DNA from: an uncultured Bacilli bacterium
Lineage (GTDB): Bacteria > Bacillota_I > Bacilli_A > RF39 > UBA660
NCBI GenBank assembly: GCA_947628375.1
Contig: CANQZQ010000002.1
Location: forward strand, 1-42,024
Length of the DNA: 42,024 nt
Direction: 5' to 3'
In this document: positions 1 to 42,024 of the stretch, piece by piece
Position numbering within the stretch: the stretch's first letter is position 1
How the letters are laid out: every line of letters starts with the position of its first letter
Translations under genes and position numbers: made by a program
Notes under the pieces: model-generated
Databases searched by the model: none
What the model was told of the DNA's origin: nothing
Seen by the model: the letters and a program-made list of their open reading frames with translations, nothing else

Positions 1-3000
1 GTAATATAGAAAGATATAAAAAAGAGAGTAAATATAACTATGAACCAGATAAAGAAGAAAAGGAAAAAGAATATGAAATAATAGAAGAAAGAATCAAACA
101 TTTAGAATGGTTACAAGAGATATTACCAAAAGAAGAACAAATAAAAGTAAGAGAAGATATAATATATATACTTAAAGATTTAGCAAGATTAGAAAAGAAT
201 ATAGAAGAGTATACATATCAAAACAAAAATAGCATAACAGAAGAAAGTAAAAATGAAGAAATAAATAATATATTAGAAATTCCTTTTGATATAGAACATA
301 AAGAAGAGATATTAAAGAAAATAGAAGAAATAGAAAGAAAATACCGCGCCTTTTATGAATACAAAGAACATCAAGAATATGGAGATATTGCCATAGATGA
401 AAGTGATTTAACAAATATCTATAATTTAAAGTTTGGTGCTCTAACAATAAGTAAAGATGGAATAGTAGATACATTTGTAAATGATGAAACAGATAAAATA
501 GAAATCGAATATTATCAAAATATCATATTCAGTATGATTCAAGATATAATAATGGGTAAAAATGAAGTATTTAATGAAATATTTAGTAAAGATTATACTA
601 AAGCAATTCTTTTAGTAAAGAAAATATTTATTGATAAAGGCTCAAATGTTTTAACTGATTTTGGCCTTCTCAATTTATTAATATCTTTTAATACAAAAGA
701 TGGATTATATAACTTTTTTACCAGTACTAAGTATCCGATGACAATTAATGACTGTCAAATTTTTGATTGGGATGAATATTTGTCCTTAGAAACTATTTAT
801 TTTATAAATAGGGCTTGTAATAAACATACTAATTTATATAATTATGTAGGGCCTAATAGTTATCATTACGACGATAACTATTATGATTTATATTTAATAT
901 ATCGTAAATTTTATAAACCTACTGAAGAAGATAAGTATTATTTACCTGAAGGTATAATTGAGATAAACGAACAACCTAGTAATAATTTAGGAAAGACCGA
1001 TTTAGAGCTTATAAATAAAATTCAAAGTGATTCTAAAGAAAAAGTAGTGTACCTTCCTAAAAGTTTAAAAACGGTTAACCGTATTGTAACGCTATTTGAG
1101 GATAATAGTCTAAAAGGTATTGTTTTAAATGATGGGTTAAGAGAGTTAGGCGCATATGCTTTTTTTAATCAACGATTTGTTGACATTACTTTTCCATCAT
1201 CTATTACTAGAATTTCAAAAGATGTTTTTAATTACCGCTATATTGAAAATGTAACTATTAAAATAAATAAAGATAATTACGATTTAATTAAATATGATAA
1301 TATTAAAAATATTTTTATAAATACTATTACTGGTATTTTAAATAATCATATAGAAGATAATCTAGGAAGTATATCGGTTGGTATAAATGCTGATGATCCT
1401 CCTATAGAAGAAGATGTTAGAAGTACTGTTAAAACTTTAACTATTTATTTTGAAGATTTAGATGATGACATCATAATTAATTTACACGATTTACAAATTC
1501 CTTTTTCTAAGTCTCGAAAAAAAGACTATTCTTCAATTTATCTTAATATATTATATAATCAAATAAAGTTAGCTTTAAAAAATAAAAGAAAAGAATTTAA
1601 TGAATTGCAACAAGTGTTACCAGAAAATGAAAGAATAAAAATACATAATGATTTAAAAGGCTTTCTTGTTGATTTAAATATATTAAATAGAAAATTGAAA
1701 GAATATATAGAATTAAATAAAGACGAAGTTCAAAAATTAAAAATTCATATCGAAGATTTTAATGTTTATAAAAATTCATATGAACCAACAATCAGTGGTT
1801 TACAAGGTACCTATGAAGTTGAATTAAAACCATATGAAGCAAAATTTAAATTATATAGATATTTTAATATGATTAACATAAATGAAATTAATATGTTTTA
1901 TTATGCTAAATATACTTATTTAACCGCATTTGATGTAGTAAAACCTTTTGTTAGTGAAAATACTATAAATGAAGAATTAGAATATTATAAAGAAATTGTT
2001 AATAATATAATTGAACATTATAGAAATTATAAACCAAATAATAACTCTGAAATAACTATTGGAAAAATAATTAATTTAAATTTAAAATTATTAGGTAATG
2101 CATCAAGTGAAGATATTCTTAAAGATTTTTATCTTTTAAATCTCTTTTTAGCTCTTGATAATCCTAAAAGATTATATAATTTTCTTCATTCATTTAATGA
2201 TGCATATATAACTGAATACTATAGAGATAATTCATTAATTAAATTTGAAGATACTATTCCATTAAGTACCGCCTTTTTAATAAAATACTACTCGTGTGAT
2301 TATGATAATTTTGATATCAATTTATATAAAGATAAAAAATATACTATTACTAAAGATTTTTTAGAATTATTTCATTTAATTTATTTAAATTATAGTTTAA
2401 AAATTGGTGAAACTAAAAAGTATAAAGAATATTTAAAACTACCTAATACCTTTTATTTATTTCCTGAAGGAATAAAAGAAATTAACTTAAAAAATAGAGA
2501 TGAAAATGACCCAATTATTAACAATATCCAAAATGATCTTTTTAATAAAGATGTCATTATGCCTCGTACGTTAAAAGTTTTAAAGGGTGATTTATTTAAT
2601 CATAAACCTAAAGGAAATGTTTACTTAAATGAAGGTTTAGAAACTCTTGATGTAATAAATTTAGCTTTTACTGATGATGAAGAAGTAACTATTCCTAGTT
2701 CTGTTAAAGAAATAATAGGTTTTGTACCAATTTATCTATCTGATTATTCTTTCAAAAAAATAGTATTTAATAATTTTAATTTTGAAAATAGAAAAGTTTT
2801 AGTTAATATCTTTGATATTTTTTTAAAAACAAATTTAAGATTTTTTATTTTTAACTTTACATTAATCTTTCATTACGATGATTTAAATGAAGATATAATT
2901 CCCAAACTTGATTTATCTTTATATGATTCTATTAAATTTGCGGGAAATAATAAGTATAGTAGTCAAGTTATTGAAGATATTGTTAATAATATTGAAAAAG

Positions 3001-3044
3001 AAGTGCAAGAAAAAAGAGGCAATAGTAAAAAACTAGAAAAATAG
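1..3044 (+). CDS. Large protein truncated at the 5' window edge: Glu/Lys-rich coiled-coil-like segment followed by two BspA-type leucine-rich-repeat-like modules
   Basis: I translated frame 3 from nt 3 to the listed ATG at 534 (NIERYKKESKYNYEPDKEEKEKEYEIIEERIKHLEWLQ...) and found no stop, so the 836-aa ORF in the track is a minimum. Two similar modules lie at roughly aa 135-265 and 655-790 of the listed ORF. Each starts (Y/F)YLxPEGIxEIN and carries LN(D/E)GLxxL... and (F/T)(I)PSS(I/V)xxI motifs reminiscent of BspA-like LRRs. Confidence 0.6.
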   Translation, partial: NIERYKKESKYNYEPDKEEKEKEYEIIEERIKHLEWLQEILPKEEQIKVREDIIYILKDLARLEKNIEEYTYQNKNSITEESKNEEINNILEIPFDIEHKEEILKKIEEIERKYRAFYEYKEHQEYGDIAIDESDLTNIYNLKFGALTISKDGIVDTFVNDETDKIEIEYYQNIIFSMIQDIIMGKNEVFNEIFSKDYTKAILLVKKIFIDKGSNVLTDFGLLNLLISFNTKDGLYNFFTSTKYPMTINDCQIFDWDEYLSLETIYFINRACNKHTNLYNYVGPNSYHYDDNYYDLYLIYRKFYKPTEEDKYYLPEGIIEINEQPSNNLGKTDLELINKIQSDSKEKVVYLPKSLKTVNRIVTLFEDNSLKGIVLNDGLRELGAYAFFNQRFVDITFPSSITRISKDVFNYRYIENVTIKINKDNYDLIKYDNIKNIFINTITGILNNHIEDNLGSISVGINADDPPIEEDVRSTVKTLTIYFEDLDDDIIINLHDLQIPFSKSRKKDYSSIYLNILYNQIKLALKNKRKEFNELQQVLPENERIKIHNDLKGFLVDLNILNRKLKEYIELNKDEVQKLKIHIEDFNVYKNSYEPTISGLQGTYEVELKPYEAKFKLYRYFNMININEINMFYYAKYTYLTAFDVVKPFVSENTINEELEYYKEIVNNIIEHYRNYKPNNNSEITIGKIINLNLKLLGNASSEDILKDFYLLNLFLALDNPKRLYNFLHSFNDAYITEYYRDNSLIKFEDTIPLSTAFLIKYYSCDYDNFDINLYKDKKYTITKDFLELFHLIYLNYSLKIGETKKYKEYLKLPNTFYLFPEGIKEINLKNRDENDPIINNIQNDLFNKDVIMPRTLKVLKGDLFNHKPKGNVYLNEGLETLDVINLAFTDDEEVTIPSSVKEIIGFVPIYLSDYSFKKIVFNNFNFENRKVLVNIFDIFLKTNLRFFIFNFTLIFHYDDLNEDIIPKLDLSLYDSIKFAGNNKYSSQVIEDIVNNIEKEVQEKRGNSKKLEK

Positions 3045-3070
3045 TTTCACAAGTTTTTGTGAAATTTTTT
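3045..3070 (+). terminator. Rho-independent terminator
   Basis: TTTCACAA-gttt-TTGTGAAA hairpin directly after the TAG at 3042-3044, followed by TTTTTT. Confidence 0.7.
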
Positions 3071-3121
3071 CTTATAAAAAAGGAAATCAAAGAAAAAAGT
3101 CATAAATATATAGTAGGAGGA
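3062..3121 (+). repeat. ~60-nt purine-rich leader element, copy 1 (copy 2 at 32553-32614)
   Basis: aaattttttcttataaaaaaggaaatcaaagaaaaaagtcataaatatatagtaggagga aligns by eye with aaatttttctaaaaaagaaggaaatgaaagaaaaaaagctaatatatatagtgaagggagga. Both end in a GGAGGA Shine-Dalgarno followed by an ATG. Confidence 0.6.
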
Positions 3122-3125
3122 CTAG

Positions 3126-3320
3126 ATGAAAGTAATAGATGAAATCCTACTAAAAGATATTTTATGGGAAATAAAAAATAATAATCAAGTTACTGAAATA
3201 TATTTAGCTAATAAGTATTTATGTAGTGAAAGAACTATAAGAAGGTATATAAAAATACTTAAGAATAAGAATTTAGTAAAAATTGAAGGTTATGGAAGAA
3301 AAAGGAAGTGGATAGTATAA
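3126..3320 (+). CDS. Small winged-helix/HTH DNA-binding protein (64 aa)
   Basis: GGAGGA RBS 6 nt upstream. The SERTIRRYIKILKNKNLVKIEG segment looks like a DeoR/HTH_11-type recognition helix plus wing. Confidence 0.55.
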   Translation: MKVIDEILLKDILWEIKNNNQVTEIYLANKYLCSERTIRRYIKILKNKNLVKIEGYGRKRKWIV

Positions 3321-3364
3321 ATTAAAAAAGTATGTTATAATAAAAGAGCTATTTAGGAGGTAAC

Positions 3365-3805
3365 ATGAAAGTAATATTATTAGAAGATGTTAAAGGAAAA
3401 GGTAAAAAAGATGATATTATAAATGTTAGTGATGGTTATGGCAATAATTATTTAATTAAAAATAAATTAGGGGTTTTATATACTGAAGGTAGTAAAAAAA
3501 TATTAGATAAAGAGATAACTAAAAGAAAAGATGAAGAAGATGCTTTAATAACTGAACTTATGAAAGTTAAAAATAAATTAGAAGATAAGAATATTTTATT
3601 TAAAGTAAGTGCTGGTAAAGATGATAAAGTATTTGGTAATATATCATCTAAACAAATAGTGGAGGAGTTAAAAAAATTAGGATTTAATATTGATAAGAAA
3701 TGTTTAAAAATTGATCATAATATTGACTCTTTAGGAACTCATAAAGTATTAGTTGAATTACATAAAAGAGTTAAATTTAATATTAATATAGTTGTAAGTA
3801 AGTAG
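3365..3805 (+). CDS. rplI: 50S ribosomal protein L9
   Basis: MKVILLEDVKGKGKKDDIINVSDGYGNNYLIKNKLG is the typical L9 N-terminus. It is 146 aa, has an AGGAGG RBS, and sits immediately upstream of dnaB as in other Firmicutes. Confidence 0.95.
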   Translation: MKVILLEDVKGKGKKDDIINVSDGYGNNYLIKNKLGVLYTEGSKKILDKEITKRKDEEDALITELMKVKNKLEDKNILFKVSAGKDDKVFGNISSKQIVEELKKLGFNIDKKCLKIDHNIDSLGTHKVLVELHKRVKFNINIVVSK

Positions 3806-3813
3806 GTGATGAT

Positions 3814-5160
3814 ATGGCAAGAGCAATGCCATCAAATAAAGAAGCAGAAATGAGTGTTTTGGGTGTTATTTTTCTTGATAATACTCTTGTTGATAGTATT
3901 TGCGAAGAAGTAAATGCTGAGATGTTTTTTGATGAAAGAAATAAATACTTATTTGAAGCAATATATGAACTTCATAATAATGGAATACCTATTAATGCTG
4001 GAATGGTTAAAGAAGAACTTGATAAAAAGAAAAGATTAAATTCAATTGGGGGATTATCATATATAAGTGAAGTTATTGATTCAGTTGAAACAAAAGCTAA
4101 TTTAGAATATTATATTGCTATTTTAAAAGAAAATTATACAAGAAGAAATTTAATAAATGCCGCAACAGAAATTGTTAATGCTTCATATGATGAGGATGAT
4201 TTAACTAATTTACTTGATAATGCCGAAAGAAATATTTTAAATGTTGTTAAAACGAGAAATATTAAAGATTTTGTACCAATTGGTGAAATATTAAGAAGAG
4301 CTCAAGCTAAATTAGAAGAACTTGCTAAAAATAAAAAATTAATTACTGGTTTAGAAACGGGATTTTATGATTTTGATAAAATTTCAACCGGATTTCAACC
4401 GGGTGAGCTTATTATTTTAGCAGCTCGTCCTGCTATGGGTAAAACTGCTCTTGCTTTAAATATGGCTACTTATGCAGCGACTAAAACAGAGAAAGCGATA
4501 GCAATTTTTAACTTAGAAATGCCCGCAGAACAACTTGTTAATAGAATTATAAGTGCGCAAGGGGGAATTGAAGGATATAAACTTCAAACGGGTAATATGA
4601 GCGAAAAAGATTGGAAACGTTATAATGAAGCTATGAATACTTTAGCTAAAACTAATCTTTATATTGAAGATAATACTGGTCTTACTTTAGGGGAAATTAA
4701 AGCTAAATGTCGAAGACTTGCTAATATGCCTAAGGGACTTGGTTTAGTAGTAATAGATTACTTACAACTTTTAACAACCGGTAATAAAAGAGTTGAGTCA
4801 AGACAAGTTGAGGTATCAGAAATATCAAGAAGTTTAAAAACTATGGCTCTTGAGTTAGGAGTACCAGTTCTTGCTTTAGCTCAACTTAATCGTAGTAGTG
4901 TAACTAATAAAAGAGAAGGTAATTTACCAATGCTTTCTGATTTAAGAGAATCTGGTTCTATTGAACAAGATGCGGATATGGTTTTGTTTATAAATCGTAA
5001 AGATTACCATGAAGCTAAAAAAGATCAAAAAGAAAAAATAGTACCGGCAGAATTAATTATTGCTAAGCACCGTAAAGGAAGCCTTGGAACAATTGATTTA
5101 TTATTTGAACTAAATATGAGTGCCTTTAGAAGTGTTGCACCTAATTTAGAGGAAGAGTGA
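3814..5160 (+). CDS. dnaB: Replicative DNA helicase (DnaB family; DnaC in Bacillus nomenclature)
   Basis: N-terminal NKEAEMSVLGVIFLDN, Walker A ARPAMGKTALALN, VVIDYLQLL, SRSLKTMALELGVPVLALAQLNR, and 448 aa length. Confidence 0.95.
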   Translation: MARAMPSNKEAEMSVLGVIFLDNTLVDSICEEVNAEMFFDERNKYLFEAIYELHNNGIPINAGMVKEELDKKKRLNSIGGLSYISEVIDSVETKANLEYYIAILKENYTRRNLINAATEIVNASYDEDDLTNLLDNAERNILNVVKTRNIKDFVPIGEILRRAQAKLEELAKNKKLITGLETGFYDFDKISTGFQPGELIILAARPAMGKTALALNMATYAATKTEKAIAIFNLEMPAEQLVNRIISAQGGIEGYKLQTGNMSEKDWKRYNEAMNTLAKTNLYIEDNTGLTLGEIKAKCRRLANMPKGLGLVVIDYLQLLTTGNKRVESRQVEVSEISRSLKTMALELGVPVLALAQLNRSSVTNKREGNLPMLSDLRESGSIEQDADMVLFINRKDYHEAKKDQKEKIVPAELIIAKHRKGSLGTIDLLFELNMSAFRSVAPNLEEE

Positions 5161-6716
5161 TTATGAAATTAAAAGATAAAATAATAACATTTGTTATATG
5201 TTTAATAGTTATTTCTTTGTATGTTGTAATAGCAAGTTATAATTATATGGATAATGATATTAAACATGTTTATAATGTTTATTTAAATAATGAAGTAATT
5301 GGTTCGATAACTAATGAAGATGATTTATATGCTATGATTAATCGTAAACAATCTTTAATTAAACAAAGATATAATGTTGATAATGTTTATCCACCAGAAA
5401 ATTTAAAAGTAGTTGAAAATTATTCTTATGATGCTAAAATAACTAGTATTGATAGTATATATAATAAAATAGAAGAATTACAAGATTTTACTATTTTAGG
5501 TTATGAAGTAACTTTTTCGGCTTATAAAGGTGATAGTGAGGAAGATGAAAATAATCATGATGCTTTTAATGTTTATATATTAGATAAACAAATATTAAAT
5601 GATGCTTTAAAAGAATTTATTTTAGTTTTTATAGAAGATGAAGAAGATTTTAATAATTATATGAATGGTACACAAGGAACATTAGAAGAAATTGGTACAA
5701 TCTATGAAAAATTAGATATTTTAGAGGATATTACTATTAGAGAAAAATATATTAGTGTTAATGAAAAAATATATGAAAATAGTGAAGAATTAGCCCAAGA
5801 TTTATTATTTGGTTTTAATCATAAAGAGAATAGATATACTGTTAAAGAAGGGGATACTATTGAAAAGATAGCCGAAGCTAATAAACTAAATAAACAAGAA
5901 TTTTTAATAGCTAATCCTAAATATACTAGTGAACAAGCATTGCTTACTATTGGAGAACAAGTTAATGTAACCTTAATTAATCCTGAGATTTCTTTTTCAG
6001 CGATAGTATTAGAAATGAAAGAAGAAGAGGAAGATTATAATACTGTTATTGAAAGAGATAATACTCAAGCTGCAGGTTATGAAGAAATTAAATTTCCGGG
6101 AGTTAAAGGTTTATCGTTACAAACTAAAAGATATACTAATGTTAATGGTGAAACATTAAATGATGTTGAATTAATTGGAGCTCCAACAATTATTCGGGAA
6201 AAAGTAGATAGAATCATTGTTAAAGGAAGACAATCATCAGGTGGATCATGGGGTAAAGAGACAGAAACATATATTGGATCTGGATGGTTATGGCCAACAG
6301 AAGTTCCGTATTCAGTTACTAGTGAATATGACTGGCGTTGGGGAAAAATGCATAATGGTATTGATATATCAGGTACACCGGCTGATTCCCATGTTTTAGC
6401 AGCAAATGACGGCGTAGTTGTAAAGGTTAATACTTCATGTTCTAGTTATGGTGGATCACACTTATATGATATGTGTGGTAGTGGTTATGGAAATTATGTA
6501 GTCATTGATCATGGTAATAATATTTTTACTATTTATGGTCATATGCTTCAAAATGTTATTGTTAAAGTTGGACAAAATGTTAAAATGGGTGATTATTTAG
6601 GATTTATGGGTAATAGTGGTTCTTCAACTGGTCGCCATTTACACTTTGGTTATTCAATTGGTGATCCTCTTTCAGGAGGAAAATTTAAAAATCCGAGGGA
6701 GTTGTTTCCAAGATAA
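5157..6716 (+). CDS. Membrane-anchored LysM / G5-like / M23 metallopeptidase (cell-wall endopeptidase)
   Basis: N-terminal TM helix. LysM segment YTVKEGDTIEKIAEANKLNKQEFLIANP. M23 motifs HNGIDISG, GNYVVIDHGNNIFTIYGHM and GNSGSSTGRHLHFG. The GTG at 5157 overlaps the dnaB stop (GTGA); ATG at 5163 is an alternative start. Confidence 0.85.
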   Translation: MIMKLKDKIITFVICLIVISLYVVIASYNYMDNDIKHVYNVYLNNEVIGSITNEDDLYAMINRKQSLIKQRYNVDNVYPPENLKVVENYSYDAKITSIDSIYNKIEELQDFTILGYEVTFSAYKGDSEEDENNHDAFNVYILDKQILNDALKEFILVFIEDEEDFNNYMNGTQGTLEEIGTIYEKLDILEDITIREKYISVNEKIYENSEELAQDLLFGFNHKENRYTVKEGDTIEKIAEANKLNKQEFLIANPKYTSEQALLTIGEQVNVTLINPEISFSAIVLEMKEEEEDYNTVIERDNTQAAGYEEIKFPGVKGLSLQTKRYTNVNGETLNDVELIGAPTIIREKVDRIIVKGRQSSGGSWGKETETYIGSGWLWPTEVPYSVTSEYDWRWGKMHNGIDISGTPADSHVLAANDGVVVKVNTSCSSYGGSHLYDMCGSGYGNYVVIDHGNNIFTIYGHMLQNVIVKVGQNVKMGDYLGFMGNSGSSTGRHLHFGYSIGDPLSGGKFKNPRELFPR

Positions 6717-7480
6717 TGAGAGTATGTATACTTGCAAGTGGTTCAAAAGGAAATTCCACTTATATTGAAACTAAGAATCATAAAATTCTTCTTGATATGG
6801 GAAAAAATAAAAAATATATAGTAGAGGCTTTAAAAAGTATTGGAATAAATTATAAAGATATAGACATTATTTTAATAAGTCATTTACATAATGATCATAT
6901 TTCAGCATTAGAGTCATTTATTCAATCTGTACCTGCAACTGTTTGTATGCCTCAAGAAATGTTTGCTTCTTTAGAGAGTTTACAAAATTATGATCATATA
7001 AAAATATATGATGATGAAATTAACTTTGATGGTTTAAAAATATACGCTATTAAATCAAGTCATGATGCTATAGCTTCTAGAAATTTTATAATTGAAGAAG
7101 ATGGGGTATCTATTGTTCAAATAACTGATACAGGTTATATAAAAAGTAAATATTTTAATTTATTAAAAAATAGAGATGTTTATTTTATTGAAAGTAATCA
7201 TGATATTGAAATGCTTACTCATGGATCTTATCCTGATTGGCTTAAAAAAAGAGTTTTAAGTGATGAAGGCCATCTTTCTAATGAAGCTGCTGGTTTTTAT
7301 CTTTCTAAATTAATTGGTGATAAAACTAAAAAAGTATATTTAATGCATTTAAGTGAAGAAAATAATCGACCAGAAATAGCTTTAAAAACTGTTAAAGATA
7401 CTTTAAAAGAATATGATATTGAATTTGATGATATTAATTGTGCGATGCAAAATAATATTAGTGAAGTGATTACTTTATGA
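6716..7480 (+). CDS. MBL-fold metallo-hydrolase, YycJ/WalJ-like
   Basis: HLHNDH (HxHxDH) motif, 254 aa, and followed by rlmH as in Bacillus. Confidence 0.8.
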   Translation: MRVCILASGSKGNSTYIETKNHKILLDMGKNKKYIVEALKSIGINYKDIDIILISHLHNDHISALESFIQSVPATVCMPQEMFASLESLQNYDHIKIYDDEINFDGLKIYAIKSSHDAIASRNFIIEEDGVSIVQITDTGYIKSKYFNLLKNRDVYFIESNHDIEMLTHGSYPDWLKKRVLSDEGHLSNEAAGFYLSKLIGDKTKKVYLMHLSEENNRPEIALKTVKDTLKEYDIEFDDINCAMQNNISEVITL

Positions 7481-7914
7481 TAAAAATAGTTTGCGTTGGT
7501 AAAATAAAAGAAGATTATTTAAATATGTTAATTAATGATTATGCTAAAAGAATTAATAAGTATCATAAATTAGAAATAATTGAAGTTAAAGATAATGATA
7601 ATTTAGATATCGAAACTAATAATTTATTAAAAGTAATAGATAATAAAGATTATAAAATTGCTTTATGTATTGAAGGAGTAAATTATGATAGTATTTCTTT
7701 TTCAAAGCATTTAGATAATCTTTTTAATTATCATAGTAATATAACTTTTATAATTGGTGGCTCAAATGGTTTAAGTTCTAAAATTATAGAGTTATGTCAA
7801 GAAAAAATAAGTTTCTCTAAATTAACTTTTCCACATGGTTTATTTAGAGGTATTCTTTTAGAACAAATTTATCGATCTTTTAAAATAAATAATAATGAAA
7901 GTTATCATAAGTAA
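7477..7914 (+). CDS. rlmH: 23S rRNA (pseudouridine1915-N3)-methyltransferase RlmH
   Basis: MIKIVCVGKIKEDYL start, IIGGSNGLS, and the C-terminal FSKLTFPHGLFRGILLEQIYRS typical of the SPOUT enzyme RlmH. ATGA overlap with the upstream gene. Confidence 0.85.
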   Translation: MIKIVCVGKIKEDYLNMLINDYAKRINKYHKLEIIEVKDNDNLDIETNNLLKVIDNKDYKIALCIEGVNYDSISFSKHLDNLFNYHSNITFIIGGSNGLSSKIIELCQEKISFSKLTFPHGLFRGILLEQIYRSFKINNNESYHK

Positions 7915-7937
7915 TATTTGAAGGAATAGTGATTTAA

Positions 7938-8597
7938 ATGATAGGTAATGATTGGGATGACGTATTAAAAGTAATTGAAGATAGTCCAGGATTTAAAAAA
8001 TTTTTACAAATAATTAATGATAAGTATGAACATAGTATTTGCTATCCTCCTAAAAATTTAATCTTTAATGCTTTAAAATTAACTAGTTATCATGATGTAA
8101 AAGTAGTTATTGTTGGCCAAGATCCATATCATGGAGAAGGAGAAGCACATGGGTTATCTTTTAGTGTACAAAAAGGAGTAAAAATACCGCCCTCATTACA
8201 AAATATTTATAAAGAATTAAATAGTGATTTAGGTATTCCGATAGCTACTTCGGGAGATTTAACAAAGTGGGCTAGGGAAGGAGTTTTAATGTTAAATGCT
8301 GTTTTATCAGTGGAAAAAGATAAACCAGCATCTCATCGTAATTTAGGATGGGAACTTTTAACAAATTATATTATAAAAGCTCTTAATCAAAAAGAGACTC
8401 CAGTTGTTTTTATTCTTTGGGGTAACTTTGCTAAAGAAAAAAAGAAATATATTACTAATCCTCATCATTTAGTTATTGAATCCGCTCATCCTTCACCATT
8501 TTCCGCATCATATGGTTTCTTTGGCTCTAAACCATTTTCCAAAACAAATGAATTTTTAATTAAAAATAATATAAAGCCAATTGATTGGCAAATTTAA
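7938..8597 (+). CDS. ung: Uracil-DNA glycosylase
   Basis: Family-1 UDG motifs VVIVGQDPYHG and ESAHPSPFSA; 219 aa. Confidence 0.95.
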   Translation: MIGNDWDDVLKVIEDSPGFKKFLQIINDKYEHSICYPPKNLIFNALKLTSYHDVKVVIVGQDPYHGEGEAHGLSFSVQKGVKIPPSLQNIYKELNSDLGIPIATSGDLTKWAREGVLMLNAVLSVEKDKPASHRNLGWELLTNYIIKALNQKETPVVFILWGNFAKEKKKYITNPHHLVIESAHPSPFSASYGFFGSKPFSKTNEFLIKNNIKPIDWQI

Positions 8598-8605
8598 ATT
8601 AAAAT

Positions 8606-8647
8606 AAAACCGATGTTAAAAGTTTATAAGCTTTCCTCATCGGTTTT
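8606..8647. terminator. Possible bidirectional hairpin between convergent ung and the LemA-like gene
   Basis: AAAACCGATG (8606-8615) pairs with CATCGGTTTT (8638-8647). The loop is 22 nt, so this is a weak call. Confidence 0.35.
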
Positions 8648-9148
8648 ATTATTGTTATATAAAGTTATTACTTGATAGTTAGTAATCTTAGCTATAATAT
8701 TATAGGGAAATTGTTTAATTAATTTATTATTTAATATTGCATTATCATTATATATTTTTTTAGCCGCTACTAAAGATTCATTTATTTCTCTTAAACTTTG
8801 TAATTTTTTATTAAAATCACTATCTTTAGCTAATTTTTTAAAATCATATGCTAAATTATTAATTAAGTTATTAGCTTCATCTAATTTAAAATCTTTTTCT
8901 ATATTAGATATTTCTTCATCTTTATTTAAATAATCTTTTAAATAATCTTTTTTATCGTTTAATTTTTTTATATTAGTATTTATATTTATAATAATATCTT
9001 GTTTTTTAATTAAATTCTCATTAATAATATTTTCAGCTTTAATCATTTTTTCTTTATAATTTTTTAATCTATTTATACCGATAAAATATATTAATAATAA
9101 GACTGATATTATTAAAATTAAGATAACTATTATTTCTATATAAACCAT
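8624..9148 (-). CDS. N-terminally anchored coiled-coil protein, LemA-like
   Basis: Single N-terminal TM helix followed by a helical ~150-aa region. It has the size and layout of LemA, but the sequence resemblance is weak. Confidence 0.35.
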   Translation of the reverse strand: MVYIEIIVILILIISVLLLIYFIGINRLKNYKEKMIKAENIINENLIKKQDIIININTNIKKLNDKKDYLKDYLNKDEEISNIEKDFKLDEANNLINNLAYDFKKLAKDSDFNKKLQSLREINESLVAAKKIYNDNAILNNKLIKQFPYNIIAKITNYQVITLYNNNKTDEESL

Positions 9149-9149
9149 A

Positions 9150-10733
9150 TTAAGACTCCTTACTTACTATTTCTTTAAGTTCTTTTTTATTAATAAAATA
9201 ATATATAATTAATAGAAAAATCCCTATGACACCAATTAAAGGTATTAATAGTAATCTACTATTTACATCTTTTATTATATCACAAGCTATTAAAGATAAA
9301 AATATCATTATAGCATAAGTTAATAATATTTTAGGTAATTTATTAGTTATAGAAGAATAATCTAAATTTATTTCTTTTTTTAAAGAAATAAATGGTATTA
9401 ATAAAGATATTATATAACCAATTAAAGTAGCTGTAATGGCTCCATAATATGGATAAATATTTAAATAATTAAATAAATACATTAAAGGTAGATCTAATAT
9501 TAAATTAATTCCTAAGCCAAGTAAAACAGAAGTATAAATTATTTTAGTTTTACCAAGTCCTTGTAAACCATTACTAATCATAATATATAGAGCATCAAAT
9601 GAGGCCACTATAATAGAATACTTAATAATTATTGGACCAAAAGAATTATTACTTCCAAAGAAGATATGCCATATTTCTTTATTAAATATACTCATAAATA
9701 TAGAAAGTGGTAAGGCTATATATAAGAAGATATTAATAGTTTTTAAAAAACTATTTTTAATGGTTTGATAATCATTTTTAGCTTTATTTTTAGAAATATT
9801 AGGTACTAAACTTAAGGCAATACCTGTGGCAATACTTGTTACTATAGTATTTATTTTAACTCCCCAAGTAGTAAAGACACTGCTAATTGCATCAATATCT
9901 TCTCCTTTTAAATGAAGATTTACTAAACCACGATTAAGTAAAATCATATCAGTAGTATTATATAAGGAATTAGCAATATTAATTATGATAAAAGGAATAG
10001 CATAGATAATCATTTTTTTAATAATAATTATTTTTTCATCCTTTTTTAAAGTATCAGTTTTTATTTTTTTATCTTTGATTTTAAATAATTTAAAGGAAAG
10101 ATAAATATATGCTGCAATAGCACCAATACATGCTCCAAAAGTAGCTATTCCAATCGCTGTTTTTAAATCAAGATTTAATATATATAAGATATAATAACTG
10201 CCACCAAGAACAACAATAATTCTTATTACTTGTTCAATAACTTGACTAAAGGCTGGAGCACTCATATAACCATGACCTTGTAAGTAGCCTCTACTTATAG
10301 ATAAAAGTGGAACAACTAAGATAGCAAATGATACCCATCTTATAACATAAGTAACATCATTAATATTAATACCTTCTAATTTATTACCTATTATTAAGGA
10401 AGCTATTTCTTTAGCAAAAATAAAACATATTAAGAAAGATATAATAGAAAATATTAAAATAATTATTTTAGTAGTTTTAAATAAATATTCTTTTTCAATT
10501 ATTTTACCTTGTTCATTATATTCACTTACTAATTTTGATATAGCAAGAGGAATACCCGCACTAGATATTATTAAAAATAAATTATAGATATTATAAGCAT
10601 AACCATATAAGGCTCCTCCAGAAGAACCAACCATATTATTAAAAGGAATAGCATAAATTATTCCTAAAAATTTACTTATAAAAATTGCAAGGACTGCAAT
10701 AATTGCACCATCTATAAATCCACTTTTTTTCAT
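9150..10733 (-). CDS. MOP-superfamily flippase (MurJ / SpoVB / YabM-like polysaccharide biosynthesis protein)
   Basis: 527 aa and polytopic. The N-terminus GAIIAVLAIFISKFLGIIYAIPFNNMVGSSGGALYGYAYNIYNLFLIISSAGIPLAISKLVSEY is typical of this family. Confidence 0.8.
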   Translation of the reverse strand: MKKSGFIDGAIIAVLAIFISKFLGIIYAIPFNNMVGSSGGALYGYAYNIYNLFLIISSAGIPLAISKLVSEYNEQGKIIEKEYLFKTTKIIILIFSIISFLICFIFAKEIASLIIGNKLEGININDVTYVIRWVSFAILVVPLLSISRGYLQGHGYMSAPAFSQVIEQVIRIIVVLGGSYYILYILNLDLKTAIGIATFGACIGAIAAYIYLSFKLFKIKDKKIKTDTLKKDEKIIIIKKMIIYAIPFIIINIANSLYNTTDMILLNRGLVNLHLKGEDIDAISSVFTTWGVKINTIVTSIATGIALSLVPNISKNKAKNDYQTIKNSFLKTINIFLYIALPLSIFMSIFNKEIWHIFFGSNNSFGPIIIKYSIIVASFDALYIMISNGLQGLGKTKIIYTSVLLGLGINLILDLPLMYLFNYLNIYPYYGAITATLIGYIISLLIPFISLKKEINLDYSSITNKLPKILLTYAIMIFLSLIACDIIKDVNSRLLLIPLIGVIGIFLLIIYYFINKKELKEIVSKES

Positions 10734-10786
10734 AAGAACACCTAAATATATTATATTTTAGTTTATTATCTATTTACAAGTATATT

Positions 10787-11017
10787 TTAATCTAATTTAC
10801 TTTTAGGATACATTTTTCTTTCATCAGTACGACATACTAAATAATCTAAACTTACATTATAAAAATCAGCTAAAATACATAATCTGTCTATTGGTATTAA
10901 TTGAATGCCTAATTCGTATTTTGAATATTGTTGTTGAGTTGTATGAAGAAGATTAGCTAATTCTTTTTGAGGGATATCTCGGTCTTCTCTAATTTCTTTT
11001 AGTCGCAATAATTTCAT
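10787..11017 (-). CDS. XRE-family HTH transcriptional regulator (76 aa), module A
   Basis: LKEIREDRDIPQKELANLLHTTQQQYSKYELG is an HTH_3 signature, and the C-terminal DYLVCRTDER tail is shared with the module B regulator. AAAGGA RBS. Divergent from 11147. Confidence 0.85.
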   Translation of the reverse strand: MKLLRLKEIREDRDIPQKELANLLHTTQQQYSKYELGIQLIPIDRLCILADFYNVSLDYLVCRTDERKMYPKSKLD

Positions 11018-11051
11018 TTTGAATCATTCCTTTAATTTATTTAATAATTTC

Positions 11052-11132
11052 ATACATCTAAAAAAATGTATTGACAATACATCTTATGAGGGGTAAAATT
11101 ATTTATATAATAATACACCTCTAAAGATGTAT
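11052..11132. promoter_or_regulatory. Operator-like ATACATCT repeats around the module A promoter
   Basis: ATACATCT occurs at 11052-11059 and 11077-11084, with its complement AGATGTAT at 11125-11132 and a variant ATACACCT at 11113-11120. ATACAT...ATGTAT (11052-11071) and ATACACCTCTAAAGATGTAT (11113-11132) are inverted repeats. Confidence 0.6.
11071..11099 (+). promoter_or_regulatory. Sigma-A-type promoter of the module A large gene
   Basis: TTGACA (11071-11076), a 17-nt spacer, then TAAAAT (11094-11099). On the other strand, TTGTCA (complement of 11072-11077), 17 nt, then TATGAA could drive the XRE gene. Confidence 0.6.
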
Positions 11133-11146
11133 AAAGGAGCATATCT

Positions 11147-12883
11147 ATGAAGAATAAAAAGAATACAATAATGTTAATAATGATAATAACAATATCTATG
11201 GTATTGTTAACCTGGAATAAGAGTTATTCATATAAAATGAATGATAATGAAGTAGAAGAAACAGAAGTAGAAAGAAAAGAATTTGGAATATATTTAGAAA
11301 AGAATCAAGGCTCAAGTAAACAAGATAATGATTATACTGAAACAAATACTTTTCCAACTCAAGGATATCTATTAAATACAACAAAAACAGAATGTTATGA
11401 ATACGGAAGTGATAATGTAATACAAAACGCAGTAGAACAAAGTTTAACAAATGGAGTAATAGATGGAACAATAATAGTAACAAGTCAAAAAAGTATGTAT
11501 TGTAAAATATATTTTGATAAAGATGATATATTACCAACAGTAACTGGATTTACAATAACAGGAAAAGATGTTAATGGAAGTGCTTTGAATAATGGTTATA
11601 CATATAATCCGGAAGTAACATATAACATAATATGGCAAGATAATGATGTAGCACAATATTGTATAAGTGAAGGAGCAAATTGTACAAATTGGCAACAAAT
11701 AGCAGGAACACAAGCAACAGGAGTAATGCCAGTATCACAAATCGATGGCGAGAAAACACTATATGTGTATTTAAAAGATAAAGCAAATAATACATCAGAA
11801 GTAAAAACAGAAAATATAATAGTAGATAGAACACCACCAGTAGTAAATACATTAACATTAACAGGAACAAAAGCGTCATGGTTTAATGTAAACCCTGGAT
11901 TCACTCACACAACAATGGTCAATTATAATGCAACTATTATAGAAGCAAATATAGAAGGATATTGTATACAAGAGGGAAGTAGTTGTAATACTTTTACACC
12001 GACATCATTATTAACTTTAAATGGGCAAGTACAAATATCTAACACAGAAACACTCCATACAGTGGTAATAAGTGTTCAAGATAAAGTCGGAAATATAGGA
12101 ATTATGACAGGAACTATTACATTAGATGCCACACCACCACAAGTAACAGTAACAGAAAAAAGTAAGACAGAGAACAGTATAACAGTTCATATAGAAGCAA
12201 CAGATACAAATGGAATACAAAGTAGGCATTGCCAATTACCAATAGAACCTTACACATGGATATTGGCAGATGCAAATGGAGATTGTACAGTAACAGGGTT
12301 ACAACCAGGGATAGCATATACGATACTTACTCATACCTATGATGGATCTGGCTTTGTCAATGAAGTAACGTCTTCATCGATATCCACAATGCAAGCTTGG
12401 ACATGTTCTAGTGGCAGTGTTCTAACACCTTCTAGTTTAGGTAGCGCGACCGGAGGATATGTTTGCGTTAAAGATGGGACAAGAGGGGACTCGTATGAAT
12501 GTGAGTGTAAATATTTAGACACGTGCAGTTCCGAGACGGTGTATCATAGTACCTACGATAAAGATTTAAGTTCGGCATTGGATGCTGAGAAGTCGTTGAC
12601 TGATAACGGGCTCGGTTCGCGAAGATGCTCTTGGTCCTCACAAAGTATGAAGGATTGTGGATCGTATTATAACTGCAGTGTCCACCGAAATGGCGATGCT
12701 GATATAATGTGCTATACAATTCAGCCTAATGGTTCGGGTTACACCTGCCGATCTGCGTACCATCCATATGAGGAAGTCTGCCGAACCTGTTATCACTATC
12801 AATGTGATGCTGACTGGCTGCAATTTTCTGGGAGTCTTGATAGTGCAAACTTAAAGTGCTATAAAGCCCCAACGAGGGGATAA
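11147..12883 (+). CDS. N-terminally anchored/secreted modular protein A: conserved head, 2 Ig-like repeats, FN3-like domain, Cys-rich C-terminal tip
   Basis: AAAGGAG RBS and hydrophobic N-terminus MKNKKNTIMLIMIITISMVLLTW. It is colinear with 25714-27909 to about aa 415. Repeats end in VDRTPP and LDATPP, each containing YCIxxGxxC. The FN3-like part contains SITVHIEATDTNGI...TVTGLQPGIAYTI. The last ~163 aa contain 14 Cys and have no counterpart in copy B. Confidence 0.8.
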   Translation: MKNKKNTIMLIMIITISMVLLTWNKSYSYKMNDNEVEETEVERKEFGIYLEKNQGSSKQDNDYTETNTFPTQGYLLNTTKTECYEYGSDNVIQNAVEQSLTNGVIDGTIIVTSQKSMYCKIYFDKDDILPTVTGFTITGKDVNGSALNNGYTYNPEVTYNIIWQDNDVAQYCISEGANCTNWQQIAGTQATGVMPVSQIDGEKTLYVYLKDKANNTSEVKTENIIVDRTPPVVNTLTLTGTKASWFNVNPGFTHTTMVNYNATIIEANIEGYCIQEGSSCNTFTPTSLLTLNGQVQISNTETLHTVVISVQDKVGNIGIMTGTITLDATPPQVTVTEKSKTENSITVHIEATDTNGIQSRHCQLPIEPYTWILADANGDCTVTGLQPGIAYTILTHTYDGSGFVNEVTSSSISTMQAWTCSSGSVLTPSSLGSATGGYVCVKDGTRGDSYECECKYLDTCSSETVYHSTYDKDLSSALDAEKSLTDNGLGSRRCSWSSQSMKDCGSYYNCSVHRNGDADIMCYTIQPNGSGYTCRSAYHPYEEVCRTCYHYQCDADWLQFSGSLDSANLKCYKAPTRG

Positions 12884-12890
12884 AGAGTTG

Positions 12891-12961
12891 ATCGAGAAGG
12901 AAAACTCGTTAAAACCTTCATAGACTTAATCCTTGGAAAGAGAGCAATCTCTTTCTTTTTT
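12891..12961 (+). repeat. Conserved 3' element of module A, including an intrinsic terminator (12936-12961)
   Basis: It differs from 27917-27986 at only 3 substitutions by my alignment. Hairpin GAAAGAGA-gcaa-TCTCTTTC plus a T-run. It begins 7 nt after the stop codon. Confidence 0.8.
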
Positions 12962-13032
12962 AATTTAACTAAAACATAAGTTTTTTTCTTGATTAATAAA
13001 TTAATCTATGATAAGCTATAGCTAGTTAGCAA

Positions 13033-13228
13033 GGAAGTTATTAAAAGAGATATTATATTATTACTAAAAGAGAGTTAATGGGTTGGTGTAAATTAATGGG
13101 TAATATAATAAATAGTATGGATAATGGAGCTAAATCAGTGAAGACTGTTATAACTAAAAGTGTATGATTAAGTTCATAAATAAAGGTGGTACCGCATTTA
13201 AAGTGTCCTTTTGTTTATGAATTTTTTT
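13033..13228 (+). promoter_or_regulatory. T-box riboswitch leader, probable Met (AUG) specifier, controlling HAD-dut-metG
   Basis: AAGGTGGTACCGC T-box core at 13183-13195. AGAGA/AGAGAG elements at 13044-13074 and a GGTGTAA distal-loop motif at 13085-13091. AUG at 13117-13119 followed by a purine in the putative specifier loop. Terminator TTCATAAAtAAAGG...CCTTTTgTTTATGAA plus T7 at 13173-13228 overlaps the T-box sequence. metG lies downstream. Confidence 0.75.
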
Positions 13229-13244
13229 ATATAATGGAGGTATC

Positions 13245-13865
13245 ATGAAAGCAATTATTTTTGATGTTGATAATACTTTAATTAAATGGAGTGATGATTA
13301 TTTATGGGCTTTAAAAAAAGTATTAAATGATATGGGATATGATAGTGAAAAATATTATAAATTAATTAATGAGGCTTTAATCATGCATAAATATAAATAC
13401 GATACTATAACTAAAGAAAATATGTTAGATATAATTAAAGAATATAGTAATTTAGATTTAAATGAAGAATTTTTAAAAAAATTTATAAATGAACAAAAAC
13501 AATTATATTATACTGATGAAGATATTACTAAAACAATAGAATATTTATATAAGAAATATGATTTATATGTTATAAGTGATTGGTTTACTGAAACTCAAGA
13601 AGGACGTTTAGAAAATATGGGAATATTAAAATATTTTAAAAAAGTATATGGAGCTGATATTAATTATTGTAAAAAAAATTTAAAGGCTTTTGATGTTATT
13701 TTAGATAAATATCCAAGTAATGAATGTGTATTTATTGGTGATAATTATGAATTAGATGTTTTAAATCCTTCATTAGTAGGTATGAATGTAATATGGGTTA
13801 CTAATAATAAAAGTACTAAATATCAAACAATTAATAATATTAAAGAATTAATGAATATATTATAA
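13245..13865 (+). CDS. HAD-superfamily hydrolase
   Basis: FDVDNTL (DxDxT) motif I, a late GDNYELD motif, 206 aa, and a GGAGG RBS. Confidence 0.75.
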   Translation: MKAIIFDVDNTLIKWSDDYLWALKKVLNDMGYDSEKYYKLINEALIMHKYKYDTITKENMLDIIKEYSNLDLNEEFLKKFINEQKQLYYTDEDITKTIEYLYKKYDLYVISDWFTETQEGRLENMGILKYFKKVYGADINYCKKNLKAFDVILDKYPSNECVFIGDNYELDVLNPSLVGMNVIWVTNNKSTKYQTINNIKELMNIL

Positions 13866-13877
13866 GGAGTAGATAAA

Positions 13878-14369
13878 ATGGATAGATATTTTGAAAAAAT
13901 AAGTTTTGAGCAATTTCAAAAAGAAATTAAAGATGATAAAGAATTATATGATGAATATATATTACCTAAAAGAAAAACTAAATATAGTGCTGGATATGAT
14001 TTTTTTGCTATTGAAGATTTTGAAATACAACCTGGAGAAAGAAAAAAAATACCTACAGGATATAGAGCTAAGTTTTTAAATGATGAAGTCTTAATGCTTT
14101 TTGTAAGAAGCAGTATGGGTTTTAAATATAATGTTAGAATGACTAATCAAGTTGGTATTATTGATGCTGATTATTTTGATAATAAAGAAACTTTTGGTCA
14201 TATGTATATTTCTTTACAAAATGAAGGAAGTAAAGTATTTAAAGTAAAAAAAGGAGAATCTTATGCTCAAGGAATATTTTTAAAATATTTAACTTGTGGT
14301 GAAGAAGTTGATAATATAAGAAATGGCTGGACTGGTAGTCCACTTAGAAAAGAGGATAATAATGAATAA
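13878..14369 (+). CDS. dut: dUTP diphosphatase (dUTPase family)
   Basis: YSAGYDFFA, VGIIDADYF and the C-terminal GWTGSP are dUTPase-type motifs; 163 aa. Confidence 0.75.
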   Translation: MDRYFEKISFEQFQKEIKDDKELYDEYILPKRKTKYSAGYDFFAIEDFEIQPGERKKIPTGYRAKFLNDEVLMLFVRSSMGFKYNVRMTNQVGIIDADYFDNKETFGHMYISLQNEGSKVFKVKKGESYAQGIFLKYLTCGEEVDNIRNGWTGSPLRKEDNNE

Positions 14370-15894
14370 GAAATTTTATATAAGTACAGCGATTGCCTAT
14401 ACAAGTGCTAAACCTCATATTGGCAATACTTATGAAATAGTTTTAGCAGATGCGATTGCGAGATTTAAAAGATTAGAAGGTTATGATGTTTATTTTCAAA
14501 CTGGTACCGATGAACATGGTGAAAAAATTGAATCTAAAGCTAAAGAAGCAGGAATTACTCCGCAAGAATATGTCGATAATATAGCTTCTGAAATTAAAAA
14601 TATTTGGGATCTAATGAATACAAGTTATGATAAATTTGTTAGAACTACCGATAAAAATCATGAAAAAACAGTGCAAGAAATCTTTAAAAAATTATATGAT
14701 CAAGGTGATATTTATAAAAGTGAATATAAAGGATTATATTGCATTCCTTGTGAATCATTTTGGACAGAGACTCAAAGTGTTGATGGCAAATGTCCTGACT
14801 GTGGAAGAGAATTAATTGAGAAATGTGAAGAAGCCTACTTTTTTAAGATGAGTAAATATTCTAAATGGTTAGAAGAATATATTGAAAATCATCCTCACTT
14901 TATTGAACCAGAATCAAGAAAAAATGAAATGTTAAATAATTTTATTAGACCAGGTTTAGAAGACTTATGTGTATCAAGAACATCTTTTAAATGGGGTATC
15001 CCTGTTACTTTTGATAATTCTCATGTTATCTATGTTTGGATTGATGCTTTATCAAATTATATTACTTTCTTAGGTTATGATGTATCTGGTAATCATAGTG
15101 CTGATTATAAAAAATATTGGCCTTGTGATGTTCATTTAATAGGAAAAGATATTTTGAGATTTCATACGATTTATTGGCCCATTATTTTACATGCTTTAGG
15201 TGAAGAGTTACCTCATCAAATATTTGGCCATCCTTGGCTTTTATTTGGCACTGATAAAATGAGTAAGAGTAAAGGCAATATTGTTTATGCTGATGATTTA
15301 GTTAAAGAATTTGGTGTTGATGCGGTAAGATATTATATGTTACACGAAATGCCTTTTGCATCTGATGGTACTTTTACAAGAGAACTTTTAATTGAAAGTA
15401 TTAATAGTAATTTAGCTAATAATTTAGGAAATCTTGTTAATAGAACTATTGGGATGGCTGAAAAATATTTTGATGGTTATATTAATAATTCAAATGTTTT
15501 AGAAAGTGTTGATAAAGACTTAAAAGAAACTGTAATTAATTTAAAAAATAAAGTTGTTGATAATATGAATAAACTTCATGTTGCTGATGCTTTAGATAAT
15601 ATTTTTGATATATTTAGAAGAGCTAATAAATATATTGATGAAACAACACCTTGGGTTTTAGCTAAAGATGAAAATACTAAAGAAAGATTACAAACCGTTT
15701 TATATAATTTAATGGAAACAATAAGATATGGTACTGTTCTTTTACAAGCTTTTCTTCCGGAAACCGCAGAAAAAATATTTAAACAAATTAATACTAAAGA
15801 AACAAGCTTTACTACTTTAAATGATTTTGGTTATTATGAAAATAATAATAAAACGGGAATTAAAGAAGTATTATTTAACCGTCTTGAGGAATAA
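14362..15894 (+). CDS. metG: Methionine--tRNA ligase
   Basis: AKPHIGNTYE (HIGH) and KMSKSKGN (KMSKS) motifs. The ATG at 14362 is preceded by an AGAGGA RBS and overlaps the dut stop by 8 nt. The track start at 14323 is a spurious upstream extension. Confidence 0.95.
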   Translation: MNKKFYISTAIAYTSAKPHIGNTYEIVLADAIARFKRLEGYDVYFQTGTDEHGEKIESKAKEAGITPQEYVDNIASEIKNIWDLMNTSYDKFVRTTDKNHEKTVQEIFKKLYDQGDIYKSEYKGLYCIPCESFWTETQSVDGKCPDCGRELIEKCEEAYFFKMSKYSKWLEEYIENHPHFIEPESRKNEMLNNFIRPGLEDLCVSRTSFKWGIPVTFDNSHVIYVWIDALSNYITFLGYDVSGNHSADYKKYWPCDVHLIGKDILRFHTIYWPIILHALGEELPHQIFGHPWLLFGTDKMSKSKGNIVYADDLVKEFGVDAVRYYMLHEMPFASDGTFTRELLIESINSNLANNLGNLVNRTIGMAEKYFDGYINNSNVLESVDKDLKETVINLKNKVVDNMNKLHVADALDNIFDIFRRANKYIDETTPWVLAKDENTKERLQTVLYNLMETIRYGTVLLQAFLPETAEKIFKQINTKETSFTTLNDFGYYENNNKTGIKEVLFNRLEE

Positions 15895-15895
15895 T

Positions 15896-16645
15896 ATGTT
15901 TACTGATACTCATTGTCATATTTATAGAGAATATTATAATAATATTGAAGAAATTATTAACTTAGCGAAAGAAAAAGGCGTTAATAGATTTATTAATAAT
16001 GGTTGTGATACTTTATCAAATAAAGAAGTTTTAAAACTTACTCAAGAATATAAAGAAATGTATGGTGCCATTGGTATTCATCCCGAAAACGTCTTAGAAT
16101 ATAGTGAAGATGATTTAAAATTTATTGAAGATAATCTTTATAATAATAAAATAATTGCTATTGGGGAAATAGGCCTTGATTATCACTATACTAAAGAGAA
16201 TAAAGATGAACAAATAACTTTATTTGAAAAACAATTATCTTTAGCAGAAAAATATCAAATACCTGTTATTATTCATAGTAGAGATGCAACATTAGATACT
16301 ATTAATACTTTAAAAAAATACCATGTTAAAGGCGTTATTCATTCTTTTTCTGGTTCTAAAGAAACAGCCAGTGAATATATTAAAATGGGTTTTTTACTTG
16401 GTATAAATGGGGTAATAACTTTTAAAAATGCTAATTTAAAAGATGTTTATAAAGATATAAGTTTAGATAATATTATATTAGAAACAGATTCTCCTTATTT
16501 AACTCCTGAACCCTACCGAGGAAGCCAAAATAATTCTAGTCATATTATAGAAATTGCTAATTTTGTTGCCGATTTATATCACATAAAATTAGAAGAACTT
16601 GCTAAAATAACAAACGAAAATATATATAAACTTTTTAAAATTTAG
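15896..16645 (+). CDS. tatD: TatD-family metal-dependent DNase/hydrolase
   Basis: MFTDTHCHI start, IGEIGLDY, VIIHSRDA, ETDSPYLTP. The ATG at 15896 lies just after the metG stop; the track start at 15821 overlaps metG and is unlikely. Position matches Bacillus yabD. Confidence 0.9.
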   Translation: MFTDTHCHIYREYYNNIEEIINLAKEKGVNRFINNGCDTLSNKEVLKLTQEYKEMYGAIGIHPENVLEYSEDDLKFIEDNLYNNKIIAIGEIGLDYHYTKENKDEQITLFEKQLSLAEKYQIPVIIHSRDATLDTINTLKKYHVKGVIHSFSGSKETASEYIKMGFLLGINGVITFKNANLKDVYKDISLDNIILETDSPYLTPEPYRGSQNNSSHIIEIANFVADLYHIKLEELAKITNENIYKLFKI

Positions 16646-16668
16646 ATAAATTATATTATGGAGATTAA

Positions 16669-17067
16669 ATGAAAATAAAAAAAGATATTGTTAACACTGT
16701 AATAATATTAACGGCCATAAGTATTACTTTAACATTTATAAAAAAATTAGATAAAAAAACAGAAATTACTAACCCTTGGGAAATAAAGAAAGAAAATTCT
16801 ATAGAAAATGAACAGCCGTTAAATAAAGAAATTTATACCGAAGATGAATTTATAGAATTATTAAATACAAATGATGCCAAAATAATTTATGAAAAAGATA
16901 AAGATAGATATTTTGTTAATACCCATGTCCCAATTTTAGATAATTTCATCTCTCCTGAAGGTTTTCTATTATATCAAGAATATTTATATGTTCAAGAAGA
17001 ACCAAATAAAGGCTTTTATGCTGTTAATAATTATTTATCAATACGTCCTAATAGTAAAGGAAGATAA
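16669..17067 (+). CDS. Hypothetical membrane-anchored protein (132 aa)
   Basis: GGAG RBS and one N-terminal TM helix; no recognisable motif. Confidence 0.5.
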   Translation: MKIKKDIVNTVIILTAISITLTFIKKLDKKTEITNPWEIKKENSIENEQPLNKEIYTEDEFIELLNTNDAKIIYEKDKDRYFVNTHVPILDNFISPEGFLLYQEYLYVQEEPNKGFYAVNNYLSIRPNSKGR

Positions 17068-17106
17068 ATGTTGAAAAACTCTGAATTTTCAACATTTTCT
17101 TTTTTT
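17068..17106 (+). terminator. Terminator hairpin, member 1 of the ATGTTGAAAA/TTTTCAACAT palindrome family
   Basis: ATGTTGAAAA (17068-17077), loop actctgaa, TTTTCAACAT (17086-17095), then a T-rich run. Confidence 0.75.
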
Positions 17107-17133
17107 GACAAAACTTCTTAATATAGCTATAAT
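17105..17133 (+). promoter_or_regulatory. Consensus sigma-A promoter
   Basis: TTGACA (17105-17110), a 17-nt spacer, then TATAAT (17128-17133), 22 nt upstream of the ATG at 17155. Confidence 0.75.
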
Positions 17134-17154
17134 TATATTGTTAGAAGGTGGATA

Positions 17155-17685
17155 ATGAAAAGAGTGTTAAATATAAGTATTAAAATTATAATAGTAATTC
17201 TTTTTGTTGTAACTTCTTCTAGTTATGTATCTAAACATGAAACTAAAACTTATAGTAATAATATAAATAATAACGTTAATTTATCAACTATGGCATTAAA
17301 ATATGATGAATTTGTTGCTAATGATATCTATAGTGTTAAAGATACTTTTACCGGTGATTTAACAGGTTACGTTTATAATTGTCCTTTATGTAATGGCCAT
17401 TTAGGATGTATGTATCGTTATGATATTACAGATGGTAAAACAACATACTATGATGAAACTTATGGTAATGTCAGAATTGTAGCATCATCATCTAATCTTC
17501 CATGTGGTAGTATTGTACGTTTTAATAAATCGTTTGTCTCAAGTGAACCAGTAATTGCTATTGTTTTAGATCGTGGTGTAAGAGGTAATGCCCTAGATTT
17601 ACTAAGTAGTGATATTAATTATGCTCTTAATTTAGGAAGAAGTGTTATTACTTATGATGTTTTAAGACAAGGTTGGGGTAAATAA
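17155..17685 (+). CDS. 3D-domain (YabE/YuiC-like) cell-wall protein
   Basis: Signal/anchor sequence. The C-terminal LPCGSIVRFN...VIAIVLDRGVRGNALDLL is typical of the 3D double-psi beta-barrel domain. Its position between tatD and rsmA matches B. subtilis yabE. Confidence 0.7.
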   Translation: MKRVLNISIKIIIVILFVVTSSSYVSKHETKTYSNNINNNVNLSTMALKYDEFVANDIYSVKDTFTGDLTGYVYNCPLCNGHLGCMYRYDITDGKTTYYDETYGNVRIVASSSNLPCGSIVRFNKSFVSSEPVIAIVLDRGVRGNALDLLSSDINYALNLGRSVITYDVLRQGWGK

Positions 17686-17690
17686 TCTTT

Positions 17691-18470
17691 ATGAAATCTA
17701 AAAAAAGCCTTGGTCAAAATTTTTTAATTGATAAAAACATAATTAATGATATTAATAATAATATATTAGCTCAAGAAAATGATTTAATAATTGAAATAGG
17801 CCCTGGTATGGGAGCTTTAACTAAAGAATTAAAAAAGAAAAATGCTTATTTAATTTGTTATGAAATTGATGCAGATTTAAAAATTTATTTAAATAGTTTA
17901 GAAGATCATAAAACTAAAATAATTTATCAAGATATATTATTATCAAATATTAAAAATGATATTAAAGATATTAATTATAATAACTTATATATAGTAGGTA
18001 ATCTTCCTTATTATATAACAACTCCCATTATCAAGTATTTAATTAATACTGATTTAAATATTAAAGAAATGCTTTTTATGGTTCAAGACGAAGTTGCAAA
18101 TCGTTTTACTGCATTACCAAAAAGTAGTGCTTATAGTAGTATAACTTTATATTTAAATTACTTTTATCATACTTCTAAATTATTTAAAGTATCTAAAAAA
18201 TGTTTTAATCCAATTCCTAAAGTGGAAAGTGCTATTATTAAACTTTCTAAAAGAGAAAATAAACCTCAAGTTAATAAAGAAGATTATTTTAAATTAATTA
18301 ATGATGCTTTTAAAATGAAAAGAAAAACATTAAAAAATAATTTAAGAGGTTATGATCTTGTAAAAATAAATGAAGTCTTGCAAAAACACAATTTAAATGA
18401 TACGATAAGGGCAGAAGAATTAAGCGAAGAAGTTTTTATTGAACTTTATAATTCTTTATTTAAAAATTAA
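17691..18470 (+). CDS. rsmA: 16S rRNA (adenine1518/1519-N6)-dimethyltransferase
   Basis: KSLGQNFL motif, EIGPGMGALT SAM-binding motif, GNLPYYITTPII; 259 aa. Confidence 0.95.
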   Translation: MKSKKSLGQNFLIDKNIINDINNNILAQENDLIIEIGPGMGALTKELKKKNAYLICYEIDADLKIYLNSLEDHKTKIIYQDILLSNIKNDIKDINYNNLYIVGNLPYYITTPIIKYLINTDLNIKEMLFMVQDEVANRFTALPKSSAYSSITLYLNYFYHTSKLFKVSKKCFNPIPKVESAIIKLSKRENKPQVNKEDYFKLINDAFKMKRKTLKNNLRGYDLVKINEVLQKHNLNDTIRAEELSEEVFIELYNSLFKN

Positions 18471-18494
18471 TAATTTATTTTAGGAAGGATCAAA

Positions 18495-18590
18495 ATGGAT
18501 AAAACGACTAAAGTAATTTTAATTAGTAGTGTGATTGTTATGGTAATTTGGGGAATAGTCTTTTATCTTGTTAAATATGTTATAGAATAA
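18495..18590 (+). CDS. Unlisted 31-aa single-TM peptide
   Basis: AGGAAGGA RBS 6 nt upstream. Translation is MDKTTKVILISSVIVMVIWGIVFYLVKYVIE, ending at the TAA at 18588-18590. It falls below the ORF-track size cutoff. Confidence 0.5.
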   Translation: MDKTTKVILISSVIVMVIWGIVFYLVKYVIE

Positions 18591-18601
18591 GGAGAAATAT
18601 T

Positions 18602-18907
18602 ATGTATAATTATGAATTTAAAGATGAAAAAATCTTATTAGAAAATAAGGATGGTCTTATGGAAATAGATAATAATACATATCGAAGAAGTATTGTTATT
18701 ACTAATCAAAATATTTTAATATTTAATGATGTAAGCAAAAATAATCCTTTAAATGGTCGAGCAGTTTCTCTTTTAAGTGATTATCTTTTAGATTTAAGTA
18801 TTCCTCTAGAAAATATTGATTATAAAATAGAAGATAATAATACAATTATTAATTATAATAATAAAGAAATTGTCTTATATAATATTCTATTAAATGAATA
18901 TTTATAA
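18602..18907 (+). CDS. Hypothetical protein (101 aa)
   Basis: AAGGAG RBS; no recognisable motif. Confidence 0.5.
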   Translation: MYNYEFKDEKILLENKDGLMEIDNNTYRRSIVITNQNILIFNDVSKNNPLNGRAVSLLSDYLLDLSIPLENIDYKIEDNNTIINYNNKEIVLYNILLNEYL

Positions 18908-18918
18908 TATCGGGTAAA

Positions 18919-19032
18919 ATGAATAATTTAAGTGAAGAAAGAAAGATTATATTAACAGGTTTATTTATTGCTTTAGGAATAGTTGTCTTAGGTATTATTA
19001 TCTCAATTATGATTATTAATTTAAGAAGTTAA
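18919..19032 (+). CDS. Unlisted 37-aa single-TM peptide
   Basis: MNNLSEERKIILTGLFIALGIVVLGIIISIMIINLRS. The RBS is weak, but a terminator hairpin follows directly at 19023-19048. Confidence 0.35.
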   Translation: MNNLSEERKIILTGLFIALGIVVLGIIISIMIINLRS

Positions 19033-19048
19033 GTCTTCTTTTTTTTAT
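19023..19048 (+). terminator. Rho-independent terminator
   Basis: AAGAAG-ttaagt-CTTCTT followed by T8. Confidence 0.6.
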
Positions 19049-19079
19049 TTTAAAAACATATAATTTACTGGTGATATAT

Positions 19080-19862
19080 ATGGATAAAGAGGGGATTTCT
19101 ATTGGTGACTATGTAACCAGAAAAAGCTATAACAATGATACCATATTTAAAGTAATTAATATTAAAGATGATATTTACTATTTAAAAGGAGCCGAAGTAC
19201 GTTTATATGCTGATAGTGAACTGAGTGATTTAGTATTATGTGAAAAACCAAGAGATGAAGATTTTAAGGATTTAACTAGAGGTGAAAAACTAGAAAAAGA
19301 TGATGATTTTTTCTATTTACCTGGAAAAATTGTGCATTTAGATAGTGATGGCGAGTTTTTAGATAAATGCTTAAAATATTATAAATATATGGGGGTATAT
19401 GCCATTGGCAAAAAAATTAAAGAAGAAGATATGTATGAGCAAGTAAGATTATTATTAAATGAATATAAACCAGATATCTTAATATTAACTGGTCATGATG
19501 CCTACTTAAAAAAGAAAGGTAATATAAATGATTTAAATAATTATAAAAATACTAAAAATTTTATTAAAGCTATTAAAAGTGCTCGTAATTATGAAAAAAG
19601 TCACGAAAAATTAGTTATTATTGCAGGAGCTTGTCAAAGTAATTATGAAGAGCTAATTAAAGCGGGAGCTAATTTTGCATCTAGTCCTAAAAGAGTCAAT
19701 ATTCATGCTTTAGATCCCGCGATTATTGCGGTAACTATTGCTCTTACTGAAAGAAATAAAGAAATTAATTTAAAAGAGCTATTAGAAAAAACAAAATATG
19801 GCAAAGATGGTATGGGTGGCATAATTAGTAATGGCCTTATGTATGTGGGGTATCCAAGATAA
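19080..19862 (+). CDS. yabG: Sporulation-specific protease YabG
   Basis: IGDYVTRKSYNNDTIFKVI, EVRLYADSELSDLV, LPGKIVHLDSDGEFLDKCLKYY and YKPDILILTGHDAY closely track B. subtilis YabG. It lies downstream of rsmA and upstream of veg as in Bacillus. GTG at 19071 is an alternative start. Confidence 0.9.
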   Translation: MDKEGISIGDYVTRKSYNNDTIFKVINIKDDIYYLKGAEVRLYADSELSDLVLCEKPRDEDFKDLTRGEKLEKDDDFFYLPGKIVHLDSDGEFLDKCLKYYKYMGVYAIGKKIKEEDMYEQVRLLLNEYKPDILILTGHDAYLKKKGNINDLNNYKNTKNFIKAIKSARNYEKSHEKLVIIAGACQSNYEELIKAGANFASSPKRVNIHALDPAIIAVTIALTERNKEINLKELLEKTKYGKDGMGGIISNGLMYVGYPR

Positions 19863-20074
19863 TGAATATTGATTTAGTTAAAAGCAAAATTGAAGCAAAT
19901 ATTAATAAAAAAGTTGTGGTTACTGTCTATGGAATGCGTAATAAAATATCGAGATATGAAGGAATTCTTTATAAGACATATCCCAATATTTTCACAATAA
20001 TGACAGATGGAGTAGAGAAAAGTTTTTCTTATAATGATTATATTACAGGGTATATTAAGATAAAACTATTATAA
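19862..20074 (+). CDS. veg: Veg protein
   Basis: 70 aa; GILYKTYPNIFTI...SFSYNDYITG is the Veg signature, and synteny with yabG supports it. Confidence 0.85.
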   Translation: MNIDLVKSKIEANINKKVVVTVYGMRNKISRYEGILYKTYPNIFTIMTDGVEKSFSYNDYITGYIKIKLL

Positions 20075-20146
20075 ATTGCTTGAAAAAACTTAATTTATGG
20101 TATAAAATGGTATTAGATTGTGAAATCAAGATAAGGAGTGGAAATT

Positions 20147-20419
20147 ATGGAAATTACAAAAGTACGTGTTCACAAAGTAGATAGAGAGGGTTCAAGACTT
20201 AAAGGTTATGCAACTGTCACTATCGATGATTGCTTCGTAGTAAGCAACATTAGAATTATAGAAGGAGAAAACAGATTATTTTGCGCTATGCCTAGTCGTA
20301 AAGTAAACGATGAAAAATTCGAAGATATTGTTCATCCAACTAATGCTGAAACAAGAGAAATGTTTGAATCAAAAATCTTAGAAGAATATAATAATCCAAC
20401 TGTTGAAGAAGAAAACTAG
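20147..20419 (+). CDS. spoVG: Septation/sporulation regulator SpoVG
   Basis: MEITKVRVHKVDREGSRLKGYATVTIDDCFVVSNIRIIEG...FCAMPSRK. The ATG at 20147 is 8 nt after an AAGGAG RBS; the track start at 20138 is a GTG inside the RBS. Confidence 0.95.
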   Translation: MEITKVRVHKVDREGSRLKGYATVTIDDCFVVSNIRIIEGENRLFCAMPSRKVNDEKFEDIVHPTNAETREMFESKILEEYNNPTVEEEN

Positions 20420-20430
20420 GATTGTCTAAT

Positions 20431-20778
20431 ATGGATAAAGTTTATCAAGATATGTATCAAATAATCAGAAATTGGTTATATGATATAAAATGGGGACTAA
20501 GAATAGAATATAATCAAGATGTTATTGATAGAGAAAACATCATGGCTCAAAACTTAGAAGTATATGAATATATGAGTAGTTCATTACAAAATGAAAAACA
20601 AATAATAGATCAAATTATTTCTAAGGGAATAGCTATTACCAAAAATAATCAATATATTGTCAATGTTGAAAATATTCAAAGATTTTTAACATTATCATCA
20701 GTAGTTCCTATGGCCAGATCTATTTATCAAGAAATAAAAATGATTGATAAAAAAGAGACTGCCCCTAGTAAAAAATAA
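20431..20778 (+). CDS. Hypothetical protein (115 aa from the ATG; TTG at 20422 is the alternative)
   Basis: ORF with a strong terminator after it; no motif recognised. Confidence 0.45.
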   Translation: MDKVYQDMYQIIRNWLYDIKWGLRIEYNQDVIDRENIMAQNLEVYEYMSSSLQNEKQIIDQIISKGIAITKNNQYIVNVENIQRFLTLSSVVPMARSIYQEIKMIDKKETAPSKK

Positions 20779-20782
20779 TATT

Positions 20783-20822
20783 AAGAACTTGCAAATAATA
20801 ATATTTGTTAGTTCTTTTTTTT
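20783..20822 (+). terminator. Rho-independent terminator
   Basis: AAGAACTtGCAAATA-ataa-TATTTGtTAGTTCTT long hairpin followed by a T-run. Confidence 0.75.
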
Positions 20823-20856
20823 GTGATTAAATCATATCTTTATTTAGGAGGATATT

Positions 20857-21147
20857 ATGGAAAGTAATATGGATATGGTAAATTATGGATCACATGAAAT
20901 AAAAATAACAGACAGAAGTGTTATTAGTTTAAGTGGTATTAATAAAATTAGTAGTTTTGATGATCAAGAATTTTTAATGGAATCTAATATGGGTGTTATT
21001 CTTCTAAAAGGAGAAGGTCTTGAAATAGTTAAACTTGATACCCATGATGGCAATGTTAAAATAAAAGGTAAATTAATAAGTTTTGCTTATATTGAAAATT
21101 TGAAAAAAAATAAAGAAGAAAGTTTACTTTCTAAATTATTTAAATAA
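20857..21147 (+). CDS. yabP: Sporulation protein YabP
   Basis: ITDRSVISLSGINKISSFDDQEFLMESNMGVILLKGEGLEIVKLD matches the YabP family pattern. AGGAGG RBS, and followed by yabQ. Confidence 0.85.
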   Translation: MESNMDMVNYGSHEIKITDRSVISLSGINKISSFDDQEFLMESNMGVILLKGEGLEIVKLDTHDGNVKIKGKLISFAYIENLKKNKEESLLSKLFK

Positions 21148-21449
21148 TGAGTGCTAATTTACAATTAATCTCTTTTATAATTTCTTTTATATATGGTATT
21201 ATTTTTGCTTTATTAACTATTTTTAATTTTAAATTAATTGCAAATCTTAAAACCATTTATAAACATTTAATAACTTTTATGTATGTGTTAGATATAACTA
21301 TTATTTATATAATTATTTTATATCATCTTAATAAAGGATACTTTCATATCTATTTTATTTTAACTGTCTTTTTAGGTTTTCTAGTAGGTATTATTTTATA
21401 TAAAAAATTATTAAGTAAAATTAATGTCAAAAGAATTTTTAAGAATTGA
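21147..21449 (+). CDS. yabQ: Spore cortex biosynthesis protein YabQ
   Basis: 100-aa polytopic membrane protein directly overlapping the yabP stop (ATGA), consistent with yabP-yabQ-divIC synteny. Confidence 0.75.
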   Translation: MSANLQLISFIISFIYGIIFALLTIFNFKLIANLKTIYKHLITFMYVLDITIIYIIILYHLNKGYFHIYFILTVFLGFLVGIILYKKLLSKINVKRIFKN

Positions 21450-21501
21450 AATAATAGTTAACTTATGCTAATCTTAAATTAATATAAAAGGGAAGATAAT
21501 A

Positions 21502-21807
21502 ATGCATAAGAAAAGCAAGAAAGAGAAAAAAAGACTTGTTTTAATTTTTACTGCAATTATTACATTGCTTTCTCTTTTAATTGCTTCAGTTTATAAAGAT
21601 TGGCAACAAATCATGGCTAATAAAAAACTAGAAAGAGAATTAAATAGTGAATATAATTATTTAATGGAAAAAGAAGATAAACTTAATACAGAAATTGCTC
21701 GGTTAAGCGAAAATGAAGGTTTAATTAATTATGCCAGAGAAAACTTTTTGCTATCAACAGAGGGCGATATAATTATTAAATGGGATAAAAATAATACTAA
21801 TAATTAA
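21502..21807 (+). CDS. divIC: Septum formation initiator (DivIC/FtsB family)
   Basis: N-terminal basic tail, one TM helix and a coiled coil; 101 aa; position after yabQ. Confidence 0.7.
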   Translation: MHKKSKKEKKRLVLIFTAIITLLSLLIASVYKDWQQIMANKKLERELNSEYNYLMEKEDKLNTEIARLSENEGLINYARENFLLSTEGDIIIKWDKNNTNN

Positions 21808-21816
21808 TTAGTATTT

Positions 21817-22389
21817 TTATTTGATTATTTCATCAATTAAACCATATTCTAGAGCTTCATCTGGATCCATAAAATTATCTCTTTCGGTATCTTTTTCGAG
21901 TGTCTCAATACTTTTACCAGTGGCATTAGATAAAATATGATTTAATTTATCTTTAATTTTTAAAATCCGCTCAGCAGCAATTTTAATATCTGTTGCTTGG
22001 CCTTGTGTTCCTCCAAGTGGTTGATGAATCATAATTTCCGAATTAGGTAAACTACATCTTTTCCCCTTTGTTCCATTTGCTAAAATAAATGCTCCCATTG
22101 AGGCTGCAAGACCAATGCAAATTGTTTTAATATCACTTTTAATATAATTCATAGTATCATAAATAGCCATTCCACTTGTAATAGATCCACCCGGCGAATT
22201 AATATATAAATAAATATCATTGTGATTTAAACTATCTAAATATAAAAGCTCAGAAACTATAATACTAGCCATACTATCATTAACTTCCCCATTTAAAAAT
22301 ACAATTCGATCATTTAAAAGTCTTGAATATAAATCAAAAGCATATTCTTTATTACTTTCCTTTTCAATCACTGTTGGAATTATGTTCAT
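21817..22389 (-). CDS. clpP: ATP-dependent Clp protease proteolytic subunit
   Basis: IPTVIEKES...[16 protein letters not shown], catalytic GLAASMGAF and IMIHQPLGG. The start at 22389 has an AGGTGA RBS; the track start at 22425 adds 12 unlikely residues. Confidence 0.95.
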
Positions 22390-22486
22390 TTTATCACCTA
22401 TAATTATAATATAAGAATTTAGCATTTTTTATTCAAAAAAATAATAAAATATGATATGATAATAAAAGAGTAAAGGATATGTTAGT

Positions 22487-24133
22487 GTGATGGAAAATAT
22501 TTTAATTACATATAATGGTGAAAAGAAAGAATTTCCCAAATATACTACTTACTATGATATTAGTAAAGCCTTTAATATGTCAAAAAATATTTTAGGAGTT
22601 AAAGTTAATAATGAAGTATTTTCTCTTACTGATGCAACTTCTATATCAGAGGAAATTAATTTTATTGATTTAAATGATATAATAGGTAATAAAATTTATA
22701 AAAGTGGTTTAGAATTTTTATTTGAAGTAGCCCTTAAAGAAGCTTATCCCAATTTAGATATAACATACCAACATAGTGTTCCTAAAGGCTTTTTAGGGGA
22801 AATAGTTGGTGATAAAATTATTACTCAAGATGATTTAGTGAAGATTAAAGGAATAATGGCTAGAATTATATCAGAAGATAAGCCTTTTAAAAAATATACT
22901 ATTAGTAAAAAAGACGCTATTAAATTTTATCAAAGTAAAAATCAAAAAGAAAAGTGTGAAAACATTCAAAATATCTCTGACGTTGCTGTCACTTTATATG
23001 AATTAAATGGTATACATAACTATTTTTATAATGATATGCCTTATAGTACAGGAAGCATAACTAAATACGATATTGTTTATTTAGGAAGAAACAGATTAGT
23101 TTTTTTAATTCCTAACTGGCGTTGTAATGGTGAACTTCCTGAATATGTTCATTATGATAATATTATTAATTCATTTTTAGTAGGTAAGAATTGGCTAGAA
23201 ACTTTAAATATGCAGTATGCTACTTCGATTAATAATACGATAAGTAATGGCAAGATAAAAGATTTCATTAAATCTTGTGAATTAATTTTTAATTTAAATA
23301 TGTCAGATGTTACTAAAGAAATAACTAATAATAGAAATATTAAATTTGTTTTAATTGCGGGTCCATCTTCTAGTGGTAAAACAACAACTGCCAAAAGATT
23401 AGCATCTTATTTAGAAGCCTTTGGTTTTGATCCTTTAAGATTATCAATTGATGATTTTTTCCTAGAAAGAGAAGATACCCCCAAAAATGAAAAGGGCGAA
23501 TATGACTTTGAATGTTTAACAGCAATTGATTTAAATTTATTCAATACTACCTTAAAGAAATTACTTGATGGTGAAGAAGTAAGTCTTCCGACATTTAACT
23601 TTGTTACTGGTAAAAAAGAATATAATGATAATTTAGTTAAAATGAGGGATAATAGTATTATCTTAATTGAAGGCTTACATGCTTTAAATGATGAATTATT
23701 ACCAAGTATCGATAAAAAATATAAATACAAAATTTATTTAAGCCCTTTTATTCCTCTTAATATAGATAGACATAATTATATATCCACAACTGATTTAAGA
23801 TTATTAAGAAGAATAGTTAGAGATAATAGAACAAGAAATTATGATGTTAATAACACTATCAAAGTTTGGCAAAATGTTAGAAATGGTGAAGAAAAATACA
23901 TTTTCCCATACATTCATCAAGCGGATAAAATAATTAATACCGCTCTTACTTATGAAATAGGAGTTATCAAAGTTTATGTTGAACCTTTACTTAGAAGTAT
24001 TAGAGTAAATAGTGATTATTATGAAGAAGCCAAAAGATTATTAAATTTTTTAAAAATTTTTTATACAATACCAAGCGAGTATGTACCAGAAGATTCAATA
24101 CTTAGAGAGTTTATAGGAGGATGCAATGATTAA
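22487..24133 (+). CDS. Uridine-kinase-family P-loop kinase with N-terminal TGS/ThrRS-like domains
   Basis: GPSSSGKTTTAKRL Walker A followed by a PRK/Udk-like region (IILIEGLHALND). The N-terminal ~230 aa resembles the TGS plus second additional domain arrangement. ATG at 22490 is an alternative start. Confidence 0.6.
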   Translation: MMENILITYNGEKKEFPKYTTYYDISKAFNMSKNILGVKVNNEVFSLTDATSISEEINFIDLNDIIGNKIYKSGLEFLFEVALKEAYPNLDITYQHSVPKGFLGEIVGDKIITQDDLVKIKGIMARIISEDKPFKKYTISKKDAIKFYQSKNQKEKCENIQNISDVAVTLYELNGIHNYFYNDMPYSTGSITKYDIVYLGRNRLVFLIPNWRCNGELPEYVHYDNIINSFLVGKNWLETLNMQYATSINNTISNGKIKDFIKSCELIFNLNMSDVTKEITNNRNIKFVLIAGPSSSGKTTTAKRLASYLEAFGFDPLRLSIDDFFLEREDTPKNEKGEYDFECLTAIDLNLFNTTLKKLLDGEEVSLPTFNFVTGKKEYNDNLVKMRDNSIILIEGLHALNDELLPSIDKKYKYKIYLSPFIPLNIDRHNYISTTDLRLLRRIVRDNRTRNYDVNNTIKVWQNVRNGEEKYIFPYIHQADKIINTALTYEIGVIKVYVEPLLRSIRVNSDYYEEAKRLLNFLKIFYTIPSEYVPEDSILREFIGGCND

Positions 24134-25139
24134 AGTAGCGATTAATGGTTTTGGAAGAATAGGTAGAATTGCCTTTAGAGAAATGATTACAACAAGTGAT
24201 TTTGATGTTGTAGCAATTAATGATTTATCAAATGCTGAAGAATTAGCTCATTTACTTAAATATGATACAGTTCATCGTTCATTTCATGAGCAAGAGATTT
24301 CATATGATGGTAATGATATTGTAATTGCAGGTAAAAAAAGAATTAGAGTATTTAGTGAAAAAGATCCAGTTAATTTACCTTGGCGAGATCTAAATGTTGA
24401 TTTAGTTTTAGAGTGTACAGGGGTATTTACTAAATATGAAGATGCAATGAAACATATCACCGCAGGAGCTAAAAAAGTTTTAATATCAGCTCCAGGCAAA
24501 GGTGATATGAAGACAATTGTCTATGGTGTCAATGATAATATTTTAGATGGAACTGAACAAATAGTATCATCAGCTAGTTGTACGACTAATTGTTTAGCTC
24601 CAGTTTTAAAAGTTATAAATGATAATTATGGTATTAACAAAGGATTTATGAGTACTGTTCATGCTTTTACTAATGATCAAGAAACTTTAGATATAGCTCA
24701 TAAAAAAGGTATATATGCAAGACGTGGAAGAGCCGCTAGTCAAAATATTATTCCCGCTTCAACTGGGGCTGCCTCAGCAATTGGTTTAGTTATACCAGAA
24801 TTAAATGGTAAATTAGATGGACTTGCTTATAGAGTACCAGTTTGTGATGGCTCATTAATTGATGTTACTTTAGAGTTAAAATCATCACCATCAATTGATG
24901 ATATAAATAATTTATTTATGAATAATCAAAATGAAACATTAAAATTTACTAAAGATCCAATCGTTTCTAGTGATGTTATTGGTAAAAGATGTGGTTCTCT
25001 AGTAGACGGATTACTTACTAATATGGTTGAAGTAAATAATACAAGATTATATAAAATAGTATCTTGGTATGATAATGAACTTGGTTATACTTGTCAAATG
25101 CTAAGATGTGCTAAAGCAATGTTTAAAAATACTCTTTAA
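24126..25139 (+). CDS. gap: Type I glyceraldehyde-3-phosphate dehydrogenase
   Basis: MIKVAINGFGRIGR, active site SASCTTNCLAP, WYDNELGY. AGGAGGA RBS. Overlaps the upstream gene by 8 nt. Confidence 0.95.
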   Translation: MIKVAINGFGRIGRIAFREMITTSDFDVVAINDLSNAEELAHLLKYDTVHRSFHEQEISYDGNDIVIAGKKRIRVFSEKDPVNLPWRDLNVDLVLECTGVFTKYEDAMKHITAGAKKVLISAPGKGDMKTIVYGVNDNILDGTEQIVSSASCTTNCLAPVLKVINDNYGINKGFMSTVHAFTNDQETLDIAHKKGIYARRGRAASQNIIPASTGAASAIGLVIPELNGKLDGLAYRVPVCDGSLIDVTLELKSSPSIDDINNLFMNNQNETLKFTKDPIVSSDVIGKRCGSLVDGLLTNMVEVNNTRLYKIVSWYDNELGYTCQMLRCAKAMFKNTL

Positions 25140-25152
25140 TGAGTATTTTTTT
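25125..25152. terminator. Bidirectional terminator between gap and the module B regulator
   Basis: AAAAATACTC-tttaat-GAGTATTTTT 10-bp stem with A/T runs on both sides. Confidence 0.65.
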
Positions 25153-25600
25153 AACGTTTATAAGGAGTTCTTTCATCAGTTAAATATAATAAATAATCAA
25201 TTGGTACATTGTAATATTTAGCTAAAATAATTAGCTTTGTAATAGGAATATCGCAATAACTTGTTTCATATTGTGAATAACCATTTTGACTCATATTTAA
25301 TATTTTAGCAATATCTATTTGTAATAAATCTCTATCTTCTCTAACATCTTTTAATCTATTCATGTTATTAGCAGTTTTAATAATATGTGATGGATTATAA
25401 GGTGTTTTTATATCTGTTAAATTTAAAATATAATCGATATTGACATCAAAAATTATCGCTAATTTTCTAAGTTTAGTTGTCGAAATATTTGATAGTTCTG
25501 TCTCATATTGCGAGTATCCATTTTGACTCATATTTAATTCTTTAGCAATATCTTTTTGATATAAATTTTTTTCTTTTCTAAGTTCCTTTAGTCTATTCAT
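25151..25600 (-). CDS. XRE-family regulator with two tandem HTH domains (149 aa), module B
   Basis: Two ~70-79 aa repeats: MNRLKELRKEKNLYQKDIAKELNMSQNGYSQYET...DYILNLTD and MNRLKDVREDRDLLQIDIAKILNMSQNGYSQYET...DYLLYLTDERTPY. Divergent from 25714. Confidence 0.85.
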   Translation of the reverse strand: MNRLKELRKEKNLYQKDIAKELNMSQNGYSQYETELSNISTTKLRKLAIIFDVNIDYILNLTDIKTPYNPSHIIKTANNMNRLKDVREDRDLLQIDIAKILNMSQNGYSQYETSYCDIPITKLIILAKYYNVPIDYLLYLTDERTPYKR

Positions 25601-25622
25601 AATCTCACATCTAAAATTTAAC

Positions 25623-25698
25623 GTATCGTAAATAAAGATATTGACTTATATCGCTATTAACGATATACTTAATTTAATAATATCGTAAATAACGATAT
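25623..25698. promoter_or_regulatory. Three ATATCG/CGATAT-type operator-like repeats around the module B promoter
   Basis: TATCGTAAATAAaGATA (25624-25640), TATATCG-ctattaa-CGATATA (25647-25667, inside the spacer and -10), and ATATCGT-aaata-ACGATAT (25680-25698). Confidence 0.65.
25641..25669 (+). promoter_or_regulatory. Sigma-A-type promoter of the module B large gene
   Basis: TTGACT (25641-25646), a 17-nt spacer, then TATACT (25664-25669). Confidence 0.6.
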
Positions 25699-25713
25699 AA
25701 GGAGAATCTATCT

Positions 25714-27909
25714 ATGAAGAATAAAAAGAATACAATAATGTTAATAATGGTAATATCAATATCTATGGTATTGTTAACATGGAATAAGAGTTATTCATAT
25801 AAAATGGATAATAATGAGATAGAAGAAAAAGAAGTAGAAAGAAAAGAATTTGGGATATATTATCAAACTTCTGGAAATTCATATGAAGAAAAAGATACTT
25901 TCCCAACTCAAGGATATCTGTTAAATACAATAAAAACAGAATGTCATGAATATGGAAGTGATAATGTAATACAAAATGCAGTAACACAAAGTTTAATAAA
26001 TGGAGTAATAGATGGAAGTATAATAGTACAAAGTACAAAAAGTATGTATTGTAAAATATATTTTGATAAAGATGAAACACCAACAGTAAGTTCATTTAAT
26101 ATAACAGGAAAAGATAAAAATGGTGGTGTATTACAAAATGGATATACATATAATACAGGAGTATATGCAATAAGTTGGAATGATAGAGATGTAGCACAAT
26201 ATTGCTTAAGTGATAATAGTAGTACATGTACAAATTGGGTAGAAATAGGAGATAAATCAGTTAAAACAATAACAATAGAGAATAGTACATATACAAATAC
26301 AGAAGGCCCAAAAACAATATATGCATATATAAAAGATAAAGCAAATAATATATCAAATACAATAACAAATTCGACTAAACAAATAGCAGTAGATCAAACG
26401 CCACCTGTAATAAATGCATTAACATTAACGGGAACACAAGCAGCTGGAATGACATTACAAAGTGGATATACTCATACACAAACAGTAAATTATAATGCAA
26501 CTATAACAGAAACAAATATGGAAGGATATTGTATAGTAGATGGAAGTAGTTGTAGTAATTACAATACATCACCAATAACATCATTAAGTAGTACAATAGC
26601 AATAGGAACAACACAAGGAAGCCATCCAATAACATTAAGTGTAAAAGATAAAGCAGGAAATATAGGCAGTAAAACTCAATCGATAAGATTAGACACACAA
26701 AATCCAACAATAACATTGAGTAATGGAACAGCAACAGAAACAAGTATAACAGTAACAGTAAATGCAAGTGATTCTAATGGAATAGCTAGTGTAACATGTA
26801 CAGCAGTAGGAAATAATGAAGCCAAAACTGGAACATATAATAGTACTGCTAAGACATGTACATTTAGTGGTTTAAAAGATGGAACACAATATACAATAAT
26901 TGGAGTAGCAACGGACGAATCAGGAAGAAAAGGTACAAGTACACCAATAGAAGTTACTACAATTAAGCTTTTAACAGATGGTCAAAAAAAGGCTCAAGAA
27001 GTGTTAGGTGTGGTACCAAAAGGGATAAGTGAAAAGTTACTTGGAGACATGTACAGATTTGTAGGTACGAAAGATACTGTAGATAACTGGATATGTTTTG
27101 GTTATAGTAATGTAGATACGGATTGTAAATCACCATCGAGTGATTTTATGTATCGAATAATAGGGATTACTGAAGATGGACAATTAAAACTCATAAAAAA
27201 TTTAGCATATGAAAAGTATGAATGGAATTGTGAAGATTGTGGGAGAAGTCTTCATGGAGCAGCTCTATATGAACTATGGAGTAGCTCAAGTGTCCGATAT
27301 AGGGTGCAATCCGATTTTCCAACAGATCATTTAAGTAATTTATCACCAGGCAGTTCAAAACAATGGAGTGAATTAGTAGAAACAAAAGACTGGTTATATG
27401 GAGATTTTATAGCATATAATAACAATCCAATACAGAATCTTACTGCTAATCAAGTGTATGAAGCCGAGTCTGGAAAAGTAGATGTGTATATTGAAAGAAG
27501 TAGCGAATATGATCTTGTTGGTAAATGGGAGAAAACAATTACGGGTAAATTTAGCTTAATGTATGTTCATGATTTTCTATACTCATATAGCTCTGATAAT
27601 AGTCTTGATTCTTCTAATACTAGATGCACTTACGCGGGTGACTGTAAAGATAGTTGGTTATTTATTGGCAATTCTTTGCCAGAAACAGATAATAACCAAC
27701 AAAGAGATGAATGGACCATGACTTCCAGAGGTTGGGATTATGCTGGGTGGTATCAAGCAAATAGAATCGGCAGCGGGGCCATCCTTGATAGCGCCGCCAC
27801 CAATACGATTTGGTATCGGCCCGTCTTTTATATCTCCCCAACAAAGGTTAAGATAAATAAGGGCAGTGGAGTGACTTCTTCACCTTTTATAGTTGTTCCA
27901 GTAATCTAG
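25714..27909 (+). CDS. N-terminally anchored/secreted modular protein B: same head and Ig/FN3 stalk as 11147-12883, unrelated ~315-aa aromatic-rich C-terminal tip
   Basis: It differs from protein A at 6 of the first 49 residues. Repeats end in VDQTPP and LDTQNP, each with YC(L/I)...C. The FN3-like part contains SITVTVNASDSNGI...FSGLKDGTQYTI. From about aa 418 the tip carries YRFVGTKDTVDNWICFG, FMYRIIGITEDGQLKLI, EWTMTSRG and WYRPVFYI motifs. Confidence 0.8.
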   Translation: MKNKKNTIMLIMVISISMVLLTWNKSYSYKMDNNEIEEKEVERKEFGIYYQTSGNSYEEKDTFPTQGYLLNTIKTECHEYGSDNVIQNAVTQSLINGVIDGSIIVQSTKSMYCKIYFDKDETPTVSSFNITGKDKNGGVLQNGYTYNTGVYAISWNDRDVAQYCLSDNSSTCTNWVEIGDKSVKTITIENSTYTNTEGPKTIYAYIKDKANNISNTITNSTKQIAVDQTPPVINALTLTGTQAAGMTLQSGYTHTQTVNYNATITETNMEGYCIVDGSSCSNYNTSPITSLSSTIAIGTTQGSHPITLSVKDKAGNIGSKTQSIRLDTQNPTITLSNGTATETSITVTVNASDSNGIASVTCTAVGNNEAKTGTYNSTAKTCTFSGLKDGTQYTIIGVATDESGRKGTSTPIEVTTIKLLTDGQKKAQEVLGVVPKGISEKLLGDMYRFVGTKDTVDNWICFGYSNVDTDCKSPSSDFMYRIIGITEDGQLKLIKNLAYEKYEWNCEDCGRSLHGAALYELWSSSSVRYRVQSDFPTDHLSNLSPGSSKQWSELVETKDWLYGDFIAYNNNPIQNLTANQVYEAESGKVDVYIERSSEYDLVGKWEKTITGKFSLMYVHDFLYSYSSDNSLDSSNTRCTYAGDCKDSWLFIGNSLPETDNNQQRDEWTMTSRGWDYAGWYQANRIGSGAILDSAATNTIWYRPVFYISPTKVKINKGSGVTSSPFIVVPVI

Positions 27910-27916
27910 TGTTCAA

Positions 27917-27986
27917 ATCGAGAAGGAAAACTCGTAAAAACCTTCATAGACTTAATCCTTGGGAAGAGAGCAATCTCTTCCTTTTT
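27917..27986 (+). repeat. Conserved 3' element of module B, including an intrinsic terminator (27962-27986)
   Basis: Near-identical to 12891-12961. Hairpin GGAAGAGA-gcaa-TCTCTTCC plus T5. It begins 7 nt after the stop codon. Confidence 0.8.
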
Positions 27987-28014
27987 ATGTTGAAAACTAT
28001 TAAGTTTTCAACAT
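27987..28014 (+). repeat. Palindrome, member 2 of the ATGTTGAAAA/TTTTCAACAT family
   Basis: ATGTTGAAAAC-tattaa-GTTTTCAACAT, a perfect 11-bp inverted repeat. Confidence 0.7.
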
Positions 28015-28065
28015 AATATTTATTTTATTAAACATTATTGGTAAAATTATAATAGAAAGAGTGAT

Positions 28066-29211
28066 ATGATGAAATATTTAAGTAAAGATAATATAAATAA
28101 TAAAAAAGTATTATTAAGATGTGATTTTAATGTCCCTGTAGTAGATAATAAAATTACCGATGATAGCAGAATAACTAAAAGTTTTAAAACAATTAATTAT
28201 TTATTAGATAATAACAATAAAGTTATTTTATTAAGTCATTTTGGAAGAGTAAAAAGTGAAGAAGATAAAAAGAAAAATAGTTTATACATTGTTTATGAAT
28301 ATTTAAAGAAGTATTATGATTTAGAATTTATTAGTAATCCCTTAGATTTAAGCATTATAAATAATAGTGATAAAAATTTATTTTTAGTAGAAAATACAAG
28401 ATTTACTGATATTCCCGAAAAAAAAGAAAGTGCTAATGATTTAAAACTAGCTAAATATTGGAGTAATTTTGCTGATGTTTTTGTTATTGATGCTTTTGGT
28501 TCCATGCATCGTACTCATTCATCTACTGCTGGAATATCTAACTATTTACCAACTTATTTAGGATTCTTAGTCGAAGAAGAATTAAATAACTTAAGTCCTC
28601 TTTTAAACCATATTGATTTAGTTATTATGGGTGGTGCTAAAGTAGATGATAAAATTAAAATAATTGAGGGTATTCTTCCTAAATGTAATTACTTAATTAT
28701 AACTGGAGGTATTTTAAATACATTTTTACAAGTAATGGGCTATAATGTGGGAAATAGTTTAGTTGCTACAGATGAAGAAGTTTTAAATAAAGTTAAAGAT
28801 ATATTAGATAGTAATAAAGATAAAATATTATATTCAGATACATTTATTGTTAAAAGAGATAATGATAATATTAAACTAAGTTTAAAAGATATTAAAGATA
28901 GAGATATTATTTATGATAATATTATTGATTTAGATAATATTATTAATAATTCTAAAATTATCTTTTTAAATGGTACTTGTGGTATGTGTGAAAATGATGC
29001 TTATAAAGAAGGAACTACTATGTTATTAAATAAACTAGCTAACTGTGGTAATGATGTTTATATTGGTGGTGGTGATACTGCTTCTTTTGTTAAACTATTT
29101 AATTTAGAAGAAAAGTTTAAATATGTTTCAAGTGGGGGAGGAGCAACTTTAGAATATATAAGTGATGGTGATTTAAAAGCTTTAAAATATATTAGAGAAA
29201 ATTTGCAATAA
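28066..29211 (+). CDS. pgk: Phosphoglycerate kinase (short, divergent)
   Basis: LLRCDFNVPV..KITDDSRI, SHFGR, AFGSMHR, GGAKVDDKI, IGGGDTASFV, SSGGGATLEY; 381 aa. Confidence 0.85.
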   Translation: MMKYLSKDNINNKKVLLRCDFNVPVVDNKITDDSRITKSFKTINYLLDNNNKVILLSHFGRVKSEEDKKKNSLYIVYEYLKKYYDLEFISNPLDLSIINNSDKNLFLVENTRFTDIPEKKESANDLKLAKYWSNFADVFVIDAFGSMHRTHSSTAGISNYLPTYLGFLVEEELNNLSPLLNHIDLVIMGGAKVDDKIKIIEGILPKCNYLIITGGILNTFLQVMGYNVGNSLVATDEEVLNKVKDILDSNKDKILYSDTFIVKRDNDNIKLSLKDIKDRDIIYDNIIDLDNIINNSKIIFLNGTCGMCENDAYKEGTTMLLNKLANCGNDVYIGGGDTASFVKLFNLEEKFKYVSSGGGATLEYISDGDLKALKYIRENLQ

Positions 29212-29252
29212 AATGCAAATTTTATTAATATTTATATTAAAAATGCATTCTA

Positions 29253-29281
29253 TTGCAAATTTATAAATTATGTAATATAAT
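29253..29281 (+). promoter_or_regulatory. Sigma-A-type promoter upstream of the AAA ATPase gene
   Basis: TTGCAA (29253-29258), a 17-nt spacer, then TATAAT (29276-29281). Confidence 0.55.
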
Positions 29282-29299
29282 TATTTTGGAGGAAGCAAA

Positions 29300-30499
29300 A
29301 TGTTAAAAAGACAAGATTATTTAAAAAAATTATCTTCTTGGAAAGATAAAGACTTAATAAAAGTAGTAACAGGAATAAGAAGATGTGGAAAATCAACCTT
29401 ATTTTTATTATTTATAGATTATCTTAAACAAGAAGGAATAAAAGATGACCATATTATATATTTAAATTTGGAATTACCTGATTATAATTTTAATAATTAT
29501 AAAGAATTATATGATTATATAAAAAATAAAATAAAAGATAATAAAAAATACTATGTATTTTTAGATGAAGTACAAAATGTAGCAGAATTTCAAAAAGCCA
29601 TTGATGGATTATATATAAATAAAAATATAGATTTATATATAACAGGTTCTAATGCTTACCTTTTATCTGGAGAACTTGCTACTTTACTTTCAGGAAGATA
29701 TATTGAAATAAATATGTTACCACTATCTTTTAAAGAATATAAAGATTATTTTAAAGAAGATAATAATGAAAAATTATATTTACAATATATTAATAATAGT
29801 TCTTTTCCTTATGCTTTAAATTTAAATGATAGTGATCAAATTGATAGCTATTTAGATAGTATATATAATACAATAATAATTAAGGATATATTAGATAGAA
29901 ATAAGATTAGTGATGCTAGTATTTTAAAAAGCATTACCGAATTTTTATTTTCTTCAATAGGCTCTAGTTTATCAGTTAAAAAGATTGCTGATACACTTAC
30001 TTCAAATGGAAGAAAAACATCTATTCATACAGTAGAAAATTATTTAGAAAGTTTAACAAATAGTTATATTTTTAATAAAGTAAATAGATATGATATTAAA
30101 GGAAAAGAATATTTACAAACAGGTTGTAAGTACTATGCTACAGATGTAACAATGAGGTATGCTGTTTTAGGAAGAAAAAATATTGATTTAGGACATATTT
30201 TAGAAAATATAGTTTATTTAGAATTAAAAAGACGAGGCTATAAAGTATTTATAGGAAAAAGCGGAAGAGGAGAAGTAGACTTTGTAGCCCAAAATAAAGA
30301 AGGCAATATTTATATTCAAGTTGCTTATTCTGTAAGGAATGAAGAAACTTTAAAAAGAGAATTAAATGCTTTAAAATCAATAAATGATCATTATCCAAAA
30401 TTTATTTTGACTATGGATATGGATCCTGAAGTAGATTTTGACGGTATTAGAAAAATGAATGTTTTAAATTGGTTATTAAAAAATAATGTTGAAAAGTAA
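29300..30499 (+). CDS. AAA-type ATPase with C-terminal DUF4143-like (PD-(D/E)xK-like) domain
   Basis: Walker A GIRRCGKSTL, Walker B YVFLDEVQNV, C-terminal GRGEVDFVAQ...IYIQVAYS; 399 aa; GGAGGA RBS. Confidence 0.7.
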   Translation: MLKRQDYLKKLSSWKDKDLIKVVTGIRRCGKSTLFLLFIDYLKQEGIKDDHIIYLNLELPDYNFNNYKELYDYIKNKIKDNKKYYVFLDEVQNVAEFQKAIDGLYINKNIDLYITGSNAYLLSGELATLLSGRYIEINMLPLSFKEYKDYFKEDNNEKLYLQYINNSSFPYALNLNDSDQIDSYLDSIYNTIIIKDILDRNKISDASILKSITEFLFSSIGSSLSVKKIADTLTSNGRKTSIHTVENYLESLTNSYIFNKVNRYDIKGKEYLQTGCKYYATDVTMRYAVLGRKNIDLGHILENIVYLELKRRGYKVFIGKSGRGEVDFVAQNKEGNIYIQVAYSVRNEETLKRELNALKSINDHYPKFILTMDMDPEVDFDGIRKMNVLNWLLKNNVEK

Positions 30500-30522
30500 T
30501 AAGTTATCAACATTATTTTTTT
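30486..30522 (+). terminator. Terminator hairpin, member 3 of the ATGTTGA.../...TCAACAT family
   Basis: ATGTTGA (30486-30492) pairs with TCAACAT (30507-30513), followed by T7. The left arm lies inside the last codons of the ATPase gene. Confidence 0.55.
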
Positions 30523-30523
30523 C

Positions 30524-30551
30524 TTGACAAAATAATGTTTCTGATTATAAT
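30524..30551 (+). promoter_or_regulatory. Sigma-A-type promoter of the lipoprotein gene
   Basis: TTGACA (30524-30529), a 16-nt spacer, then TATAAT (30546-30551). Confidence 0.6.
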
Positions 30552-30586
30552 AAAGGCTAGTTTTTTTAAGAAAGGGGATTTTTTGA

Positions 30587-32497
30587 ATGATTGAAAAAAC
30601 AAAAATTAATTTTAAGAAAGGAGTAACTTGTCTTTTAGTTGCTCTTCAAATTGGTGTAGTAGCGGGTTGTAATACAAAAGAAGATGATAGTCAAATAACT
30701 ATTTCTAAAGAAGAATATGAGAGCTTATTAGATGATTTAGAACAAAAAGAAAAAGCAATTGAAGATTTAGATTTAGAATCACATAATTTAATAGATCAAA
30801 TTAATCACTTAGAAGCCCAAAATAATGATTTAAATAGTTCATTAAATGATTTAGATTATTTAAGAGAAAAACTTAACGAAGTTGAAGCCGAAGATTTTGC
30901 TAATTACTTAAAAGAAAATAATACCGCAACAATTGATGGCGAATTAGATCTAACTGGTGAATATTGGCATGCTAGAAGATACAAAGTTGGTGATGAATAC
31001 CATTGTGTAATAGATATAACGGGAGAGATTCCACTTGTAGCACATAGCGATTTAAGATTAAAAGAAGTAATTGGCTATTTGCATCTAAATTCTTATTTGG
31101 ATTATCCAGGAGATATGGAATTAAATATTTCATTAGATAAGTTAGCCTCAGCAAGATTTAGTGATATTCCATTTGAAAAATTTACTATTTTAAATATATT
31201 ACCTAGTGAGAAAATGGAAATAGATGAAAACTTTACGATGCCATCTTTTGACGGCGAACTTGAAAGTGTTTTCTTTGATGCTGGAACATTTGAAAAAATT
31301 TCTAACGAAAATATCGTTAAATTATTTTATTATGTTTCTAAGCATAATGGAAGTATAATCATTGATAAATTATGTGCTGATGAAAAAGCAAAAATTGAAG
31401 AAATAGCTGATAAAATAAAAGATATGCATTTTAGAAGATTTGCTAGTTATTGGGTTAGTAATGATTGTCTTGATACCTTTAAATATATTCCAGCCGAAAC
31501 GATTGTTCCGGTAATTCAAGGAAAATATTCTTATACTTTTTTACCTAATGCCAAATACGTTTTAAATGACGCAACAGATAATTTATCTTTATATGGACTA
31601 GAATTAAAAGAAGGTATAAGTGTTGATAGTAATCATAGTATTAATTTAGATTTAAATATAAGTAAACCATTTTGTGATGTTAACTTTAATCTACCTAAAG
31701 ATAGTCATGTTAATTTAAACTATTATGATAATTATGTTATATTTACCGAAAATACTTTAAAAAGCTTAGAAAATTATAATGTTAATTTTAATGAAGGAGT
31801 ACCTCTTAAAAGTGACGTAAGTGCAATTAAAGAAATGAATACTTTATCTAAAAACATTAAACTAGAAATGTTAGAAAATAAAGAATATCGTCGTTTTAAA
31901 ATAACTTTGAATATTCCTGAATATGGTATTAGTGATAATGATTTTCTAACTCTCCAAAATATTATCTCATTCTGCAATGAATATGGTGATTATAATCATT
32001 TTGATGATTTAGTTATTAATGCCTATAATAAAGAAGATATTCCAAATAATATTACTGATCATTTGTATTTTAATGAATTAAGAAATATTACATTTAATAA
32101 TTATGGTAGTAACATTAGTTTTCTAAATATATTTAATTCTTCTAATGGGTGTGGCTTTACTAATTTAACATTTAATAATTATTCTAAAGTTAATGATTAT
32201 GATTTATTAAATAAAGTTGTTTCTAAGTATACTCATGATAATGGGATTTCTATATTAAATCATGTTAATTCAAATGAGTTATACATAACTTATGAAGATG
32301 GTTCTAAAGAAGGACAAAGCCTTCCAAGTGAAGCCCAAGTACAAAAACTAATTGGCTATGGATATAGAGAAGACGAGGCTTTTAACATAGTTAATAATAA
32401 AGAATATGATAAAATATTTTATTTCTATGTTTATGTTAATGGGGAAAAACATAAAATTAGTTATGAAAAAACATATTCTTTAAAAAGAGCAAAATAA
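30587..32497 (+). CDS. Large lipoprotein with N-terminal coiled coil, function unknown
   Basis: Lipobox LVALQIGVVAGC, followed by an Asp/Glu/Leu-rich coiled coil and then ~500 aa with no motif I recognise. Confidence 0.65.
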   Translation: MIEKTKINFKKGVTCLLVALQIGVVAGCNTKEDDSQITISKEEYESLLDDLEQKEKAIEDLDLESHNLIDQINHLEAQNNDLNSSLNDLDYLREKLNEVEAEDFANYLKENNTATIDGELDLTGEYWHARRYKVGDEYHCVIDITGEIPLVAHSDLRLKEVIGYLHLNSYLDYPGDMELNISLDKLASARFSDIPFEKFTILNILPSEKMEIDENFTMPSFDGELESVFFDAGTFEKISNENIVKLFYYVSKHNGSIIIDKLCADEKAKIEEIADKIKDMHFRRFASYWVSNDCLDTFKYIPAETIVPVIQGKYSYTFLPNAKYVLNDATDNLSLYGLELKEGISVDSNHSINLDLNISKPFCDVNFNLPKDSHVNLNYYDNYVIFTENTLKSLENYNVNFNEGVPLKSDVSAIKEMNTLSKNIKLEMLENKEYRRFKITLNIPEYGISDNDFLTLQNIISFCNEYGDYNHFDDLVINAYNKEDIPNNITDHLYFNELRNITFNNYGSNISFLNIFNSSNGCGFTNLTFNNYSKVNDYDLLNKVVSKYTHDNGISILNHVNSNELYITYEDGSKEGQSLPSEAQVQKLIGYGYREDEAFNIVNNKEYDKIFYFYVYVNGEKHKISYEKTYSLKRAK

Positions 32498-32505
32498 ATT
32501 TTAGA

Positions 32506-32534
32506 AAGAGCTGTTCCAAAGCAGTTCTTTTTTA
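32506..32534 (+). terminator. Rho-independent terminator
   Basis: AAGAGCTG-ttccaaag-CAGTTCTT (one G-U pair) followed by a T-run. Confidence 0.65.
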
Positions 32535-32552
32535 TTTTATAAAAAATTTAAT

Positions 32553-32614
32553 AAATTTTTCTAAAAAAGAAGGAAATGAAAGAAAAAAAGCTAATATATA
32601 TAGTGAAGGGAGGA
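32553..32614 (+). repeat. ~60-nt purine-rich leader element, copy 2
   Basis: See 3062-3121. Here the SD/ATG is followed by only a 7-codon ORF. Confidence 0.6.
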
Positions 32615-32715
32615 AATATAAATGTCGAAAAAAAGTTTCTTTTGATATCATTTGTCAAAAACATTGCTTTTCTAAAAATAATTATTAATATATAGACTTT
32701 AAAGGAGGAATAGCA

Positions 32716-33525
32716 ATGTTAAATTTTGATTATTTAAACGATGACTTAGCTTTTAAACAAGTATTTATGCATAATGAAATACTAGAAGATTTAATAACAT
32801 CATTTTTAAATTATATAGGCAAAAACAATAATAATAGATTAATAACCGAATTAATACCCAATTCTTATATAAATCCTGATCATAAAAAATTTAGAAGCTA
32901 TTATGGTGATTTAACTGCAACTAAAGATGATGTTATCATATCAATTGAAATGTATAAAAATAAGTTTAGTCAAAAAGACTATAATAAAAGTTTAGGCTAT
33001 TTATGTAGGCTTTATAGTCGTCAAGCAAAAAGTATAAAAACAACTGATTACAAGAAAGTTATAAGTCTCAATTTCATTAAAGGCAATTTTAAAAGAATCA
33101 ATAATAATATTGTTAATGGTTATAGTCTTAAGAATGTCATTAATAATAGTGAATTAAATGATAATATTTTAATGTATTTAGTAAGGTATGATTTAATAGA
33201 TAATATACCTTATGAAGATGAAGAAGAAAGATTTATAACATTTTTAAGAATAATAGGGAGTAAAAGTGTGAAAGATATGAAAAAATATGCCAAAGGAGAT
33301 AAGATAATGGAAGAAATAATAAAGATGTTAAAAGAATGGAATATTGAATCAGATAGAATTAATTATCAAAGAAGAATTGATGAAGCTAAAGAAGAAGGAA
33401 TAGAAGCAAATAAAATTGCCACAGCTAAAAAATTAATTAATTTAAATGCTTCAAAAGAATACATATTAGAAATAACTGAAATTAGTGATAAAGAATATGA
33501 AAAATTAATAAATAATAAATGGTAA
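32716..33525 (+). CDS. Rpn/YhgA-like PD-(D/E)xK nuclease family protein (putative transposase-like, PDDEXK_2)
   Basis: The N-terminal DDLAFKQVFMHNEILEDLITSFLNYIG and the core GDLTATKDDVIISIEMY match the pattern of this family. AAAGGAGG RBS. Confidence 0.6.
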   Translation: MLNFDYLNDDLAFKQVFMHNEILEDLITSFLNYIGKNNNNRLITELIPNSYINPDHKKFRSYYGDLTATKDDVIISIEMYKNKFSQKDYNKSLGYLCRLYSRQAKSIKTTDYKKVISLNFIKGNFKRINNNIVNGYSLKNVINNSELNDNILMYLVRYDLIDNIPYEDEEERFITFLRIIGSKSVKDMKKYAKGDKIMEEIIKMLKEWNIESDRINYQRRIDEAKEEGIEANKIATAKKLINLNASKEYILEITEISDKEYEKLINNKW

Positions 33526-33556
33526 AATAGATAAAAAATATAGATAATCGTCATAA

Positions 33557-33618
33557 TTCGACAAATATTTACATAGATAGACAAAACTTGTCAAAACTTC
33601 CTATGGCTTTTTGTCAAA
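33557..33618. promoter_or_regulatory. Spo0A-box cluster upstream of spo0A
   Basis: Perfect 0A box TGTCGAA on the minus strand (TTCGACA at 33557-33563), plus TGTCAAA at 33589-33595 and 33612-33618. Confidence 0.55.
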
Positions 33619-33674
33619 TATTCTTTTATAATGAATTTACAAGCAGTACAAAAATTATAAAAGAGGAGAGAAAA

Positions 33675-34436
33675 ATGAAAAACAACGTTAAGGTTTTAGT
33701 TATTGATAATAATGAATCAATGACTAAAGACTTAGAGAAGTATTTTAGCAGTCATGAAGTTATTAAAGTAGTAGCTTGTAAAAATAATGGAGAAGAAGGT
33801 CTTAGTTATTTAATTAATAATATTAATAATGTTGATATTATCTTAATGGATCTTATTCTTCCTAAAATGGATGGTTTATATATTTTAAGTGAAATGGCAT
33901 CAAGGAATATTAGAAAGGATGTTATTATAGCCACTAATTTCCAAGATGAACATATTTTAGCGGAAGCTAATAAATATGGTATTGATTATTACATGTTAAA
34001 ACCTATAAACTATGCTAGTTTAGAAAAAAGAATTTTGTCTATTGAATTAAATAATGAAAGTAAGAAGAAAAAGATATTTAATTTAGAAAGAATTCTAACT
34101 GATTTACTTCATAATTTAGGAATTCCATCTCATGTAAGAGGGTATCAATATATTAAAGAAGGAGTTCAAATAGTCTACGAAGAAAGTAATGGTATTTCTT
34201 ATATAACAAAAGATGTTTATCCGGAAATAGCTAGAAGATATAATACAACTTCGACAAGAGTAGAAAGAGCAATTAGACATGCTATTGAAATTAGTTGGAA
34301 TCGTGGCGATATAAATTTAATGGAAAGTATATTTGGCAATAGTATTAATGTTAATCGTGATAAGCCAACAAATGCTGAATATTTAACAACTATTGCTGAT
34401 AAATTAAAAGTTGATAATAATTTAGTTTATAATTAG
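33675..34436 (+). CDS. spo0A: Sporulation master response regulator Spo0A
   Basis: Receiver domain (VLVIDNNESM..., DIILMDLILPKMDG) plus the Spo0A-specific C-terminus LGIPSHVRGYQYIKEGV...TSTRVERAIRHAIEISWNRG. The ATG at 33675 has a GAGGAG RBS; the track start at 33588 is an extension. Confidence 0.95.
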   Translation: MKNNVKVLVIDNNESMTKDLEKYFSSHEVIKVVACKNNGEEGLSYLINNINNVDIILMDLILPKMDGLYILSEMASRNIRKDVIIATNFQDEHILAEANKYGIDYYMLKPINYASLEKRILSIELNNESKKKKIFNLERILTDLLHNLGIPSHVRGYQYIKEGVQIVYEESNGISYITKDVYPEIARRYNTTSTRVERAIRHAIEISWNRGDINLMESIFGNSINVNRDKPTNAEYLTTIADKLKVDNNLVYN

Positions 34437-34461
34437 AAAATCTCTTTTTCTAATTTTTTTT
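34433..34461 (+). terminator. Rho-independent terminator of spo0A
   Basis: TTAGAAAA-tctct-TTTTCTAA followed by T8. Confidence 0.7.
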
Positions 34462-34542
34462 GACTTTAATTTGTCTTATTTTCCTTAATGGCAAATTGTT
34501 TTTTTTCATATATTATGGTATATTAAACATAAGGTGAATACT

Positions 34543-36039
34543 ATGAAAAAAATATTAACTATCATTTTAGATGGTTTTGGTTTAAGAGATGAAGAGTATG
34601 GAAATGCAATTCATGCTGCCCAAATGAAAACATTTAATAAACTATGGGAAGAATACCCTCATTCAACACTTACAGCTAGTGAAGAAGCAGTTGGTCTTAA
34701 AAAAGGACAATTTGGTAATAGTGAGACAGGCCATTTAACGATTGGGGCTGGGAGGCTTATTAAACAAAATGAAACTTTAGTTGATGATTTTTTAAATAGT
34801 AATGTTTTAGAAAATGAAAAATTTCAAGAATTATTAAATAATAAAGATAAAGATATTCATCTAATGGGCTTATGTAGTGATGGTAATGTTCATGCGGGAA
34901 TAGATGATTTTCTTAAATTATATCAAATTCTTGTTAAAAATGATTTTCATAAAATTCATTTTCATCTTATTACTGATGGAAGAGATACAGGTATCCATGA
35001 TGCTTATAAATATATTTTCCAAATAGAAAATGAAATAAAGAAAAATAAAATTGGTGATATTGCAACTATATGTGGAAGATATTATGCCATGGATCGTGAT
35101 AAAAATTATGACCGGACTAAAGTTTATTATGATTTAATAACTAAAGGAAAAGGGGAAGATGTAAATAATATTAAAGATGCTATTTATAGTTTGTATGAAA
35201 AAAATATTACGGATGAATTTTTAAAACCTTTAGTAGTATCTCATGCATCTTTGATTAAAAATGGTGATATCTTAATTTGGATGAACTATCGAGCTGATCG
35301 AGCAAAGCAAATTTTATCTTCTTTGATATTACCTGATTTTAATGAGTTTAGTCGTCCATATTTAGATAATTTATCTGTTTATAGTTTCTTACCTATTGAT
35401 AAAAATATTCCAACCAATAATTTTATTTTAGAACCAATTATCAATAATCCCTTAGGGTTGTACTTAGAAAAATTAGAATTTACCCAAGCAAGAATTGCTG
35501 AAACTGAGAAATTTCCTCATGTAACATATTTTTTTGATGGCGGATATAATGGTAAAATTAGTAAATGTAATGAATTTTTAATTCCTTCTCCAAAGGTTGC
35601 CACATATGATTTAAAACCAGAAATGAGCGCTGTCGAAATAACGAAAAAATGTATTGAATGTATGGTTCAAGATTATGATTTTATTTTAATGAATTTTGCT
35701 AATCCAGATATGGTTGGTCACACTGGTAATTTTGAAGCTACAGTTAAAGCGTGTATGGCTGTTGATTTATGTCTAGATAAAATTATTGAGAAAGCTAATG
35801 AAAATTTTTATAAAGTTATCATTCTTGCTGATCATGGTAATGCTGATATTATGCTTGATGAAAATGGCAATAAAGTTACAACTCATACTTTGAGTAAAGT
35901 TCCTTTTATTATTTTAGATAAAAGTGTTAAATTAAAAGAGCATGGTGATTTAACAATGGTTGCTCCAACCATCTTAGAATATATGGATATTGCTGTCCCA
36001 GAAGAAATGAAAGATACGGAAATATTATTAAAAAGATAG
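34543..36039 (+). CDS. gpmI: 2,3-bisphosphoglycerate-independent phosphoglycerate mutase
   Basis: ILDGFG, GNSETGHLTIGAGR (catalytic Ser), ITDGRDT, NFANPDMVGHTG, LADHGNAD. The ATG at 34543 follows an AAGGTGA RBS. Confidence 0.95.
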   Translation: MKKILTIILDGFGLRDEEYGNAIHAAQMKTFNKLWEEYPHSTLTASEEAVGLKKGQFGNSETGHLTIGAGRLIKQNETLVDDFLNSNVLENEKFQELLNNKDKDIHLMGLCSDGNVHAGIDDFLKLYQILVKNDFHKIHFHLITDGRDTGIHDAYKYIFQIENEIKKNKIGDIATICGRYYAMDRDKNYDRTKVYYDLITKGKGEDVNNIKDAIYSLYEKNITDEFLKPLVVSHASLIKNGDILIWMNYRADRAKQILSSLILPDFNEFSRPYLDNLSVYSFLPIDKNIPTNNFILEPIINNPLGLYLEKLEFTQARIAETEKFPHVTYFFDGGYNGKISKCNEFLIPSPKVATYDLKPEMSAVEITKKCIECMVQDYDFILMNFANPDMVGHTGNFEATVKACMAVDLCLDKIIEKANENFYKVIILADHGNADIMLDENGNKVTTHTLSKVPFIILDKSVKLKEHGDLTMVAPTILEYMDIAVPEEMKDTEILLKR

Positions 36040-36048
36040 GAAGTATAT

Positions 36049-36930
36049 ATGAAAAGAAAAAGAAAAAAATTAATTTTAATAATAGTCATATTATTAGTAC
36101 TTTCAATAATATGTTTTAGTAGTGTAATCTATTTGAACAAAAGAAAGGAACCAAATGATAATATGAATAATAATCCAACTAAAGATAATGAATCAATTGA
36201 TAATATTGATCCCTTAGAAGTTGCCCTTCGTAATGAAACTTATTTTCTAGAAAGAAATTTATCAAGATATTTAAGTTATGCTAAAGAAAATCCTGATATC
36301 GAAACTAAAGAGATTATTACCCGTGTTAATACTAATCTTGATTATGCTTTTTATACTCATGATATAGATAGTAATTTAGATGATGATTTATTAATAATTG
36401 TAAATAAATATCATAAACTACCTAGTGACTATGAACCAGAATTAGTTGAAATGGATAGTAAATATGTTAACTGGGGAAAAAGATATATGCATCCAACTGC
36501 TTATGAACATTTAGTTGAAATGATTGAAGATGCTTCTAAAGAAGGAATAAGATTATTTAGTGTCTCTCCATATCGTAGCTATAATACTCAAAAAAGCTTA
36601 TATAATAATTATGTTGCTTCGCATGGTCAAGAAGAAGCTGATACTTTTTCTGCTCGACCTGGTTATTCTGAACATCAAACGGGCTTAGCTGTTGATTTAA
36701 ATACGACCGATGAAAATGCGCATTTTGAAAATACTAAAGAAGGTAAATGGTTACAAGAAAATGCTTATAAATATGGTTTTATTTTAAGATACCCTCAAGA
36801 TAAAGAATATATTACTGGTTATATTTTTGAACCATGGCATTATCGTTATGTTGGCACAGAAGTTGCCTCTTATATAAATGAACATCAAATTACATACGAT
36901 GAATACTATGCTTTCTTTATAGAAAAATAG
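36049..36930 (+). CDS. VanY/M15B-type D-alanyl-D-alanine carboxypeptidase, membrane-anchored
   Basis: N-terminal TM helix; SPYRSYNTQ, SEHQTGLAVD, EPWHYRYVG motifs. Confidence 0.85.
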   Translation: MKRKRKKLILIIVILLVLSIICFSSVIYLNKRKEPNDNMNNNPTKDNESIDNIDPLEVALRNETYFLERNLSRYLSYAKENPDIETKEIITRVNTNLDYAFYTHDIDSNLDDDLLIIVNKYHKLPSDYEPELVEMDSKYVNWGKRYMHPTAYEHLVEMIEDASKEGIRLFSVSPYRSYNTQKSLYNNYVASHGQEEADTFSARPGYSEHQTGLAVDLNTTDENAHFENTKEGKWLQENAYKYGFILRYPQDKEYITGYIFEPWHYRYVGTEVASYINEHQITYDEYYAFFIEK

Positions 36931-36946
36931 ATAAGGAGTTATAAAA

Positions 36947-38326
36947 GTGAATGAGAGTTATAATTTAAATAATAAAGAGAAAAATGGTTTTAAAATTCCC
37001 CTTATTATTGTCGCTATATTAATTGTGTTATTAATAAGTGTTGGAGTAATTACTTTTTTAAATAAAAAAAGAGATAATAGCCCAGAAAACATATATTATA
37101 CAATAATTGATCGAATGGAAGGCAAAATAGCTAACATTGTATCTGAAAATAGTAAAATATTTACTAAATTAGCATCCTATTCTGGTAATATTAAGGTTAG
37201 TTATGAAACTAGTAATGATGATTTAAAAAATATAGCTAATATACTAAATAATTTAGATATATCATTTACTAATGAAATTGATTATCAAAATAAAATTAAT
37301 AATTCCTTAATTAGTCTTAATTATCAAAATAAAAAAATAGGTGATTTTAACTTGTTGTTAAAAGATAGCGATGTTTATTTTGGCCTAGGTTCTATATATA
37401 ATAAACCTATAAAATTAGTTAATGAAAATTATAATGAAATTTGGAGTTTAAATTATACTAATGATTTAAAAATAATAATTAGTGAACTTGCTAAAATATT
37501 TAAAAATAATTTAAAAGAAGAATATTTTCAAAAAGAAAGCACTACTTTAGAAATAAATAAGAAAAAAATACCATCTACTAACTATATTATGAAAATACCT
37601 AAAGATGAATTAAATAATATGCAAAAAAATATTTTTGATAGTCTTTTAAATAATTCTAAAATTATTTCATCTTTATCCCATATATATAATTTAGATGAGA
37701 CTAGCCTTAAAGAAGAATTAAATAGTTACAAATTAGAAGATTTTAAAGATGATTTAGAAATAAATACTTATATAGATAAAAATGAACGTCTTTTAAAAAT
37801 GCTTATTAAATTGAAAAAAACTTTAATAATTGAAAAAATTAACAATAATACCTATCAAATTACTAAAGAAGTAGAGGGAGTAAAAAGTAATTTAGGATCT
37901 GTTACTATTAATGGGACAATCTATAACTTTAATTTAGAAAATGAAGGAGTTAAATTAGAAGGTAGCCTTATTAATAAAAGTAATAGATATGATTTTGATA
38001 TTACCATGACAATAGATGATAGTATATATAATGTAAGTTACCAAACTAAAAATAATAATGGTGAAATTACTATAAAAATTGAAGATAATACTACTAATTT
38101 TAGTTTAAGTATTAGTTATACTTTAGATAATATTTCTAATATTAATGAGTTTGATACAAGTAACTATATTGATATCAATATGATAACTAGTGAAGATATA
38201 GGAAGTATTGTAACTAATCTTTTAAATAATGAAGGTTTTAAATTATTAAGTGAAGATTTAAATTTATTATCATTTGAAAATTTATTTGATACATCTTTTG
38301 GTAGTGGGACAGAAGAATTAATATAA
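36947..38326 (+). CDS. Hypothetical N-terminally anchored Asn/Ile-rich protein (459 aa)
   Basis: GTG start after an AAGGAG RBS, one TM helix, no recognisable motif. A terminator follows at 38325-38348. Confidence 0.5.
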   Translation: MNESYNLNNKEKNGFKIPLIIVAILIVLLISVGVITFLNKKRDNSPENIYYTIIDRMEGKIANIVSENSKIFTKLASYSGNIKVSYETSNDDLKNIANILNNLDISFTNEIDYQNKINNSLISLNYQNKKIGDFNLLLKDSDVYFGLGSIYNKPIKLVNENYNEIWSLNYTNDLKIIISELAKIFKNNLKEEYFQKESTTLEINKKKIPSTNYIMKIPKDELNNMQKNIFDSLLNNSKIISSLSHIYNLDETSLKEELNSYKLEDFKDDLEINTYIDKNERLLKMLIKLKKTLIIEKINNNTYQITKEVEGVKSNLGSVTINGTIYNFNLENEGVKLEGSLINKSNRYDFDITMTIDDSIYNVSYQTKNNNGEITIKIEDNTTNFSLSISYTLDNISNINEFDTSNYIDINMITSEDIGSIVTNLLNNEGFKLLSEDLNLLSFENLFDTSFGSGTEELI

Positions 38327-38412
38327 AAGGCCATTGTGTGCCTTTTTTAGTATATTTGCATAAAAAATAGATAGTGATATAATTAACTAATAAAAAGAAG
38401 GAGATTTAAACT

Positions 38413-41088
38413 ATGAATGATCAATTTCAAAAATTACGTCTTCAATATCCAGATTTTATATATGATAAATATGAATATGATTTAGTAGATGATTTATTAA
38501 CAATTAAGTATTATTTTAGCATTCCTAATTTAACTACTTTTAATCCTCTTATAAGTTTAAAAGTACCTCATAATATTTCCCTAAATGATAGTTATTTAAA
38601 AAATTTAATTTTTCATTTAGGATTAATTGAAATTATTAGTTATATAAAATGTACTTGTAGTCCTAATATTATAATTAAAGCTGGTTTTTTAGATACTGAA
38701 CAAATAAAATGGTTTCAAAAACTTTATTATAATGGATTAGGGGAATTTTTATATCGTAATGAAATAACAATTAAAGAAGAAGATTTATTTAATTTTAAAA
38801 TAGAAGGGCAAAAAATAGAGTTAGAACCTATAAATTATATAACAAGTGGTAATCTAATTCCCGTTGGAGGAGGTAAAGACTCCGCTGTTGTCCTAGAAAT
38901 GTTAAAAAATGAAAAAGATAATACAGCCTTTATATTAAACCCTAAAAAAGCTAATTTAGCCTGTATTAAAGAAGCTAATGTGGAATGTATAATAGCCAAA
39001 AGAATCATTGATCCTAACTTAATAAAATTAAATAATGAAGGCTTTTTAAATGGTCATACTCCTTTTAGTGCTCTTTTATCTTTTGTTTCATTTTTAGTAT
39101 CTTACATATATCATAAAAAATATATTATATTAGCTAATGAAGCAAGTGCCAATGAAGAAACCGTCTTAAATTCGCATATTAATCATCAATATTCTAAATC
39201 TTATGAATATGAAAATGATTTTAATAATTATATGACCAAATACTTTCACCTAGATATTCATTATTTTAGTCTTTTAAGGCCTCTAAATGAATACCAAATT
39301 GCTTATTTATTTTCCCATTATGAGAAATATCATCCCATTTTCAAAAGTTGTAATGTTGGTAGTAAAGATGATTCATGGCCTTGGTGTTGTAATTGTCCTA
39401 AATGCCTATTTGTGTATATTATTTTAAGCCCTTTTATGGATAAAGATAAATTAATAGATATATTTAAAGAAGATTTATATGAAAGAAAAGACTTACTACC
39501 TATCTTTTTAGAATTATCAGGTTATGCTTTAACTAAACCTTTTGAATGTGTTGGTACTTATCATGAAGTTAGATGTGCTATAAGTAAAGTAATTAAAAAA
39601 TTAGATAAATTACCATATTTACTAGAGTATTTTAAAGATCATTATCCTTTAGAAGATGACTGTGATTTAATTAATAATTATAATCATGAAAATAATTTAC
39701 CAGCCTATTTTGCGGACATTATAAAAAAGGAGATGCAAAATATGATAAATGATTTAGTGGATTTTTTAAAAGATAAAAAAATAGCTATTTTAGGAATGGG
39801 TCGAGAAGGCATATCAACATATAAATTCATAAGAAAAAATTTACCCAATCAATTTTTAACTTTAATAGATCAAAATAATATTAAAGAAAATCCCTTATAT
39901 AAAGATGATCATAATCTTTCTTTTATAATTCAAGATAATTATTTAAATAATTTAAATCAATTTGATTTAATTATTAAAACTCCGGGCATCTCATTTAAAG
40001 ACATTGATATTAGTAAAATAAAAGATAAAATTACTTCCGAGTTAGAGTTAATATTAAAATTTAATAGAGAAAATGTTATAGGTATTACTGGTACTAAAGG
40101 TAAAAGTACTACTTCATCATTATTATATAAAGTTTTAAAAGAAAATAAAAAAGATGTTTTTCTTTTAGGAAATATTGGTAAACCTATCTTTGATGAAATA
40201 GAAAATATTAAAGATGATTCCCTTTTAGTTATTGAAATGTCTAGTCATCAATTAGAATTTGTTAATCACTCTCCGCATATAGCCATTATCTTAAATTTAT
40301 TTCAAGATCATTTAGATCATGCTGGGAGTATTGAAAATTATCATCAAAGTAAATTAAATATTTTTAAATATCAAACTAAAGATGATTATGCTATCTATGC
40401 TTCTGATAATGATTACTTAAAAGAATATATGAATAATGATATTTATAAAGCTAAAAAATATAAATTTCAAGAAGAAGAGACTGCTAATATAAATACTTTA
40501 TATATTAAAGATCACTATATTTATTTAGGTAATGAAAAATTATATGATATCAATGAAGAACGTCATCTTTTAGGTATCCATAATTTAAAAAATATTATGG
40601 CTGTTTTAATAGTTGCCAAAATACTTAATTTAGATATGAATTTAACAAAGAACGCTATTAATAATTTTAGTCCCCTTCCATATCGGATGGAATATGTTGG
40701 TAAGTATGATGATATTCATTTTTATTGTGATACCATTGCCACAATTCCTGAAGCCACTATTTCAGCTTTAGAGAGTTTAAAAGATATAAAAACTCTTATT
40801 ATTGGGGGAGAAGATCGGCATATTGATTATACAAAATTAATTGAATATTTAAAAAATAGTCAAATAGATAATTTAATATGTATGCCAACTACTGGTTTTA
40901 TGATTGGCAAATTAATTATCAATAAAAACGTTTATTTTGTTAATACTTTAAAAGAAGCAGTAGATATAAGTAAAGAGGTAACTCCGAAAAATACTGGGTG
41001 TTTACTAAGCCCTGCGGCAGCTAGTTATGAATTTTATAAAAACTTTGAAGAAAAAGGCGACGAATTTAAAAAATTAATAAAAAATTAG
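38413..41088 (+). CDS. murD: Fusion protein: N-terminal PP-loop-like / Cys-cluster domain (~440 aa) plus a complete MurD-type UDP-N-acetylmuramoyl-L-alanine--glutamate ligase
   Basis: C-terminal half: KKIAILGMGREGIST, GITGTKGKSTTSSLL, EMSSHQLE, and NLFQDHLDH fit a Mur ligase with MurD layout. N-terminal half: PVGGGKDSAV (38866-38883), HTPFSAL, SCNVGSKDDSWPWCCNCPKCLF. Internal AAGGAG at 39727-39732 lies 9 nt before the in-frame ATG at 39742. Confidence 0.75.
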   Translation: MNDQFQKLRLQYPDFIYDKYEYDLVDDLLTIKYYFSIPNLTTFNPLISLKVPHNISLNDSYLKNLIFHLGLIEIISYIKCTCSPNIIIKAGFLDTEQIKWFQKLYYNGLGEFLYRNEITIKEEDLFNFKIEGQKIELEPINYITSGNLIPVGGGKDSAVVLEMLKNEKDNTAFILNPKKANLACIKEANVECIIAKRIIDPNLIKLNNEGFLNGHTPFSALLSFVSFLVSYIYHKKYIILANEASANEETVLNSHINHQYSKSYEYENDFNNYMTKYFHLDIHYFSLLRPLNEYQIAYLFSHYEKYHPIFKSCNVGSKDDSWPWCCNCPKCLFVYIILSPFMDKDKLIDIFKEDLYERKDLLPIFLELSGYALTKPFECVGTYHEVRCAISKVIKKLDKLPYLLEYFKDHYPLEDDCDLINNYNHENNLPAYFADIIKKEMQNMINDLVDFLKDKKIAILGMGREGISTYKFIRKNLPNQFLTLIDQNNIKENPLYKDDHNLSFIIQDNYLNNLNQFDLIIKTPGISFKDIDISKIKDKITSELELILKFNRENVIGITGTKGKSTTSSLLYKVLKENKKDVFLLGNIGKPIFDEIENIKDDSLLVIEMSSHQLEFVNHSPHIAIILNLFQDHLDHAGSIENYHQSKLNIFKYQTKDDYAIYASDNDYLKEYMNNDIYKAKKYKFQEEETANINTLYIKDHYIYLGNEKLYDINEERHLLGIHNLKNIMAVLIVAKILNLDMNLTKNAINNFSPLPYRMEYVGKYDDIHFYCDTIATIPEATISALESLKDIKTLIIGGEDRHIDYTKLIEYLKNSQIDNLICMPTTGFMIGKLIINKNVYFVNTLKEAVDISKEVTPKNTGCLLSPAAASYEFYKNFEEKGDEFKKLIKN

Positions 41089-41153
41089 ATAGATTTTAAA
41101 ATGAATATATGAGAAAATAAAAATAATGAATTCCCTATAATGGAGTTGATAAT

Positions 41154-42024
41154 ATGAAGAAAAAAAATTTAATTTTAATTTTAGGATTAATAACCTTTTT
41201 AATTAATACTAAAGTTAGTTTTGCTTATACATGTCGGTATAATAGTGCAAATACTACTCAAAAAAAGGGATGTGGCGAATTTACTATTAATATTGAAAAA
41301 ATTAATACAAGTGTCGATGTCTTATCAACATATAAAAATAATATTAAGTTTGCTAATGGTGGTATGTTAATTAATGAATTTACGGTTTCAGATGGTTGGA
41401 AAAGTTTAGCTAGAGGAGAATTAAATGGTGAATGTCCAGAATTATATTCAAAATTAAATGCTTATGGTAATGGCAAATATTGTGATATTCATTTTGGCTT
41501 TGGTGATTGGGATTATACCATGTATGATGATTATATTTTTGAATATGGAACCAATGTTGAAGATCCACTAGAACCAACTCCTTTAGTACCAGATGAATTT
41601 GCTAATGAATTATATTGGACTTTTGGAATAGAAGGGCATGAATATGCTGATGCTGGTTCATGTATTATTGGTGAACCAAGATATGTATATGTAGAAGCTA
41701 TAAAAAGAAAAATTATTGCTTGCGTAAGTACTTCATCAAATGCTACTCCTTCTGTAAGTGACGATAATCCTTCAATTACATGCGGTTATGCCCAATACCA
41801 TGATACATATAGGGCCACTACAGTAGATGGCAAAATAACTAAGAGTGATAATAGTCCTAAATTTTATGCTGGTGTTTGTTATGATGCCGTCCATGTTTCT
41901 CCAGGTAATTCTAATCCTACTAAACCAGAGACTCAAACTCCTGATCCATATGAAAATAAGCTTAATTATAATAGTTTATGTGCAAATGGCGATTTTAGGA
42001 AAGTAGCCCGTATTTTAGGAATAG
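41154..42024 (+). CDS. Secreted Cys-containing protein, 3'-truncated by the window edge (not in the ORF track)
   Basis: TGGAG RBS and signal peptide MKKKNLILILGLITFLINTKVSFA. I translated 290 codons to the window end without a stop. There are 9 Cys, and a PTKPETQTPDP linker lies near the end. Confidence 0.7.
   Translation, partial: MKKKNLILILGLITFLINTKVSFAYTCRYNSANTTQKKGCGEFTINIEKINTSVDVLSTYKNNIKFANGGMLINEFTVSDGWKSLARGELNGECPELYSKLNAYGNGKYCDIHFGFGDWDYTMYDDYIFEYGTNVEDPLEPTPLVPDEFANELYWTFGIEGHEYADAGSCIIGEPRYVYVEAIKRKIIACVSTSSNATPSVSDDNPSITCGYAQYHDTYRATTVDGKITKSDNSPKFYAGVCYDAVHVSPGNSNPTKPETQTPDPYENKLNYNSLCANGDFRKVARILGI

Follow-up and report, generated by a model that had tools for sequence, protein, structure and literature searches.

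The window, i.e., the whole 42,024-nt stretch of DNA analyzed here, carries two copies of one arrangement: a small DNA-binding-protein gene divergent from a large gene for a stalked protein, with a conserved sequence behind it (modules A and B; Table 1). We asked what kind of system these modules represent and how such genes might be controlled. The initial annotation had described a duplicated two-gene system with exchangeable tips, and its observations on the sequence itself agreed with ours in every checkable detail (ORFs, identities, repeats, and 3′ element). The modules are, however, not an isolated duplication but two members of a dispersed, lineage-specific multigene family. We found 56 family loci in a handful of rabbit-gut "uncultured Bacilli" genomes; one related genome from rabbit gut has about 25 copies, and three others have 6-10. 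The host belongs to a very AT-rich Firmicute lineage of the rabbit gut that is uncultured, walled, and spore-forming.

Table 1. Positions of the features of modules A and B in the window
Feature	Position	Strand	Sequence	Remarks
A, regulator gene	10787..11017	-		76 aa, single-domain XRE/HTH_3, putative private repressor
A, control region	11018..11146	+		129 nt
A, putative O1	11052-11071		ATACATCT-N4-AAATGTAT	abuts -35 TTGACA
A, -35	11071-11076		TTGACA	promoter scan
A, -10	11094-11099		TAAAAT	17-nt spacer from -35
A, putative O2	11113-11132		ATACACCT-N4-AGATGTAT	
A, ribosome-binding site	11134-11139		AAGGAG	
A, surface-protein gene	11147..12883	+		578 aa
A, putative anchor	11147-11221 (approximate)			aa 1-25
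A, head	11264-11530 (approximate)			aa 40-128
A, Ig-like repeats				aa 130-328 (approximate)
A, FN3-like domain				aa 329-414 (approximate)
A, Cys-rich tip	12389-12880 (approximate)			aa 415-578
A, 3′ element	12891..12961	+		
A, element hairpin	12893-12908		CGAG-AAGGAAAA-CTCG	
A, element stretch	12909-12934			predicted single-stranded; holds CTTCATAGA and TCCTT
A, start-region complement	12916-12924		CTTCATAGA	complementary to TCTATGAAG at 11144-11152
A, ribosome-binding-site complement	12930-12934		TCCTT	complementary to AAGGA of ribosome-binding site
A, terminator hairpin and T-run	12935-12961			
B, regulator gene	25151..25600	-		149 aa, two tandem XRE/HTH_3 domains
B, control region	25601..25713	+		113 nt
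B, operator-like repeat 1	25623-25641			
B, -35	25641-25646		TTGACT	promoter scan
B, operator-like repeat 2	25647-25667		TATATCG-N7-CGATATA	between -35 and -10
B, -10	25664-25669		TATACT	17-nt spacer from -35
B, operator-like repeat 3	25680-25698		ATATCGT-N5-ACGATAT	
B, ribosome-binding site	25699-25704		AAGGAG	
B, surface-protein gene	25714..27909	+		731 aa
B, anchor, head, two Ig-like repeats, FN3-like	to ~aa 415			as in protein A
B, tip	26959-27906			aa 416-731; enlarged C-type-lectin-like, DUF6273-type (predicted model)
B, 3′ element	27917..27986	+		
B, element hairpin	27919-27934			
B, element stretch	27935-27960			predicted single-stranded
B, start-region complement	27942-27950		CTTCATAGA	complementary to 25711-25719
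B, ribosome-binding-site complement	27956-27960		TCCTT	
B, terminator	27961-27986			compensatory G-C change vs A

A common stalk with two classes of tip

The family proteins follow one layout: an N-terminal anchor, a head of ~85 aa, one or two Ig-like repeats, an FN3-like domain, and a tip. Performing BLASTP, we found proteins A and B to be 54% identical over aa 1-420 (E = 3e-141) with no similarity beyond, which bears out the shared anchor, head, and stalk to about aa 415 noted in the initial annotation. The two differ at 6 of the first 49 residues and at 3 of the first 93 nt, the same counts as given initially. Along the genes, nucleotide identity declines: it is 97% in codons 1-30 and only 36% near codon 410, with the use of identical codons dropping in parallel. 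There is no cysteine in the N-termini (MKNKKNTIMLIMIITISMVLLTWNKSYSYK and variants), hence no lipobox, and a Mollicute-type lipoprotein was rejected on this ground. Each protein would be held in the membrane by its uncleaved N-terminal hydrophobic segment, a putative anchor. Judged by its sequence, the head is a new, family-specific domain; it was present in only 41 clusters among 1.84 billion, always at aa ~40-125 and directly after the anchor. Matches to Ig-like and fn3 profiles fell where the initial annotation had placed such domains in the stalk, all of them below the Pfam cut-offs (Big_13, 22.1 and 16 bits against 27; fn3, 16.9 bits against 25; Big_7 likewise), and the fibronectin matches in the PDB at aa 325-414 were weak. 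Because of these low scores, we call the domains only Ig-like and FN3-like, though position and repeat pattern fit.

The tips of A and B were unrelated at the profile level (hhalign probability 0.2%), so by sequence profile they are not alignable members of one family. The AlphaFold2 model of tip B (pLDDT 90.5, pTM 0.91) had as its top Foldseek match 9qa6, the IgA peptidase of Thomasclavelia ramosa (E = 2.9e-6, probability 1.00; query-normalised TM-score 0.48 over 320 aligned columns, sequence identity 15%), and further matches to C-type lectin domains had weak scores. This confident model predicts that tip B is an enlarged C-type-lectin-like fold of the DUF6273 type. The DUF6273 profile (PF19789) matched 7 of 30 paralogous tips (best E = 2.1e-6), and some distant homologs carry a precomputed PF19789 annotation; the tip of module B itself had no Pfam match at E <= 1. 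The N-terminal domain of the T. ramosa IgA peptidase is a DUF6273 domain described as C-type-lectin-like (PMC12402451, PMC12237041). Tip B, for which the model predicts the same kind of fold, differs from it in being C-terminal and in having no peptidase domain beside it. DUF6273 domains are also the ligand-binding targets of diversity-generating retroelements in phages (PMC10743442). As in the tentaclins of that work, tip B is borne on Ig/FN3-type domains in a surface protein of a gut Firmicute or phage, but module B has no retroelement, template repeat, or phage context. A retroelement target was rejected within the window, where self-comparison showed no tip repeat that could be a template and no reverse transcriptase occurred among the ORFs scanned.

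Tip A had no Pfam or PDB relative, and its AlphaFold2 model was of low confidence (pLDDT 38.6). From its sequence, we consider it a new, unclassifiable Cys-rich repeat domain; because it has neither a structure nor relatives, its binding role is assumed from position only. Only two tip classes occur in the family, the DUF6273/C-type-lectin-like and the Cys-rich repeat, both present in most genomes. Moreover, the tip class of module A follows the orthologous locus, being Cys-rich at the murJ site in three species. The tips therefore do not make up an unlimited series of cassettes.

Private regulators beside homogenized genes

Of the 42 modules that have upstream DNA, 34 are accompanied by a small divergent gene for a DNA-binding protein of the single-XRE, tandem-XRE, or Arc-like type (HTH_3/HTH_26 or Arc-like by profile). 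The initial proposal that each variant has its own repressor and operator extends to more than 30 modules; the other eight have no recognizable regulator. Regulators A and B score 53 and 88.6 bits against HTH_3 (cut-off 23), the latter with two domains, and share 50% protein identity. The gene of regulator B contains an internal duplication (25158-25363 vs 25395-25600, 73% nucleotide identity).

The XRE-type copies that we examined have a copy-specific palindrome at the -35 box and again before the ribosome-binding site. The control regions of A and B each have their own set of inverted repeats, as the initial annotation had it. Comparing the inverted-repeat counts with shuffled sequences, we obtained empirical p <= 0.003 for five modules (no or almost no shuffle as high), p = 0.01-0.06 for seven more, A and B included, and p >= 0.08 for the remaining 11 regions. 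Exact palindromes were not significant in the 70-aa HTH type, in one of the two Arc-linked modules tested, and in several tandem-XRE modules. Near-consensus sigma-A promoters are readable in both modules as claimed before, but promoter-like matches are no commoner than in shuffled versions of this 25% GC DNA; what supports them is position, with TTGAC at about the same place in most paralogs. From this anatomy, spanning more than 30 modules in related genomes, we infer that each of these copies has a private repressor and operator.

Operator and regulator are kept together at orthologous loci. The palindrome ATACATCT-N4-AGATGTAT occurs twice at L008, an ortholog of A, and at L046 once perfect and once degenerate; the operator sequence of module B is also present at L001. 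Regulator A shows 85-87% nucleotide identity to the murJ-adjacent L008 and L046 regulators in comparison to 67% with regulator B, which is itself 84% identical to the L001 regulator. The beginning of the coding sequence (nt 1-150) gives the other order, A and B being 93% identical, while A and its orthologs reach 86% and 70%, and family-wide identity profiles agree. These sequence comparisons show that, genome by genome, head, stalk, initiation region, and 3′ element stay alike among the copies, apparently through gene conversion. They likewise show that regulators, operators, and tips retain individuality, regulators and tips appearing to track the orthology of the locus.

In B. subtilis, SinR represses the adjacent tapA-sipW-tasA matrix operon; it works as a single global switch, is antagonised by SinI, and contains an oligomerisation domain. 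The modules resemble this arrangement in having a small XRE-type gene, here of a putative repressor, beside a gene for an extracellular protein. Unlike SinR, the family comprises dozens of minimal, HTH-only putative repressors, each paired with a single gene and a single operator sequence.

The 3′ element and the translation initiation region

The A and B elements (12891-12960 and 27917-27986) are 95.7% identical over 70 nt and begin 8 nt after each stop codon; chance would give no copy. The conserved ~70-nt 3′ flank reported initially is thus real, and it lies behind nearly every family copy in the four closest genomes. Rfam at curated cut-offs had no match anywhere in the window; a permissive search of 12880-13300 returned only the neighboring T-box and a weak sRNA match at 13175-13236, outside the element. 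The element opens with a 4-bp hairpin (100% paired) that shows double-sided changes in three of its four pairs, and 0 of 500 shuffles were as good; by eye, L081 adds a fourth stem variant. These changes represent two or three independent lineages. The stretch between hairpin and terminator was predicted to be unpaired in three of five folded copies and partly paired in the window's two.

This stretch is complementary to the initiation region of its own gene. The predicted duplexes averaged -13.4 kcal/mol in the family and -9.06 (sd 2.5) in 151 other genes with a ribosome-binding motif, of which 1.3% reached the family median (Mann-Whitney p = 1.4e-11). Against shuffled elements, the mean z was -2.47, and -4.8 for the window's two genes; in module B, 15 base pairs were predicted at -17.3 kcal/mol. 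The initiation regions of the regulators were not targeted (mean -7.3). The complementarity was weak in L081, with 9.6% of shuffles equally good, and covariation of the element with the initiation region across species was not demonstrable. Judged by its sequence, the element would be a transcribed mask of the initiation region followed by a terminator, a better reading than that of a recombination flank.

Could the complementarity be functionless, the modules being ordinary diverged paralogs and the element a terminator-proximal passenger of gene conversion? We regard this as unlikely. Any anti-ribosome-binding-site motif with a CAT pairs somewhat with any initiation region, and some control genes do reach -13 to -17 kcal/mol, but the family and the controls separate as given above, with the regulators' initiation regions as a negative control. 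AU-rich RNAs yield many spurious duplexes (z of only -0.7 to -3 with long 5′ windows), and in bin28, the most divergent genome, the effect is missing (p = 0.35). A mere passenger would hardly account for the 25 alignment columns that are invariant across five genomes in the ~45-nt hairpin-plus-seed part, next to terminator stems and tips that diverge freely. Nor would it explain the restriction of the element to this family: all 49 copies in 444 kb lie on the gene strand behind a family gene or gene fragment, and the element is absent elsewhere in these sequences. Furthermore, when reverse-complemented, the element resembles an initiation region in geometry, with an ATG 8 nt from a ribosome-binding-like motif, but it is non-coding; between species, a 1-nt indel shifts the frame just after this ATG.

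A role at the DNA level, in which the 3′ element and the conserved 5′ end would be anchors or signals for gene conversion, cassette exchange, or phase-switch inversion, is in our judgment decidedly unlikely. It would suit the homogenization of head, stalk, and 3′ element within genomes, and the sharp edges of the A/B homology, which sets in ~7 nt ahead of the ATG and, past the tips, picks up again 8 nt behind the stop codon. The pair TCTATGAAG / CTTCATAGA also belongs to a 9+5 bp inverted repeat that brackets the gene, and the hairpin covariation would look identical if the site were a DNA palindrome. The module at the gap-adjacent site differs too, being tandem-XRE with a lectin tip in three genomes and single-XRE with a Cys-rich tip in bin20. 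However, all ~45 assembled copies have one orientation relative to their regulator, and no recombinase gene adjoins module A or B in the window. Its sole transposase-like gene, a PDDEXK_2 gene (32716-33525), lies ~5 kb from module B. The element occupies precisely the space from stop codon to terminator in a small-RNA layout, and its conservation across species, which gene conversion within a genome does not explain, counts against the DNA-level role. The silent tip cassettes envisaged initially were not found either, every one of the 49 elements following a family gene or fragment. In Neisseria, the silent pilS copies lack promoters and act as sequence donors for a single expression site. The family shares with pilE/pilS a conserved ~65-70-bp 3′ sequence at every locus (the Sma/Cla repeat) and a conserved 5′ coding part flanking a variable region, but, unlike pilS, each copy here is a complete gene with promoter, regulator, and terminator.

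We give little credence to the element being a site for an RNA-binding protein (e.g., CsrA-type) or an RNase-protective hairpin that sets mRNA stability. The loop AAGGAAAA does present a GGA, a second one often stands at the terminator base, and the hairpin has compensatory changes; the loop GGA is nevertheless lost in L034a (AAGAAAAA) and L081 (AACGAA), and the conserved unpaired stretch CATAGACTTAA is left unexplained.

Cassette exchange of the polymorphic-toxin or phage receptor-binding-protein kind, the analogy drawn initially, is scarcely credible: a conserved N-terminal part with a non-homologous tip and the DUF6273 domains of phage receptor-binding proteins (PMC10743442) would fit, but there are just two tip classes, and Pfam and related profile searches found no toxin or immunity domains at the modules, whose terminators are followed by a HAD hydrolase gene (A) and pgk (B) among housekeeping neighbors. 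A polymorphic toxin system was thus rejected (no toxin families, no immunity gene, and no orphan tips with the 3′ element), and so was a phage receptor-binding protein, given these neighbors, no protein relatives or 3′ elements among IMG/VR viral contigs, no match to phage structural families, no PADLOC match for either large protein, and in PHROGs one unnamed family for A and none for B.

A model of private repression and shared 3′ RNA control

The reading we favor, with confidence that only modestly passes the even mark, is a multigene family of stalked binding proteins that would combine private repression with shared 3′ RNA control and undergo gene conversion. The small repressor from the divergent upstream gene would bind its copy-specific palindrome, which many copies have at the -35 box and a second time between the -10 box and the ribosome-binding site, and each copy could therefore be silenced and released independently. 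Every family mRNA would have at its 3′ end a single-stranded stretch (~25 nt) between a small hairpin and a terminator. Being complementary to the ribosome-binding site and start codon, the stretch would mask translation initiation, either within one mRNA or, should the 3′ end build up as a small RNA, between family members. Such genes would presumably let the cell present different tips to host or gut ligands in regulated combinations.

The 3′ untranslated region of S. aureus icaR has a motif complementary to its own ribosome-binding region, with a predicted block of initiation (PMC3868564). The pairing predicted here is of the same kind. Whereas icaR is one regulator gene whose 3′ untranslated region is long, a ~45-nt element is common here to ~25 paralogs per genome; its predicted pairing covers the start codon too, and it sits between hairpin and terminator like a small RNA.

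A bolder version of this model, which we consider rather improbable, is that the released 3′ end pairs as a small RNA with the initiation regions of its siblings, so that a derepressed copy silences the others. Such a circuit would explain why initiation region and 3′ element are uniform per genome. If true, it would amount to RNA-based mutual exclusion, with one or few adhesins made at a time, above an orthogonal repressor-operator bank.

The Mycoplasma vsp/vlp/vsa families are lipoproteins switched by promoter repeats or site-specific inversion. The present family resembles them in its many dispersed or clustered paralogs, the constant 5′ end or anchor with a variable distal part, the concerted evolution of the constant parts, and a presumably changeable cell surface. 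Unlike them, it has no lipobox, each copy has a putative repressor and operator of its own, a 3′ element is common to the copies, and we saw no switch repeats or invertase. Consistent with the initial annotation, which had not recognized the combination as a described system, our literature search gave no description of this anchor, stalk, and tip together with a private repressor and 3′ element. The sequences suggest that private repressors and a 3′ element complementary to its own start region form a previously undescribed control of variable surface proteins.

Bacterial surface variation usually depends on a handful of global regulators, on rearranged DNA, or on slipped-strand repeats. In this lineage, a small genome seems to hold ~25 complete lectin-like surface-protein genes, each with its own minimal repressor and operator, putatively a natural library of orthogonal repressor-operator pairs. 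A head domain and a Cys-rich tip, both new, are defined by the analysis, and the DUF6273 lectin-like domain, also found on a gut IgA peptidase, gains a clear context at the distal end of stalked surface proteins of gut Firmicutes. If the model is right, the family would represent a new regulatory design for choosing among paralogous adhesins and a second, family-wide case of a bacterial 3′ untranslated region controlling translation initiation.

Module architecture, family and host

Both modules of the window (25% G+C) consist of a divergent XRE gene, a control region, a large surface-protein gene and a 3' element. The ORFs, the alignment of A with B and the 3' element bear out the claim of the initial annotation that one layout occurs twice. 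Aligning the two large proteins, we find 54% identity over aa 1-420 (E = 3e-141) and no alignment beyond aa 420. At the nucleotide level, homology begins about 7 nt 5' of the ATG and is back 8 nt past each stop, in a 70-nt element with 3 differences. Identity is 97% over the first 30 codons and drops steadily, reaching 36% around codon 410. Among identical residues, the share encoded by the same codon drops in parallel, and the gradient thus reflects unequal divergence along the gene, not protein constraint alone. Ig-like and FN3 matches fell where these domains had been proposed, every score being under the Pfam cut-off.

Coordinates of features in the window and at related loci
Feature	Position	Strand	Remark
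Module A XRE gene	10787-11017	-	76 aa
Module A control region			129 nt
Module A large ORF	11147-12883	+	578 aa
Module B XRE gene	25151-25600	-	149 aa, two HTH_3 domains
Module B XRE domain copies	25158-25363; 25395-25600		73% nucleotide identity
Module B control region			113 nt
Module B large ORF	25714-27909	+	731 aa
BspA-type putative surface protein	534-3044	+	836 aa
T-box leader	13023-13213	+	GGTGGTACCGC box near 13186
Listed metG ORF start, dUTPase gene end	14323-14369
Interrupted glycolytic row	24126-36039
AT-rich palindrome after module B terminator	27985-28016
AT-rich palindrome, other window sites	about 17067-17095; 30485-30512
AT-rich palindrome, L001	about 2680-2710
L030 initiation region	3940-3975
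L045 family gene	3950-5230
L045 3' element	6404-6447
L082 unit	3864-6239

The description 'duplicated two-gene system' needs correction, as the pair belongs to a multigene family: with one genome scanned per species, 56 loci came to light. Nearly all lie in four rabbit-gut 'uncultured Bacilli bacterium' genomes, with about 25 in one and 6-10 in each of the three others. Many stand at contig ends, as expected for repeated genes. Searching with head and stalk, we retrieved only 20 proteins among 5.8 billion, while an exhaustive search with the 89-aa head gave 41 clusters in 1.84 billion, the head always lying at residues ~40-125. Six related proteins (P0002-P0007) have exactly the N-terminal sequence of the window, and their contigs match none of the four genomes. 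Their probable source is the window's own genome, in which case that genome has at least eight family members.

A wall-less, Mollicute-like host is ruled out by the window's Mur ligase, M23/LysM protein, SpoVB/MurJ-like protein, Spo0A and YabG; judging from its genes, the host is a walled spore-former. A stalk-less architecture (anchor, head, tip) is common among tip B relatives. One stalk-less gene, L081, occupies the module A site in the same gene order (lemA, murJ-like, XRE, family gene). The distant tip B relatives P0024, P0035 and P0045 have neither regulator nor 3' element, which limits the regulatory design to the window's lineage. At L082, in the more distant genome Lapin-016 bin2, a 242-aa gene without family lies between the divergent XRE gene and the family gene; the regulated unit is thus able to hold two genes.

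Comparing paralogs with orthologs, we find that the regulator gene of module A is 67% identical to that of module B in the same genome, and 85% and 87% identical to its orthologs at L008 and L046. For nt 1-150 of the coding sequence, the corresponding values are 93%, 86% and 70%, and this part of L008 is 93% identical to its own-genome paralogs. Among 22 genes, within-genome paralogs are closer than between-genome pairs along the head and most of the stalk. The 3' element also occurs in genome-specific versions, each common to all paralogs of a genome. These patterns indicate that the modules are old and that the coding 5' part and the 3' element have been homogenised within each genome.

The gap-adjacent site holds a tandem-XRE module, with a lectin-like tip in the window and at L027 and only a gene fragment left at L036. 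At L032 (genome bin20), a single-XRE, Cys-rich-tip module sits there instead, so whole modules are replaceable at a site. In the window, the glycolytic row gap ... pgk ... pgm is interrupted: module B lies in the gap-pgk interval, and pgk is separated from the phosphoglycerate mutase gene by an AAA_14/DUF4143 ATPase gene, a 636-aa ORF without family, a PDDEXK_2 transposase-like gene and spo0A. Elsewhere, a T-box leader precedes the HAD-hydrolase, dUTPase and metG genes; it scores 59.8 bits (E = 1.1e-12), under the Rfam cut-off of 93, and is therefore missed by a default scan. The listed metG ORF opens within the last part of the dUTPase gene; as the match to the MetRS profile sets in at residue 14, translation probably starts from a later ATG. 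The window also encodes a further large putative surface protein with BspA-type leucine-rich repeats, unrelated to the family.

Private regulators and their control regions

Of 42 family genes with upstream DNA at hand, 32 lie 20-160 nt from a divergent gene of the XRE superfamily. Another two have an Arc-like ribbon-helix-helix gene, and eight have no regulator or a small ORF of no class. The XRE-superfamily regulators are single-domain, tandem two-domain or of 66-, 70-, 82-, 93- and 95-aa subtypes. That of module B carries an internal tandem duplication of one XRE domain and would in effect be a single-chain dimer. Tandem-XRE regulators also occur at family loci L001, L010, L027, L035, L039, L043 and L045.

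The control regions share a plan but differ in sequence. Their common layout joins a -35 box (TTGAC) and a -10 box to a palindrome that differs from copy to copy. In many copies, this palindrome occurs twice: on the -35 box or directly beside it, and once more in the interval from the -10 box to the ribosome-binding site.

Operator-like palindromes of individual modules
Module or locus	Palindrome
A, L008, L046	ATACATCT-N4-AGATGTAT
B, L001	ATATCGT-N5-ACGATAT
L032	TAAAACA-N3-TGTTTTA
L006	ATACTCAT-N3-ATGAGTAT
L007	ATATAAC-N6-GTTATAT
L037, L040	TACCTAT-N6-ATAGGTA

Compared with shuffles, the repeat counts gave an empirical p <= 0.003 in five modules and p = 0.01-0.06 in seven further modules, A and B among them. 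Exact palindromes were not significant in this shuffle test for the 70-aa HTH type, one Arc-linked module and some tandem-XRE modules. At orthologous sites, regulator and operator are kept together across species. Both modules of the window have, as claimed, their own regulator and their own operator-like sequence. This anatomy is as expected of a dedicated repressor for each gene, from which we infer binding and repression.

The 3' element and the translation start

Performing an nhmmer profile search, we found 49 copies of the 3' element in 444 kb of related DNA. All 49 lie downstream of a family gene and on its strand, usually 0-17 nt past the stop, and none lies away from family genes, in agreement with the conserved 3' element originally described. 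In five cases, the stop of the family gene is a TAA within the element. The element had no Rfam match. Scanning metagenomes with a degenerate pattern, we did not find it outside the window's lineage; the 23 matches were chance hits that lacked the hairpin and fell short of significance in nhmmer.

The element has three parts. The first is a hairpin with a 4-bp stem, CGAG-AAGGAAAA-CTCG; variants of the stem are TGAC/GTCA (genome bin28), CAAG/CTTG (L034) and CGTC/GACG (L081). Pairing is 100%, with double-sided changes in three of its four pairs, and 0 of 500 shuffles were as good. The second is a conserved stretch of about 25 nt, predicted wholly unpaired in three of five folded copies; for the two copies of the window, the prediction pairs its 5' end (CCUUC) with the hairpin-loop region. 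The third is a terminator with a freely variable stem that shows compensatory changes.

Complementarity links the conserved stretch with the translation initiation region of the family itself. For module B, CUUCAUAGA is complementary to UCUAUGAAG across the start codon, and UCCUU to AAGGA of the ribosome-binding site, giving a predicted duplex of 15 bp and -17.3 kcal/mol. The 39 family initiation regions average -13.4 kcal/mol with their cognate element, versus -9.06 (sd 2.5) for 151 non-family initiation regions with a ribosome-binding motif from the same loci (Mann-Whitney p = 1.4e-11; 1.3% of controls reach the family median). Against shuffled elements, the family has a mean z of -2.47 and the genes of the window one of -4.8. 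In bin28 the signal is missing (p = 0.35); in L081 it is weak. Cross-species covariation between element and initiation region was not demonstrable, cognate preference appearing in the window lineage only, in a comparison made noisy by several mis-called start codons. The closest precedent is icaR of S. aureus, with pairing of its 3' and 5' untranslated regions (PMC3868564). At L030, a paralog without upstream regulator (an rpmF-like gene lies upstream), the initiation region is almost perfectly complementary to the element, with 18 contiguous predicted pairs at -23.3 kcal/mol.

Other roles for these repeats were weighed. Under the reading in which gene-flanking inverted repeats act in DNA recombination or inversion, the repeat pair at issue is TCTATGAAG and CTTCATAGA; CTTCATAGA and TCCTT are the pairing motifs of the 3' element. 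Positive feedback, with the element targeting the repressor mRNA, is ruled out: the 33 regulator initiation regions average -7.3, pair worse than controls and are not targeted. The reverse complement of the element resembles an initiation region yet is non-coding: the antisense ORFs span just 13-20 codons, and their frame is broken between species by a 1-nt indel. The AT-rich palindrome ATGTTGAAAAC-N4-7-GTTTTCAACAT stands after the module B terminator, overlapping a -35-like TTGAAA that precedes pgk; in other genomes, it follows many modules. It is not a module part; its occurrence in unrelated intergenic spots of the window and loci marks it as a genome-wide intergenic palindrome.

Tip classes and the nature of the family

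The two tips had been called non-homologous, and profile comparison agrees that classes I and II are unrelated. These are the only two classes in the family. The proposal 'private repressor plus exchangeable tip' finds partial support.

Class II, in module B and most paralogs, has the motifs GDMYRFVG, NWICFGY and MYRIIGI and ends in VRPVFYL and a G-x-GT-x-x-x-PFII-like motif; Pfam DUF6273 matches 7 of 30 such tips. The window's tip B has a lectin-like fold in its AlphaFold2 model (pLDDT 90.5, pTM 0.91). The sole strong PDB match is 9qa6, the cryo-EM structure of the Thomasclavelia ramosa IgA peptidase (E = 2.9e-6, 320 columns), followed by a tail of weak C-type lectin matches. The N-terminal domain of this peptidase is annotated DUF6273 (PMC12402451) and is an enlarged C-type-lectin-like domain without which catalysis is possible (PMC12237041). 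In phage 'tentaclins', DUF6273 lectin-like domains form variable tips on Ig-type stalks (PMC10743442).

Some lectin-type tips, those of L010, L015, L020, L021, L025, L035 and L038, carry an extra Cys-/Gly-rich C-terminal extension past the PFI(V/I) motif; here the distance from stop to 3' element is 45-140 nt, versus the usual 0-17 nt. Four tip B relatives (P0021, P0022, P0035, P0063) have another N-terminus, ending A-Y-A-Y-F or T-Y-A-F-F, which resembles SipW-dependent (TasA/camelysin-type) signal peptides. The lectin-like tip is thus combined with at least two export or anchoring solutions.

Class I, in module A and about 15 others, has 6-10% Cys and 124-259 aa in complete tips. It starts with A-Y-x-C-x-x-G and ends with Y-Y-C-x-S-G-W-x-x-Y-S-G-S-G...C-Y-K-A-A-T-K-G, with short repeats of the form Y-x-C...Y-x-S...C-x3-C between. 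Pfam, PDB profile and word-indexed homolog searches found no relative, and the AlphaFold2 model of tip A, from a 4-sequence alignment, was of low confidence (pLDDT 38.6). Zn or disulfide bonds may hold this domain together. The family gene of L045, which has a Cys-rich tip, stops prematurely in a basic tail, with its 3' element ~1.2 kb further downstream, which suggests that an insertion, possibly an IS element, split the gene.

The analogy with polymorphic toxins or phage receptor-binding proteins does not hold. No toxin or immunity gene was found at the modules, and no relatives of the family on viral contigs. PADLOC gave no family match for either large protein; PHROGs gave one unnamed family match for protein A and none for protein B. 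No template repeat or reverse transcriptase was found in the window, no lipobox cysteine in the family N-termini, and no described system of this kind in the literature searched. Comparison establishes the architecture of the family, its linkage to regulators, the tip B fold and the presence of the element, while repression, RNA pairing and ligand binding are predictions. With moderate confidence, we favour a lineage-specific family of surface proteins, anchored, stalked and lectin-like, whose tips may bind a ligand, under two layers of control. A private repressor and operator would govern each copy, a 3' element common to all copies would mask the translation start by RNA pairing, and gene conversion maintains the shared parts.

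Follow-up and report, generated by a model that had tools for sequence, protein, structure and literature searches.

Predicted surface proteins of uncultured rabbit-gut Bacilli share a codon-usage boundary between the stalk and its exchangeable heads

The window analyzed here is a 42,024-nucleotide stretch of DNA from an uncultured Bacilli bacterium (assembly GCA_947628375.1, contig CANQZQ010000002.1, positions 1 to 42,024), and it holds two paralogous genes, gene A and copy B, together with the associated features listed in Table 1. The predicted product of gene A begins with a hydrophobic anchor (residues 9-23) and a conserved N-domain; two Ig-like domains and one FN3-like domain follow, and the protein ends in a Cys-rich head, here called tip A. 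It should be noted that the anchor and stalk domains are called from sequence features and sub-threshold Pfam matches (Big_13/Big_3): the best Pfam score is 22.1 bits for Big_13 against a gathering cut-off of 27, fn3 reaches 16.9 bits in copy B, and for some homologs a PF19077 or PF00041 assignment is precomputed. The divergent regulator gene is located 130 nt upstream of gene A. Two inverted repeats (ATGTAT..ATACAT and ACATCT..AGATGT) overlap the promoter-like site and could be operators. Downstream of the gene A terminator is a T-box-controlled HAD/dUTPase/MetRS operon. YabG and Spo0A are also encoded in the window, which supports the identification of the host as a spore-former.

Table 1. 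Positions of the two paralogs and their associated features in the window.
Feature	Position	Strand	Basis or remark
XRE-family HTH regulator gene, divergent, 76 aa	10787..11017	-	Pfam HTH_3 E 3.5e-14
Promoter-like TTGACA-17 nt-TAAAAT for gene A	11071..11099	+	read from sequence
Gene A, 578-aa predicted surface protein	11147..12883	+	ORF; homologous proteins n=27, loci n=56
Stalk of gene A, residues 1-415	11147..12391	+	extreme A-ending codon usage, GC3 ~0.14
Tip A, Cys-rich head, 163 aa, 14 Cys	12392..12880	+	GC3 0.40
Tip A modules: N-terminal AWTCxxG..GGYVC and C-terminal YxC..W..SGS..KCYKAPTRG hairpins, variable centre between			
Conserved 3' element: hairpin CGAG-AAGGAAAA-CTCG, then TTAAAACCTTCATAGACTTAATCC	12893..12932	+	96% identity with the element downstream of copy B
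Intrinsic-terminator-like hairpin GAAAGAGAG-CAAT-CTCTCTTTC and T run	12935..12961	+	fold prediction
Tandem pair of XRE-family HTH genes, upstream of copy B	25154..25594	-	tblastn with gene-A regulator: 50% and 35% identity
Copy B, 731-aa paralog, same stalk as gene A	25714..27909	+	AF2 pLDDT 87
Second 3' element and terminator, after copy B	27917..27986	+	sequence comparison

The composition of gene A changes markedly along its length. The G+C counts for single 60-nt lines given in a preliminary description of this DNA (24, 30, 31 and 13) were reproduced exactly, and the reported tip of 163 aa with 14 Cys was confirmed (codons 416-578, with ECEC and RTCYHYQC present). Cysteine accounts for 8.6% of tip A versus 0.90% of the other window proteins; exported Firmicute proteins generally avoid Cys, and a dense array of Cys in one of them is unusual. 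The same description placed an abrupt change at about nt 12335. This holds for GC3, for which a two-segment model places the change-point at nt 12443 (support interval 12224-12485, within which nt 12335 falls; 0.14 to 0.43) with a likelihood matched by 0 of 500 permutations, but not for total GC, which climbs more gradually from about nt 11600. In blocks of 50 codons, GC3 is 0.04-0.18 in the stalk and 0.32-0.46 in tip A, compared with 0.07-0.16 in other window genes. At 4-fold sites, A reaches 0.73 in the gene A stalk and 0.75 across the stalks of the family described below, against a background of T 0.54 and A 0.30. The shift in gene A is more than an amino-acid effect. As had also been claimed, tip A cannot be aligned to copy B (BLASTP covers residues 1-419 only, with 54% identity), and the view of the tip as a module separate from the stalk was borne out.

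Alignments of 17-21 heads yielded two motifs for the Cys-rich class, Y/W-x-C-x-x-G...G-Y-x-C at the N-terminal end and Y-x-C-x-x-x-W-x-x-[YF]-x-G-S...C-Y-K at the C-terminal end, both of which occur in tip A. The number of Cys is even in all 17 of 17 distinct Cys-rich heads, suggesting disulfides, and His is scarce. The AF2 model of tip A (6-row alignment, mean pLDDT 58) reaches a pLDDT of 78-93 over residues 1-42 and of 89-94 over residues 127-163, with values below 50 between them, and a Foldseek search with this model found no structural neighbour in the PDB. Among 1.84 billion representative proteins, phmmer with tip A retrieved a single relative, P0002, and this protein is built on the same stalk. 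Neither tip A nor the head profile matched anything in Pfam, PHROGs, phage records or Rfam, and PDB sequences gave only chance-level RING-box matches (E 0.012). In the databases searched, no relative of the Cys-rich head was detectable outside the family.

The GC3 change-point of copy B lies at nt 26989 (0.085 to 0.265). Its head has no Pfam match at the sequence level, and the copy B model matched the Thomasclavelia ramosa IgAse (9qa6; E 4.4e-6) and phage DUF6273 proteins, which are of the receptor-binding type (E 5.3e-7), in Foldseek searches. [quoted passage not shown] The copy B head shares the fold of this domain and of DUF6273, at about twice the canonical CTLD size, but it forms the C-terminus of a stalk, whereas the T. 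ramosa domain forms the N-terminus of a peptidase. As far as can be judged, tip A lacks this fold.

Gene A is 35-58% identical to the 56 loci of a family known solely from MAGs of uncultured Bacilli of the rabbit gut, one MAG having as many as about 25 copies. The DNA sampled comprised the window and the related MAG loci (777 kb of fragmented MAG DNA). In an alignment of 26 proteins, the N-domain motif FxIY..P..GYLLN..K..C...YC.IYFDKD and the KDKANN-containing Ig-like domains form invariant columns. As read from sequence, the family consists of predicted membrane-anchored surface proteins, and tip A forms the C-terminal head of one paralog. Every member follows one fixed plan, with one or more divergent XRE repressor genes, a predicted promoter, a signal-anchor, the N-domain, an Ig-like/FN3 stalk, a head, the 3' element and a terminator. 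Genes homologous to the gene A HTH regulator, one or two per locus, precede at least 20 family copies at a distance of about 120 nt, and the complete copies (40-odd) are all full length with upstream regulator genes. The heads are of two unrelated and interchangeable types, either enlarged C-type-lectin-like as in copy B or Cys-rich as in tip A.

The GC3 jump is common to every head, whichever its class, in the window as well as in four related MAG species, and the pattern is kept in each of these species at a divergence of 8-22% in housekeeping DNA. For 17 Cys-type and 33 lectin-type genes, GC3 is flat at about 0.08 on the stalks and rises at the junction to 0.35-0.40 in the heads, which have an overall GC of 40-47% versus 25% for the genome. 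At 4-fold sites, base usage in the heads is close to even (A.35, T.33, G.18, C.12), and GC3 is alike in conserved (0.34) and variable (0.31) head codons. Among the genes sampled (777 kb), high head GC, which is most pronounced at synonymous sites, is confined to this family; for 477 non-family ORFs of the window and related MAG loci, the best 50-codon GC3 has a 99th percentile of 0.40, and the ORFs at or above 0.42 are only broken family head fragments or one shadow ORF.

Several candidate causes of the high head GC were rejected. Amino-acid composition or local-GC context would predict a GC3 of 0.147 by regression at the GC12 of the heads, compared with the observed 0.307. A general trait of Cys-containing secreted proteins does not fit one such protein at the end of the window (from 41154), which has a GC3 of about 0.12. 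G-quadruplex-type features are likewise rejected (0 G4 motifs in 38.9 kb), as is an assembly chimera, given continuous ORFs and AT-rich conserved flanks at 50 independent loci. Parsimony polarisation found no GC-to-AT excess of the kind expected if heads were decaying toward AT: W->S changes outnumber S->W changes by 103 to 35 in lectin heads and by 19 to 7 in Cys heads, with a method that is biased toward W->S at these divergences and that gives the same ratio in stalks. JC-corrected dS is unreliable for comparing stalk with head because the skewed composition of the stalk saturates pS near 0.41.

Heads swap between stalks, since stalks that are 87% identical at the nucleotide level bear different head classes. 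Loci L028 and L032 share 750 nt of stalk without a difference and have heads that cannot be aligned. The exchange junction falls at about nt 1000-1250 of the gene and the GC rise at about nt 1650; because the junction is upstream of the rise, the swapped module takes in AT-rich FN3 sequence. Segmental mosaicism also occurs among family copies, and the heads have a dN/dS of 0.24-0.64 and a pS between paralogs of 0.35-0.70. The clearest recent conversion (the 750 identical nt) is found in the stalks, which nevertheless have the lowest GC3, an observation that speaks against simple GC-biased gene conversion.

We consider it probable, on balance, that these genes form a family of surface proteins with swappable heads, and that the composition of the heads is actively kept instead of being a relic of transfer. 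The head would bind the ligand of an adhesin or receptor-like protein, with the stalk keeping it away from the cell, and 5-10 disulfides would hold a Cys-rich head together. Two conserved beta-hairpin end modules may clamp a hypervariable centre, in which the specificity would lie. The family could then serve the cell as a repertoire of binding specificities, diversified through head-module exchange and segmental gene conversion, with each copy under its own repressor. A continuing force, as opposed to a leftover of transfer, would maintain head composition, and the likeliest forces would be a bias linked to recombination or else selection acting at synonymous sites. The latter might arise if rare codons slow the translation of hard-to-fold heads, or if divergence shields the heads from the conversion that homogenises the stalks. 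A dedicated head-directed process that is free of reverse transcriptase (RT) and keeps the synonymous composition of both folds near-uniform, by biased conversion or mutation or by insulating synonymous divergence, seems improbable to us; in its bias version, conversion or mutation would act between the end of the stalk and the conserved 3' element.

The preliminary description took the compositional jump as a sign that the tip has a different origin from its stalk, which would be the case if tip A, or both head types, had been transferred from a GC-richer donor, fused to a native stalk, and retained the donor codons. Such a transfer is consistent with the sharp GC3 change at a domain junction, with a head codon usage unlike that of both stalk and genome, and with the movement of heads among stalks. 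However, copy B and about 50 paralogs with two unrelated folds jump likewise across the window and the four MAG species, no relative of tip A beyond the family was found in the representatives, PDB, Pfam, PHROGs or phage records searched, GC-to-AT changes are not in excess, and the exchange junction is upstream of the GC3 rise. Two observations had been named as telling against a foreign tip. One was a tip always found with this stalk, and the Cys-rich head indeed occurs only there. The other was the presence of similar GC-rich stretches in many native genes; these exist within the family but not beyond it, all of them being in paralogs of gene A. Hence we regard foreign origin as unlikely, although the pS between paralogous heads leaves room for an ancient transfer followed by expansion and incomplete amelioration. 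Somewhat less doubtful, yet still not what we would expect, is selection on translation or mRNA, whereby the best-decoded A-ending codons would make stalks fast to translate, and a near-random head codon mix, rich in rare G/C-ending codons, would slow ribosomes to let disulfide-rich or irregular lectin-like heads fold or translocate correctly, or would stabilise the 3' mRNA. The A content of 0.75 at the 4-fold sites of stalks next to near-uniform heads points in this direction, as do the GAPDH-like and NusG-like ORFs of related loci, presumably highly expressed, with A at 0.45 versus a median of 0.30. The effect is also regional and independent of residue conservation, and the compositional boundary coincides with the domain boundary and not with the recombination boundary. 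The ordinary GC3 of the Cys-containing secreted protein from 41154 speaks against such selection, and we know of no precedent for folding-rate selection shifting a whole domain this much.

Targeted hypermutation of the heads, either by adenine mutagenesis resembling that of diversity-generating retroelements (DGRs) or by some other mechanism that uses the conserved 3' element for priming, is suggested by the C-type-lectin-like fold, a classic DGR target. Like the DGR variable proteins Mtd and TvpA, the lectin-type heads have a C-terminal lectin fold, multiple paralogs and a hypervariable stretch preceding a conserved end (EWTM...VRPVFYL). At 4-fold sites, moreover, A is less frequent in heads than in the stalk while T, G and C are more frequent, GC3 tends upward toward the 3' end, and the hairpin element follows every stop codon. 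We nonetheless find hypermutation very unlikely, as no RT-like ORF (YxDD plus GxxxSQ) was found in the 777 kb of fragmented MAG DNA around the 56 loci, nor a template-like repeat of either head in the window. The codon-position signature is also wrong, for third positions shift most, and conserved and variable codons shift alike, whereas DGRs target positions 1-2 of AAY. Affected regions of 500-900 nt, two unrelated head folds and the dN/dS of the heads likewise do not fit. A polymorphic toxin, in which a conserved stalk delivers toxin domains that vary at the C-terminus, the arrangement of Rhs, CdiA and LXG proteins, is the explanation to which we give least credence. In rhs genes, as in this family, a conserved N-terminal body carries displaced C-terminal tips of differing base composition (PMC2935791). 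Here, however, there is no toxin-family match and no immunity-size ORF downstream, where the stop codon is followed by the 3' element, the terminator and unrelated housekeeping genes; the other head type is lectin-like, the contrast in composition runs the opposite way and is uniform over all heads, and the exchange and compositional junctions do not coincide.

The vls cassettes of Borrelia have a GC content of 49% versus 28.6% for the chromosome, and active maintenance of this difference has been argued (PMC11499132). The family resembles vls in having a variable part that is far GC-richer than an AT-rich genome and in the segmental mosaicism between copies. It differs in that vls has a single expression site and promoterless silent cassettes, whereas family copies are full length with their own promoter and repressor, and in that the strong GC skew and G-runs of vls are not seen in the heads, which lack G-runs and G4 motifs and have a skew of 0.27 versus 0.21 in stalks. 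The proteins themselves are unrelated. The MgPa repeats of Mycoplasma genitalium are comparable to vls cassettes.

An intragenic codon-usage boundary, usually taken as a sign of transfer, is here a conserved trait of about 50 paralogs, and we would therefore like to emphasize that local GC alone should not be used to call foreign DNA. This raises the question of what keeps the synonymous sites of the heads so distant from the genome equilibrium. The family also represents a large unannotated surface repertoire in uncultured gut Bacilli, with a Cys-rich head that has no relative in Pfam, NCBIfam or the PDB and that is apparently a disulfide-rich exported domain. If a head-directed process free of RT were to operate, it would be a new way for an AT-rich bacterium to keep a binding repertoire.

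The 3' element is present in 48 copies in the related loci, every one at the 3' end of a family gene, and it is also found in phages and in one RNA-virus-like contig. Its stem covaries among phage copies, with a fully paired stem in 47 of 112 pattern matches versus 2% expected and 11 distinct stem pairs. The coremin/xrRNA-C motif of plant RNA viruses consists of a 4-bp hairpin with the loop consensus YGAD or YGNNAD, a (G)UUAAAC-type spacer and a second hairpin (PMC10520033). The 3' element shares with it the 4-bp hairpin with a purine-rich loop, the (G)UUAAAC-type spacer and a second hairpin conserved in structure only, but the loop AAGGAAAA, found in all copies, is outside this consensus, the bacterial copies have a longer spacer, and the host exonuclease would be RNase J, not Xrn1. 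The element thus resembles the coremin motif, with a putative function; should it prove to be an RNA that resists exonucleases or stalls ribosomes, this plant-virus motif would be extended to bacteria and phages. The stem of the adjoining terminator varies in sequence among copies, with pairing kept.

The compositional shift in gene A and its Cys-rich end are real and highly non-random. Total GC is 0.21 at the 5' end, increases to 0.44-0.47 across 12300-12900 and drops to 0.25 past the stop codon (window mean, 0.251); synonymous positions show the strongest shift. In blocks of 50 codons, GC at third codon positions (GC3) ranges over 0.04-0.18 along the stalk and reaches 0.32, 0.46 and 0.44 in the final three blocks; other genes of the window have 0.07-0.16. 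At two-fold sites, C/(C+T) is 0.32 in tip A versus a background of 0.08, and G/(A+G) is 0.41 versus 0.08. The GC3 break maps to nt 12443 by change-point analysis (support 12224-12485); none of 500 permutations was as extreme. The four 60-nt G+C counts of the preliminary description were exact on recount, as were its 14 Cys in the last 163 codons (12392-12880). Its statement that tip A cannot be aligned to the paralog, copy B (25714-27909), agrees with a BLASTP alignment ending at residue ~419, and its term "spore-former" is reasonable, YabG and Spo0A being encoded in the window.

Searching with the full-length gene A product retrieved 27 proteins that match it over the N-terminal 40-78% of the length and differ at their C-termini. 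A separate locus scan, using one genome per species, yielded 56 family loci, nearly all from MAGs of the rabbit gut ('Lapin') that carry the label uncultured Bacilli, with ~25 copies in one MAG and ~6-12 in each of three others; housekeeping DNA is 78-92% identical among these MAGs and between them and the window. From N- to C-terminus, family proteins comprise a hydrophobic anchor, a conserved N-domain, one to three Ig-like domains (sub-threshold Big_13/Big_3), an FN3-like domain and a head of one of two classes. Lectin-type heads, as in copy B, begin with ...MYRFVG...MYRIIGI... and end with ...EWTM...VRPVFYL...GTSxDPFII. Cys-rich heads, as in tip A, begin with (A/I)(Y/W)xCxxG...GGYxC and end with YYCxxGWxxYSGS...CYKAATKG, with a centre variable in both length and sequence. 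The AF2 model of the lectin-type head (pLDDT 87) matches the N-terminal domain of the Thomasclavelia ramosa IgA peptidase (9qa6, E 4.4e-6), described by its authors as a double-size C-type-lectin-like domain (PMC12237041), as well as DUF6273 and receptor-binding proteins of gut phages (best E 5e-7). Three distant members (L053:373-2445, L052:2088-3389 and L033:7402-9045) begin with a SipW/TasA-type signal peptide motif (..GATYAYFS..). SYSYKM, just past the gene A anchor, is possibly a degenerate version of this motif, a hint that the N-domain assembles in a fibre- or pilus-like manner.

Tip A is a new head domain in this variable and previously unannotated surface-protein family. Alone, it has no match in Pfam, NCBIfam, PHROGs or phage records; among PDB sequences it gave only chance-level RING-box matches and the head profile gave none, and Foldseek found no structural neighbour for its model. 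In an alignment of 17 distinct Cys-rich heads, the end modules have invariant Cys and Gly, and a Y-x-C...Y-x-S...C...C unit is repeated. The number of Cys is even in all 17 (range 10-20) and His are few, a pattern that favours complete disulfide pairing over metal sites; most stalks also have 6 or 8 Cys. Confidence in the AF2 model of tip A is restricted to residues 1-42 and 127-163, which are beta-strands, and does not extend to the centre. We infer that tip A is a disulfide-knotted binding head whose variable surface is framed by two conserved hairpin modules. A polymorphic toxin reading fails, there being no immunity gene.

Stalks and heads differ in codon usage, and this difference is conserved across the family. 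All complete family genes have a GC3 of 0.12-0.53 over their final 150 codons (mostly 0.27-0.48), compared with 0.04-0.15 in their stalks. With 17 Cys-type and 33 lectin-type genes aligned where the FN3 domain ends, GC3 stays flat at ~0.08 over 400 codons and then rises to 0.35-0.40 in both classes; a separate change point was located in copy B at 26989. In the sample of 477 non-family ORFs, GC3 above 0.42 occurs only in broken head fragments. Amino-acid composition was rejected as the cause, since the background GC12-GC3 regression predicts 0.147 and 0.307 is observed; conserved and variable head codons are alike (0.34 and 0.31). At 4-fold sites stalks favour A (0.75 overall; 0.73-0.80 at 11147-12391 and 25714-26967), opposite to the T preference of the genome (background T 0.54, A 0.30) and not approached by any non-family gene in the 777 kb examined; head usage is close to even (A.35, T.33, G.18, C.12). 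A partial ORF at 41154-42024, whose secreted product has scattered Cys (YTCRYN.., GECPELY..), combines raised total GC (0.34) with ordinary GC3 (~0.12); used as a control, it shows that Cys-containing exoproteins in general do not share the head effect.

Sequence comparisons show that heads are exchanged between stalks. Different head classes occur on stalks 87% identical over 1.2 kb, and long shared runs among heads within a genome exceed permutation expectation. L028:13-2240 and L032:155-2448, unrelated loci from two close MAG species (housekeeping DNA 92.5% identical), share 750 nt of stalk at 100% identity, which falls off from nt ~1000, and their heads are unalignable; the explanation is very recent conversion or transfer, unless the sequences were mis-binned. 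The preliminary description was partly right, about modularity and the unusual Cys-rich domain, and wrong about the meaning of the compositional jump, which it took as a mark of a different origin for tip A: the GC3 rise occurs throughout the family and in both head classes. Nor was the tip found on other scaffolds; phmmer against 1.84 billion representative proteins recovered a sole relative (P0002, E 2.6e-23), with the same stalk. Heads are exchanged at a junction upstream of the GC rise (nt ~1650 of the gene), and rough parsimony gives 103 AT-to-GC and 35 GC-to-AT head substitutions, with no GC-to-AT excess, although stalks are equally biased and this evidence is weak. Together with the presence of the pattern in all species, these observations imply that the jump is not a tip-A-specific transfer scar. 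The head composition is instead probably a maintained state. That simple GC-biased conversion raised head GC is an awkward proposal, as stalks convert most yet are most AT-rich; DGR-type mutagenesis of the heads is unlikely, given that the RT motif is absent from the 777 kb, no template repeat was found in the window and the codon-position signature is wrong.

Past the stop codon of nearly every family copy lies CGAG-AAGGAAAA-CTCG-T(A/T)AAAACCT(T)CATAGACTTAA.., and then a terminator hairpin, the stem of which differs in sequence between copies but stays paired. The element was followed through the window and loci L001-L054, L057-L059 and L060-L170. All 48 element copies in the family loci are located at the 3' end of a family gene. 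One MAG has TGAC/GTCA as the first stem, and a distant member has CAAG/CTTG. The exact 24-mer also occurs in a phage-like metagenome contig, where an extended -10 promoter directly precedes it. Another occurrence is in an RNA-virus-like contig (L058 = L097) that encodes protease, RdRp and capsid, within the 3' UTR. A degenerate scan of viral contigs gave 112 matches, of which 47 have a perfectly paired 4-bp stem (chance 2%) using 11 different stem pairs. The core comprises a covarying 4-bp stem, loop AAGGAAAA and tail UWAAAACCU. In many phage contigs, copies lie just downstream of promoters (transcript 5' ends) or terminators, and next comes either a second hairpin or an SD and a start codon. 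No Rfam family corresponds to the element. Its layout resembles plant-virus coremin / xrRNA-C, with a 4-bp hairpin, purine loop, GUUAAAC spacer and structurally conserved second hairpin (PMC10520033), but the loop consensus differs, and possible kinship is a lead, not a result.

Coordinates of features in the window and in related MAG loci
Feature	Position	Strand	Details
Gene A, 578-aa ORF	11147-12883	+	includes tip A (12392-12880)
3' element and terminator	12893-12961		after gene A
3' element and terminator	27919-27986		after copy B (731 aa)
T-box leader	13023-13213		upstream of HAD-hydrolase / dUTPase / MetRS genes; Rfam RF00230, 59.8 bits, E 1.4e-12, below gathering score 93
Rpn-family (PD-(D/E)XK) recombination-promoting nuclease / putative transposase gene	32716-33525		window
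Rpn-family gene, as above	L042:11774-12685		related MAG locus
Rpn-family gene, as above	L044:12481-13359		related MAG locus
ORF fusing MurL-like UDP-MurNAc-L-Ala-L-Glu epimerase domain (residues 64-395) to MurD (456-890)	38413-41088		891 aa

One or two divergent XRE HTH genes lie ~120 nt upstream of at least 20 family copies. Inverted repeats differ between the promoter regions of gene A (11050-11140, ACATCT/AGATGT) and gene B (25620-25700, TATCG/CGATA), which suggests that each copy has its own repressor-operator pair. Copy B, two HTH genes and the 3' element (25154-27986) lie between gap (24126-25139) and pgk (28066-29211), interrupting a normally contiguous glycolytic gene cluster, and this placement suggests that family units insert as cassettes. 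In MAG 007, Rpn-family genes are directly downstream of family copies. The MurL-like/MurD fusion could be a single-protein form of the MurD2/MurL route to D-Glu.

Follow-up and report, generated by a model that had tools for sequence, protein, structure and literature searches.

Why do two secreted-protein genes with unrelated C-terminal ends continue, just past their stop codons, into nearly the same untranslated sequence? The question was raised by a stretch of 42,024 nt from an uncultured Bacilli bacterium (hereafter, the window), a chromosome piece of ~24% GC from a spore-forming Firmicute, which carries rplI, dnaB, metG, ksgA, yabG, spoVG, yabP, clpP, gap, pgk, spo0A, and iPGM. Two paralogous units lie in the window. 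In each, a divergent Xre-type HTH gene accompanies a gene for a secreted protein, of 578 aa in one unit (gene A) and of 731 aa in the other (gene B). The two proteins have the N-terminal signal anchor and the Ig-like stalk in common (70-94% identical at the DNA level); their C-terminal tips are unrelated.

The protein family

The AlphaFold model of the 731-aa protein (mean pLDDT 82.8) consists of four Ig/FN3-like domains and an alpha/beta tip. Fold matches of this model were giant adhesins, among them SiiE, and Ig/FN3 tail proteins of phages. Sequence searches of Pfam, NCBIfam, and PDB and the fold search matched the Ig/FN3 stalk only, and gave no match for the tip domain. In a collection of 5.8 billion proteins, we found only 27 relatives, and a scan of one genome per species yielded 56 family loci, nearly all in four metagenome-assembled genomes of uncultured Bacilli from the rabbit gut (the 'Lapin' MAGs). 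One genome harbors more than 20 paralogs, and the 3' module described below was compared among up to 22 paralogs of a genome. Family proteins within a genome were ~59% identical at the N-terminus and ~40% identical in the tip, and the family loci are positioned at synteny breakpoints. The family thus defined comprises secreted proteins resembling adhesins, in which an Ig-domain stalk is joined to a hypervariable tip; it is borne by uncultured, low-GC, spore-forming Bacilli of the rabbit gut.

Two copies of the element in the window

A preliminary description of the window, made from its letters, had proposed that the two genes share a 3' element that aligns without gaps, differs at three positions, and follows unrelated coding sequence. 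Pairwise alignment within the window agreed with this: copy A (12891-12960) and copy B (27917-27986) were identical at 67 of 70 positions with no gap, and the coding sequences directly upstream were unalignable because tips A and B are of different types. The stop codons are TAA at 12881-12883 for copy A and TAG at 27907-27909 for copy B, and the shared sequence begins 7 nt later in both. This spacing, which had been noted before, holds for the two window copies but not as a general rule; the gap between stop codon and module ranged from 0 to ~140 nt in the 46 further copies described below, and at least five ORFs continue into the element, terminating at its own TAA.

The sole mismatch between A and B outside the terminator stem is T/A at 12910/27936 (position 20 of the element). 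The other two differences had been read as a covarying pair, and they are a true compensatory change: the stem pair A12937-U12954 in copy A is replaced by G27963-C27980 in copy B. The features of both loci are listed in Table 1.

Table 1. Coordinates of the two family genes, their 3' elements, and associated features in the window
Feature	Position	Strand	Description
Family gene A, 578 aa	11147..12883	+	Signal-anchor N-terminus, Ig-like stalk, Cys-rich 'type A' tip ending ...CYKAPTRG*
Copy A, hairpin 1	12893..12908	+	CGAG 12893-12896 with CTCG 12905-12908; invariant loop AAGGAAAA
Copy A, conserved tract TTAAAACCTTCATAGACTTAATCCTT, predicted unpaired	12909..12934	+	Reverse complement of AAGGA-8 nt-ATG-AAGG ('anti-TIR')
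Copy A, predicted intrinsic terminator	12935..12961	+	GGAAAGAGA-GCAA-TCTCTTTCT + T-run
Family gene B, 731 aa	25714..27909	+	N-terminus and stalk as in gene A; 'type B' tip (...EWTM...VRPVFY...PFIVVPVI*)
Copy B, hairpin 1	27919..27934	+	CGAG-AAGGAAAA-CTCG
Copy B, anti-TIR tract TAAAAACCTTCATAGACTTAATCCTT, predicted unpaired	27935..27960	+	
Copy B, predicted intrinsic terminator	27961..27986	+	GGGAAGAGA-GCAA-TCTCTTCCT + T-run; third stem pair G-C (A-U in copy A)
Gene A, translation initiation region (TIR) AAGGAGcataTCTATGAAG	11134..11152	+	Predicted partner of the 3' tract; RNAduplex -18.2 kcal/mol
Gene B, translation initiation region (TIR) AAGGAGaatctaTCTATGAAG	25699..25719	+	Predicted partner of the 3' tract; -17.3 kcal/mol
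Locus A, divergent Xre-type HTH regulator, 76 aa	10787..11017	-	Context; outside the RNA element
Locus B, divergent Xre-type double-HTH regulator, 149 aa	25151..25600	-	Context

Anatomy and structure of the element

The whole 3' tail of ~75 nt is untranslated and consists of a small hairpin, an unpaired tract, and a terminator. After the stop codon and the gap, the order is hairpin 1 (CGAG-AAGGAAAA-CUCG), the tract, and the terminator. Hairpin 1 has a stem of 4 bp and an invariant loop. The tract is a pyrimidine-rich sequence of 24-26 nt, UAAAAACCU(U)CAUAGACUUAAUCCUU, also written UAAAAACCU(U)CAUAGACUUAA(UC/CU)CUU. Hairpin 1 and the tract make up the 5' module of the element.

Hairpin 1 was missed in the preliminary description. 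Four genomes have the stem CGAG/CUCG, Lapin-007 has UGAC/GUCA, and a degenerate copy has CAAG/CUUG. In the alignment, 100% of the cells were paired and double compensatory changes were found at three of the four pairs, whereas controls slid along the sequence showed 3-50% pairing and zero double changes. All four stem substitutions were compensatory, a covariation that rests on three independent compensatory events. Between Lapin-007 and the window module, four of the six substitutions were compensatory.

The terminators have a stem of 8-14 bp, a loop of 3-6 nt, and a U-run, with a dG of -9 to -16 kcal/mol (47 of 47 intact copies); in both window copies, the stem of 9 bp and the GCAA loop are followed by the T-run. 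By sequence, the stems sort into about a dozen types, all of which fold. G-U pairs in these stems numbered 35 on the + strand and 0 on the - strand, and the + strand was more stable than the - strand in 39 of the 44 unique terminator copies. The terminator structure therefore belongs to the mRNA strand. Judging from its stem, U-run, position past the stop codon, and location on the gene strand, we predict that the 3' third of the element is an intrinsic terminator. Selection on the RNA structure had been proposed from the single covarying pair of the window; it is supported by the intact hairpins kept across the stem types and by the + strand bias of G-U pairs. The covariation sought in more homologs was found both in hairpin 1 and in the terminator stems, and the A-U/G-C change of the window is one instance of pervasive compensation in the latter.

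Other structures and coding frames were also considered. The tract was predicted to be unpaired in the genome groups g2 and g3, and in group g1 an alternative GAAGG:CCUUC fold was 1.2 kcal/mol better than hairpin 1. The complementary CCTTC/GAAGG strings had been pointed out before, but neither this pairing, which is that of the minimum free energy, nor a pairing of the loop with UCCUU was kept in g2 and g3, and both were rejected. The fold of the whole element was not unusually stable (z = -0.7 and -1.6). The forward strand has no start codon, as had been noted for the 5' part, and a forward ORF is interrupted by a 1-nt indel between genome groups. On the reverse strand, a small ORF has the look of a Shine-Dalgarno (SD) sequence, 8 nt, and ATG, but the same indel falls after the ATG and yields unrelated peptides; we rejected both frames.

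Distribution of the element

A covariance model of the 5' part (R1) gave 48 matches of 54-77 bits in 777 kb from five rabbit-gut genomes, with the next-best match at 17.6 bits. The E-values of this model are rough, but the gap in bit score is unambiguous and excludes chance. The 777 kb scanned are DNA around family genes, and all of the genomes belong to a single data set from a single host. All 48 copies of the module lie on the gene strand, directly 3' of family genes, and none was found elsewhere within the 777 kb. BLAST, a fuzzy pattern search, and the covariance model agreed in placing one 5' part after essentially every family gene. The element first recognized behind two genes is thus real and far wider.

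The module was present after 48 of about 50 family genes, and both tip types bear the element. In two members of the family, L029 and L051, the terminator is kept but the module has been lost, so that the module is dispensable for at least some copies. A gene of a more distant genome (L050) is without the module, and a distant subfamily member (L033:7402-9045) bears the element in degenerate form.

A generic terminator or REP-like repeat would be expected after many unrelated genes; this candidate was rejected, as the R1 matches follow family genes only throughout the 777 kb. A separate palindrome, TGTTGAAAA-N8-TTTTCAACA, does behave as a generic repeat and occurs after many unrelated genes.

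Exact-pattern scans returned 0 matches in IMG/VR and 0 in JGI metagenomes. A protein-based metagenome scan detected two weak relatives, both without the module, and two ENA contigs contained known variants again and nothing further. No family of Rfam 15 was reached (best score 22 bits against a cutoff of 56 bits), and a literature string search for the element sequence gave no match. We conclude that, within the DNA covered, the element is specific to the family, and we reject its identification as a generic repeat, as a signal of a diversity-generating retroelement (DGR), as a coding sequence, or as an Rfam family.

Conservation and concerted evolution of the 40-nt module

The preliminary description had treated the ~70 nt as one conserved element; it is the 40-nt 5' module, and not the terminator, that is strongly conserved. 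Identity of the module was 1.00 within genomes (309 pairs) and 0.92 between genomes (85-92%), and that of the terminator was 0.77 and 0.69, respectively. The 60 nt of coding sequence upstream (0.58 within and 0.56 between genomes) and the 60 nt downstream (0.60 and 0.59) were at the level of random sequence, for which the baseline was 0.57 for 60-mers and 0.54 for 32-mers. Syntenic housekeeping DNA was 78-88% identical in genome pairs and 91-96% identical in the closest pair; the module thus equals or exceeds core coding sequence in its conservation. This conservation, together with the compensatory substitutions between Lapin-007 and the window, indicates purifying selection on a specific sequence and structure, and not only homogenization.

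Homogenization was evident as well. The module variants are genome-specific (CCTTCATAGACTTAATCC in g1, CCTCATAGACTTAACTC in g2, and CCATCATAAACTTAATCC in g3). Both tip types, and also the terminator type GAGAAAGTAGCAATACTTTCTC, were found in g1 as well as in g2. Which module variant a gene carries depends on its genome and not on its type of tip. A module that is genome-specific across tip types, next to a terminator type common to g1 and g2, must therefore have been homogenized within genomes.

Complementarity of the tract to family start regions

The reverse complement of the tract reads AAGGA-UUAAGUCU-AUG-AAGG, that is, an ideal ribosome-binding site with a start codon. The tract formed predicted duplexes with the start regions of gene A (AAGGAGcauaUCUAUGAAG) and gene B (AAGGAGaaucuaUCUAUGAAG), with the energies given in Table 1. 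Across the family, the duplexes between tract and TIR had 14-16 bp and -14 to -18 kcal/mol, and beat 96-100% of the SD-bearing TIRs of neighboring genes in g1 and g2. The mean duplex energy in g1 was -15.6 kcal/mol for family TIRs versus -10.0 kcal/mol for SD-bearing neighbors, of which 0 of 59 reached the family median. The corresponding means in g2 were -13.8 and -9.4 kcal/mol, and 4% of the neighbors did as well as the family. For g3, the difference between family and neighbor TIRs was not significant. Shuffled tracts never equaled the observed pairing value in g1 or g2. Since the family TIRs are homologous, these pairing statistics carry the weight of one independent data point or a few (effective p roughly 0.01-0.05).

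When each TIR was compared with all windows of its own mRNA, the tract was the best partner in 9 of 30 genes and ranked among the top 5% of windows in 28 of 30; GC-rich windows of the tip were equal or better partners of the TIR in 21 of the 30 mRNAs. In a cross-group matrix of g1-g3, mismatched combinations of tract and TIR had energies as good as matched ones, which gives no indication that the two co-evolved. The end of the tract opposite the SD sequence is its least conserved part (AUCCUU, ACUCUU, AUCCUG). No perfect trans target was found elsewhere in the 777 kb, where the best non-self pairing (-23.5 kcal/mol) was not at a start codon.

A candidate regulatory 3' UTR

Taken together, the element appears to be a new, family-specific, bipartite 3'-UTR RNA, in which a stem-loop and an anti-start-site tract precede a predicted intrinsic terminator. 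Our preferred reading of its function, which we hold tentatively and short of calling it probable, is post-transcriptional control at the RNA level through pairing with the start regions of the family, in cis and possibly in trans. The element would be transcribed with the gene as the invariant 3' UTR of a multigene family, and the tract would pair with the region of the ribosome-binding site and start codon of family mRNAs. Such pairing could take place in cis once the mRNA of the gene is complete, and possibly also on paralogous mRNAs; action in trans would become possible if the 5' hairpin and the terminator protect a stable fragment of ~70 nt. A conserved, predicted single-stranded seed upstream of the mRNA's own terminator is a feature that would fit a small RNA derived from a 3' UTR. 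The small RNA or stability element offered as an alternative in the preliminary description is plausible. The pairing would lower translation initiation and mRNA stability. We infer pairing of tract and TIR in vivo, its repressive effect, and the stable fragment from these sequence features.

Recombination at the module

At the DNA level, the module would in addition serve as the 3' anchor and boundary of the gene conversion by which tips are shuffled and copies of the module stay identical within a genome, because it is the only sequence common to all paralogs 3' of the tip. The RNA reading and a role in recombination are compatible. A role as the downstream homology arm for tip exchange had been suggested in the preliminary description, and several comparisons supported it, in addition to the genome-tracking variants described above. 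L020 and L024, which are non-allelic genes of the same genome, share a 285-nt tract of 99% identity that starts ~12 codons before the stop codon and ends exactly at the 3' edge of the module, after which the terminators and flanks differ; this is the one clear case of a tract ending at the module. Other mosaic tip pairs occupy non-orthologous loci and are consistent with conversion ending at the module. At orthologous loci of close species (L002/L037, L043/L034, and L004/L024), the flanks are 93-98% identical; along the gene, identity declines until the tips can no longer be aligned, and it returns abruptly at the module. In these comparisons, the whole downstream flank is conserved too, not the module alone. 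As an evolutionary process, the role of recombination boundary has direct evidence in these sequences, whichever function is selected.

It is a stronger claim that the DNA-level function is the one selected, with the module acting as a recombination anchor or signal for the exchange of tips between paralogs or strains, and with RNA features that are incidental or reflect a cruciform or DNA hairpin. We consider this claim unlikely. The conversion tract of L020/L024 and the mosaic tip pairs at non-orthologous loci speak for it, as do the return of identity at the module behind unalignable ortholog tips and the concerted evolution of the module in spite of tip and terminator types common across groups. 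Silent-site GC was 3-4 fold higher in tips, as expected from GC-biased gene conversion, and the Sma/Cla repeat of Neisseria offers a precedent (PMC4023411). However, homologous recombination needs identity and not a particular sequence, so that the 85-92% conservation between species, the invariant loop, and the compensatory stem changes are left unexplained. An arm of 40 nt is short. The wholly conserved downstream flank of the orthologs would place the boundary there at the end of the coding sequence instead of at the module, and no dedicated recombinase was identified. Copies following promoterless tip cassettes, which the preliminary description had proposed to look for, were not found among the 48: each copy follows a full-length or frameshifted gene with its own promoter region and regulator.

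An invertible element with the TIR and the module as inverted repeats was rejected, because the match covers only 14-16 of ~20 nt and is interrupted, and 48 of 48 copies have the same orientation.

Other explanations

An RNA element that acts without pairing to start regions is likewise unlikely in our judgment, and to the same degree. It would be a protein-binding site, given that the GGA loop resembles the CsrA type, or a processing or stability module that sets the half-life or localization of the mRNA; in the stability variant, the 5' hairpin would block 5'-3' exonuclease and the terminator would block 3'-5' decay. Stable RNAs of Firmicutes have an architecture of 5' stem-loop, single strand, and terminator, which the layout of the element matches. 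The loop AAGGAAAA fits a CsrA-type site and is invariant on a covarying stem, and the single-stranded tract is invariant in primary sequence, as is typical of recognition by a protein or ribonuclease. Against this, no partner protein was identified, a second GGA site is absent from some of the terminator types and hence not conserved, and the above-background complementarity to the family TIRs is left unexplained.

It is improbable that the module has no function beyond termination, as a neutral 3'-UTR remnant that was co-duplicated with the gene and stayed identical through gene conversion. The two genes that do without the module, the evident concerted evolution, and the unremarkable fold of the whole element would suit such a remnant. 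Against it speak an identity of the module between genomes that equals or exceeds that of syntenic housekeeping coding DNA, stem substitutions that are all compensatory (four of four), and the adjacent terminator stems, which diverge freely in the same genome.

A target signal of a DGR (IMH and hairpin) or of another retroelement is very improbable and was rejected: the element does lie directly 3' of a C-terminal hypervariable region with a hairpin of 4-nt loop downstream, and A is depleted on the coding strand of the tip relative to the stalk, but the window contains no reverse transcriptase and no template-repeat-like copy of either tip, the tips differ by indels and whole fold type and not only at adenine positions, and relative to housekeeping genes they lost T and gained G+C and did not lose A.

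Significance

The element is a sharply defined, uncatalogued RNA motif that, within each genome, recurs with 100% identity behind dozens of genes that are otherwise hyper-divergent. Its anatomy can be read, and its predicted partner, the ribosome-binding sites of the family, is open to testing. Because it sits exactly where the variable tips end, and at least one gene-conversion tract stops there, it offers a handle on the diversification and control of surface proteins in uncultured gut Firmicutes. To our knowledge, regulatory 3' UTRs are still rare in bacteria, and the known ones, such as those of icaR and hbs, are single-gene cases. If the pairing with start regions is real, this would be the first case in which a repertoire of variable surface proteins is controlled family-wide through the 3' UTR; otherwise, the element remains a clean case of concerted evolution restricted to a 40-nt island.

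A more far-reaching version of the RNA reading, which we regard as distinctly unlikely, is that of a family-wide governor. The anti-start RNA of each paralog would pair with the near-identical starts of at least 20 paralog mRNAs and thereby set total or mutually exclusive expression post-transcriptionally, and the same sequence would anchor the swaps of tips. One 40-nt element would then couple the expression control and the diversification of a bacterial surface-variation system.

Comparison with known systems

The 3' third of the element, with its stem of 8-14 bp, loop of 3-6 nt, and U-run, is like an intrinsic terminator. Terminators, however, need no invariant upstream module of 40 nt, and the module is the novel part.

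Small RNAs derived from 3' UTRs in enterobacteria (CpxQ, SroC, DapZ) carry a conserved seed upstream of the parental terminator and are released as fragments of 60-80 nt. The tract likewise lies just upstream of the mRNA's own terminator. These small RNAs are single-locus, Hfq- and RNase E-dependent, and Gram-negative, whereas the present element occurs as dozens of identical copies in a Firmicute and is known from sequence.

In the icaR mRNA of Staphylococcus aureus, a 3'-UTR motif pairs with the SD sequence, blocks initiation, and creates a substrate of RNase III (PMC3868564). Both cases have a pyrimidine-rich 3'-UTR motif complementary to the SD region of the same Firmicute mRNA. Here, the complementarity also spans the spacer and the AUG, and the 3' UTR is ~75 nt instead of ~390 nt. 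The present element, which we know from its sequence alone, is moreover repeated after a family of at least 20 genes and could thus act in trans.

The hbs mRNA of Bacillus subtilis has a 14-bp interaction between its 5' and 3' UTRs (PMC5737220), and anti-SD-like sequences hundreds of nt downstream in B. subtilis mRNAs pair with the ribosome-binding site and cut expression (PMC12697547). The proposed pairing would resemble both, as long-range 3'-5' pairing within a Firmicute mRNA that alters the access of ribonucleases or represses via the ribosome-binding site. The pairing in hbs protects the mRNA rather than represses it, and the sign of the effect here is therefore not predictable from sequence.

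The Sma/Cla repeat of Neisseria, of ~66 bp, lies directly 3' of every pilE/pilS locus and enhances gene conversion (PMC4023411). It is alike in being a conserved repeat 3' of every variable surface-protein locus, with homology resuming past the variable region. Neisseria has silent promoterless donor cassettes, one expression locus, and a G4 initiator, whereas all copies here are complete genes with their own regulators, and the repeat has covariation of the RNA type. By analogy, the element thus seems close both to 3' UTRs of the icaR type and to a 3' repeat of the Sma/Cla type.

Regulators and promoters of individual family genes

Each gene of the adhesin-like family, both in the window and in loci L002-L045 (family loci, nearly all of them from rabbit-gut MAGs of uncultured Bacilli), lies beside its own divergent Xre/HTH_3 regulator. 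In the same two sets, the upstream region of each gene contains a sigma-70-like promoter flanked by inverted or direct repeats that are specific to the locus. The locus-A regulator is a protein of 76 aa with a single HTH domain; that of locus B (149 aa) contains two HTH_3 domains in an internal tandem duplication, whose repeated segments were compared with the locus-A gene. Because every paralog has its own divergent regulator as well as locus-specific repeats at its promoter, the sequences suggest that each may be controlled through a private operator.

Features of the family loci and their surroundings
Feature	Position	Sequence or remark
Family gene, locus A	window 11147-12883 (+)	
Family gene, locus B	window 25714-27909 (+)	
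Upstream repeats/promoter, locus A	window 11071-11140	ATACATCT...AGATGTAT
Upstream repeats, locus B	window 25641-25705	AACGATATA/ATATCGT
Repeated segments of locus-B regulator	window 25262-25363, 25499-25600	compared with 10910-11011 of locus A
Palindrome	window 17069-17094, 27988-28013, 30487-30512	TGTTGAAAA-N8-TT(T/A)TCAACA
PGK RNA motif match	window 27885-28004	judged to be noise
Distant subfamily member	L033:7402-9045	
Degenerate module	L033:9136-9185	CAAG/CTTG stem
Lost stop codons	L011:4688, L016:11971, L022:1866, L054:1405, L012:4663	
Extension and spacer	L020:2140-2420, L024:12062-12345	
Synteny breakpoint, locus A	window 10700-13900	compared with L007, L045, L040
Synteny breakpoint, locus B	window 25100-29300	compared with L031, L035

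Divergent members and the 3' region

The L033 gene encodes a distant member of the family with a type-A Cys-rich tip and a match to the SipW-dependent-type signal peptide (TIGR04088) that, at 15.7 bits, is below the cutoff. About 90 nt past this gene there is a degenerate copy of the module (the conserved 40-nt 5' part of the 3'-UTR element, ahead of the terminator), which keeps a stem and has no clear terminator. Five other loci (L011, L016, L022, L054, and L012) have lost the normal stop codon, and their reading frames enter hairpin 1 at the 5' end of the module and end at the module TAA (...IENKTEKENS*, ...EKTQLEKGNS*). The second gene of L012 is also frameshifted.

A separate palindrome, of which no copies are expected by chance, occurs 3' of family genes and of unrelated genes alike; it also lies just 3' of the family terminator in ten loci (L002, L004, L006, L008, L010, L022, L023, L024, L037, and L048). 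Distinct from the family module, this is a truly generic element spread genome-wide, a palindromic repeat or bidirectional terminator. The weak match to the Rfam PGK RNA motif just upstream of pgk scores 18.7 bits (E = 5.5; gathering score 50.8). It overlaps both the module and this palindrome, and was judged to be noise.

Silent-site composition and recombination

The silent-site composition of the family genes is abnormal twice over. Across the two window genes and 34 family genes from the loci, A occupies 75% of the 4-fold sites in the stalk half, compared with 29% in housekeeping genes, and the last 150 codons are 35% G+C, compared with 15%. This G+C-rich end is common to both tip types and all genomes; GC3, at 0.07-0.08 across gene deciles 2-5, climbs to 0.36 in the final one. 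The skew may stem from GC-biased gene conversion in tips that are hot for recombination, or from selection that keeps the mRNA body poor in pyrimidines and unstructured.

Synteny breakpoints coincide with the family loci. The genes upstream of locus A are common to L007 and L045, and those downstream (dUTPase, metG) are common to L040, a different family locus in the genome Lapin-027. In some paralogs the usual ...DPFII end is followed by a further 20 residues, which include Cys, and then by a 3' spacer of ~140 nt that precedes the module; extension and spacer are 99% identical between the non-allelic loci L020 and L024. As judged from gene order, the breakpoints are consistent with ectopic recombination between paralogs.

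Follow-up and report, generated by a model that had tools for sequence, protein, structure and literature searches.

The gap-pgk spacer and its contents

In the Bacillus subtilis operon cggR-gapA-pgk-tpi-pgm-eno, gap and pgk are adjacent. In the 42,024-nt stretch of uncultured Bacilli DNA analysed here (the window), the same two genes lie 2.9 kb apart. Between them come a tandem-HTH XRE gene, a control region rich in operator-like sites, a surface protein of 731 aa (B731), a conserved 3' element and two hairpins. How did this module (module B) come to lie between two glycolytic genes, and what part of it, if any, moves? The original prediction, which also recognized a second copy (module A), proposed that both had landed in housekeeping blocks and that the module is mobile or copied by recombination. 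Gene calls, Pfam matches and folds bear out the module and the parts ascribed to it. The features are as follows:

24126-25139, + strand: gap (glyceraldehyde-3-phosphate dehydrogenase), left conserved flank (Pfam Gp_dh_N, Gp_dh_C)
25125-25152, both strands: A/T-flanked hairpin common to the convergent gap and XRE genes (fold)
25151-25600, - strand: XRE-family regulator, 149 aa, two tandem HTH_3 domains (Pfam HTH_3, two stretches, E = 2.8e-25)
25601-25713, no strand: divergent control region (repeat search, promoter scan, direct reading)
25714-27909, + strand: 731-aa surface protein, B731 (ORF; AlphaFold2 pLDDT 85.7)
26971-27906, + strand: tip domain of B731, a DUF6273-like or C-type-lectin-like putative binding domain (fold prediction)
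27919-27958, + strand: invariant 3' core of the family (about 40 nt), a 4-bp hairpin CGAG-AAGGAAAA-CTCG followed by TAAAAACCTTCATAGACTTAATCC (67 distinct copies, five genomes)
27961-27987, + strand: predicted intrinsic terminator of the surface-protein gene, hairpin 27961-27982 with a 9-bp stem, then a T run (terminator scan, fold)
27985-28016, no strand: perfect palindrome with 14-nt arms, 27985-27998 and 28003-28016 (repeat search, fold)
28039-28065, + strand: pgk promoter-like region (TGGTAAAAT at 28039-28047) and ribosome-binding site (motif conservation)
28066-29211, + strand: pgk (phosphoglycerate kinase), right conserved flank (Pfam PGK, E = 5e-97)
10787-12960: module A, a paralogous copy (sequence comparison), with a single-HTH XRE at 10787-11017 (- strand), a 578-aa family protein with a Cys-rich tip (A578) at 11147-12883, and 3' core and terminator at 12893-12960

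The hairpin shared by gap and the XRE gene can form on either strand (-12.8 and -9.7 kcal/mol; z -7.3 and -6.4), with the stop codon of gap in the loop and that of the XRE gene at the base, and is 100% conserved in the sister species (L086); as proposed, it is likely a bidirectional terminator. At the other end, hairpin 27961-27982 has the GC-containing stem and gene-end T run expected of an intrinsic terminator. Its stem differs in sequence in other family copies while the pairing is kept, and 66 copies have an equivalent, non-identical hairpin. The palindrome noted on the pgk side is real, with arms of 14 nt rather than the 11 bp first given. It belongs to a terminator-like palindrome family that recurs in the clade, with relatives at 30488-30511 in the window, directly 3' of pgk in L013, L014 and L004, and directly 3' of family genes in a genome that has no 3' core.

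An extended -10-like motif, TGnTAAAAT, lies about 20 nt upstream of the pgk ribosome-binding site in most of the relatives examined, whether or not their spacer is filled. It occupies the same place in filled-site L001-L003 and empty-site L011, L013 and L016; in L014 the motif is TATAAAAT, without the TG. Empty-site relatives have it too; pgk did not acquire a promoter through the insert, a point that the original prediction had put up for checking. A terminator hairpin follows gap in the empty-site relatives as well. Compared with the B. subtilis operon, the order and strand of gap and pgk are kept, and in some relatives the genes are 18-82 nt apart, but a terminator hairpin still follows gap, and a promoter-like motif still precedes pgk, even where the two are adjacent. 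Given a predicted terminator for gap and a putative separate promoter for pgk, the stretch between them would be a transcriptionally safe slot.

The regulator scores 88.6 bits against HTH_3 (cut-off 23), placing it among the XRE/Cro-CI HTH regulators, and contains an internal duplication (25262-25363 and 25499-25600, 83% identity). The control region holds three operator-like palindromes, ATATCG-N7-CGATAT, at about 25624-25642, 25647-25667 and 25679-25697, and a predicted surface-gene promoter (-35 TTGACT, 25641-25646; -10 TATACT, 25664-25669; ribosome-binding site AGGAG, 25700-25704). Judged from the sequence, the XRE protein may bind these palindromes. The arrangement resembles Cro/CI-type (XRE) switches: it has HTH_3 domains, divergent genes and a target promoter overlapped by three palindromic operator-like sites. 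It differs from them in having two HTH domains per chain, a surface-protein gene rather than a lytic programme as target, and one regulator per paralogue.

Module A lies, as proposed, between a MurJ/Polysacc_synt flippase-like gene and a T-box (13023-13213), the latter scoring 59.8 bits (E = 8.5e-13 in a search of 311 nt), below the Rfam gathering score of 93; the site is conserved in L080, L089, L100 and L069. The first ~420 aa of the module A and B proteins are 54% identical and their C-termini unrelated. The upstream halves of the modules (regulator, operators, promoter) are also unrelated, likeness beginning about 15 nt before the start codon. Both modules belong to a family that numbers 79 loci in a few metagenome-assembled genomes, each genome carrying at least 11-25 copies, and that is specific to a group of uncultured bacteria from the rabbit gut. 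Upstream of 27 of the 28 assessable family genes lies a small divergent ORF of HTH or RHH-like type (15 recognized by HMM, the other 12 by reading the sequences), and these regulators fall into several subfamilies, including ribbon-helix-helix-like ones.

A predicted stalk-and-tip surface protein

B731 is predicted to consist of an N-terminal membrane anchor (aa 4-23), a beta-rich N-domain (44-119), an Ig-like stalk (125-415) and a C-terminal tip (420-731). Its 45 homologues include none with a name. The stalk matches SiiE BIg domains (Foldseek, E = 2e-11) and other adhesin stalks, and Pfam gives weak Big_7 and fn3 matches. Like Salmonella SiiE (PDB 2yn3/2yn5), it would form an extended stalk of tandem beta-sandwich domains; unlike SiiE, it has only three or four domains, an N-terminal membrane helix anchor instead of type I secretion, and 16-17% sequence identity.

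Modelled alone, the tip reaches pLDDT 89.9 and pTM 0.91. Its best Foldseek match, at E = 7.9e-7, is the ThomasA IgA peptidase of T. ramosa (9qa6); weak matches to C-type lectins come next. The N-terminal domain of ThomasA is a DUF6273 domain (PMC12402451) and is dispensable for IgA cleavage (PMC12402451). The tip itself has no Pfam match up to E = 1 and does not reach the DUF6273 gathering score; P0042, a distant member of the family, does reach it (30.6 bits, cut-off 23.5). On its predicted structure, the tip is a relative of DUF6273 rather than a demonstrated member. ThomasA (PDB 9qa6; PMC12402451) and the phage 'tentaclin' receptor-binding proteins (PMC10743442) share the predicted tip fold, its combination with Ig-like domains and the setting, gut Bacillota related to Erysipelotrichales. 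Unlike these proteins, B731 has no peptidase domain and no retroelement, and its tip falls below Pfam thresholds.

The presence of DUF6273 or C-lectin plus Ig-like domains in phage receptor-binding proteins (PMC10743442), together with the match of the XRE protein to phage repressor families (phrog_8, E = 3e-36), would also suit the remains of a degraded prophage that left its repressor and a tail-fibre-like protein behind. We consider this origin highly improbable. A PHROG search returned nothing for the 731-aa protein, 2.9 million viral contigs contain no relatives of the family, and no further phage genes lie nearby; moreover, the protein has a predicted N-terminal membrane anchor, and dozens of family copies exist, each between housekeeping genes.

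Spacer contents in related genomes

We compared the gap-pgk spacer among relatives with pgk proteins 31-97% identical to that of the window, all of them metagenome-assembled genomes, in which repeated families break and can mis-join assemblies. Two contigs of the same species (L035, L036) carry the module. The sister species L086, with a gap protein 94% identical and a module B XRE 96% identical to the window's, has gap, XRE and family gene in the same order, its contig ending just past the 3' element (L033 begins inside pgk). Four further species of the window's group are also filled: L054, L059 and L077 show gap, XRE and family gene from the gap side, and L001 shows family gene, 3' core and pgk from the pgk side. 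The order gap, XRE, lectin-tip protein, pgk recurs in at least six more distant species (L004, L015, L018, L192, L195, L200).

The empty sites that an insertion would call for also exist. In five species (L011, L013, L014, L016, L031) gap and pgk are 18-82 nt apart. Their pgk is 60-65% identical to the window's, so that three of the six distant filled species, at just 43-48%, are more distant than the empty-site species. In the remaining cases the spacer holds a tip protein without XRE (L010), a 398-nt remnant (one species) or other cargo (five species). Between the same flanking core genes we thus find an XRE plus tip protein, AbiEii plus GDPD, a YhcG nuclease, an LRR_5 protein, an Ig-like protein or nothing, as at a variable locus or hot spot.

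Could module B nevertheless be a recently inserted mobile unit, transposed or copied whole into a gap-pgk operon? The five empty sites, two similar modules in one 42-kb window and a tip GC3 foreign to the genome would fit, as would the IS200/IS605 elements that target family 3' regions in related genomes. However, the sister species, with flanks 88% identical in nucleotides, and the four other species of the group are filled (four of these five observed at their gap end, the fifth at its pgk end). Among close relatives with matching flanks, L086, L035 and L036, we found no presence/absence polymorphism, empty sites occurring only where pgk is at most 65% identical. As had been noted from the start, the window has no recombinase and the module no flanking direct repeats. 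Pfam scans of window ORFs of at least 140 aa plus 16669-17067, leaving out 21817-22425 (read as ClpP by similarity only), detected no integrase, transposase or reverse transcriptase; a repeat search of 24900-28300 returned internal repeats only, with no direct or inverted repeats bounding the module; and the L004/L006 junction has no target duplication. The unrelated upstream halves of modules A and B also argue against a unit copied whole. As for base composition, tip GC3 is 0.26 against 0.07-0.12 in the remainder of the gene, but the same property is found in all 36 family genes examined (0.08-0.09 in N-domain and stalk, mean 0.31 in tips, climbing to 0.35-0.50 in the last codons beside the core), and is therefore not the mark of one recent import. 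With the sister, the group species and the six distant species all filled, the recent landing is largely refuted, and we regard it as very unlikely.

Alternatively, the spacer may have been empty ancestrally and served as a favoured landing site, with several separate gains of XRE and surface-protein pairs and of other cargo. The adjacency of gap and pgk in the gapA operon elsewhere in Bacillota agrees with this, as does the wholly different cargo of L005 and L017, whose flanks are 93-94% identical. XRE identity at the gap-pgk site of distant species stays at 72-89% regardless of how far apart the species are (correlation with gap identity, r = 0.23), which leaves repeated acquisition at a favoured site some weight. 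Furthermore, the tandem-HTH XRE of the window differs in type from the single-HTH XREs of distant filled sites, and in one genome its closest relative (L050; 83% identical, with the same operators) sits at a different locus; whole modules, or at least regulators, have thus also been exchanged by some route. Against this, recurrent insertion would require at least four gains of the same kind and orientation at one spacer versus about three losses, on a neighbour-joining species tree built from one to three proteins, and the most distant lineages sampled are filled. Loss does occur: the spacers of the close relatives L004 and L006 differ, and L006, which keeps the terminator of the gene present in L004, reads as a deletion. 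Insertion machinery and scars were not found. We judge recurrent insertion unlikely.

The better account, and in our view the probable one, is that a variable slot has long existed between gap and pgk and that it contains, in the window, one copy of a recombining regulator-plus-surface-protein family. The XRE and lectin-tip pair would have occupied it since before species divergence; the slot would later have been emptied in some lineages and refilled elsewhere with an AbiE toxin-antitoxin, a YhcG nuclease, or LRR or Ig surface proteins. An old fixed arrangement, the outcome set against insertion in the original prediction, comes near to describing the locus; the exception is the gene inside, whose sequence has not been conserved. 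The 'defence islands' are among the hot spots of integration or variability that lie between core genes. The slot resembles them in that two core genes flank differing cargo in relatives, including the AbiEii toxin-antitoxin, YhcG nuclease and surface proteins. In contrast to them, it comes with neither integrase nor tRNA nor attachment site, is situated within a gene block that forms a glycolytic operon elsewhere, and retains its XRE and lectin-tip cargo across deep lineages.

Recombination among paralogues

While the position appears old, the structural gene would not be. Between A578 and B731, dS climbs along the gene, from 0.13 (5' end) to 1.1 (near aa 330-420), with dN/dS 0.5-1.06; over the shared 5' ~1.1 kb, dS is 0.13-0.43. 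Housekeeping genes of the window and its sister species give dS 0.44-0.65 and dN/dS 0.04-0.11, so that the 5' parts of A and B are closer to each other than the housekeeping genes of the two species, even though the two sites are older than the species split. In two stretches, roughly gene nt 40-440 and 740-1140, A578 clearly resembles B731 more than it does its positional orthologue L080, and between these stretches it is about equally close to both; its upstream promoter is closer to L080.

The comparison with the sister species points the same way. The two sequences are colinear at 88% nucleotide identity until 19 nt before the B731 start codon; beyond this break the likeness is nearly gone until the 3' element, which is 96% identical. 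Module A shows the same pattern, with the break at aa ~227. Among 18 paralogues in one genome, stalk and tip identities are hardly correlated (r = 0.12), and for only two of the 18 does the paralogue nearest in stalk coincide with the one nearest in tip; by these sequence comparisons the histories of stalk and tip are uncoupled. Tips are the most divergent part of the family gene, and within a genome their identity is at most 60-80%, with no very recent tip transfer caught. The family thus combines multiple paralogues with conserved ends, a variable interior and segment-wise discordance, a pattern that supports copying by recombination of the structural gene only. Of the proposal that the module is mobile or copied by recombination, the copying stands for this gene, and mobility as a unit does not.

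Gene-conversion surface families include Neisseria pilE/pilS, with its conserved 3' Sma/Cla repeat, and the variable-protein families of Mycoplasma and Borrelia. The present family shares with them many paralogues, conserved and hypervariable segments, mosaic segment histories and within-genome concerted evolution, as well as a short conserved non-coding 3' sequence on each copy that could be a recombination anchor. It departs from the Neisseria type in having no single expression site with silent promoterless cassettes. We rejected such a scheme here, as we see in 27 of the 28 assessable copies a start codon and a promoter region, together with a divergent regulator ORF belonging to that copy. 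Almost all copies are complete genes equipped with a promoter and a private regulator, they are dispersed between housekeeping genes, and the tips have at least two unrelated folds.

The invariant 3' core

The 70-nt 3' element of module B (27917-27986) is 96% identical to 12891-12960 downstream of the module A gene, and in 61 of 63 assessable cases the core follows a family tip ORF at a distance of no more than 400 nt. We searched 185,579 species genomes for an exact 23-mer of the core and obtained 69 matches. Of these, 66 carry the core, all in four rabbit-gut genomes, and the three outliers share nothing beyond the 23-mer. Two stem pairs of the core hairpin covary, in a single lineage only. 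An Rfam search of the 3' element gave no family above threshold; the PGK motif (RF03040) was considered and rejected (18.7 bits against a gathering score of 50.8, E = 8.1). The core variant is lineage-specific and common to all copies in one genome, indicating concerted evolution. Since one genome has many family genes but no 3' core, the family can do without it.

A conserved sequence with a hairpin just 3' of the gene, a tip fold class typical of diversity-generating retroelement targets and a tip that is the gene's most divergent part could together suggest that a reverse transcriptase hypermutates the tips from a template repeat, with the core as homing signal. Such a mechanism is extremely improbable here. 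Neither the window nor the fetched flanks contain a reverse transcriptase, and in the fetched loci no sequence outside the family genes resembles a template copy of tip 3' ends. Moreover, the sequence directly upstream of the core is unrelated between copies, the entire 300-aa tip differs rather than a ~100-nt variable region, and two unrelated tip folds carry the same core.

A working model for the family

Returning to the old slot and its recombining family, each module would be a clade-specific accessory of uncultured, very AT-rich, spore-forming gut Bacilli, composed of a divergent small DNA-binding regulator, a membrane-anchored stalk-and-tip protein and a ~40-nt 3' core with terminator. 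Gene conversion among paralogues would keep the 5' end and stalk alike within a genome while joining them to differing tips. One crossover would fall in the shared 5' part or stalk; the other would lie further on, in the last ~90 codons, which are conserved, or in the 3' core. The XRE protein, sitting on three operators that overlap the promoter, would repress the surface-protein gene, and a private regulator of its own specificity for each paralogue would allow the paralogues to be switched independently. The C-type-lectin-like tip may bind a host, dietary or microbial ligand. The 3' core could serve as the distal homology anchor for tip exchange, or as a 3'-UTR signal at the RNA level.

We also entertain, as a speculation with rather long odds, that the modules jointly form a programmed surface-variation system of new design, with dozens of dispersed complete stalk-and-tip genes, private repressors, one or few proteins displayed, and a common invariant 3' signal that either directs tip exchange or is released as 3'-UTR RNA. 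If the signal directs tip exchange, the GC3 gradient would be the footprint of biased gene conversion; if it is released, the common 3'-UTR RNA would report or limit family expression.

Glycolytic genes are scattered in the window: gap, the module and pgk are followed by 5.3 kb including spo0A and then by gpmI, with no tpi between. The only two genes in the window with a flavour of mobility, encoding an AAA_14/DUF4143 ATPase (29300-30499) and a PDDEXK_2 protein (32716-33525), both lie outside the module.

A regulator and a surface protein lie between gap and pgk

The window has a G+C content of about 24%, and its housekeeping genes (rplI, dnaB, rlmH, dut, metG, tatD, ksgA, yabG, gap, pgk, spo0A, gpmI and a Mur ligase gene) identify the host as a spore-forming member of the Bacillota. 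The original prediction described a module of regulator and surface protein (module B) between gap and pgk. This observation is confirmed, and we located the parts, together with the nearby clpP, as follows:

21817-22425: clpP (name from sequence similarity only)
24126-25139: gap
25125-25152: hairpin able to form on either strand; its loop contains the gap stop codon
25151-25600, minus strand: XRE regulator, a 149-aa protein made of two HTH_3 domains
25601-25713: control region, 113 nt
25714-27909: 731-aa ORF (B731)
27917-27986: conserved 3' element including a terminator
27985-28016: perfect palindrome
28066-29211: pgk

Within 25601-25713, three ATATCG-N7-CGATAT palindromes overlap a promoter-like sequence, TTGACT-17-TATACT. 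No repeats bounding the gap-pgk stretch were found, and no recombinase genes were found among the scanned ORFs of the window. Downstream of pgk follow, in order, an AAA_14 gene, the genes for a 636-aa protein and a PDDEXK_2 protein, spo0A, and then gpmI; the glycolytic genes are scattered over 24126-36039, and tpi is absent between pgk and gpmI. The 636-aa protein reads as lipoprotein-like, with an N-terminal hydrophobic segment and a Cys.

Two further features were noted elsewhere in the window. A T-box leader at 13023-13213 lies upstream of HAD-dut-metG (59.8 bits, E 8.5e-13); this score is below the Rfam gathering score of 93, and the leader is therefore missed by a default scan of the window. 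An 836-aa BspA-type LRR protein is encoded at 534-3044. Its residues 358-836 resemble the translated window at 111-1613 (27% identity, tblastn), which overlaps the 5' part of the gene itself plus upstream sequence; this points to internal repetition in what would be a further candidate surface protein.

The 731-aa protein is predicted to be a stalk carrying a variable tip

AlphaFold2, run with a 31-sequence alignment, modelled B731 with a pLDDT of 85.7.

Segments of the 731-aa protein in the AlphaFold2 model
aa 4-23: membrane helix
aa 44-119: beta-rich N-domain
aa 125-415: three to four Ig-like domains
aa 420-731: mixed alpha/beta tip

For the complete model the matches are adhesin stalks, for example that of SiiE. 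Modelled alone (pLDDT 89.9, pTM 0.91), the tip has a single strong match, the Thomasclavelia ramosa IgA peptidase 9qa6 (E 7.9e-7), followed in rank by weak C-type lectins. The match presumably falls on the N-terminal domain of 9qa6, because the remainder consists of peptidase and beta-domains. This N-terminal domain is DUF6273 and is dispensable for IgA cleavage (PMC12402451). According to PMC10743442, DUF6273 is C-type-lectin-like, and diversity-generating retroelements target it in the receptor-binding proteins of phages. The B731 tip has no family match in Pfam, and a distant family member matches Pfam DUF6273. Two readings of the locus were rejected: a diversity-generating retroelement, for which no reverse transcriptase was found in the window or the fetched flanks and no template copy in the fetched loci, and a prophage remnant, given no relatives in viral contigs and no PHROG match for the 731-aa protein.

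The protein of module A (A578, 11147-12883) is 54% identical to B731 over its first ~420 residues and ends in a Cys-rich domain unrelated to the B731 tip. Only 45 homologues of B731 were detectable among 5.8 billion clusters, none of them named. In the genome collection we found 79 family loci, concentrated in a few rabbit metagenome-assembled genomes, with at least 11-25 copies per genome and more than 20 in one; the genomes bearing the family are probably small. A small divergent regulator ORF accompanies 27 of the 28 family genes having enough upstream sequence. Of these regulators, 15 were recognised by an HMM built from the window XREs, and the remainder were read from sequence as other XRE subfamilies or ribbon-helix-helix-like proteins. 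Palindromes in the upstream regions also differ between copies. The family is large and previously undescribed.

Occupancy of the gap-pgk spacer is probably old rather than recent

We scanned for pgk using one genome per species and obtained 34 loci, nearly all from uncultured gut Bacilli and many from rabbit. The state of each spacer was assigned by mapping clpP, a udk-like gene, gap and the module proteins and by listing the ORFs in the spacer.

Content of the gap-pgk spacer in relatives (L numbers, homologous loci from other genomes)
Empty, 18-82 nt: L011, L013, L014, L016, L031
398-nt remnant: L006
XRE and secreted protein with B731-like tip: L004, L015, L018
Tip protein without XRE: L010
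AbiEii and GDPD enzyme: L005
YhcG/DUF1016 nuclease: L017
LRR, Ig-like or AbiEi-like proteins: L023, L025, L029

Empty sites of the kind anticipated by the original prediction do exist, at five loci of 18-82 nt. The window's own group was covered by a family-alignment scan followed by mapping with the window proteins, and among the loci found gap always has a module after it. This holds for the sister species (Lapin-011 bin94; L086, gap 94% and XRE 96% identical) and for L059, L054 and L077 (gap 85-87% identical); at L001 the order is family tip, 3' core (the ~40-nt conserved sequence at 27919-27958 in the window), pgk. Searching with the single-HTH XRE found at the distant filled sites adds L192, L195 and L200, which brings to six the distant species having the order gap, XRE, tip protein, pgk. 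In three distant filled species pgk is 43-48% identical to that of the window, as against 60-65% in the empty-site species. Neighbour-joining trees, which are simple and use one representative genome per species, place the filled state as basal and the empty sites as nested within it. Furthermore, the remnant at L006 still has the terminator of the gene present in L004. A 34-nt overlap at the L004/L006 junction was considered as a target duplication and proved to be two similar AT-rich terminators.

The simplest reading of these comparisons is an old occupancy of the spacer followed by losses and replacements. Alternatively, pairs of XRE and tip protein may have been gained repeatedly at a favoured site: the XREs at the gap-pgk site are 72-89% identical irrespective of species distance, and the window XRE is of another type whose closest relative in one genome lies elsewhere. 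Module B as a recent insertion is not borne out, with the same site filled in the sister, in the window's own group and in six distant species. The comparative data consist of metagenome-assembled contigs, which are prone to break at exactly these repeats. The site of module A is conserved as well, with the order flippase, XRE, family gene in L080, L089 and L100 and the order family gene, dut, metG in L069 and L104. A literature search on a gap-pgk hot spot or on these rabbit genomes found nothing relevant, no records were retrieved by exact-protein look-ups for pgk and for three homologues, and scanning metagenomes with the XRE yielded no close relatives.

Old occupancy being the preferred reading, the stretch would be an old, variable accessory locus holding one member of a large, recombining family of regulators and surface proteins. 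This corrects the view that a mobile element has split a glycolytic operon: the locus appears rather as a transcriptionally insulated spacer between two essential genes, a stable home of fast-evolving accessory genes in many species. Its practical importance will stay limited until cultures or transcript data become available.

Several side observations concern these sites. At the distant gap-pgk sites the XRE has a single HTH (MTNLKKIVK..NKSLTALAVELEISQEAISQYISGKIKPK); this regulator occurs in 33 gut Bacilli species (L190-L222, 58-100% identity) from rabbit, human, deer and other hosts, mostly not beside gap or pgk. Within a conserved stretch of ~350 nt immediately upstream of pgk (L004 7650-8000, L006 7660-8000) lie inverted repeats of high GC content (GACGCCGCC...GGCGGCGTGAA) and possibly a hydrophobic ORF of ~38 codons; the stretch is kept with or without the XRE-protein pair. 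L077 and L002 belong to one genome (Lapin-027 bin20), in which gap and pgk are on separate contigs, one reading gap, XRE, family gene, 3' core, rnr, smpB and the other tilS, ftsH, AAA_14, XRE, family gene, pgk. These gene orders point to a rearrangement in which each breakpoint carries a module.

gap and pgk are probably separate transcription units

Relatives with empty sites have a terminator hairpin 3' of gap. In most relatives examined, filled or empty, a TGnTAAAAT motif lies ~20 nt upstream of the pgk ribosome-binding site (28039-47 in the window); at L014 the sequence is TATAAAAT, and the TG is missing. Because of this gap terminator and the conserved motif before pgk, the two genes are probably separate transcription units in this clade, and the spacer would permit gene gain and loss without polar effects. 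The proposal that pgk acquired its own promoter through the insertion fails, since the motif is also found in empty-site relatives; the putative pgk promoter is ancestral rather than acquired.

Recombination probably copies the structural gene and not the whole module

A578 and B731 share 97% nucleotide identity over their first 30 codons, declining to background by about codon 400. Along the gene dS rises through 0.13, 0.18, 0.37 and 0.43 to 1.1, with dN/dS of 0.5-1.06. Between the window and the sister species, gap, the XRE and the udk-like gene have dS of 0.44-0.65 and dN/dS of 0.04-0.11. Compared with these values, the low dS between the 5' parts of A578 and B731 indicates that these parts are younger than the species split, both sites being older. 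The identities are also mosaic: in A578, gene nt ~40-440 and ~740-1140 resemble B731 distinctly more than they resemble L080, the positional orthologue; between ~440 and ~740 the two comparisons are about equal, and the promoter is nearer to L080.

Comparison of the window with the sister points the same way. Module B is colinear at 88% nucleotide identity until 19 nt before the B731 start codon; past this break similarity is almost gone, and it returns at the 3' element (96%). In module A the break falls at aa ~227, within the stalk, and at the 3' element the two sequences are alike once more. At the gap site the sister's gene shows no more than 31-45% identity. A deletion (L086 5500-5523 versus window 25690-25845) that begins within the third operator has removed half of it together with the ribosome-binding site, and also the start codon and ~44 initial codons including the anchor. 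The gene is probably a pseudogene, unless the deletion is an assembly artefact.

Among 18 complete paralogues of one genome, N-domain and stalk average 72-77% identity (closest pairs 80-90%), whereas between tips identity falls to 47-63% (80% in one pair) or the fold itself differs. Stalk and tip identities are hardly correlated (r = 0.12), and the nearest relative is the same for stalk and tip in only 2 of the 18. Of the original prediction, that the module is mobile or copied by recombination, what stands besides the empty sites is thus recombinational copying, which dS and the mosaic identities support for the structural gene but not for the module as a whole; recent mobile insertion is unlikely.

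An almost invariant 3' core and a rise in GC3 mark the end of family genes

The 3' element was found in 44 copies by nhmmer, all on the strand of the gene and directly after its stop codon, and a pattern search gave 66-67 distinct copies of the core. The core, CGAG-AAGGAAAA-CTCG-TAAAAACC(T)TCATAGACTTAA, is almost invariant, and the stem of the terminator hairpin that follows differs in nearly every copy. Across 185,579 species genomes an exact 23-mer from the core has 69 matches, of which 66 fall in four rabbit genomes; the other three, in Butyrivibrio, Moraniibacteriota and Oscillospiraceae, were discarded as chance, sharing nothing beyond the 23-mer. Of 63 assessable cores, 61 lie at most 400 nt from a family tip ORF. 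The core variant is genome-specific and identical in all copies of one genome, and in one lineage TGAC...GTCA replaces CGAG...CTCG, amounting to two compensatory pairs. One genome has many family genes without the core, directly followed by a palindrome like that at 27985-28016. The core is strongly constrained. Rfam contains no family matching the 3' element (the 'PGK' motif scored 18.7 bits against a threshold of 50.8).

Three explanations for the core were rejected. Pairing with the sequence around the start codon (CTTCATAGA and TCTATGAAG are reverse complements) fails because start contexts vary among copies while the core is constant, and nothing covaries. A small ORF on the reverse strand is frame-shifted by the 1-nt indel that distinguishes lineages. 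Pairing with 'GGATTAAGT' at the stalk/tip junction, a recurrent 11-nt antisense match, reflects conserved G-L-S codons; this match is absent from the window's own gene. No base-pairing partner covarying with the core was found. The core (CGAG-loop-CTCG-TAAAA) resembles the right-end hairpin of IS200/IS605 elements (GCGAG-TTTA-CTCGC-TAAA), but the shared stretch is too short to be given weight, and a corresponding left end is absent from the modules.

A separate palindrome family (TGTTGAAAACT...AGTTTTCAACA and variants) recurs in terminator-like positions after pgk, the AAA_14 gene and family genes in several species (window 27985-28016 and 30488-30511; L013 9149-9175; L014 9143-9168; L004 9152-9176; after family genes also in L044, L048 and L060), and behaves like a clade-specific repeated palindrome.

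GC3 is 0.08-0.09 in N-domains and stalks, equal to housekeeping genes, and the tips of all 36 complete family genes (L037-L090) have a mean of 0.31. In B731, values of 0.05-0.08 give way to 0.18-0.23 across the tip and reach 0.35-0.50 over the final ~90 codons beside the core; in every family gene examined the final codons ahead of the 3' core are at 0.35-0.57. Toward the 3' end of each copy the increase in GC3 is three- to five-fold. The raised parts in the window are 26971-27906 and 12400-12880. Since the effect is systematic, a single recent import does not explain it. A 3'-anchored process would, GC-biased gene conversion being one candidate.

Three features of the family are unusual: a private regulator for each copy, a near-invariant 40-nt 3' core and the 3'-ward rise in GC3. 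If our inferences hold, the lineage would offer a natural system for studying variation of the binding surfaces of gut commensals without invertases or retroelements, and could be used to test for an effect of biased gene conversion on composition at recombination anchors.

Possibly mobile genes in the neighbourhood

The gene for the AAA_14/DUF4143 ATPase (29300-30499) is absent from the sister, where window positions 29280 and 30465 join at L033 340/347, and palindromes flank the region 29280-30465 on both sides. In L054 a homologue separates gap from the XRE, in L002 one precedes the XRE, and L001 has a broken remnant after pgk. Because its position varies among relatives, the gene moves within the neighbourhood independently of the module. 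The PDDEXK_2 protein (32716-33525) is an Rpn-like 'PD-(D/E)XK nuclease family transposase', and in L081 and L101 homologues with 49% identity are encoded at a distance of a few kb from family genes; the protein could act as a recombination-promoting nuclease.

At L101 an IS200/IS605-type element (139-aa TnpA) interrupts a Cys-rich tip, and a deletion derivative that keeps both ends but lacks the transposase is positioned precisely at the 5' edge of the 3' core; element and derivative (9151-9765 and 10160-10407) are each preceded by TTGA. An IS200-like TnpA is also encoded immediately downstream of pgk in L001 (2685-3113), and another is present in L006.
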